Positions 1 through 32,000 of a stretch of DNA of 32,000 bases are shown here, piece by piece. A program made the position numbers and the translations under genes. Positions within the stretch are counted from its first letter, which is position 1. Each line of letters begins with the position of its first letter. Where the stretch lies: assembly GCA_965219605.1 (NCBI GenBank), contig CBDCOC010000001.1, positions 1,844,229 to 1,876,228 of the forward strand, written 5' to 3'. A model generated the notes under the pieces. It was not told the DNA's origin and ran no database searches. It worked only from the letters and a program-made list of their open reading frames with translations. The stretch comes from Bryobacterales bacterium (GTDB lineage: Bacteria > Acidobacteriota > Terriglobia > Bryobacterales > UBA6623).

Positions 1-1
1 G

Positions 2-955
2 ACCGGGGCGCAGATCGCGGGTCGCCCCAGCATGGGATCTTGGCTGAGCTACGGCTTGGGAAGCGAGTCCAGCGAGCTGCCCAGCTTCGTCGTCATGCTC
101 ACGCAGGGCACCAGCGGGCAGCCGCTGTACGACCGGCTGTGGGGCTCGGGGTTCCTGCCGACGCGCTACCAAGGAGTCAAGTTCCGCTCGGTGGGCGACC
201 CGGTCTTGTACCTGTCAGACCCGGCGGGCATTTCGCGCGACCAGCGGCGCTCGTTCCTCGACGCGCTGGCCCAGCTCAACCGCAGGCAGTTCGAGGAGTA
301 CGGCGATCCCGAGATCGTGACCCGTGTCGCGCAGTATGAGATGGCATTCAAGATGCAGCGCTCGGTGCCGGAACTCACCGACCTGTCCGGCGAGCCCGAA
401 TCGGTGTTCGCGCTGTATGGCGAGCACGCGCGGCGCCCCGGCACCTACGCCTACAACTGCCTGCTCGCGCGACGTCTGGCCGAGCGCGGAGTGCGCTTCA
501 TCCAGCTCTACCACCGGGGCTGGGACCAGCACGCGAGGCTCAGGCGCGACATCCAGCGCCAGGCCGAAGCCACCGACCAGGCCTCGGCGGCCTTGGTGCT
601 GGATCTCAAGCAGCGCGGCTTGCTCGACGACACGCTCGTAGTGTGGGGCGGCGAGTTCGGGCGCACCGTGTACTGCCAAGGCACGCTCACCGAATCCGAG
701 TACGGGCGCGACCACCATCCGCGCTGCTTCTCGATCTGGCTGGCCGGCGGCGGCACGCAGCCGGGCCGGCTCTACGGGGCCACCGACGAGTTCAGCTACA
801 ACATCACCGAGAATCCCGTCGACGTGCATGACCTGCACGCCACGATGCTGCACCTACTGGGCGTCGACCACACCAAGCTTACGTTCAAGTTCCAAGGGCG
901 GCGGTTCCGGCTCACCGACGTGCATGGGAACGTGATCAAGCCCTTGCTGGCCTGA
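2..955 (+). CDS. DUF1501 domain-containing protein (sulfatase-like fold), 5' end outside window
   Basis: The frame of ORF 32..955 stays open back to base 2. Blocks [33 protein letters not shown] and GRDHHP match the DUF1501 family as I remember it. Confidence 0.85.
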
Positions 956-963
956 GCCGCGCT

Positions 964-1731
964 TCAGACAGACCGCGGGTCGAACCCGCACAGGCCGCGC
1001 CGCAGGCCTTCGATCTCGGCGTGCGCCGTGTGGTCGAAGTGCAGCGGCGTGACTGATACCAAGCCTTGCTGCACGGCCGCATAGTCGCTGCCGTCCGTGG
1101 CGGCCTCCACGGGCACTTCCTCGTGCATCCAGTAATACTCGCGGCCGTACGGATCGCGGGCCTCCACCATAAGGTTGCGCGAGATCTTACGGCACTGGTG
1201 GGTCACGGCCACCCCGGAGGGCAGGCAGGCGGGCACGTTCACGTTCAAGACGATGCCGGATGGCATGCCCTCCGCGAGCACTCGCTGCGCCAGGGCCGCC
1301 GCGATGCGGGCCGACGAGCCGTAATCGACGGACTGCCGCTGGTTGACGGAAACCGCGATGGCCGGGATGCCGTGCTTGGCCCCCTCCGCCGCGGCAGCGA
1401 CGGTGCCGGAGTAGAAGATGTTCTCGCCTAGGTTAGGACCGGCGTTGATGCCCGAAACCACGATGGCCGGCCGCTCCTCGAGTAACCGGGCGAGCGCCAT
1501 CATCACACTATCTGCGGGAGTGCCGTCCACCCCGTAGCGGTGCTCTCCCTTGCGCTCGAAGCGCAGAGGCCGGCGCAGGGTGATGCGCCGGCTCGCGGCG
1601 CTCTGCTCCGTTAGCGGGGCAACGGTGCGAATGCGTCCGAGCGGCGACAGAGCGCTTTCCAAGACATGGATTCCGTCCGCTTCGATGCCGTCATCGTTCG
1701 TGACCAGGATGAGCGGGCCGGGAGCTGGCAT
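964..1731 (-). CDS. surE: 5'/3'-nucleotidase SurE
   Basis: LILVTNDDGIEADGI near the N-terminus, plus SGINAGPNLG and FYSGTVAAAAEG blocks. The ATG at 1731 places the DDG motif about 10 aa from the start. The ORF stays open to 1839, so a longer form is possible. Confidence 0.85.
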   Translation of the reverse strand: MPAPGPLILVTNDDGIEADGIHVLESALSPLGRIRTVAPLTEQSAASRRITLRRPLRFERKGEHRYGVDGTPADSVMMALARLLEERPAIVVSGINAGPNLGENIFYSGTVAAAAEGAKHGIPAIAVSVNQRQSVDYGSSARIAAALAQRVLAEGMPSGIVLNVNVPACLPSGVAVTHQCRKISRNLMVEARDPYGREYYWMHEEVPVEAATDGSDYAAVQQGLVSVTPLHFDHTAHAEIEGLRRGLCGFDPRSV

Positions 1732-1816
1732 GCCTCTCTCAGGGTAGCCAAGCGGCGGCGGTAAGCGGAACTGCGGCCACCCGTCCGCCAAGGCGGGTGC
1801 TAGTCTTGATGGTGAC

Positions 1817-3043
1817 ATGCCGGCCGCCATTACCGACACTGCCTCAGAGCGGATCGTCGCTCGGGATCATCAGCGGGTCGTTCGCAACTACGGGCGCTAC
1901 CAACTGGTCGTCAATCGCGCGCAGGGCGTCTACCTCTACGGCGAGGACGGGCGCAAGTATCTCGACTTCCTGTCGGGCATCGGCGTGATGGCATTGGGCC
2001 ACTCCCACCCGAGAGTTGTCGCGGCGATCAACGACCAAATCGGCACATTGGTGCATTGCTCCAACCTCTACTACCACCCGCTGCAGGGCGAGGTGGCCCA
2101 GTTGCTCGCAGAATTGAGCGGACTGCAGCGCACCTTCTTCTGCAACAGCGGCTCGGAAGCCGTCGAGGCGGCCCTGAAGATCGCCAAGGGCTACGGCCGC
2201 GCCCGCCGCGGCGACAAGACCGAGATCGTCGCCCTGCAGCACTCTTTCGGCGGGCGCACGCTGGGCGCGATTTCCGTGACCGGGCAGCCCAAGTACCGCG
2301 ACCCTTTCGCGCCGGTGATCCCGGGAGTGCGGTTCGTCGCGCCGAACGACCTGCCCGCCCTTGAGGCCGCGGTCAGCGAGCGGACCGCGGGCATCGTGTT
2401 CGAACCGATCTTGGGTGAGGGCGGCATCATCGAAATTTCGGCCGAATTCGCCGCGGCAGCCCGCCAGCTGGCCACGGACCACGACGCGCTGCTGATCTGC
2501 GACGAGGTCCAGTGCGGCATGGGCCGCACGGGAGAGAATTTTGCCTTCCAGCATTGGGGCACCGATTTCCTGCCCGACGTGATCACGCTGGCCAAGCCGC
2601 TGGCTGCGGGGCTGCCGATCGGTGCCGTTGTCTGCAACGGGGCGGCCGCGGCGGTGCTGGGCCCCGGCCTGCACGGATCGACCTTCGGCGGCGGCGCCCT
2701 GGCCTGCCGCGTGGCCCGCGAATTCCTCGGCATGCTGCCGGAGCTGCTGCCGCACGTGCGCGAGATGTCGGCATACTTCCGCGCAGGCTTGGCGCGCTTG
2801 GCGGCCAGCTACGACTTCGTCGGCGGATTGCGCGGCAGGGGCCTGATGGTCGGCTTGGAACTGCGGGTGGCAGGCGGCGGCTTCGTGCCCGTGGCACAGG
2901 AATGCGGACTGCTGCTGAACTGCACGGCAGGCAACGTCTTGCGCTTTCTGCCGCCGTTCGTGATCGAGCGCGGGCATGTCGACGAAGCGATCGCCGCGCT
3001 GGACCAAGCGTTCCGGCGCGGCCCGCCCGACAGCGCAGCCTAG
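1817..3043 (+). CDS. argD: Class-III PLP aminotransferase, acetylornithine aminotransferase-like
   Basis: 408-aa ORF with GIGVMALGHSHP, FFCNSGSEAVEAALKIA, LICDEVQCGMGRTG, TLAKPLAAGLPIG (Schiff-base Lys context) and HGSTFGG. Confidence 0.85.
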   Translation: MPAAITDTASERIVARDHQRVVRNYGRYQLVVNRAQGVYLYGEDGRKYLDFLSGIGVMALGHSHPRVVAAINDQIGTLVHCSNLYYHPLQGEVAQLLAELSGLQRTFFCNSGSEAVEAALKIAKGYGRARRGDKTEIVALQHSFGGRTLGAISVTGQPKYRDPFAPVIPGVRFVAPNDLPALEAAVSERTAGIVFEPILGEGGIIEISAEFAAAARQLATDHDALLICDEVQCGMGRTGENFAFQHWGTDFLPDVITLAKPLAAGLPIGAVVCNGAAAAVLGPGLHGSTFGGGALACRVAREFLGMLPELLPHVREMSAYFRAGLARLAASYDFVGGLRGRGLMVGLELRVAGGGFVPVAQECGLLLNCTAGNVLRFLPPFVIERGHVDEAIAALDQAFRRGPPDSAA

Positions 3044-3106
3044 CGCTACCGTGTAGTTGCAAAAAGTACGCGACAACGGCATGGTCTGTGTGTTAGACCA
3101 TGGTCA

Positions 3107-4400
3107 ATGGAAGCGCAGTCGGAGATTCAACGGACGCTGGGCAGTGCTGCCGCGCTGGGGGTGGTGGCCCGCATTCTGGCGCAGGCAGAGTTTCCCAGCC
3201 GGCGGGCCTTGGGCCGCCGGATTTGTGCCGAGTTTGACTTCCATGACCAGTTGGGCCGGCGCAACTGGCGGGCTGCCTGCAAGCGCTGCGCTGCTTGGAG
3301 CAGAAATGGGAGCAGATCGTGCTGCCGCCCCGCGGTCGCGTACCGGCCGGCACGGGTCAGCCGGCGGCCCAGGCGGCGGGCGTGGCCTTGGCGGCAAGCG
3401 TGCCAGAGCACCTCGCGCAGGTCGAGGGGTTGGTGCTCGAGCCGGTCCGTGAGCGCGACGAGCGCTTGGTCTGAAATGCGCTGATCGCCGCTGAGCACCG
3501 CCAGGGGCTGACGACCTTTGCCGGGGCCCAGCTGCGCTACCTGGTGGGTTCGGCGCACGGCTGGCTGGGGGCCGTGGGCTTTGCGGCTGGCCGCGCGCGA
3601 ACGCTGGATGGGCTGGAGCGACGAGCAGCGGCGGGCCGGCTTGCAGCGCGTGCTGGGGCTGAGTCGGTTCCTGATCCGGGGCGGCTGCGCCAATCTGGCC
3701 AGCCACGTGCTGGGACGGCTGCGGCGGCGGGGCCGCCCGACGGTCGGCTGGAGGCAGAGATCGCGGGGCTGACAGCGCACCCGCAGGCGAGTCGCAAGCA
3801 GGCCCGCCCGGTGCGCCTGAAACGGCTGGCCAGTTGCGAGCTGCGCTGTCGCCAAGTGACGCTACCGGCCACCGTGGCCGGGACCGAGGCAGTGACGCTG
3901 TAGGGCGTGCATATCATGGAGACGGCCCCGTCGCAGGGCGAAGAGGCGGTGCAGTGGTACCTGCTGCCCAGCCTGCCGGCCGACAATGCCGAGAGCGGGG
4001 CGGAATGGTGCGGCACTACCTGCAATGCTGGCGCGTGGAAGACTTTTTCCGCGTGCTCAAGCCGGGCTGCAAGGTGGAGCACTTGGCCTTCCGCACGGCG
4101 GATCGGCTACAGCGGGCGATTGCCATCAACGCGGTGATCGCCTGACGGCGGATGGTCATGACGCTGCTGGGGCGGCATATGCCGGAGTACGCGGCGAGCT
4201 TGATGTTCAGCGATCCCGAACTGGAGTTCTTGCGGGACTACAGCTGCGAGTACAGGCTGGCCGCACCGGACAGCTTAGGCTTGGCGGTGCGCTTGGTGGC
4301 GCATTTGGGCGGCTACCGCGCTCACCAGCACGATCCGGAACCGGGCCACCAGTTGATGTGGCACGGCTACGACACGCTGACCAAGGGCCACCTTGGGACA
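3107..4400 (+). pseudogene. Decayed IS4-family (Tn5-like, DUF4338-containing) transposase gene
   Basis: Similarity is scattered over three + frames. AQLRYLVGSAHGWLGAVGFAA and RLAARERWMGWSDEQRRAGLQRVLGLSRFLIRGGCANLASHVLG are DUF4338-type blocks. YLQCWRVEDFFRVLKPGCKVEHLAFRTADRLQRAIAINAVIA and MTLLGRHMPEYAASLMFSDPELEFL...HLGGYRAHQHDPEPGHQLMWHGYDTL match a Tn5-like catalytic C-terminus. Several frameshifts and a large internal deletion are evident. Possible termini are CTGTGT at 3086 and ACACAG ending at 4489, a match of only 6 bp and therefore tentative. Confidence 0.7.
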
Positions 4401-4532
4401 TCAGATTGCCCGCAAGCGCGCTCTCGACGCCGCTACCGAGCGCTGAGCGGCAGCCTGTTGTCTCCAGTTTCCTATTTGTGGCTACACAGTAGGGCTAGCT
4501 GGGCCGCGGGCGGCTGCTACGATGGTCGCCGC

Positions 4533-5702
4533 ATGGAGATCCGGTGCTTGGAGACTCGCCACTGCGATGCCGGCTGGCGCAACTACCACTTCGTCAAGGT
4601 CACGGCCAGCGACGGCGTGATCGGCTGGAGCGAGTACGACGAGGACTTCGGCTCGGCCGGGGTGACAGCGGTGATCGAACGCCTGGCCCCGTCGCTCAGA
4701 GGCCAGGATCTCGGGGGCCACGAGCGCATCTACAGCGAGTTGTTCTGCAAGTTGCGGCCAGCCGCCGACGGGGCAGCCAGCCAAGCGCTCGGGGCGATCG
4801 AGAATGCGCTGCTGGATGCCAAGGCCAAGCTGCTGGGGCTGCCCTGCTACGCGCTGTTCGGGGGCAAGGTGCGCGACCGCATCCGCCTGTACTGGTCGCA
4901 CTGCGCCACCTGGCGCATCAGTCACCCGCAATTCTACCCGCCGGCGATCAGCGATCTTGACGGCGTCGCCAGCATCGGGGCCGAAGCCAAGCGAAGGGGC
5001 TTCACGGCGCTGAAGACCAACATATTCGAGTTCGGGGAGGCGGGCGCCCGCTGCTGGCGGCCGGGATTCGGCACGCCTTTCGAGCCCGGCCGTAACATGG
5101 AGCGCTCAACCCTGCGCCACTTGCGCTCGCATTTGGAAGCCCTGCGCTCTGGCGCCGGGCAGTCCATGGACATCCTGCTGGACCTGAACTTCAACTGCGC
5201 CACCGAGGGCTACCTCAAGGTCCTGCGCGAATTGCGGGATTTCGGCCTCTTCTGGGCGGAAATCGACTCGCGCAACCCGCGCGCCTTGCGCCATATCCGC
5301 CAGCAGAGCCAGTGTCCGATCAGTTCGTGCGAGACACTGCTGGGATTGCGGAACTTCTTGCCGTTCTTCCAGCAGGAGGCCGTGGACGTCGCCATCATCG
5401 ACGCGGTTTGGAACGGCGTCTGGCAGAGCTTGAAGGTAGCGGCCTGCGCCGAGGCCTACGAGGTCAACATTGCGCCGCACAACTTCTACGGGCACCTGGC
5501 GACCATGATGAATGCCCACTTCGTGGCCGCAGTGCCGAACCTCCGCATCATGGAGACCGACATCGACCGCCTGAGCTGGGACGACGACCTCTTCACCGAG
5601 GCCCCGGTGATCGAGGATGGCCACCTGTTGCTGCCCGACCGGCCGGGCTGGGGGACGGAACCCGTCGAGCAGGCGCTGCGCGACCATCCGGTGCGCAATT
5701 GA
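4533..5702 (+). CDS. Mandelate racemase/muconate lactonizing enzyme family protein (enolase superfamily, sugar-acid dehydratase-like)
   Basis: MEIRCLE...WRNYHFVKVTASDGVIGWSEY...GAIENALLDAKAKLLGLPCYALFGG...LLDLN...WAEID...ISSCE. The ATG at 4533 matches where homologues start. The 127 codons upstream in the same frame are the tail of the transposase relic. Confidence 0.85.
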   Translation: MEIRCLETRHCDAGWRNYHFVKVTASDGVIGWSEYDEDFGSAGVTAVIERLAPSLRGQDLGGHERIYSELFCKLRPAADGAASQALGAIENALLDAKAKLLGLPCYALFGGKVRDRIRLYWSHCATWRISHPQFYPPAISDLDGVASIGAEAKRRGFTALKTNIFEFGEAGARCWRPGFGTPFEPGRNMERSTLRHLRSHLEALRSGAGQSMDILLDLNFNCATEGYLKVLRELRDFGLFWAEIDSRNPRALRHIRQQSQCPISSCETLLGLRNFLPFFQQEAVDVAIIDAVWNGVWQSLKVAACAEAYEVNIAPHNFYGHLATMMNAHFVAAVPNLRIMETDIDRLSWDDDLFTEAPVIEDGHLLLPDRPGWGTEPVEQALRDHPVRN

Positions 5703-5721
5703 GGCAGCTGGCCCCCGGCGC

Positions 5722-7249
5722 TCAGGCGGCAGGCCCGCCCTCCACGGCGTCCGCCCGGCGGGGCAGCCCGGTGCTCAACACCCGACAGCCGTCGTCGGTC
5801 ACCTCGACCATGTCCTCAATGCGAATTCCGAGGTTTTCCGCGGGCAGGTACAAGCCCGGCTCGATGGCAAGGACCATGCCCGGTTTCAAGGCGCGATCCG
5901 GTGGCGGCGGGTCATGCACGTCCAGGCCCACGTGATGGCCGATGGCGTGCGGCAGGTAGGGGTCCACCCCGCGGGGCGCCCTCTGACGCAAGGCGCGCTG
6001 GGCGGTCGACTCGATGCTAGACCGGGAAGGGCCGCCAAGGAAGGCGCCGGGCCTGACAGCCGCAACCGCCCGGCCTTGGGCCTCGAGCACTGCCTCATAA
6101 AGCAGCCGCTGCCGCTCGCTGAAACGCCGGCCGACGGGAATGCTGCGGGCGATGTCGGCAGAGTAGCGGGACCGCTCGCCACCGGCATCGATAAGTAGTG
6201 CCTGCGACAAAACCCCCTAAAATCCGTTCTCCACTAGCAAGACGGGCCGATTGGTCAACAAAGTAAAGACTTGTTGGAGCAGGCTGCACGGTATGTAGTG
6301 GGTTGCCGCCAGGCGAAGATCGCAGCTAATGGGCCGGATCCGAGCCAACGGACCGCTGCCCGCCTAATCTTCGCCTGCGTCGATTGCACGCAACCGTTTT
6401 GAATACAACGACATGGATGCTTTTGTCGCAAGCACTAAGTAGCACCTGCCCCCGTGCCAAGCGGTCGGCATTGCGCTGGTAGTGCAGGATCGTCGCATTC
6501 GCCCCCGCGGCAACGATCGGAGGAAAGGCCAGCCGCTCGCAGCCGGCACGGAACGCGCCGCTGATCAATCCGGCGGCAACGTCACGCTCGGTCGCGCCGT
6601 CGGCAACCTTGGCCCACGCCTCGCGAAAAGCCGCTTCGGTAGCTTGGACGGCCGCTTCGATCAGCGCGACTTCGGACGGGGACTTGACGGAGCGCAGCGT
6701 GGCGAGTAGGCCGCGGATGACGCGTGCCGGCCGGGACCCTGCCGCTTCCACGAGACGCTCGTGCCGCGAGCGCTCGGGGAAGTTGTCCGGCACTGCGTGG
6801 AACAGGCTCGCCAGCGCGCCCCGTTCCCGCAGCAGGGCACGCGCGACGCGCCGGAACTCGGACGCGGCGAGGACTTCCGCGAATCCCAAGTGCCCGGCAT
6901 CCTCCGGCCGCAAGCTCGGCCCGGACCACTTCGCGCCCGGACCGCTCGCGCCGCCCAGGAACAAGATCTCGCGATACGGGCTGCGGCCGCGGGCTGGAGC
7001 GATCAGCAACGCCGCGCCCGGCTCCTCATGCCCCGTGAGATAGAAGAAATTGCTCTCCTGGCGAAAACCGGTGAACCCGGACCGTCCTTCGGACTCGGTC
7101 GAGCCCAGCAGGGCGATCACGCCGCGGCCGACCCGGCCCGCCAGCGCCTGGCGGCGCCGGGCATATTCCGCCGCGCCAATCCCGCCGCCCGCCCGCAGGC
7201 AAGGCAGGGCCGCACAAGCAGCCAAGAACGACCGGCGAGTCCGCGCCAA
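5722..7249 (-). pseudogene. pepP: Xaa-Pro aminopeptidase (M24B, PepP-like) interrupted by a 238-bp insertion
   Basis: The 5' part (about 7249 down to 6437) carries a creatinase/AMP_N-like region, FRQESNFFYLTGHEEPGA, VKSPSEVALIEAA and PPIVAAGANATILHY...GQVLL. The 3' part (6197 down to 5722) carries IDAGGERSRYSADIARSIPV, HAIGHHVGLDVHD and LAIEPGLY...GIRIEDMV. The two parts are in different frames, separated by the element plus its duplication. A candidate TTG start at 7249 precedes an RTRRSFLAACAAL signal-like segment; this start is uncertain. Confidence 0.8.
6198..6435 (+). mobile_element. MITE-like non-autonomous element, copy 1 (238 bp)
   Basis: Termini are GTGCCTGCGACAAAA and TTTTGTCGCAAGCAC (14/15 inverted repeat). 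It is flanked by direct TAAGTA at 6192-6197 and 6436-6441. It has no credible ORF. It appears identical to the reverse complement of 22607-22844. Confidence 0.85.
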
Positions 7250-7342
7250 TCCCTCAGGGTAGCGAAGGGCTTCGCCCGGATCGGGCCGGCATCCCGGGGC
7301 GCTATGCTCGAATATGCAGCGCCCGCGGCTGGCGCAAGACGG

Positions 7343-7801
7343 ATGAAGAAAGTGAAGCTGGTCACCGACGGCTCCTGCCTCGGCAACCCGGGACCGGGCG
7401 GCTGGGCCGCGATCCTGCGCTACGGCAAGCATTCCAAGGAACTGAGCGGCTGGGAGGCCCGAACGACCAACAATCGCATGGAAATGACCGCGGTCGTGAA
7501 GGGCCTGCAAGCCTTGCGGGAACCCTGTGCCGTCACCCTTGAGATCGACTCGCAGTACGTCAAGAACGGCGTAACGCGCTGGATGGACCGGTGGAAGCGC
7601 GACGGTTGGACGACCGCCGCGAAGCAGCCCGTGAAGAATCAGGACTTATGGCAGGAGCTGGCCGCCGCGATTCCGCGGCACCAAGTGCGCTGGATCTGGG
7701 TGAAAGGACATGCTAGCCACGAGGACAACAACCGCTGCGACCGGCTTGCCAAGGCCGCGGCGCGGTCCCAAGGCCGGTCTCCCAGCCAGACTTCGGCCTG
7801 A
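7343..7801 (+). CDS. rnhA: Ribonuclease HI
   Basis: MKKVKLVTDGSCLGNPGPGGWAAIL...TTNNRMEMTAV...IDSQYV...WIWVKGHASHEDNNRCDRLA, giving the full DEDD catalytic context. 152 aa from the ATG at 7343. Confidence 0.9.
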   Translation: MKKVKLVTDGSCLGNPGPGGWAAILRYGKHSKELSGWEARTTNNRMEMTAVVKGLQALREPCAVTLEIDSQYVKNGVTRWMDRWKRDGWTTAAKQPVKNQDLWQELAAAIPRHQVRWIWVKGHASHEDNNRCDRLAKAAARSQGRSPSQTSA

Positions 7802-7900
7802 GACTTTGGCCGGCGCACGGGGCTAGGGGCCAGTTCGTCGATCATGCCCCGTACCGAGCTCTCATGCGCGCGGGGTCTATCGTAGAATGAGTCTCAGGTC

Positions 7901-8566
7901 GTGTCGAGGCAATTCGCATCGCTGCTTGTGAGGTTGGCCAACGGCGTGAGCTTGGTCCGGCTTGCCTCCGTGCCGGCCATCATCCTGCTCATCTGGCGAT
8001 CGGGTGATGGCGAGGCCCCGCGCTACGCCGCTTTCTGGCTGGTCTGCGGGCTGCAGATCGGCGACATGCTGGACGGCTTCCTAGCACGCAAGGGCACCCG
8101 CCGCCTTGCGGTGCGCAACAATTTCGGCGAGGTCATCGACCCCATCGCCGACAAGATGTACCTCGGCGCGGCATTCATCACGCTCGCCATAACCAACCAA
8201 ATCCCCGCTTGGCTCGCGCTGCTGGTCGTGGCGCGAGACACTGGCATCGTGGCCGGCTGGTCGTTCGTGTACAAGCGCTACGACATCCGCCTGCGCCCCA
8301 ACCTGCTGGGCAAGCTGACCGATGGCAGCCTAGCCTTGCTGCTGTGCATCGTACTGCTGGGATGGAGCGGCGACGCGGTTGCGAACCTGACCCGGGCCGT
8401 CGCGTTGCTGGTCGTAGCCTCGGGATATTCCTATGGCCGATTGGCAATTCGCAGCGTCTCTGTGATGACGATCCGACGCTTGCGCGCGCTTGCCGTGGCA
8501 AAGCGCCAGGAGCGCAGGCAGGCCGCCAAGGCACGCATCAAGGGCGGCGTCAGCACGATGCCCTAA
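7901..8566 (+). CDS. CDP-alcohol phosphatidyltransferase family protein
   Basis: The motif DMLDGFLARKGTRRLAVRNNFGEVIDPIADK matches D-x2-DG-x2-AR...G-x3-D-x3-D. Several hydrophobic helices are present. GTG start at 7901. Confidence 0.8.
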   Translation: MSRQFASLLVRLANGVSLVRLASVPAIILLIWRSGDGEAPRYAAFWLVCGLQIGDMLDGFLARKGTRRLAVRNNFGEVIDPIADKMYLGAAFITLAITNQIPAWLALLVVARDTGIVAGWSFVYKRYDIRLRPNLLGKLTDGSLALLLCIVLLGWSGDAVANLTRAVALLVVASGYSYGRLAIRSVSVMTIRRLRALAVAKRQERRQAAKARIKGGVSTMP

Positions 8567-8582
8567 CGGGCAAGAGGCGGGT

Positions 8583-9627
8583 TCAGTCCTCGGCCAAGTT
8601 CCGCTGCAGGCCGGGTCCGGGCCGGTCAATGCCCAGCCTCTGCATGTCCGGGCCGGTCGGCGACGCTAGGATCGAATCAGGGGCGACGCGCCCGGCCAGC
8701 CGGCGCATGACCGCAACCAACACTCCGCCCAGGATCATCAGCAAGGCGAGCAACCCGCACAGGATGAAAGTGTCCAAAATGATATTGGCCAAGCTGTCGT
8801 GGCGCTCGGGGTCTTCCACGTGCTGCGTGACCTCGGCGCGGTAGCGCACCTTGGCGAGCAGGAGCTGCGCCGCGTCCGAGGCCTGCGGGCCGAACGCCAC
8901 AGCGATCAGCGGGCCGTCCTGCTTCGCCAGCCAGCCGCCGGCCTGCTGGAAGGCGGCAACCTGCCCGCGCGCGATCGGATTCGAGGGATAATTCCACACG
9001 ACCATCGCCATCTCGCCAGCGTCCGTCAAGTACCGGCCGTAATAGCCCTCGGGGGAAAAGTGGAACCCGACCATCGCCGGGGAGATCTGCGGGGCAAGCC
9101 GTTCGAGCGACACCGGCCCCAAGATGAGCCGCCCGGTGCCGGGCACCAACGCCTCCGCGGGCACGTACTGCAGGACCGGAGGATCCGCTGTGGGCTTGGG
9201 CCGCGGGAGATAGGCCAGCGCGAGCTCGACGTCTTCCTCGTCAGGAGTGTCGCCTTGGAGGGACACCACGTAGTTGGCGAACTGGATCACCGTCAAGTCG
9301 CCCTTCTCGACCGCCCTTTCGCCGCGCTCGCGCGCCACGCCATCGGCGGGCCGCAGCCACGCATAGGCAGCCACCGCTCCGGTATCGTCATAGAACTGCA
9401 GCGCCCGGAACAGCAGCGAGCGCCCGTCCGCAGCGCGGTATTCCGCCTCTTCGGCCTCTTCCAAGCCGAATTCCTCGAGCACCGCGAGGTCGGCGGGTTC
9501 GAAAGGCCGCGGCGCGAGCCGCTCGAACGGCCCTAATGCCTCGTGCAGCAGATCGGCGCCGGCGGGCGGGGCGGCCGCGAGCGCCAGGACAAGCAACAGG
9601 GCTGGACGCAGGCCTGCCGGCGCGGCA

Positions 9628-9647
<20 letters not shown>
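8583..9647 (-). CDS. Hypothetical exported protein with C-terminal membrane anchor
   Basis: [31 protein letters not shown] is signal-peptide-like and [26 protein letters not shown] is a C-terminal TM helix. I recognise no family. The ATG at 9647 overlaps the secA 3' end by 20 nt. Confidence 0.6.
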
Positions 9648-12438
<2,791 letters not shown>

Positions 12439-12632
12439 GGGAAATCGGCGCCCGGAGCGCCAATCTATTTCTTTATTGTAGTCACGGCTGCCGGGCGGAG
12501 GGACTGGATGCGGCAGCGTGGGTGGCCGGCACATGGCGCACTCCCGAGTTGTCTGCGATTGCCGGCCGACCGCGGCTCGAGCAGCCCCAGCCGGCGGCGG
12601 TCATGGACGAAGCAGGGCGCAATAGATCGAGG

Positions 12633-12655
12633 GCTGCGTCGAATCCCGACGCAGC
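12633..12655 (-). other. 9-bp-stem hairpin in the secA leader, downstream of the small ORF
   Basis: GCTGCGTCG-aatcc-CGACGCAGC is a perfect stem. No clear U-tract follows on either strand. Confidence 0.3.
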
Positions 12656-12679
12656 TGCTGCCAATGAGGCCAACCTGAC

Positions 12680-12814
12680 TTATACGCCTAGAGCGGCCAC
12701 GCATGCAACACAGCCCACGGGCATCGCAATAAAGATCACCACCAGTGCCACTATCAGTGCCGCAATAACGCCCATGCTGATCTTGAAGCCCTTGTTAAAG
12801 CTGCTTTCTTCCAT
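12680..12814 (-). CDS. Possible small membrane protein (44 aa) upstream of secA
   Basis: MEESSFNKGFKISMGVIAALIVALVVIFIAMPVGCVACVAALGV contains one clear TM helix. The stretch is locally AT-richer. A GAGG lies just upstream of the ATG, but the spacing is short. The ORF could extend to 12871. Confidence 0.3.
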   Translation of the reverse strand: MEESSFNKGFKISMGVIAALIVALVVIFIAMPVGCVACVAALGV

Positions 12815-13112
12815 AGCCTCTAGTTTACTCCCCGGTAGAGTAGAGAGAGATTTAACACAGCGATTCGTCACTGCCCAGATAGGTCGGCGGGAAAGTGCTC
12901 AGTATCTTTGAAGGTCAAGCCTGCTTCGGCCGGCTCCAGCGCGAGGAGCCGCACGCAGCGCTGGACTGGCACGCGCAGCAACCGGGGACTTGCCTCGCGG
13001 GCGGCGGGGCCGCCAGAAACGCCCCCGGAGCACAATCTGGAATCGCTGCTGCGCTAGGGCGTTTCGTGCCAAGACTCCCGGCAACTGCTCGCCTGCCGCT
13101 GCACGGCAGAGA

Positions 13113-14714
13113 CTACAGCCCCCACACCGTGATCGGCAGTTCGCCCGCTTGCGGCTCGCGGCGGAACAAGCGCTCGTCCCACGAGCGGCTAGGCCGCAAG
13201 TCGAAAACCACCAAATGCCCCGCTTCCGCCCCGCAGCGGTCCATGTACTCGGCCGTCTGCTCCCGCCCCTCGCGCAGCAAGCTCTCCAACCCAACTTTCG
13301 CCCTGCGCACTTTGCACTCGATGACGTAATTGCGCGGGCGCACCCGGCCCCCTGGCCCGCCGCGGCCCCACTCGATCAACAAGTCCGTGCGCCCGCGACC
13401 CACCGCGTACTCGCGCCCGATGCGCCCGCCGCTGTTGACCACCCGCTGCAGGTAGGCATGCAGCACCAACTGCGGCCCCGCCTCGGCGTGCCGGTAGCGC
13501 TCCACCCACGACTCGGCGTGCTCGCGGAAATAGCCCTGGAACGCGCTCAGCAGCCCGGCCACATCCAGACTGCCGTCGGCCTGCACGTACCACTCCGGCT
13601 TGACTTGCAGCTCAAGCCCCGATTGCAGCACTGCGGTCAGCTCGCGCGGCACCACCTCGGCATAGATCGGGTTCGCCATGCGCACTTCGCCCTTAGCAGC
13701 CACCAAGCCCAGATCGCGCACATACTCCAAGTCGCGTAGCGAGTAGTCCCAATCCGCAGACCCGGCCAGCATGGGCAGGATCACGCGCCGCACGCGCTCT
13801 TCGCGCAACTTGTCGGCCAGTTGGTCGAGGTGCGTCACGCGCCGCACAATGAGCGCCTCCTTGGCCGAGTCGATGGCTTGCATGCTGACGAGCTGCGTCG
13901 GGTCCGCACCGGGCTGGGCCCGCAAACAGGCCTCATATGCCAAGGCGTTGACCAGCCACGGCTGGCCGCAGGTCAGCGCCCAGATACGTTCGACCGCCGC
14001 CGTCTCGAAGGCTTGGCCGCGCTCGGCCGTGTACTGCGCCAGCAACTCCCGCACCTCTCTATGCGAAAAATCGCCGAGGCGCAGCGATTCGGCCTTGATG
14101 TTGAAGGCGCTGCCGCCCTTGACGTTGGCCCCCTCCCGGCTGGAATAGATCTGGTAGTCGCGCACGTCGCGCACGCCGCACAGGATCACGCTTTGCGGGA
14201 AATGCTGCGGCCGTCGGTCATAGTTCGCCCGCAACTGGCGCAGCACCGAGATCAGCGTGTCGCCGACCAGCGCATCGATCTCGTCGAGCAGCAGGACCAG
14301 CGGCTTGGCACTTGCCGCCGACCAGCGCACCAGCGTCTCGCCGAGCGCGCCATCCGGGCCCTCGCTCTGCAGGTAGTGCGCCCGCTGGCGGTCCACGAAG
14401 TCGTCCTGCAAAACATCGCGGGCACGGGAGGCCAACTGCCCGAGCACCCCTTGCATCGCCCGGGCGGTGTCCTCGCCGGCCGCTTGGCCCGCTTCCACGT
14501 TCACGTACAGGCAGCGGTACAGGCCCTCCGCGTTGAGACGGTCTTGCAGCGCCAGCAGGGTCGAAGTCTTGCCCGTCTGGCGCGGAGCGTGCAGGACGAA
14601 GTACTTCTTGCGGGCGATCAGTTCAAGGATCTCAGCGAGGTTGACGCGCGCCAGCGGATCGATGCAGTAATGCTCGCCCTCATTCACTGGGCCCTCGGTG
14701 TTGAAGTAGCGCAC
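13113..14714 (-). CDS. AAA-ATPase-like protein with C-terminal PD-(D/E)XK nuclease-like domain
   Basis: RYFNTEGPVNEGEHYCIDPL...KKYFVLHAPRQTGKTS (Walker A), PLVLLLDEIDAL (Walker B) and C-terminal GRGRTDLLIEW...NYVIECKV (D...ExK). Homologues begin close to YFNT, so the GTG at 14714 is preferred over the ATG at 14987. Confidence 0.8.
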   Translation of the reverse strand: MRYFNTEGPVNEGEHYCIDPLARVNLAEILELIARKKYFVLHAPRQTGKTSTLLALQDRLNAEGLYRCLYVNVEAGQAAGEDTARAMQGVLGQLASRARDVLQDDFVDRQRAHYLQSEGPDGALGETLVRWSAASAKPLVLLLDEIDALVGDTLISVLRQLRANYDRRPQHFPQSVILCGVRDVRDYQIYSSREGANVKGGSAFNIKAESLRLGDFSHREVRELLAQYTAERGQAFETAAVERIWALTCGQPWLVNALAYEACLRAQPGADPTQLVSMQAIDSAKEALIVRRVTHLDQLADKLREERVRRVILPMLAGSADWDYSLRDLEYVRDLGLVAAKGEVRMANPIYAEVVPRELTAVLQSGLELQVKPEWYVQADGSLDVAGLLSAFQGYFREHAESWVERYRHAEAGPQLVLHAYLQRVVNSGGRIGREYAVGRGRTDLLIEWGRGGPGGRVRPRNYVIECKVRRAKVGLESLLREGREQTAEYMDRCGAEAGHLVVFDLRPSRSWDERLFRREPQAGELPITVWGL

Positions 14715-14875
14715 GACAGCTTGAGTATGGCATGGATCCTCGGCACCAGCGACGGCCGCCGGCAATTCCCACTGTGGCTTTTTTTCGTCGCGCGCACCGC
14801 TGCGCCGCAGGCCGCTGTGCAGCAAGCCTCGGCCCTGCTTGCCTAGCCGCCCGTGCGAGAAAGTGCGGGATGTCC

Positions 14876-14889
14876 GGGGGGGGGGGGGG
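14876..14889. repeat. Homopolymeric G14 (C14 on the gene strand) tract
   Basis: Counted directly: G at every position from 14876 to 14889. Confidence 0.95.
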
Positions 14890-15217
14890 CAGCCATTCCC
14901 AGTATGGCTTCGAAGGATGGACTGGGCGGGCAGCGATTGGCCTGCCAGGGAGGACGGCTGGTCTAGTGGGGCGGCAGATCGGGACACACGGCCGCTGGCC
15001 GGTTGCTACCGCGCAGCGATGCGGCATCACCCGATTCAGAATGCGCTGACACCTCCGTCAAGTCGGTCCCCGTACGAATGGGAGATCGGATCATCATCTC
15101 GCTTCTCCCTAATGGTCGGTCAAAGGCCGGGAGGAGCCGACAACCCGGCTGCCCGCCGCTTCCGCCAGCCGCTTGCCATCCACCACGGAACTGGCAGCAC
15201 CGGCAAATCCAGATTCT

Positions 15218-15240
15218 GCGCGGCTGGAGACCGCGCTTTT
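15218..15240 (+). terminator. Candidate intrinsic terminator on the + strand
   Basis: GCGCGG-ctggaga-CCGCGC followed by TTTT. No annotated + strand gene lies upstream. Confidence 0.3.
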
Positions 15241-15296
15241 GCAGCCCCAAGGCGTACGGCACCATCCCCGTCCAGCAAAAATCAGCGATGGAGCAA

Positions 15297-15812
15297 TCAG
15301 GGCTGCGAGCCGCGCGGAGCCGCCCCTTTTTTCAGGTAGGCGTAGTAGCCGAGATCCTGACCGGTGAGATGCTTGGTCGCCCAGATGATCTGGCCGACAT
15401 GCCCCGCGAAGTGGGTCAGCACGTGCATGATCGCGTGCAGCACGGTCACCTCGTAGACTTGGATGCTGCGGGTTTCCAGCAAGGAATCGGCCGGCACGGC
15501 CGCCAGCACGGCGTCCGCCTCGTCCACCGTGCCGCTCAGGCGCTCGGTCAGCGCCGCAGCTGGGAGCGTGTCGCGCGTTGCAAATTCCCAATCCCGGTCG
15601 CGATTGTCCGGCTGCCCGCCCACGCCGCTGACGATCCACTGGCGCACGTTGCCAGACAGATGCAGGACTAGGTTTCCGATCGAATTCTCGATTGCATGCT
15701 CGCGATGCCAGATCTGCTGCTCCGCCAACCGGCCGAGGCAGTCGCTCACCCGCGCGCAGCCCTGCCGGAGCTCCTTGCGCGAGACCCGCAGGAACTCCGC
15801 GCCTGTCTGCAT
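15297..15812 (-). CDS. DinB-like / DUF1572 family protein
   Basis: NSIGNLVLHLSGNVRQWI...HAIMHVLTHFAGHVGQI is the His-rich four-helix-bundle pattern of the DinB superfamily. ATG at 15812. Confidence 0.8.
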   Translation of the reverse strand: MQTGAEFLRVSRKELRQGCARVSDCLGRLAEQQIWHREHAIENSIGNLVLHLSGNVRQWIVSGVGGQPDNRDRDWEFATRDTLPAAALTERLSGTVDEADAVLAAVPADSLLETRSIQVYEVTVLHAIMHVLTHFAGHVGQIIWATKHLTGQDLGYYAYLKKGAAPRGSQP

Positions 15813-15844
15813 TGCGGGCACTCCCCGCTGCTCGTGCGGCACGT

Positions 15845-16276
15845 TCACTGCAAGGGGGAGAAATCGGTGGCCTTGAGCCACTGATTCTCGATCGCGGCAA
15901 CGAGCCGGCCGCCTTTGCGGGACGCGGCGGCGACGGCCTTCCACGCCGGGTCCGCGGCGAAACTCGCCCATGATTTCCTAGCCGCCTCGCGGCTGTCGTG
16001 GGCAAGGATGTAAACCAGCGTGCTGCCCGTTGCATCGCCCTCGGCGGGCGTCCAGTACCCAATCAGTTGCATGCCATGCTTGACGAACAGATGGTTCGTG
16101 TGCTCGCGGAAGCGCGCCAGGAGGTCTGGCAGCTTGCCGTCCGCAGCGGTGTATGTACGCATTTCGAAGACGCGCCCGGCGTCTTGGTGCCCGGCGCTGT
16201 CGTTGTCGTCGTCAGCCGGGGCGGAAAGCGGAGCTAGCAGAAGCAGCGGCAGAAGCGCTGCGGGGAACTTGGCCAT
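15845..16276 (-). CDS. NIPSNAP family protein with signal peptide
   Basis: MAKFPAALLPLLLLAPLSAPA leader, then VFEMRTYTAADGKLPDLLARFREHTNHLFVKHGMQLIGYW, which is typical of NIPSNAP. Confidence 0.75.
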   Translation of the reverse strand: MAKFPAALLPLLLLAPLSAPADDDNDSAGHQDAGRVFEMRTYTAADGKLPDLLARFREHTNHLFVKHGMQLIGYWTPAEGDATGSTLVYILAHDSREAARKSWASFAADPAWKAVAAASRKGGRLVAAIENQWLKATDFSPLQ

Positions 16277-16304
16277 GGCGTCCTCCTTGGATCAGGCAGG
16301 CAAG

Positions 16305-17315
16305 TCAGTCGCCGGCAAGCTTGACGACCTGCTTTCCAATATTAGCGCCGCCGAACATGCCGATGAACGCAGCGGGTGCGTTTTCGATGCCCTCGGCGAC
16401 AGTTTCCCGATATTTGAGCTTGCCGTCTCTCACCCACTCGGCCAGCTGGGCGAGCGATTCGTCGTCCTGCTCGCAGAAGTCGAACACCAAGAAGCCCTGC
16501 GCGCGGATGCGCTTGGCGATGAAGTGCCACAGCAGGCGTGGCCCCACCGGCGCGCTGGTGTCGTTGTACTGGGAGATCTGGCCGCAGATCGACACCCTGG
16601 AGTGGAGATTGAGTTGCCGGAAGACCGCATCGGTCACGGGCCCGCCCACGTTGTCGAAATACACGTCAATGCCGTCGGGCGCTGCCGAGCGGAGCGCGCT
16701 GAAAAATGCGTCGTCCTTGTAATCGACCGCCTCGTCGAATCCGAACTCCCCGGTCAGCAAGGAGCACTTCTCGGCGCCGCCGGCGATGCCGATGGCGCGA
16801 CAGCCGTGCAGGCGGGCAATCTGGCCGACCGCCGAGCCCACCGCGCCGGCGGCGCCGGACACGCACACCGTCTCGCCGGGCTTCACCCCCGCAACCTTCA
16901 GCAAGCCGTAATACGCGGTCAGGCCCGGCATGCCGAGCACCCCTAGGTAGGCCGATAACGGCGCGGCCTGGGCGTCAACGACGCGCAGGCTGCCAGCCGC
17001 AGCAAGCGCGTACTCCTGCCAGCCCAGACCGCCGGTGACGTGGTCGCCCACAGCGATCGCAGCGCTATTCGATTCGATGACCTCGCCCACCGACGCGCCG
17101 ACCATTGTCTGGCCGATTTCCACAGGGGCGGCGTACGACTTGCGGCCGCTCATGCGCCCGCGCATGTAGGGGTCTACGGACATGTAGCGGGCCCGCACGA
17201 GGCACTCGCCCGGGCCAGGACTCGACACGGGCACCTCTTCCAGCCGGAAGTCCGATGGCTTGGGCAGGCCCGCGGGCCGTGCGGCGAGCACGATGCGTCG
17301 GTTGGTCATTGGCAC
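16305..17315 (-). CDS. NADP-dependent oxidoreductase, medium-chain dehydrogenase/reductase family (YncB/PTGR-like)
   Basis: RIVLAARPAGLPKPSDFRLEE start, GETVCVSGAAGAVGSAVGQIA dinucleotide-binding motif, and GKLKYRETV...ENAPAAFIGMFGGANIGKQVVKL tail. Confidence 0.85.
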   Translation of the reverse strand: MPMTNRRIVLAARPAGLPKPSDFRLEEVPVSSPGPGECLVRARYMSVDPYMRGRMSGRKSYAAPVEIGQTMVGASVGEVIESNSAAIAVGDHVTGGLGWQEYALAAAGSLRVVDAQAAPLSAYLGVLGMPGLTAYYGLLKVAGVKPGETVCVSGAAGAVGSAVGQIARLHGCRAIGIAGGAEKCSLLTGEFGFDEAVDYKDDAFFSALRSAAPDGIDVYFDNVGGPVTDAVFRQLNLHSRVSICGQISQYNDTSAPVGPRLLWHFIAKRIRAQGFLVFDFCEQDDESLAQLAEWVRDGKLKYRETVAEGIENAPAAFIGMFGGANIGKQVVKLAGD

Positions 17316-17365
17316 ACCGAGAGTCTAGCAAGCGCTCGGGGAGAGGCCTGCGGGCCGAGGACGCG

Positions 17366-18034
17366 CTAGAAGCGGCGGGTGCCGAGCCGGCTCACGTCGA
17401 ATTCGGCCGTCTTGGCGACTGCCATGACAGCCATGACCCCCGCCTGGACGGGATCCGTGACGACCAAGTCCGCGGCCGCAGGCACCGAACCGGCCATGTT
17501 CAGCGAGATGACCAGCAATCCCTTGGCTTGCACCGCCCGGACGGAGCGCTCGATCTCCCCGCCCATCAGGGCACCGGCTAGCACGACTGCCTCGACGCGC
17601 GGAAGGCGAGCTGTGGCCAGCACGGCCTCGGCGATCTTGGACTCGCCAACCAACGGGATCGTATCCACGGAAATACGTTCCCCGCGCAGATTGTGGCGGT
17701 CTGCTTCCGACACCGCTCCGACGACGACCTGGCCCACTTGCGAGCCGCCCCCAATAATCACGATGCGCTTGCCGAAGACATGCTGGTGGGTGTGGTTGGC
17801 CCGCACCGAACGCACTCCATCTAGAGCGGACAGAGCATCGACGAAGCCTGCCAACGGCTGCGATGTCGCAAGCTCGACCGCGATTGTCTCTACCGGCTGC
17901 TGCGCGTCGAGGATGGAGATCCAAGTGATGCGCGCTTCCTGAGCGGCCACGGCCTCGGCGATCCGGCGCAATGCCGCCCCGTCACCATCCACCTCGATTG
18001 CGAGGGCCAGTGTGTTGCCTGTTTCGGTCGGCAT
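17366..18034 (-). CDS. Hypothetical protein, N-terminal ACT-like region plus glycine-rich (IIGGGSQVGQ) C-terminal domain
   Basis: Clean 222-aa ORF with a codon pattern typical for the window. Family assignment is uncertain. Confidence 0.6.
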   Translation of the reverse strand: MPTETGNTLALAIEVDGDGAALRRIAEAVAAQEARITWISILDAQQPVETIAVELATSQPLAGFVDALSALDGVRSVRANHTHQHVFGKRIVIIGGGSQVGQVVVGAVSEADRHNLRGERISVDTIPLVGESKIAEAVLATARLPRVEAVVLAGALMGGEIERSVRAVQAKGLLVISLNMAGSVPAAADLVVTDPVQAGVMAVMAVAKTAEFDVSRLGTRRF

Positions 18035-18147
18035 GCCGGGCGCTGCCTCGCCTCTCAGAATTGCACAAACGCCCAGCTAGGCGATGCATCGGCCCGAGGA
18101 AGCGCCCCAACAGAGCGCAGGAGGCTGTGCCATGATGGGCAGCAGAA

Positions 18148-19482
18148 ATGGCCTCGCACATCCACGAGCGGGCAGCGAGCACGCTGATGCGCGAGCTTAG
18201 CCGGATCGTCTCGCAAGAGGTGCGCGATCCGAGCGTCACTGCGGTCCGGGTGAGCAAGGTCGAACTCTCGCCGGACAAGCGCAACGCGCGTGTCCTGGTC
18301 GCATTCTGGGATCCCAAGGACGGCGAAGAAGCGAGCCAAACCCCTTTGGCAGCGCTGGAGCGCGCCACGCCTTTCATTCGCAAGGCACTCGCCGGCAGCT
18401 TGCGCATGCGCCACGTGCCCGAACTGCGCTTCGCGTACGACCTGGCCGAGCAGCACACCAATCGCATCGAGACGCTGCTAGAGGGCATACACGAGGGGGG
18501 CAAGAAGGGACTGGCCGTGCTGCTCGCCGCCTGCGCCCTGCAAGCGGCCTGGACGCCTCGCTTGTCAGCGCTCGAGCGGCTCGAGTCCTCCGCGGCGATC
18601 ATGGGCAGCGAGTTTCGCATTGCCTGCTACGCCCCCACCAAGAAGCTCGCCGCCGGTGCGGTCACGGCCGCGCTGGACGAAGTCCGGCGCGTGGATTCCA
18701 TGCTCAGCAATTACAAGCCGAGCAGCGAGTTGAGCCGCATCAACCGCAAGGCCGGCCGCGGCAAAGTGCCGGTCTCGGAGGAAATGGCCGCACTACTCGA
18801 ACTTTGCCTGCGCTATTCCAGAGCCAGCGACGGCGCGTTTGACATCACCGTGGGAGCGCTTGTCAAGGCATGGGGCTTTTTCGGGGGCGAGGGCGGCATG
18901 CCTGGCCTTTGGAGCTTGTGGCTGGCGAGGCGCAACAGCGGCTACCAACACCTACAGGTGGACCGGGCCAAGGGCACGGTGCGCTTCCTGCGTTCCGGTC
19001 TCAAGCTAGATCCGGGAGGGATCGGCAAGGGCTATGCGGTGGACCGGGCCGTCGCGGCTCTCCGCGAGTACGGAGTCGACACAGCGCTGGTTAGTTCGGG
19101 CACCAGCAGCATTTTCGGGCTGGGAGCGCCGCCCGGCAGCGCCGCTGGCTGGGAGTTGGACCTCCGCGGAGCCAAAGCCGCTGATCGCGGGTTCATGACC
19201 GTGACGCTGAAGAACGAAGGCTTGTCGACTTCCGGATCCTACGAAAAGTTCTTCGAAAAGGACGGCGCGCGCTACGGCCACATCCTTGACCCGCGCACGG
19301 GGCGGCCCGCTGCGGGCATGACCGCGGTGTCCGTGATTGGCCCGAGCGCTACCGACACCGAGGCATGGTCGACCGCGCTGTACGTCAACGGAAGCGGGTG
19401 GGCGCGCGCCCATGGCGTGCCGCAGGGGCGGGCACTGCTCTGCCCGGACGGCCGGGCTTGCGGCTGGCTCGCCAGCGATTGA
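18148..19482 (+). CDS. Single ORF joining ribosome-binding factor A (aa 1-115) to FAD:protein FMN transferase ApbE (about aa 120-444)
   Basis: RbfA blocks: RAASTLMRELSRIVSQEVRDPSV...VSKVELSPDKRNARV...MRHVPELRF. ApbE blocks: MGSEFRI...SELSRIN...DGAFDITVGALV..., DPGGIGKGYAVD, GHILDPRTGRP and TDTEAWSTAL. There is no stop codon between them. Lipobox LLAAC has its Cys at 18532-18534. Confidence 0.7.
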   Translation: MASHIHERAASTLMRELSRIVSQEVRDPSVTAVRVSKVELSPDKRNARVLVAFWDPKDGEEASQTPLAALERATPFIRKALAGSLRMRHVPELRFAYDLAEQHTNRIETLLEGIHEGGKKGLAVLLAACALQAAWTPRLSALERLESSAAIMGSEFRIACYAPTKKLAAGAVTAALDEVRRVDSMLSNYKPSSELSRINRKAGRGKVPVSEEMAALLELCLRYSRASDGAFDITVGALVKAWGFFGGEGGMPGLWSLWLARRNSGYQHLQVDRAKGTVRFLRSGLKLDPGGIGKGYAVDRAVAALREYGVDTALVSSGTSSIFGLGAPPGSAAGWELDLRGAKAADRGFMTVTLKNEGLSTSGSYEKFFEKDGARYGHILDPRTGRPAAGMTAVSVIGPSATDTEAWSTALYVNGSGWARAHGVPQGRALLCPDGRACGWLASD

Positions 19483-19501
19483 ACAGAGCGCCGGCGAGGC
19501 T

Positions 19502-20527
19502 TCAGTTCAGGTCTGCCCCGGCCGGCGCGGGACTGGCGGCCGCAGGGCGCTGCGGGTCGCGGAAGAAATCGACGGCGGATGCCTTGTGCACGCAGGACAC
19601 GGTGCAGGCGGGAGCGCAATCCTTGGGCGTGCGATACGCATGTCGGACGTCTGCAACGGTGTATTCGGATAGCGGGATGCCGGGGATCCCACGCTGCTGC
19701 GAGCAATAATGCACGATCCCGTCCTCGCAAACGTAGAGATAGCGCGCACCGGCGCGGCATTGCCACTTGTTGGTGCGGCCGTCAACCAAGTTGTCTTGGA
19801 AGTATGTCAGGCGGCTGTAGCCCCGCTTGGAGAGCGCCTTGACACGCTCGTATACGCGCCGCTCGTGCTTTCCCAGCGGCTTCAGCTGGCCGGATCCATC
19901 GTGGATCACGCCAATCGTGCTGGTGAAGCCTAGCGCCGTGGCGCGCTGGGCGACGGTGTACGCGTCGGCCGGGTTGGGGATCCCAGCGCCCACCACCGAG
20001 TTGATGTTGACCTCGAAATCGGCATGCTCGGCCAGCATTTCCAGCTTCTTGTCAAGCACCTGCAGGCTTTTCATCGACGTCTGGTCGGGTGCCACGTTGT
20101 CGATGCTGATCTGTAGATATTCCAAGCCGGCGCGGTTGAGCTGCTGGATGCGCTGCGGCCCGAGCAAGTACCCGTTTGTGATCAGGCCCGCGATCATGCC
20201 GCGCGAACGGATGTGGCGGATCAGGTCATCCAGCTGCGGGTGCAGCATGGGCTCTCCGCCGCTCAGCGTGATGACGCTCACGCGCAGATCCGCCAAGGCG
20301 TCGGTGCGGTCGACCAAGACATCGAAGGGCACCGGGGAGGAGACATGGTCGTACTCGTTGCAATAGGCGCAAGCGATGTTGCACCGGCGGGTCGGGATCA
20401 TATGGGCCAAGACCGGATGGTCGGTATCGGCCAATGCCTTGACAATCATGCGGGCTTCGCGCAAGCCGCGATGCAAACCCAGCAACTTGCGGCGAAAGCG
20501 AGTGCGCAAGGATACGTTCGGCATCAC
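19502..20527 (-). CDS. Radical SAM protein with Cys-rich (SPASM/twitch-like) C-terminus
   Basis: CNIACAYCNEY is the CxxxCxxC cluster and TLSGGEPMLHP is a SAM-binding block. The C-terminal cysteines are CRAGARYLYVCEDGIVHYCS and CAPACTVSC. Confidence 0.85.
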   Translation of the reverse strand: MMPNVSLRTRFRRKLLGLHRGLREARMIVKALADTDHPVLAHMIPTRRCNIACAYCNEYDHVSSPVPFDVLVDRTDALADLRVSVITLSGGEPMLHPQLDDLIRHIRSRGMIAGLITNGYLLGPQRIQQLNRAGLEYLQISIDNVAPDQTSMKSLQVLDKKLEMLAEHADFEVNINSVVGAGIPNPADAYTVAQRATALGFTSTIGVIHDGSGQLKPLGKHERRVYERVKALSKRGYSRLTYFQDNLVDGRTNKWQCRAGARYLYVCEDGIVHYCSQQRGIPGIPLSEYTVADVRHAYRTPKDCAPACTVSCVHKASAVDFFRDPQRPAAASPAPAGADLN

Positions 20528-20867
20528 GGTCGCGCGGCAGTGGCGGGCGAGACGCCCGTCACATCGTTACCGGTCAATTATAGGCCCGAGAGGGCCCGTG
20601 GTTCTAGAGACGGCGAGCAGCGGCACCGGACGCGGCAAGCTGAAGCGAACCGTCCCGCCGATCCGAAGACGGCTTCGCAGGACGGGCAGATGGGGCGAGA
20701 ACAGGCCGGTCACGGCTGGATATAGGGAGAGTGCCGAGGCCCGGCGAGGCCCTTCTCGGGCCAGAGGCGCCGCACGGGAGGAAGAACATCAAGAGGGGCT
20801 GGCAGGCCAAGGGCGCGGCACAGCTTGCGGGACATGCAAGGTCATTCGCTTGCGATGCTAACGGCGA

Positions 20868-20896
20868 TTGCGCCGGAACACCGCATGGTGTACACT
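20868..20896 (+). promoter_or_regulatory. Candidate sigma70-type promoter for the tRNA pair
   Basis: TTGCGC (20868-73), N17, TACACT (20891-96), ending 12 nt before the tRNA-Gly 5' end. Confidence 0.35.
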
Positions 20897-20908
20897 GAGG
20901 CACTGTCA

Positions 20909-20984
20909 GCGGGAGTAACTCAGCTGGTAGAGTGCGACCTTGCCAAGGTCGATGTCGCGGGTTCGAGTCCCGTCTCCCGCTCCA
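20909..20984 (+). tRNA. tRNA-Gly (anticodon GCC), CCA encoded
   Basis: Hand-folded cloverleaf. Acceptor stem GCGGGAG/CTCCCGC, D arm ACTC..GAGT, anticodon arm CGACC-TTGCCAA-GGTCG, T arm GCGGG-TTCGAGT-CCCGT. Confidence 0.9.
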
Positions 20985-21000
20985 CTCCGGCCGAGGCTGT

Positions 21001-21075
<75 letters not shown>

Positions 21076-21539
21076 CTCCCTATCGCCTTGGTCTGGCTAT
21101 GATTATCTTTGTTTTCAGTCACTTGCCGATGTCCCGTATTGGCACATGAGCGGATCAGTTCGGGGCAAATCGCATCAGTCCAGAGCAGTTCGGAGGGCAG
21201 GGCGGGCCCGAAGTGGCCGCTTCCCTTTAGCTACGACCGCGGCGGCAAGAAGGGCTAGCACGCGATGGTCTGCGGCTTTCCCTGCGCTCTCGATGTTCTT
21301 GCCGACAACACCGTCGATCCGACCAGTTGTAGCGCAAAGGCCAGCCCTGCGCGAACACTTCGGCATCGCCCTGACCTCGCTCGCCCGGCCCGCGATAATA
21401 AAACAAAAATGAATAAGAATGACCTGAATGGCTAGCCTCCCAGCACCCTCGCTCGCCCGATTCCCGCCTACTTGCCACGAGGCACAACCCGATCTTCCCC
21501 CGGCTATCCCCATCCATGCTGCGGTCGCCCTTCGGGATC

Positions 21540-21782
21540 CTACGCGGCCACTCTCTGGCCGCGACGCAAAACCGGCAAAAATAATTTTTCGCTGGGCACT
21601 CGGCATTGCGTCTTTTCATCGCAGCACAGCACGCTCGACTTCTCAGGCGGATAATCGATGAATACCGGGGAATCGGGAGGATCTGGCCACGGAACACCGT
21701 TTGCTTCCATCAATCCGTCGATTACGCTCCAGTCCGTGTGCCCCTCAACGAGCAGCTTCCGGGGATGATTCCCTTTGGCAAC
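21540..21782 (-). pseudogene. Possible Toprim-like (DUF3226/DUF4435/RloB-type) partner remnant
   Basis: Directly after the ATPase TGA, in the same frame: VAKGNHPRKLLVEGHTDWSVIDGLMEANGVPW... The LLVEGxxD motif resembles the N-terminal Toprim glutamate motif of ATPase-associated nucleases. There is no start codon, the frame stops after 80 codons, and I see no recognisable continuation. Confidence 0.3.
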
Positions 21783-23142
21783 TCACCGAACCTCTATGCC
21801 CCGCTCAGCGGCGGCGAGGATAGCTTCCCGGCTGAACCTGACCGCTTCGCTCCGACTCCGGTCGATCCTCTGAATCGTTACTTCGCCGGGCTCGGATTTC
21901 GCGATTACCGCCAAGCTTTCGTAGCAGTCGCGACTGTGGGTCGTGGCGAACACCTGAACCGACAGCATACCCGCCTGTTCATTTATCATCCGCCACATTT
22001 CTTCCATCACCGAGAAGTGCAAGCCGGTGTCGATCTCGTCGACCAACAGGACACCTCCCTCGGAGTTCGCGAGAGAAAGCGCGAGCCCTAGCATCCGCCA
22101 CATTCCATCGCCCACACTTCCGATCGGAACGCGGTCGACAACTTCGCGAAGCTTGATTACCACGCCCCTGGGCGCATCGCGATCAAAGCGGCCACGGTCG
22201 TCTGCAACCAGTGCAATTCGCTCGATGGCCGGCTCAACGATGCGAAGTGCCTGCGCAATGGCCTTTTCCTTGGGTGTCAGGACGAACTTGCTGAACATGC
22301 GAACAGCATCCGCCGCTGTCACGCCCCTGGTTCTAACGAATTGCACCGTCTTGCTCGAGCCGTTTCGTCCGCGCGCCTGCAGTCGAGGCCAGAACAGCAG
22401 TCCTTCATCGGTGAGGGCTGCCTTGTAGTGGTCATCCGGGGCCGACCACTCGACGTGAAGGGCAAGCGGCTCGTCTTCGACGCCGTCTGGCACTTCCGCA
22501 CTCCATTCGTCGCAATTCCGGACGGTCGGGCCCTCGACGTACATCGTCACCGTGTTATTCCAACTCGCTCCAGGGATGTCATCGCTACGGTCCGCTTCGA
22601 TAACTAGTGCTTGCGACAAAAGCATCCATGTCGTTGTATTCAAAACGGTTGCGTGCAATCGACGCAGGCGAAGATTAGGCGGGCAGCGGTCCGTTGGCTC
22701 GGATCCGGCCCATTAGCTGCGATCTTCGCCTGGCGGCAACCCACTACATACCGTGCAGCCTGCTCCAACAAGTCTTTACTTTGTTGACCAATCGGCCCGT
22801 CTTGCTAGTGGAGAACGGATTTTAGGGGGTTTTGTCGCAGGCACTAACTATCCGGCCACCAAGCTCGCGGTTCGCGAAAATATGCGACATATCGAGACCA
22901 TCCGATCGAGTGCCGGGTGGAGCAGTTGGATCCTCGTCGCTCGAGTAGCCCCATTCCCCCCTACGCCGCGCAATGTCTGACAGCACTCTTGGGTTGCCAG
23001 GCGAACACAGCAATTCGATGCACTCCAGAATCGAGGTCTTGCCGCAGTTGTTCGCGCCGACGAGCAGGTTGACGCGGCCGAGCCCTTGCATCTGGAACGA
23101 GTCTAGACCGCGGTAGCCCTGAATTCGTATCGATGAATACAA
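21783..23142 (-). pseudogene. ABC/AAA_21-type ATPase (OLD/AbiL/PARIS-AriA-like) interrupted by the 238-bp element
   Basis: N-terminal part: (TTG)YSSIRIQGYRGLDSF...VNLLVGANNCGKTSILE (Walker A), preceded by GGAG 6 nt upstream. C-terminal part: VLLVDEIDTGLHFSVM (Walker B) and VFATTHSRD (H-loop). The junction GGRIV / IEADR is split by the element at 22607-22844. Confidence 0.8.
22607..22844 (-). mobile_element. MITE-like non-autonomous element, copy 2 (238 bp, inverted relative to copy 1)
   Basis: Termini are GTGCTTGCGACAAAA and TTTTGTCGCAGGCAC. It is flanked by direct TAACTA at 22601-22606 and 22845-22850. Its reverse complement reads identically to 6198-6435 on base-by-base comparison by eye. 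Confidence 0.85.
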
Positions 23143-23300
23143 TGCGCTCTCCGTAACGGTGGAGGTGTTTTAAGCATGACACGCTCAATCACATGCTCCG
23201 GGCGTGGTGCTGTCTCGGTTTAGTCCACTGAACGACCACCGACTGAAAGTCGCTGGCACGGCTAAAGCCGCCTGAGAGGTGCCCAGCTGAAGCCGGCTCA

Positions 23301-23545
23301 TCAGGGCGACTCGGTCGCTACCACTCGGAAGCCCTCTACGTCTTCGTCCCATCTCTGCCCTTCGATGCACTCCCGCACCGCCTGCTCGTCCACTGCCCCC
23401 ACCGTCGCGCAGAAATCCCCCCGTCCGCACAGCCGCTACCCCCAGTACCGCTTCCGCAAATGCGGGAACTCGTCCTGCAACCGCCGTGACGAACGCCCCT
23501 TGCTCTTGCTGTACTCCTAGCTCAGCTCCTGACACGACTCTGTCG
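23301..23545 (-). pseudogene. IS200/IS605-family TnpA (Y1 transposase) C-terminal relic
   Basis: The hand translation gives ...QELS*EYSKSKGRSSRRLQDEFPHLRKRYWG*RLCGRGDFCATVGAVDEQAVRECIEGQRWDEDVEGF. This matches the conserved LKGRSS..L..EFP.L.KRYWGQHLWARGYFC.TVG block. In-frame stops lie at 23517-19 and 23436-38. The N-terminal catalytic half is missing. Confidence 0.65.
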
Positions 23546-23552
23546 CGAAAAT

Positions 23553-23587
23553 TTGACTTAACGTTCATTATCATATACATTGTATAT
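23553..23587 (+). promoter_or_regulatory. Candidate hipBA promoter with overlapping palindromic operator
   Basis: TTGACT (23553-58), N17, TACATT (23576-81). A perfect 7-1-7 palindrome ATATACA-T-TGTATAT (23573-87) is nested in the outer inverted repeat CTTAAC...GTTAAG. It lies 31 nt upstream of the hipB ATG. Confidence 0.45.
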
Positions 23588-23617
23588 GTTAAGGATTGCA
23601 AACGTGGATTTTATAGC

Positions 23618-23959
23618 ATGAAGAAGAATCCATTCTCAAACGTGCCTATACCCGTCGGCCACGCCCTGCGTAAGTTGGGGCACGATATCCGGGATGCGCG
23701 CCGCCGCCGCCGCATCCCCGTAGCGATCCTAGCCGAGCGAGCGTCTGTCAGCCGCACCACCTTGAGCAAGGTCGAGAAGGGCGAGACCGGCGTCTCGCTG
23801 GGTATCTACGCCACTGTGCTTTTCGTGCTGGGCATGATCGACCGGCTCGCCGATGTCGCCGACCCGCGACATGATTCCGTCGGCCTTGCGCTTGAGGAGG
23901 AGCACCTGCCGGAACGCATCCGGCTCCCCCGCCCCGGCAAGCCCAAAGGTGCGGCGTGA
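23618..23959 (+). CDS. hipB: XRE-family HTH antitoxin (HipB-like)
   Basis: HALRKLGHDIRDARRRRRIPVAILAERASVSRTTLSKVEKGETGVSLGIYATVLFVLG is an XRE helix-turn-helix. Its stop overlaps the hipA start. Confidence 0.8.
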   Translation: MKKNPFSNVPIPVGHALRKLGHDIRDARRRRRIPVAILAERASVSRTTLSKVEKGETGVSLGIYATVLFVLGMIDRLADVADPRHDSVGLALEEEHLPERIRLPRPGKPKGAA

Positions 23960-25215
23960 TGGATCGCAACATCCTCGTCTATGTGGACCTGCTCGGCACT
24001 CCCCATCTCGTTGGACGGCTCTGGGCGCGCACGCACCGCAACAAGGAAGGAGCCACGTTTCAATATGCCGACAGCTGGCTCGTCAACCCTAATCGTTTCT
24101 CGCTGGAGCCGGCGCTCACAGTTGGGCCCGGCCCCTTTCACGCCCCATCCGACAAGCCCCTGTTCGGAGCCCTCGGCGACTCAGTCCCGGACCGCTGGGG
24201 ACGCGTGCTCATGCGCCGTGCCGAGCGCCGCCGTGCGGAATCGCAGCACGAGACGCCGCGCACGCTCCGGCAAATCGACTGCCTGCTGCTGGTGGACGAT
24301 GAGGCCCGCCAGGGCGCATTGCGTTTTGCGGAACAAGAAGACGGACCGTTCCTGGCCCCGCAGGGACCAACAAGGATCCCGCCGCTCGTCGAACTTCCCC
24401 GCCTGCTTTCCGCCGCCGAGCATATCCTAGAGGACACCGATACCAACCAAGATTTGCGTCTGCTTCTTGCCCCCGGCTCATCTCTCGGGGGCGCACGGCC
24501 CAAGGCATCGGTCCGTGACCGCAACGGGCATCTCACAATCGCTAAGTTCCCCAGCCCGAGCGACGAAATCAAGACGGTGCTCTGGGAGGCCGTCGCCCTG
24601 ACGCTCGCCGCGAGGGCCGGCATTGCCGTCCCGTCCTGGCAGCTCGAAACCGTCGCCGACAAGCCGGTCCTCTTGCTCCGGCGCTTCGACCGGGAGGACG
24701 GCGCGCGCATCCCGTTTCTCTCAGCAATGAGCATGCTTGGCGCACGGGACAACGAAACGCGGAGTTATCTCGAATTCGTCGATGTCCTGCGCCGGTACGG
24801 CGCAGCACCAGAGGCCGATATGCAGGCCCTGTGGCGGCGCATCGTCTTCAGCATCCTGATCTCCAACACCGACGACCATCTGCGCAACCATGGCTTTCTC
24901 TATGCCGATCTGTCCGGCTGGCGTCTCTCCCCGGCCTACGACCTCAACCCAGTGCCCACCGAAGTCAAGCCGCGTGTGCTCTCAACGGCCATCGATCTTG
25001 ACGATACGACGGCCTCTCTTGACCGCGCACTGGAGGTGTCGTCGTATTTCGGGTTGGAACTGGGAAAATCCCAGCGCATCGCCAAGGAAGTGGCACAAGC
25101 GGTTGCGCCATGGCGAAGCGAGGCAGCCGCGCTCGGCCTGACCTCCGCCGAGATCGACCGCATGGCCTCCGCCTTCGAACACGACGACCTCAAGGCGGCA
25201 CGACGCGGCAGTTGA
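23956..25215 (+). CDS. hipA: Type II toxin HipA-family serine/threonine kinase
   Basis: N-terminal couple_hipA-like VYVDLLGTPHLVGRLW, then GALGDSVPDRWGR, LAPGSSLGGARPKASV, NTDDHLRNHGFLY and LSPAYDLNP. The start is GTG at 23956 or ATG at 23959. Confidence 0.9.
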   Translation: MMDRNILVYVDLLGTPHLVGRLWARTHRNKEGATFQYADSWLVNPNRFSLEPALTVGPGPFHAPSDKPLFGALGDSVPDRWGRVLMRRAERRRAESQHETPRTLRQIDCLLLVDDEARQGALRFAEQEDGPFLAPQGPTRIPPLVELPRLLSAAEHILEDTDTNQDLRLLLAPGSSLGGARPKASVRDRNGHLTIAKFPSPSDEIKTVLWEAVALTLAARAGIAVPSWQLETVADKPVLLLRRFDREDGARIPFLSAMSMLGARDNETRSYLEFVDVLRRYGAAPEADMQALWRRIVFSILISNTDDHLRNHGFLYADLSGWRLSPAYDLNPVPTEVKPRVLSTAIDLDDTTASLDRALEVSSYFGLELGKSQRIAKEVAQAVAPWRSEAAALGLTSAEIDRMASAFEHDDLKAARRGS

Positions 25216-25343
25216 TTCCTTGCGAGTACCTCGCACCAACGCAGCCATTCGATCACTCTCGCATGAAGATGCAAGAGCGGGTAGACGGATCGCCGCAGCC
25301 TGCCGGCGATCTCTTCGTGACCAGCCCGGGCGATCGACCGTAG

Positions 25344-25478
25344 CTCCTTGCGAAACCGCTCGTTTGGGAGGATTGGCACCTTGCCGAGCAGCGGCTGGTC
25401 GATCTCCAGTCCGGGACACCTCCAGCCGTCCCGCTGGAAGAGGTGATCGAACTCTATGGCTTGGAGAGTCGAGATTGA
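25344..25478 (+). pseudogene. C-terminal remnant of a RelB/ParD-type antitoxin
   Basis: ...VWEDWHLAEQRLVDLQSGTPPAVPLEEVIELYGLESRD* resembles antitoxin tails paired with RelE/ParE toxins. An upstream stop at 25341 removes the DNA-binding N-terminus. Confidence 0.4.
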
Positions 25479-25725
25479 GCGCGCCGCCGTGCGCGACTTG
25501 GGCAAGCTCGACCGACAGGCGGCACGGCGCATTCTGGCGTTTCTGCACGGACGAATTACCGCGCTGGGCGACCCGCGCGGCATCGGCGAGGCGCTCAAGG
25601 GTTCGCGACGCGGCGAGTTTTGAAAATATCAGGCGGGCGATTATCGGATCATCCCCCGCATGGAGGGCGATGCTTCGCGAGTCTTGGTGGTGAGAGCCGC
25701 CCGTCGCGACAGAGTGTACAGGCAA
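25456..25725 (+). pseudogene. RelE/ParE-family toxin with an in-frame TGA
   Basis: MAWRVEIERAAVRDLGKLDRQAARRILAFLHGRITALGDPRGIGEALKGSRRGEF*KYQAGDYRIIPRMEGDASRVLVVRAARRDRVYR. The stop at 25621-23 sits where the family has a conserved Trp. The native 3' end is replaced by IS1595-relic sequence. Confidence 0.7.
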
Positions 25726-25814
25726 GCGTTACATGGCAGTCGGAAAACACGGCACGCTGCCAGAACGGCTTGGTTTCGATCCAGGAAACCATGGCCCCTT
25801 GGCCAAAGCAAGAC

Positions 25815-26385
25815 CCGATTACCCAGCAGTTCCAGCCGCAGACAGGAGGCGAAGCGTTCGGGGGGGCGTGCGGCGGCATACACGAGGCGAGGCACGAGAG
25901 CAGCAAACTGGTAGCGTCGATTGAAGCGGTAGGAAAACTCGGCCAGATAGCGCCTCTCGCAAGCGGGGTAGATGCCGTCGATGGCCCGCTTGACGTTGCC
26001 CAGCAAGGTGTTCACCCAACTCAATCCCGGTGCCTCGCAACGGCCTTTACCGCCGACGGCAGCGGGCCGGAAGCAAGCCAGCCACCGGAACTCAGCCGTA
26101 GCCGCCCGAGATGCCTCTCCGCGCTGACTTGCGCCGCCGCTACAAAGGCTGTCTTGCTGGCCGCCCCACGCCCGCGCTTGCCGCCGCGGCTATCGCCGCC
26201 CAAGTCGGCGTCATCGCGGGCGGCAATGCCGCGCAGCCGCTGGCTTTCATCCCGCTCGCGCATGGCTTGCATTAGTTTGTGCTTCATGCTCCAAGCAGTG
26301 TTGTAGCTGACACCTAACCCAAGTTCTGGACCTCCTAGCGCTGAACTCTGTTCTTGGCATAGGTAACTTCTTAAAAATCAGATAG
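25815..26385 (-). pseudogene. IS1595-family transposase relic
   Basis: GVSYNTAWSMKHKLMQAMRERDESQRL...DDADLGGDSRGGKRGRGAASKTAFVAAAQ, then in another frame LACFRPAAVGGKG...SWVNTLLGNVKRAIDGIY...YLAEFSYRFNRRY. It is frameshifted and internally deleted, and the N-terminal zinc-ribbon part is absent. Boundaries are approximate. Confidence 0.7.
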
Positions 26386-26624
26386 TTGTCACACATCAAG
26401 CAGTATCTACGTCGATCATTCGGGATCAAGAATTCGCAATTCCGGCCACTTCGGTTCGGCTGTGAATGCGAGGGGAGGCAGAATTCCCTATACTTGCTAC
26501 AGCTGCCTGCTTGCTCCGACCCGATTCAACCCCGCGTCCGAACGGGCGGAGGCCATGCCAGCAGGTGCCACTTCTGAGCCAAGAGCGGTCCAAGTCAGGA
26601 TTGCAGGAGCAAGAGAGCGCATTC

Positions 26625-27776
26625 ATGGCAGCGATGGGGTCGATCTTGGTGCTAGCAGCGGGTGCGATGTTTCTATCGCAGCCGCTGGCAGCGCAGTTGG
26701 CAAGGGATGCTACGGGCATCGCTGCAGATCCAACTGCTGAGCCAGTGGCTCTGTCTCCGCCGGATCCGGAAATGACCGCGTACATTTCGGGAAGAGTGCA
26801 AATGGCCACCGGCGGCGTGGTGCCCAAGGAGACAGTCGCACAACTCGTCTGCGGCGGCTTTCCGCGCGCCACCGATCAGGTCGGACCCGATGGCACCTTC
26901 GACATCGAACTGTCGGGCAGGGGCAGCGGCCTCGCCGACGCCACGCAAGTCGCAGGCCAAGCCTTGGGAGTGCCCCAGCCTAACCACCTCGGCATTGCCA
27001 ACATGTCCAACTGCGTCGTGCGGGCCGAGCTTTCGGGCTACCAGTCCTCCGAGATCCAACTCGGCATTCGATCGCTGTTCGACAACCCTGACGTCGGCGA
27101 GGTGATCCTCTCAAAGGCTGAAGGCGTTCTGGGGCATGCCATCAGCCCCACGATTGCCCGCGCGCCGAAGAAGGCCGTGCAGGCTTACGAATGGGCGCTG
27201 AAGCAGATCGGCAAGCCGAGCCCCAGCCTAGGCAAGGTAGCCGCGCGCCTGGAATCAGCCGTGAAAACAGACCCGAGCTTCGCGGCCGCATGGAGACTTC
27301 TGGGTCAGGTCCGGGAAGGCCTCGGAATGCCCGAGGATGCGCTGGCCGCCTACAGGCAGGCAGTGGCTGGCGACCCGTATCTTTATCCCGTTTACAAGCG
27401 TATCGTGCCGTTGCTGGTCGGGTTTGGCGACCTCGCCGGCGCAATCGAAATGGGAGAGAGGGCATTGGAGGTGAACAACCATCTTGACGATGTGAGATTC
27501 TATGTTGCCGGCGCATACCTGCGCACCGGAAATAACGAGCAGTGCATCGAGAAGTCCTTGGAACTGATCGAGAGAGAGTCGACAGACACCTATCCGCAAG
27601 CCCACCAGTTCTTGGGGGCCGCCTATGCGAACAGCGGAGAGTTCCAATCCTCGGCAACACACTTCCGGCGATTTCTCGAACTCAGACCCGATGCGACCGC
27701 CGCTGATGCTATCAGGAATCAGCTCGACGAGTGGTCCAAGCTGGGCGTGATCGCCCCCGTCGGCGCGGCAAACTGA
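26625..27776 (+). CDS. Secreted carboxypeptidase-regulatory-like / tetratricopeptide repeat protein
   Basis: Signal peptide MAAMGSILVLAAGAMFLSQPLAAQ, then ISGRVQMATGGVVPKETV...GPDGTFDIEL (CarboxypepD_reg-like), then several TPR-like helix pairs (AAWRLLGQV...DALAAYRQAVAGDP, AHQFLGAAYANSGEFQSSATHFRRFLELRPD). Confidence 0.8.
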   Translation: MAAMGSILVLAAGAMFLSQPLAAQLARDATGIAADPTAEPVALSPPDPEMTAYISGRVQMATGGVVPKETVAQLVCGGFPRATDQVGPDGTFDIELSGRGSGLADATQVAGQALGVPQPNHLGIANMSNCVVRAELSGYQSSEIQLGIRSLFDNPDVGEVILSKAEGVLGHAISPTIARAPKKAVQAYEWALKQIGKPSPSLGKVAARLESAVKTDPSFAAAWRLLGQVREGLGMPEDALAAYRQAVAGDPYLYPVYKRIVPLLVGFGDLAGAIEMGERALEVNNHLDDVRFYVAGAYLRTGNNEQCIEKSLELIERESTDTYPQAHQFLGAAYANSGEFQSSATHFRRFLELRPDATAADAIRNQLDEWSKLGVIAPVGAAN

Positions 27777-27974
27777 TTCTATCCGAAGGGGATGCCCGTG
27801 CATTGCCGTTAGCCGGCAGGCGCTGGCAGTTCGCAGACGGCGCGGGTGACGCCTTGCTTCTACAGCCAGTTGCTCAAGTCTCGCTGTCGCCACCTGCGGC
27901 AGTGCCAGCAGGGGACCGATGGCAGTGGCGGCAATTCCTTTTGCAGTACTCTCCAGCACAGGCGGCCAAAGCGC

Positions 27975-28547
27975 TCATTCTTTGAGCCGGCGCGCGACTT
28001 CAGCCAAGCGCGCGCCGAGATTGCGGGCTTCCTCGGACTCGTGCTCGCCGACGCCTTTCTCATAGTCTGGAATTCCAGTCGTGGCCGAGGCTCCCAGTCC
28101 GCCATGCGGCGCGACTAGGACCATGCCGTACTGCAGCATGCCGAGTGCCATGCTCAACATCGTGAACTCCTTGCCGTTCGATGCCGCTCCTCCGGTGGCG
28201 AAGACTGCACAGGCCTTGTTGGCGAGTCCCTTGCTGCGCCAGAATCCGAAGCCGTAGGCCCAGCCCACCAATGCCTTGCGGATCGCGACGGAGACATCTC
28301 CCATATGCACTGGCGATCCCAGCGCGACGCCATCCGCCGCTTCCAAATCTTCTTGCGTGACGTCCTCAATGCGCTTCACCACGACAGCGGCTCCCTGTCT
28401 CCGAGCCCCCTCGGCAAGGGCGTTCGCCATTGCCTCGGTGTTGCCTGTTTGCGAGTGAAAGGCCACCAGCACAGCAACCTCTCGTCCGGCGCCATGAAGC
28501 GCGCCGCTACAAAGCACAAGTACGCAGATTAGCTTGTTGAGTCGCAT
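27975..28547 (-). CDS. Flavodoxin-like fold (WrbA-type) protein with N-terminal signal peptide
   Basis: MRLNKLICVLVLCSGALHG leader, then VLVAFHSQTGNTEAMANALAEG (FMN phosphate-binding loop context) and DGVALGSPVHMGDVS. Confidence 0.8.
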   Translation of the reverse strand: MRLNKLICVLVLCSGALHGAGREVAVLVAFHSQTGNTEAMANALAEGARRQGAAVVVKRIEDVTQEDLEAADGVALGSPVHMGDVSVAIRKALVGWAYGFGFWRSKGLANKACAVFATGGAASNGKEFTMLSMALGMLQYGMVLVAPHGGLGASATTGIPDYEKGVGEHESEEARNLGARLAEVARRLKE

Positions 28548-28807
28548 GGCAGTGCCGCAGTGTCTCGCCTACGCTCATTGCAGGCAGATGGCTTCAGTTT
28601 AGCCCGCCAGCCTTTCTGCGGGCATGGACGCAGGCCGCGATTCGGCCACGACTGGCGGCTTGCAAGTGTCGACGAGAGATGTCCGTGCGTGCTAACGCTG
28701 GTGCGCGATCCACGGGCGGCCATGCCCGGTCACCTTGCATCCGTCTCCCTGCCCGTCCATGCCGGAGCAGACGGAGTGCTCCCTTCTCAGCGTGTCAAAA
28801 ACTGTAC

Positions 28808-30780
28808 GCTAGCCTGAAGTTCCAAGCCAAGCACCAAGAGAAGTCCTTATAATACATCAATTTAGCTGGGTTCGGAGGTGTTGCTTACTGGGAACAAATG
28901 GAGGTGCGGACGAGTTCCAGCGCCCGCTGCTGCAAGGCGCTCGGCTCGGTCAGCCGCTCGATGGTGGGTCCGTGCTCATCGCCGTGCAGGCGGCATTGGT
29001 GCCGACAGCGCGTGCCCAGCATCTCCAGTAACGTGGCCAAGCTGTGCAGGGGCAAGCCGGCCGCCGTACAACCGCCGTTCTTCTTCGCTTGCAAGGCTGC
29101 CCGCGGCTGGGCTGGGGCCACCGGATCGCGCACGGCCTGCTGCGCGGCCAACTCCTCATCGGCAAACAGCAGCTCGGCCAAGGCTTGGCGCAGGTGCCAT
29201 TCCACGTAATAGGCCAACACGCACAGCAGCAGGTGCGCGCGCACGCGCTGCTCGCGCCGGTGGTAGATCGGGCGCACCCGCAAGTCCACGCTCTTCAGGC
29301 AGCGAAAGGCGTTCTCGACCCGCATCAACTGCTTGTAGGAACGCACCACATCGGCGGCCGCTAGGTCGCTCTGGCTGGTGCGGATCACGTACACTCCGTC
29401 CAAGGCCGCCTCGCGCTCGATCGAGCGCTCGTCCCGCTCGTACTGCAAGCAGCCGTCGGCGATCTCAACCTGCACGTGCTTGCCAACCTTGGAGCGCTGC
29501 TTGGCCCGCCCCACTTTCTCGGCGATGGCAGTCGCCGACAGCGGTTTCTTGGTGCGCCGTTCCACAGCGCGCTGGATGCGCGCCAAGTCCTCTTCGAGAT
29601 CGGCCAGCAGCTCCTCGCGCTTGCGCCGGCGGCGCTCGGCCAAGGCCGGGTTGCAGCACACGATCAGGCGTTCGTCGGGGTACTGCGGGGAACTCACCTC
29701 CGCCAAGTTGCGCTCGTCGAATAGCGACATCTGCACGGTCTTCTCCTCCGCCAGGCGGCAGATCGCGCTGTGGCGCAAGGCCGAGATCCAGCCCAGCCCG
29801 GGGTCCTTGCGCAGCGTCTCGATCTGCGTCTGGGTGAGCATGCCGCGGTCGCCCACCAGCACCACGCGCTGCAGGCCGAATTGTGTGCGCAGAGTCTGCA
29901 CTTGATCCGGCACGGTGAGCGGATCGGCGGTGTGGCCGGGATAGGCCTGCACGGCCAGCGGTCGGCCTTCACGGTCAGTCAGCAGGCCGTAGACCACGAT
30001 CGTGCGCCCGCGCTTGCCGTCGCGGCTGTAGCCGTAGCGCATGAGCGGGCAGCTGTGGCCTTCGTAGTAGCTGCTCGAGACGTCGTAGAGCACTTGGGCG
30101 CCCTCTTGCAGGTGGCGCTGGGCCAGGCGCTTCTCAATGCGCTGCTGGCGCAGCAGCAGCCAGTCCAGGGCCTGGTAGAGGGAGTCTGCGGTGGTGTCTT
30201 GCAGGTCGAGTTCGGCGGCCAGCGTCGTGCTGTGCCAGAGGCGCGTGGTGGCGAGTTTGGAGGCGGGCTGCAGCAGGCGCTGGGCGATCATGGCCAGCAC
30301 GGTCGAGCGCTGGGGGGAGGGGCTGCGGTCGAGCAGTTGGGGCAGGCGCAGGCGGCGGAAGGCCTCCAGCAGCAGTTCGACATGGCCGTGGGGGCGGGAA
30401 CTGACGATGGAGAAGGCTTGTTCGGGACTGACGAGGGGCTGGTTCTTGAGCAGTTTGCGCAGAGCGGCAACCTTGGCGGGGGGCCAGGCGGAGAGGTTGG
30501 CGAGGGTGCGCTTACGGACCTTGGCGCCTTCGCGCCAGCCTTCGCGGAGGAGGATGGCGGGGGGCGAGTTGCGGTTGGGGACGGTTTCTACGTACATGGG
30601 AACATGATAGCAGAAGAAAGATTGCAAGTCAATGCCAAATAATACAAAAAAAGAATCAATATTGAAATTACATGGGAACAAAATACAGAGCCGGAAGGCG
30701 AGCTAATGCGGTTAAGCACTCTATTTTCAATGAGTTAGGCCCGGCTGAGCAGGGGAAACGGCTCGGAACTTCAGGCTAGC
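28808..30780 (-). mobile_element. IS1634-family insertion sequence, apparently intact (1973 bp)
   Basis: Perfect 16-bp inverted repeats GCTAGCCTGAAGTTCC (28808-28823) and GGAACTTCAGGCTAGC (30765-30780) bracket a single full-length transposase gene. The 5' leader inside the element is AT-rich. Confidence 0.8.
28885..30597 (-). CDS. IS1634-family (IS4 superfamily) DDE transposase
   Basis: MYVETVPNRNSPPAILLREGWREGAKVRKRTLANLS start, then VLYDVSSSYYEG, VVLVGDRGM and YKQLMRVENAFRCLKS blocks typical of IS1634 transposases. 570 aa from the ATG at 30597. Confidence 0.9.
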   Translation of the reverse strand: MYVETVPNRNSPPAILLREGWREGAKVRKRTLANLSAWPPAKVAALRKLLKNQPLVSPEQAFSIVSSRPHGHVELLLEAFRRLRLPQLLDRSPSPQRSTVLAMIAQRLLQPASKLATTRLWHSTTLAAELDLQDTTADSLYQALDWLLLRQQRIEKRLAQRHLQEGAQVLYDVSSSYYEGHSCPLMRYGYSRDGKRGRTIVVYGLLTDREGRPLAVQAYPGHTADPLTVPDQVQTLRTQFGLQRVVLVGDRGMLTQTQIETLRKDPGLGWISALRHSAICRLAEEKTVQMSLFDERNLAEVSSPQYPDERLIVCCNPALAERRRRKREELLADLEEDLARIQRAVERRTKKPLSATAIAEKVGRAKQRSKVGKHVQVEIADGCLQYERDERSIEREAALDGVYVIRTSQSDLAAADVVRSYKQLMRVENAFRCLKSVDLRVRPIYHRREQRVRAHLLLCVLAYYVEWHLRQALAELLFADEELAAQQAVRDPVAPAQPRAALQAKKNGGCTAAGLPLHSLATLLEMLGTRCRHQCRLHGDEHGPTIERLTEPSALQQRALELVRTSICSQ

Positions 30781-31198
30781 AGGCATACGCGATGACGATA
30801 CCGGTGCCAAAGGCTCCGCAAGCAACAGATCCCGCCAGATCTCCTCCCAGCCTCCGAGCAACTCCAGCCGATCCAGCGCGTCCACCAGAGTGGCTCTTGG
30901 TCGGTCACCTTCCGCCATGCCAATTCGGGGCGTTACGCCCCTCGCTGGCACACCATGTGAATTGGAAACGTCAAGCAGGTATTATGCGTAGTCAGACTGA
31001 CGAATACTGCTACAATCCCGTCATGGCAAAGGTGCCCGCAACTTGCAAGCAACGGTGCTAAAGGCGTAGAGATCTATCGCAGGCAGTCGACGTTCAGGCA
31101 CAAGAGTCGGCACTTCCGCCTGACCGGTGTCATGGCGCGGCGGCAGGCACGTGACCGGCATAGACCGCACGCCACACCTCGATTCGGGAGATCCAGCA

Positions 31199-32000
31199 AT
31201 GCAACACAGACTCACACGGCGAGCCTTCATGGCAGCCTCCATGGCCAGCGCGATCCACGGATGCAGCAACAGACCGGAGCGGCCGCCCGAGGCTGCCGAC
31301 CAGTTCGAACCTAACTGGGAATCCATTCAAACCCACCAAGTGCCGCAGTGGTACGACGACGCCAAGCTCGGCATCTTCGTGCATTGGGGCCTGTATTCGG
31401 TGCCGGCTTGGGCCACGCCGATCGGCGAGCTAGGCAAGTTCGACGAGGACCAGTGGTTTGCCAACAACCCCTACTCGGAGTGGTACCTCAACTCGCTCAG
31501 GATAGACGGCTCGCCCACGCAGGCGCATCACCGCAAGACATATGGCGACAATTTCGACTACATGGACTTCGCGCCACAGTTCAACGCGGCGCTGAACGGC
31601 TGGGATCCCGACGCCATGGCTGGCCTCTTCAAGGACGCCGGGGCCCGCTATGTGGTGCTAACAACCAAGCATCACGATGGCTTCACGCTCTGGCCCAGCG
31701 CGGTCGAGAACCCGAACCTTGCCCAAGGGCAGCGGTCTGCCGAGCGCGACGTGGTGGGCGAACTCACCACTGCGGTCAAGGCCGCGCAAATGCGCATGGG
31801 CCTGTACTATTCAGGCGGCTTGGATTGGAGCTTTAACCCGGAGCCGATCGACTCGTTCGAGAAGGTCTACAGCACGATCATCCACACGCAGCAGTTCGCC
31901 GACTATGCCGATGCCCACTGGCGCGAACTGATCGAAAAGTACGATCCGGCCATCCTGTGGAACGATATCGGATACCCGGAGCAGGCGGACATAGCCCAGA
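31199..32000 (+). CDS. Alpha-L-fucosidase (GH29), 3' end outside window
   Basis: This frame is not in the ORF track because it has no stop inside the window. MQHRLTRRAFMAASMASAIHG is a Tat-like leader. It is followed by WYDDAKLGIFVHWGLYSVPAW and ARYVVLTTKHHDGFTLWPS, the GH29 hallmark blocks. Confidence 0.85.
   Translation, partial: MQHRLTRRAFMAASMASAIHGCSNRPERPPEAADQFEPNWESIQTHQVPQWYDDAKLGIFVHWGLYSVPAWATPIGELGKFDEDQWFANNPYSEWYLNSLRIDGSPTQAHHRKTYGDNFDYMDFAPQFNAALNGWDPDAMAGLFKDAGARYVVLTTKHHDGFTLWPSAVENPNLAQGQRSAERDVVGELTTAVKAAQMRMGLYYSGGLDWSFNPEPIDSFEKVYSTIIHTQQFADYADAHWRELIEKYDPAILWNDIGYPEQADIAQ

Follow-up and report, generated by a model that had tools for sequence, protein, structure and literature searches.

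An aminopeptidase P gene (pepP) of a Bryobacterales bacterium is interrupted by a 238-bp element that is very probably a MITE, a non-autonomous DNA transposon, and one that has recently been active. The element lies at 6198-6435 of the window, by which is meant the whole 32,000-nucleotide (32-kb) stretch of DNA that was analyzed. Its MITE traits are terminal inverted repeats (TIRs), a 6-bp target-site duplication (TSD), the absence of coding capacity, identical dispersed copies, and the occurrence of both filled and empty alleles; in every tested respect except the partner transposase, it is a textbook MITE. What is described here is ordinary transposon biology, observed very soon after insertion. 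A preliminary description made from the sequence had called the element MITE-like, and that reading is supported, as each of the tests run to refute it came out in favor of a MITE.

The copy in pepP (copy A, plus strand) begins with the left TIR GTGCCTGCGACAAAA (6198-6212, plus strand), found both by repeat search and by terminus scan, and ends with a right TIR (6421-6435, minus strand) that reads TTTTGTCGCAAGCAC and whose reverse complement, GTGCTTGCGACAAAA, matches the left one at 14 of 15 positions. TAAGTA directly adjoins the element on the left (6192-6197) and on the right (6436-6441). The repeat search returned an inverted repeat of 17 nt with 94% identity, whose arms are at 6196-6212 and 6421-6437, and a direct repeat of TAAGTA whose two copies start 244 bp apart, in agreement with the 14/15 termini and flanking hexamers reported beforehand. 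Written for the family, the end pair is GTGCCTGCGACAAAA ... TTTTGTCGCARGCAC, and the first 20 nt of the left end (to 6217) are invariant across all family members. Within the window, the terminus has four exact matches and six in total at up to three mismatches; recurrence at this level is not attributable to chance, because 1.45 matches are expected and none of 100 shuffles reached six. The G+C content is 0.55 in the element compared with 0.65 in the window.

No coding or other annotated function was recognized in the element. Its longest ORF is 58 aa, and none of six variants of its internal ORFs is on record as a called protein among 15 billion proteins, which bears out the earlier statement that it holds no plausible ORF. 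Neither the element nor its 257-bp relative (see below) matched an Rfam family, even at E values up to 10, and a scan for sites resembling promoters or terminators came back empty. The element had no BLASTN match among PLSDB plasmids or INPHARED phages, and the 40-nt left end gave short chance matches only when compared with plasmids.

The interrupted gene is a minus-strand M24B peptidase gene, and the earlier placement of the insertion proved exact to the base. Its 5' part (6436-7225, minus strand) encodes AMP_N and the start of the M24 domain, from a TTG start codon (7225-7223) that is also the start of the intact 419-aa orthologue, and the 3' part (5722-6197, minus strand) encodes the remainder of M24, with its conserved motifs DAGG, HHVG, EPG and IED. 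Two codons separate the split point from the first motif in the conserved core of M24, which lies downstream of it. As originally described, the minus-strand frame enters the element, terminates, and resumes in another frame, and the two parts are called as separate products of 299 aa (P0123) and 162 aa (P0122). Excision of 6198-6441 (244 bp), which removes the element and one TAAGTA, gives a single minus-strand open frame reading ...ARGQVLLIDAGGERS... / ...RLARGQVLLIDAGGERS..., and the predicted return of the M24 block in frame is borne out by Pfam, with AMP_N and Peptidase_M24 found in the repaired protein as one uninterrupted match (2-208 of 208 profile positions).

Comparison with other genomes identifies both the intact gene and the empty site. 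More than 100 pepP homologues all read through ...LLIDAGG... without the element. Intact 419-aa PepP proteins that are identical or nearly identical to the repaired frame are encoded on three other contigs, with P0001 differing from the repaired protein by one residue; contigs of 917 kb and 3.30 Mb in sister assemblies carry the intact gene. The 90% PepP cluster also contains products of 299 aa and 162 aa, both on one contig of 3,068,232 bp (the 3.07-Mb contig), and the split pepP evidently accounts for both, one product per half, because 162 aa fits the 3' ORF of the window (5722-6210). In a Bryobacterales MAG with conserved synteny to the window and a nucleotide identity of about 95-96% (L036; GCA_026709245.1), pepP is intact and the insertion point reads GGCATCGATAAGTAGCACCTGCC, with one TAAGTA and no element, which is the predicted empty site. 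Moreover, in an independent assembly from ENA (L035), pepP is filled at this very position by the identical element with its duplication, so the junctions are not chimeric. Two possible objections named in the preliminary description, that orthologues might carry the same segment and that the assembly might be a chimera, are answered by these comparisons.

A second copy (copy B; 22607-22844, minus strand) is found 16 kb from copy A, with 100% identity over 238 bp and in the opposite orientation, and the earlier claim that the termini are unmatched elsewhere in the window was therefore mistaken. Copy B is flanked by its own duplication (22601-22606 and 22845-22850), which reads TAACTA on the plus strand and TAGTTA in the orientation of the element. 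It splits a gene for an AAA_21 / PDC-M38A-like ATPase after residue 97, into a 5' part (22845-23142, minus strand) and a 3' part (21783-22606, minus strand). When copy B and one hexamer are excised, a 371-aa protein is restored that matches Pfam AAA_21 (1-299 of 304 positions) and the PADLOC candidate defence protein PDC-M38A at full length (1-383 of 383 positions, E = 2e-74). Many homologues of 371 aa align to 100% of this repaired ATPase and read through the insertion site, and P0149, from the 3.30-Mb relative, reads ...ELGGRIVIEADRS... across the site uninterrupted. Aminopeptidase P and the PDC-M38A-like ATPase are almost certainly both inactivated in this strain. The surrounding region (20909-25215) starts with tRNA-Gly and tRNA-Cys genes (20909-21075), followed by an apparent island that contains the split ATPase gene, an 80-aa remnant with a weak match to PDC-M38B, and a toxin-antitoxin pair consisting of an HTH protein (23486-23959) and a HipA-like kinase (23956-25215).

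Further copies of the 238-bp element were detected through their traces in proteins and directly as DNA. A six-frame peptide search showed that four host proteins bear MITE-derived tails: a C5 DNA methyltransferase (P0126), a PSCyt2 protein (P0127) and an S8 peptidase (P0128), all encoded on the 3.07-Mb contig, where the two halves of pepP are also found, and a fatty-acid desaturase (P0125) of the 95% relative GCA_026709245.1. In another assembly of the same organism (L040), a copy at 2404-2641 that is 100% identical to copies A and B, with the TSD TACGTA, splits an S8 peptidase gene, and its excision restores an open frame of 1146 codons; the S8 peptidase product of this locus is also on record on the 3.07-Mb contig. 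The desaturase gene of GCA_026709245.1 is split by a variant with 90.8% identity (L041, 6882-7119), which has perfect 15/15 repeats and the TSD TAGATA. The copy number, which had been left to be counted, is at least five in the organism, three of them known as DNA and 100% identical and two inferred from protein tails. The four 238-bp DNA copies are each flanked by a perfect 6-bp duplication of their own, and the reading frame is restored on excision every time; the flanking hexamers had been proposed to be true duplications, and every copy examined agrees. Genes are interrupted at all six resolved 238-bp sites, that of the desaturase variant among them, and the insertions occur in both orientations relative to the host gene. 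Three of these six were found through protein read-through, which biases the sample toward genes; the two copies in the window are free of that bias.

A degenerate 20-mer covering both ends was used to scan 185,579 species genomes. A 257-bp sister subfamily is present in two other Bryobacterales MAGs, with four full copies and one decayed copy in CAYWUV01, and one full copy and one cut by the locus edge in CBDBKU01. The identity of the 257-bp sequences to the window element is only about 58%, and between the two MAGs it is 71-72%. Three features are nevertheless shared with the element in the window: the 20 invariant nucleotides of the left end, a right end that is related, and duplications of 6 bp (TAACTA, TAYGTA, TAACTA, TACATA and TATATA). 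One 257-bp copy (L015, approximately 3652-3920) appears by eye to interrupt a NYN/LabA-like gene (...GVDVRMATDMITLAWV|DNYNVAVLVSSDRDF...); if this host gene is confirmed, the sister subfamily also inserts in genes. A decayed solo member was found at L001 (1497-1722), with a 26-nt left end that is intact and identical to that of the window element, a degenerate right end, and no duplication. It adjoins ORFs that, from their translations, resemble Uma2-family endonucleases; the locus was considered as a full IS and rejected, being a decayed solo copy beside Uma2-type genes. Matches outside Bryobacterales (L013, L018 and others) fall within ordinary coding sequence and were dismissed as chance.

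Every fully resolved copy of the 238-bp and 257-bp types (9 of 9) is flanked by 6-bp TANNTA duplications, one of them with a single mismatch, and the simplest reading is a 6-bp stagger at a TANNTA target. Models with a 2-bp TSD, in which the element would be TAGTGCC...GGCACTA, or with a 4-bp TSD lead to the same TANNTA empty site; the 6-bp model is preferred because the other two need a further assumption, namely that the ends of the element mimic the target. TANNTA occurs 15 times in the window, four of these being the duplications that flank the two elements and two lying inside the MITEs.

A central hairpin (6310-6377) is formed by an 11-bp perfect stem, CAGGCGAAGAT / ATCTTCGCCTG (arms 6310-6320 and 6367-6377), around a smaller hairpin. 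The stem core GCGAA..TTCGC is at the same relative position in all three subfamilies, and the CAYWUV copies show one compensatory change in the stem, from G:C to T:A, and one G:T pair. As a sign of function, this conservation across just three independent lineages is suggestive. The fold of the element is more stable than that of shuffled sequences (z = -3.3 and -4.3), with the terminal repeats contributing much of this stability.

Transposition of the MITE would depend on a DDE-type transposase, encoded elsewhere in the genome, that binds the termini and moves the element in trans; its binding sites are likely to be the 20 invariant nucleotides at the left end and the sequence in the subterminal region, which is semi-conserved. 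This enzyme would cut with a 6-bp stagger at TANNTA and then join the element in, and gap repair by the host would yield the 6-bp duplication. We infer mobilization in trans and DDE chemistry from the combined TIR and TSD anatomy. Among the 185,579 GTDB species genomes, the exact terminus scan returned MITE copies and chance matches only, with no autonomous element with matching termini. An exact 20-mer scan of JGI metagenomes yielded two chance matches without TA flanks or a second repeat, and an 18-mer scan of IMG/VR yielded two chance matches in AT-rich phage DNA. When the six-frame stop-free peptides of the element were compared with the protein collection, no transposase sharing peptides with it was found, the only matches being the host proteins whose tails derive from the MITE. 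That the copies are identical and that their presence differs between close relatives points to a very recent burst, and these features, together with the genic sites, suggest that it was too recent for selection to have cleared the insertions.

The preliminary description had also compared the termini with four IS elements in the window. The termini are indeed unlike those of IS elements there, but only two IS could be confirmed, not four. One (28808-30780) is an IS of 1973 bp with 21-bp TIRs (GCTAGCCTGAAGTTCCAAGCC, 20/21), for which a flanking direct repeat was not recognized, and its product is a 598-aa transposase of the IS1634 family (NF033559, 323.8 bits; Pfam DDE_Tnp_1). The other is a 1451-bp insertion (3044-4494) that is absent from the syntenic region of L036 and has CTAG on both sides, with imperfect terminal repeats (CGCTACCGTGTAG... 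/ CCCTACTGTGTAG...), located at the stop codon of a class-III aminotransferase gene. It is a degenerate IS or an IS damaged by assembly errors, because an IS4/IS701-like transposase is represented by frameshifted fragments only. Elsewhere in the window, a single 444-aa frame (18148-19482) combines a ribosome-binding factor A domain (7-111) with an ApbE flavin-transferase domain (152-416); this may be an unusual fusion, or else two neighboring genes that were read as a single ORF.

It could be argued that an assembler spliced a repeat into two genes. The source looks like a long-read metagenome assembly, and the sister assembly L035 (ENA ERZ25072146 contig_40) is noisy: it is 97.3% identical to window positions 1-16044 in an alignment that opens 149 gaps, and its secA call is fragmented. 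L035 looks like a noisy long-read assembly, and small frameshifts in these assemblies are not to be over-read. However, the junctions are identical to the base in that independent assembly, the four DNA copies come with separate, perfect 6-bp duplications and with frames that are restored on excision, and target duplications are not something that an assembler makes, so an artefact is extremely improbable. A self-splicing intron, or another intervening sequence removed at the RNA level, would leave the host genes functional, and both the location in coding sequence at all six resolved 238-bp sites and the conserved central hairpin, with a fold more stable than shuffles, would fit such an element. 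This explanation deserves almost no credence, since no group I or group II intron or other Rfam family matches, 238 bp is below the size of a group II intron, TIRs and target duplications are not intron features, and both orientations relative to the host gene are represented among the copies, which a strand-specific splicing RNA could not accommodate in all cases.

Among transposon families, an IS630/Tc1-mariner-type MITE, comparable to Correia and RUP and duplicating TA, is suggested by the TA that directly flanks every copy on both sides, and the Tc1 terminus, CAGTGCTGGCCAAAAA, bears a loose likeness to that of the MITE. The empty site in L036 nevertheless shows that six bases were duplicated, not two, and excising the element with TA alone leaves a 4-bp frameshift in pepP, which makes this affiliation very improbable. 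A deletion derivative of an IS1634-family element, moved by an IS1634-family transposase, is somewhat easier to entertain, although still unlikely. A transposase gene of this family is present in the window (28885-30681; NF033559 score 323.8 bits, cut-off 100), and the member ISGka5 has been shown experimentally to produce 6-bp direct repeats on insertion (PMC8024623). Yet the terminal repeats of the window member, the one member compared, are unrelated to those of the MITE, this member shows no TANNTA duplication and has no peptide in common with the MITE, and 6-bp duplications are also made by several other families. A further proposal is that the family is the footprint of an undescribed Bryobacterales IS lineage, whose transposase would act with a 6-bp stagger at a strict TANNTA target, and that the hairpin is a functional DNA or RNA structure, serving transposition or exerting an effect on the host, rather than a leftover. 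The hairpin has been kept, through a compensatory change, across subfamilies that are only about 58% identical; taken as a whole, this proposal is distinctly unlikely.

Read as a recently active MITE, the 238-bp element offers a clean illustration from nature of a bacterial MITE at work, with identical copies and with filled and empty sites in close relatives. Among the genes that it has knocked out are one for an aminopeptidase and one for an ATPase that is a candidate for anti-phage defence, and the host belongs to an uncultured soil acidobacterium lineage with poorly catalogued mobile elements. For annotation, the two pepP halves are to be treated as one disrupted gene, and likewise the two ATPase halves. 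The MITE sequence can be used as a strain marker and as bait for its transposase. Moreover, a strict TANNTA target leaves few landing sites in a genome with 65% G+C (approximately one per 3 kb in the window), and this scarcity makes insertion sites fairly predictable.

Examples of MITEs in bacteria include Correia, RUP, Nezha and Chunjie. The 238-bp element agrees with bacterial MITEs in its small size, its TIRs of at least 10-15 bp and a TSD within the range of 2-10 bp (PMC11602168), and also in the absence of a transposase, the presence of several copies per genome, and a stable hairpin fold. It differs from known MITEs in sequence, which is without a match in plasmid and phage collections or in Rfam, and in location: approximately 90% of prokaryotic MITEs are intergenic according to a census (PMC11602168), whereas all six resolved copies of the 238-bp family are genic. 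With the IS1634 family, the likeness is restricted to the length of the duplication (5-6 bp direct repeats, which are not family-specific), and the termini of the IS1634-family element of the window (GCTAGCCTGAAGTTCC...) are unrelated to those of the MITE, with no common sequence. To our knowledge, no hAT transposases have been described in bacteria. A literature search for TANNTA returned the hAT target consensus only, with the 8-bp hobo-type consensus NTANNTAN containing a TANNTA core (PMC3014272). Eukaryotic hAT elements duplicate 8 bp, whereas the duplication here is 6 bp and the bases just outside the hexamer are not the same on the left as on the right; because of this 6-bp length, the resemblance is treated as a coincidence of target preference.

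Follow-up and report, generated by a model that had tools for sequence, protein, structure and literature searches.

Two genes split by one element

The 32,000-nucleotide stretch of Bryobacterales DNA analysed here (the window) holds two minus-strand genes, one for an M24 Xaa-Pro aminopeptidase and one for an ATPase, each of which is cut in two by a copy of the same 238-bp element (Table 1). In computed alignment, 6198-6435 is the reverse complement of 22607-22844 at 238/238 positions; beyond the 238 bp the two flanks are unlike, save for the TA..TA bases of the target hexamers, and the window has no other long inverted repeat (this pair measures 248 nt at 99%, with the similar target-site duplications counted in).

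The element starts GTGCCTGC... and its paired ends read GTGNNNGCGACARAA...TTYTGTCGCNNNCAC. Both copies carry 15-bp terminal inverted repeats (TIRs), GTGCCTGCGACAAAA on the left and GTGCTTGCGACAAAA on the right, which match at 14/15 positions; a search with the TIR pattern returned four exact occurrences in the window, against 0.13 expected. With a G+C content of 55% (the window stands at 65%), the element has stops in all six frames, a longest open stretch of 59 codons and no transposase ORF. Rfam returned no family for it at either gathering or permissive thresholds, and a promoter/terminator scan of the copy A region detected no such site. A length below some 500 bp without a transposase ORF, TIRs, a target-site duplication (TSD) of fixed length, and multiple copies together with empty sites (see below) are the features by which we class it as a MITE.

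When 22607-22850 is removed in silico, the ATPase gene becomes a continuous 380-codon frame (...ELGGRIVIEADRSDD...), from which a minus-strand protein of 371 aa can be read, with matches to AAA_21 (3.6e-20) and AAA_15 (1.7e-18). As the gene now stands, its N-terminal fragment ends ...ELGGRIV-SACDKTP-stop, running into the element; copy B thus halts translation after residue ~105, which knocks the gene out. Removal of copy A together with one TAAGTA likewise restores the aminopeptidase (AMP_N plus Peptidase_M24), whose catalytic domain, that of an aminopeptidase P, copy A splits. Both restored proteins match their Pfam/PADLOC profiles as one continuous stretch. The initial annotation had described two identical, inverted 238-bp copies, direct TAACTA repeats on either side of copy B (found at 22601-22606 and 22845-22850), and a split between GGRIV and IEADR that is mended in frame by excision of the element plus one TAACTA; all three descriptions hold, the first without a single mismatch.

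Table 1. Positions in the window of the two element copies, their parts and the genes that they interrupt
Feature	Position	Strand	Remarks
MITE copy A, 238 bp	6198..6435	+	reverse-complement match to copy B
MITE copy B, 238 bp	22607..22844	-	left end GTGCCTGCG... at 22844; 238/238 against copy A
Left terminal inverted repeat, copy B, GTGCCTGCGACAAAA	22830..22844	-	TIR pattern search
Right terminal inverted repeat, copy B, GTGCTTGCGACAAAA	22607..22621	+	TIR pattern search
TSD copy A, TAAGTA, first	6192..6197		direct repeat
TSD copy A, TAAGTA, second	6436..6441		direct repeat
TSD copy B, TAACTA, first	22601..22606		direct repeat
TSD copy B, TAACTA, second	22845..22850		direct repeat
Internal hairpin, copy A (element positions 113-180)	6310..6377	+	11-bp stem CAGGCGAAGAT/ATCTTCGCCTG, 46-nt loop
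Internal hairpin, copy B	22665..22732		same feature as copy A hairpin
Aminopeptidase gene, 5' fragment	6442..7225	-	TTG start at 7225
Aminopeptidase gene, 3' fragment	5722..6197	-	split inside conserved VLLID|AGG metal-site motif
ATPase gene, 5' fragment	22851..23142	-	TTG start at 23142; Walker A GANNCGKTS; reads 7 codons into MITE, then stop
ATPase gene, 3' fragment (IEADR... to stop)	21783..22606	-	matched by public gene call P0121
PDC-M38B/DUF3226 remnant, first 43 codons	21654..21782	-	homology to intact 216-aa gene of locus L052 stops at 21653

A strict six-base target

Seven complete copies are available to us, the two in the window and five relatives of 257 bp from other genomes (described below). 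The TSD is 6 bp in 7/7 of these, perfect in six and with one mismatch in the seventh (locus L021), and the target logo is T-A-N-N-T-A throughout. The hexamers themselves are TAAGTA and TAGTTA in the window (the latter being TAACTA on the forward strand), and TATATA, TAACTA (twice), TACATA and TATGTA/TACGTA in the relatives. A further copy, cut by the edge of its locus (L032), has TAGTTA as its left flank and fits the same rule, as does TACNTA, the flank deduced for a third copy in the genome of the window; the TA-rich hexamer preference put forward in the initial annotation can therefore be stated more sharply, as TANNTA.

The duplicated NN varies from site to site (AG, CT/GT, TA, AC, CA) and yet is repeated on both sides of the element, so that the hexamer is to be read as a true 6-bp target duplication arising from a staggered cut, which points to a transposase and not to site-specific recombination. 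We considered and rejected a 2-bp TA duplication, of the sort left by a MITE derived from IS630/Tc1-mariner: the NN is duplicated too, and nothing but the removal of 244 bp (238+6) restores the frames.

The window holds 11 native TANNTA sites, of which 2 are occupied, and their density is 0.55/kb in the accessory part (21-32 kb) versus 0.24/kb in the core. The rarity of TANNTA at 65% G+C, along with its roughly twofold density in lower-GC accessory DNA, probably explains why horizontally acquired, dispensable genes are hit, those for defence and toxins among them; composition bias is enough to account for the kinds of gene affected.

As to the accessory stretch itself (21076-32000, G+C 0.59-0.63), it is bordered by tRNA-Gly(GCC) and tRNA-Cys(GCA) at 20909-21075. 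Besides what is left of the defence genes, it contains a HipB/HipA-like pair (23573-25215), an IS, a flavodoxin-like gene and a TPR protein; no tRNA-derived att or direct repeat marking an island end was found for it. Elsewhere, in the core region, a 624-aa minus-strand ORF (13113-14987) has weak AAA_22/AAA_35 and PD-(D/E)XK (PDDEXK_9) matches and is of the ATPase-nuclease type.

Empty sites, a third copy and the orientation of the interval

In the protein database, P0122 equals the restored ATPase and P0124 the restored aminopeptidase, save for one residue in each case; the two read GGRIVIEADR and VLLIDAGG uninterrupted, and both are encoded on one 917,444-bp contig. Since both genes are intact on a single contig, we take this to be a near-identical strain in which both sites are empty, the insertions being strain-polymorphic and recent. 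A more distant protein, P0021 (94% identical to the ATPase), also reads GGRIVIEADR through site B.

A 255-aa gene call, P0121, from a contig of 3,068,232 bp matches the truncated 3' fragment of the ATPase in the window, and for this reason that contig most probably belongs to the window's genome. When six-frame peptides of the element were used as a protein query, one further protein was recovered, P0123, and it comes from the same 3,068,232-bp contig. Its first 30 residues are encoded by the MITE; the rest is a Dcm-type cytosine-5 methylase without the first ~32 profile positions, and the junction codons (T-T-Y) imply the flank TACNTA. To judge from this hybrid reading frame, a third copy in the window's genome truncates a Dcm-type cytosine-5 DNA methylase. 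The genome thus holds at least three copies, and all three known ones are genic, a count that is itself biased towards genic copies because the third was detected only through a gene call that ran into the element.

Recombination between the two inverted copies of the window would swap one flank of each. In the assembly, each copy keeps its own matching duplication and has both halves of its host gene in cis, and the assembly therefore represents the non-inverted isomer. Two further statements of the initial annotation are upheld by these results: that the 16.4-kb interval has not been inverted in this assembly, and that transposition was very recent, for which the comparison of strains (both genes intact, with one substitution each, and both sites empty as read from P0122 and P0124) now provides the support.

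Relatives in other Bryobacterales and a shared hairpin

A scan with an exact 20-mer pattern across 185k species genomes (one genome per species) gave 32 loci, of which the real ones fall only in two Bryobacterales MAGs, CAYWUV01 and CBDBKU01; the remaining loci were set aside as chance 20-mers. Between them, these MAGs hold five complete 257-bp copies, together with the edge-cut copy in L032 and a left end on its own (L001), and no two of these occupy the same site. The 257-bp forms have their ends in common with the window's element, with an interior that can barely be aligned to it, and are 95-99% identical to one another within one MAG and ~70% between MAGs. That the leftmost 20 bp look perfectly conserved in every copy is an artefact of the exact-match search pattern, and we place no weight on it.

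Several of these copies have also landed in or beside genes. In one other Bryobacterales MAG, the copy at L021:6338-6594 splits an AbiEii-like toxin gene, that at L015:3658-3914 interrupts an NYN-domain gene, and that at L022:3605-3861 lies five bases after an apparent C-terminal remnant of an IS66-type transposase (the translation being judged by eye); together, these positions suggest frequent landing in accessory, defence or toxin DNA. The solo end at L001:1497-1522 is identical to the window's element at 26/26 positions and is preceded by CAACTA; no right end and no transposase could be detected at this locus, where frameshifted Uma2-type endonuclease genes lie downstream, and it is probably a truncated copy.

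Compared with shuffled sequences, the element folds more stably (z about -3.3 to -4.3), partly through pairing of the TIRs and partly through an internal hairpin. A hairpin sits at the same relative place in L015, L021, L022 and L027 (element positions 125-197), despite poor alignability elsewhere, with the equivalent stem written as GCGAAGAT/ATCTTCGC or GCGAATGTTTG/CAAATATTCGC. Between the 238-bp and 257-bp forms, the stem differs by one compensatory G-C to T-A change and one wobble; this single compensatory event hints that the stem may be under constraint.

The ATPase and its candidate defence locus

Two PADLOC profiles fit the restored ATPase: PDC-M38A, along the protein's full length (1e-73), and AbiLi (6e-41). 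The closest intact ATPase locus fetched, L052, encodes a homologue of 88% identity, whose stop codon is overlapped by the gene for a partner, a 216-aa DUF3226 protein with a PDC-M38B match of 4.9e-56. The 'defence-like' label that the initial annotation gave to the ATPase is well founded on both counts. An AAA_21/AAA_15 ATPase beside a DUF3226 protein, the pairing looked for in PDC-M38/AbiL-like systems, is present in both loci, with the second gene intact in L052 and a remnant in the window. Gene order in the accessory stretch is rearranged with respect to L052. The 580 bp from 21653 to tRNA-Cys are unrelated to L052 and hold no recognisable gene.

The initial annotation had gone on to attribute inactivation of the ATPase gene to the insertion, and this stands, the ATPase frame being split by the element. 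The second gene of the operon was damaged independently, by truncation, so that something other than the MITE may have put the system out of action, and the candidate defence system may already have been dead when the MITE arrived.

The search for a mobilising enzyme

An autonomous element with the ends of the MITE was found neither in the genome, metagenome and viral scans (exact 18-20-mers) nor by blastn of the element against plasmids, which gave no match. The genome-collection scan yielded the MITE-like Bryobacterales copies and chance matches, but no longer element with these ends. The metagenome scan (18-mer) gave 19 loci, all chance and without a TA flank or a partner TIR, one of them (L044) within the gene of a SulP transporter. 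From the viral scan came 2 chance matches, on contigs of 37-40% GC. A literature search for the TIR string returned irrelevant matches only. Because they relied on exact 18-20-mers, the scans would have missed a partner whose ends differ slightly. Nor do the candidates nearest to known copies qualify as partners: the ORF beside the L022 copy is, by eye, an apparent IS66-type C-terminal remnant, L001 has no right end and no transposase but just Uma2-type genes, and the IS1634-like gene and second IS beside the L032 copy have ends that differ from those of the MITE.

The window itself contains a complete IS of the IS1634 family (28808-30780), whose minus-strand transposase gene (28885-30681) matches NF033559 at 2e-96. 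The best reading of its limits is 28814-30774, which gives the ends CTGAAGTTCC..., and it lies 6 kb from a MITE copy; on this reading it is flanked by a 6-bp duplication, the palindrome GCTAGC, which the repeat finder had counted as part of the inverted repeat. The IS1634 family is an IS4-related 'emerging family' with 5-6-bp AT-rich target duplications and a weak terminal consensus, C-----YT (PMC2266710).

Could a transposase of this family, for example a relative of the 28814-30774 copy acting in trans, be the mobilising enzyme? The 6-bp TANNTA duplication of the MITE falls within the range of the family (PMC2266710), the window's member has a readable 6-bp duplication, GCTAGC, and ends CTGAAGTT that fit C-----YT, and an IS1634-like gene lies ~0.9 kb from the MITE copy in L032. 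Against this, the MITE starts GTGCCTGC, without the initial C of the consensus, and has nothing in common with the IS1634-family element of the window, whose target GCTAGC is not a TANNTA; no member of the IS1634 family with ends like those of the MITE came to light, and what lies near the copy in L032 is a separate IS cluster. As the ends differ, the family is a candidate and no more, and as both the ends and the interior of the local IS are unrelated to the MITE, membership of the MITE in the family is not established. Our guess, made on the duplication criterion only, is that IS1634 offers the best available candidate, although we think it unlikely that the enzyme will prove to be of this kind.

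A model for the movement of the element

Synthesising these findings, we consider it highly probable that the 238-bp element is a non-coding, non-autonomous MITE, moved in trans by a transposase that cuts TANNTA with a 6-bp stagger. In such a model, a transposase encoded elsewhere would bind the GTGCYTGCGACAAAA ends of the element and make a 6-bp staggered cut at a TANNTA site, and repair of the resulting gaps would then duplicate the hexamer on both sides of the element. We infer that the enzyme, supplied in trans, is of the DDE type.

It might instead be argued that a tyrosine or serine site-specific recombinase carries the element, with TANNTA as the recombination core, an idea to which the constrained and partly palindromic form of the flanking hexamer lends some appeal; but a core common to element and target would not give a central NN that differs at each site and is nevertheless copied on both sides, and the element has classical TIRs and no recombinase gene, so that we hold this to be very improbable. 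P0122, P0124 and the restored frames already imply a single TANNTA at the empty sites, which likewise speaks against a recombinase. We find it scarcely credible that assembly error (collapse or duplication of a repeat) produced the second copy, or that the sequence is an immobile repeat fixed long ago: although the two copies are perfectly identical and the genome is probably metagenome-assembled, they have different flanks, each with its own perfect 6-bp duplication, and split different genes codon-precisely, the ATPase's truncated 3' fragment has a match in P0121, a public gene call made independently, a sister strain has empty sites, and relatives of the same anatomy exist in other genomes.

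Returning to the MITE moved in trans, we can also sketch a more elaborate scheme, which we regard as a long shot. Here, an orphan Bryobacterales MITE with a strict TANNTA target would be cross-mobilised by a transposase with other ends (possibly of IS1634 type) and channelled into low-GC acquired defence and toxin genes, where precise excision would make it a reversible on/off switch, the hairpin perhaps serving as a functional module. The targets that can be named are an AbiL-like ATPase, a Dcm methylase, an AbiEii toxin and an NYN nuclease.

The findings are of use in several respects. They show ongoing transposition in an uncultured soil acidobacterial lineage, the Bryobacterales; given the empty sites in a near-identical strain, both insertions provide a clean strain marker; and they document a small transposon eroding accessory genes, a candidate anti-phage system among them. 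The strict 6-bp TANNTA target is, moreover, a signature by which the responsible transposase can be sought. In annotation, three genes of the window's genome should be recorded as MITE-disrupted pseudogenes, and not as short ORFs.

Comparison with known systems

The locus at copy B resembles the two-gene defence candidates of PDC-M38/AbiL type, in that the restored ATPase matches PDC-M38A end to end and AbiLi also. It differs from an intact PDC-M38 locus in that its A gene is split by the MITE and its B gene is cut to 43 codons; on this basis, the two-gene candidate system has been broken twice.

With the IS1634 family, the MITE shares duplications of 5-6 bp that are AT-rich, and a member of the family is present in the window, with another near a MITE copy in a related MAG; it differs in its termini, which depart from both C-----YT and the ends of the local member, and in having no linked transposase.

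The element also resembles the MITEs of other bacteria, such as Correia/NEMIS of Neisseria, RUP of Streptococcus pneumoniae and Nezha of cyanobacteria, which are likewise non-coding and 100-300 bp long, have TIRs, a TSD and several near-identical copies, fold strongly as transcript or DNA, and show insertion polymorphism between strains. Correia, RUP and the IS630-derived MITEs duplicate a TA dinucleotide, whereas the duplication made by the Bryobacterales element is of 6 bp at TANNTA. In comparison with bacterial MITEs in general, the known Bryobacterales copies often lie within genes and not between them, and the parent IS was not found; many accepted MITE families are likewise orphans, with no known autonomous IS. 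As far as we could determine, this is a previously undescribed MITE family, and one of a familiar kind.
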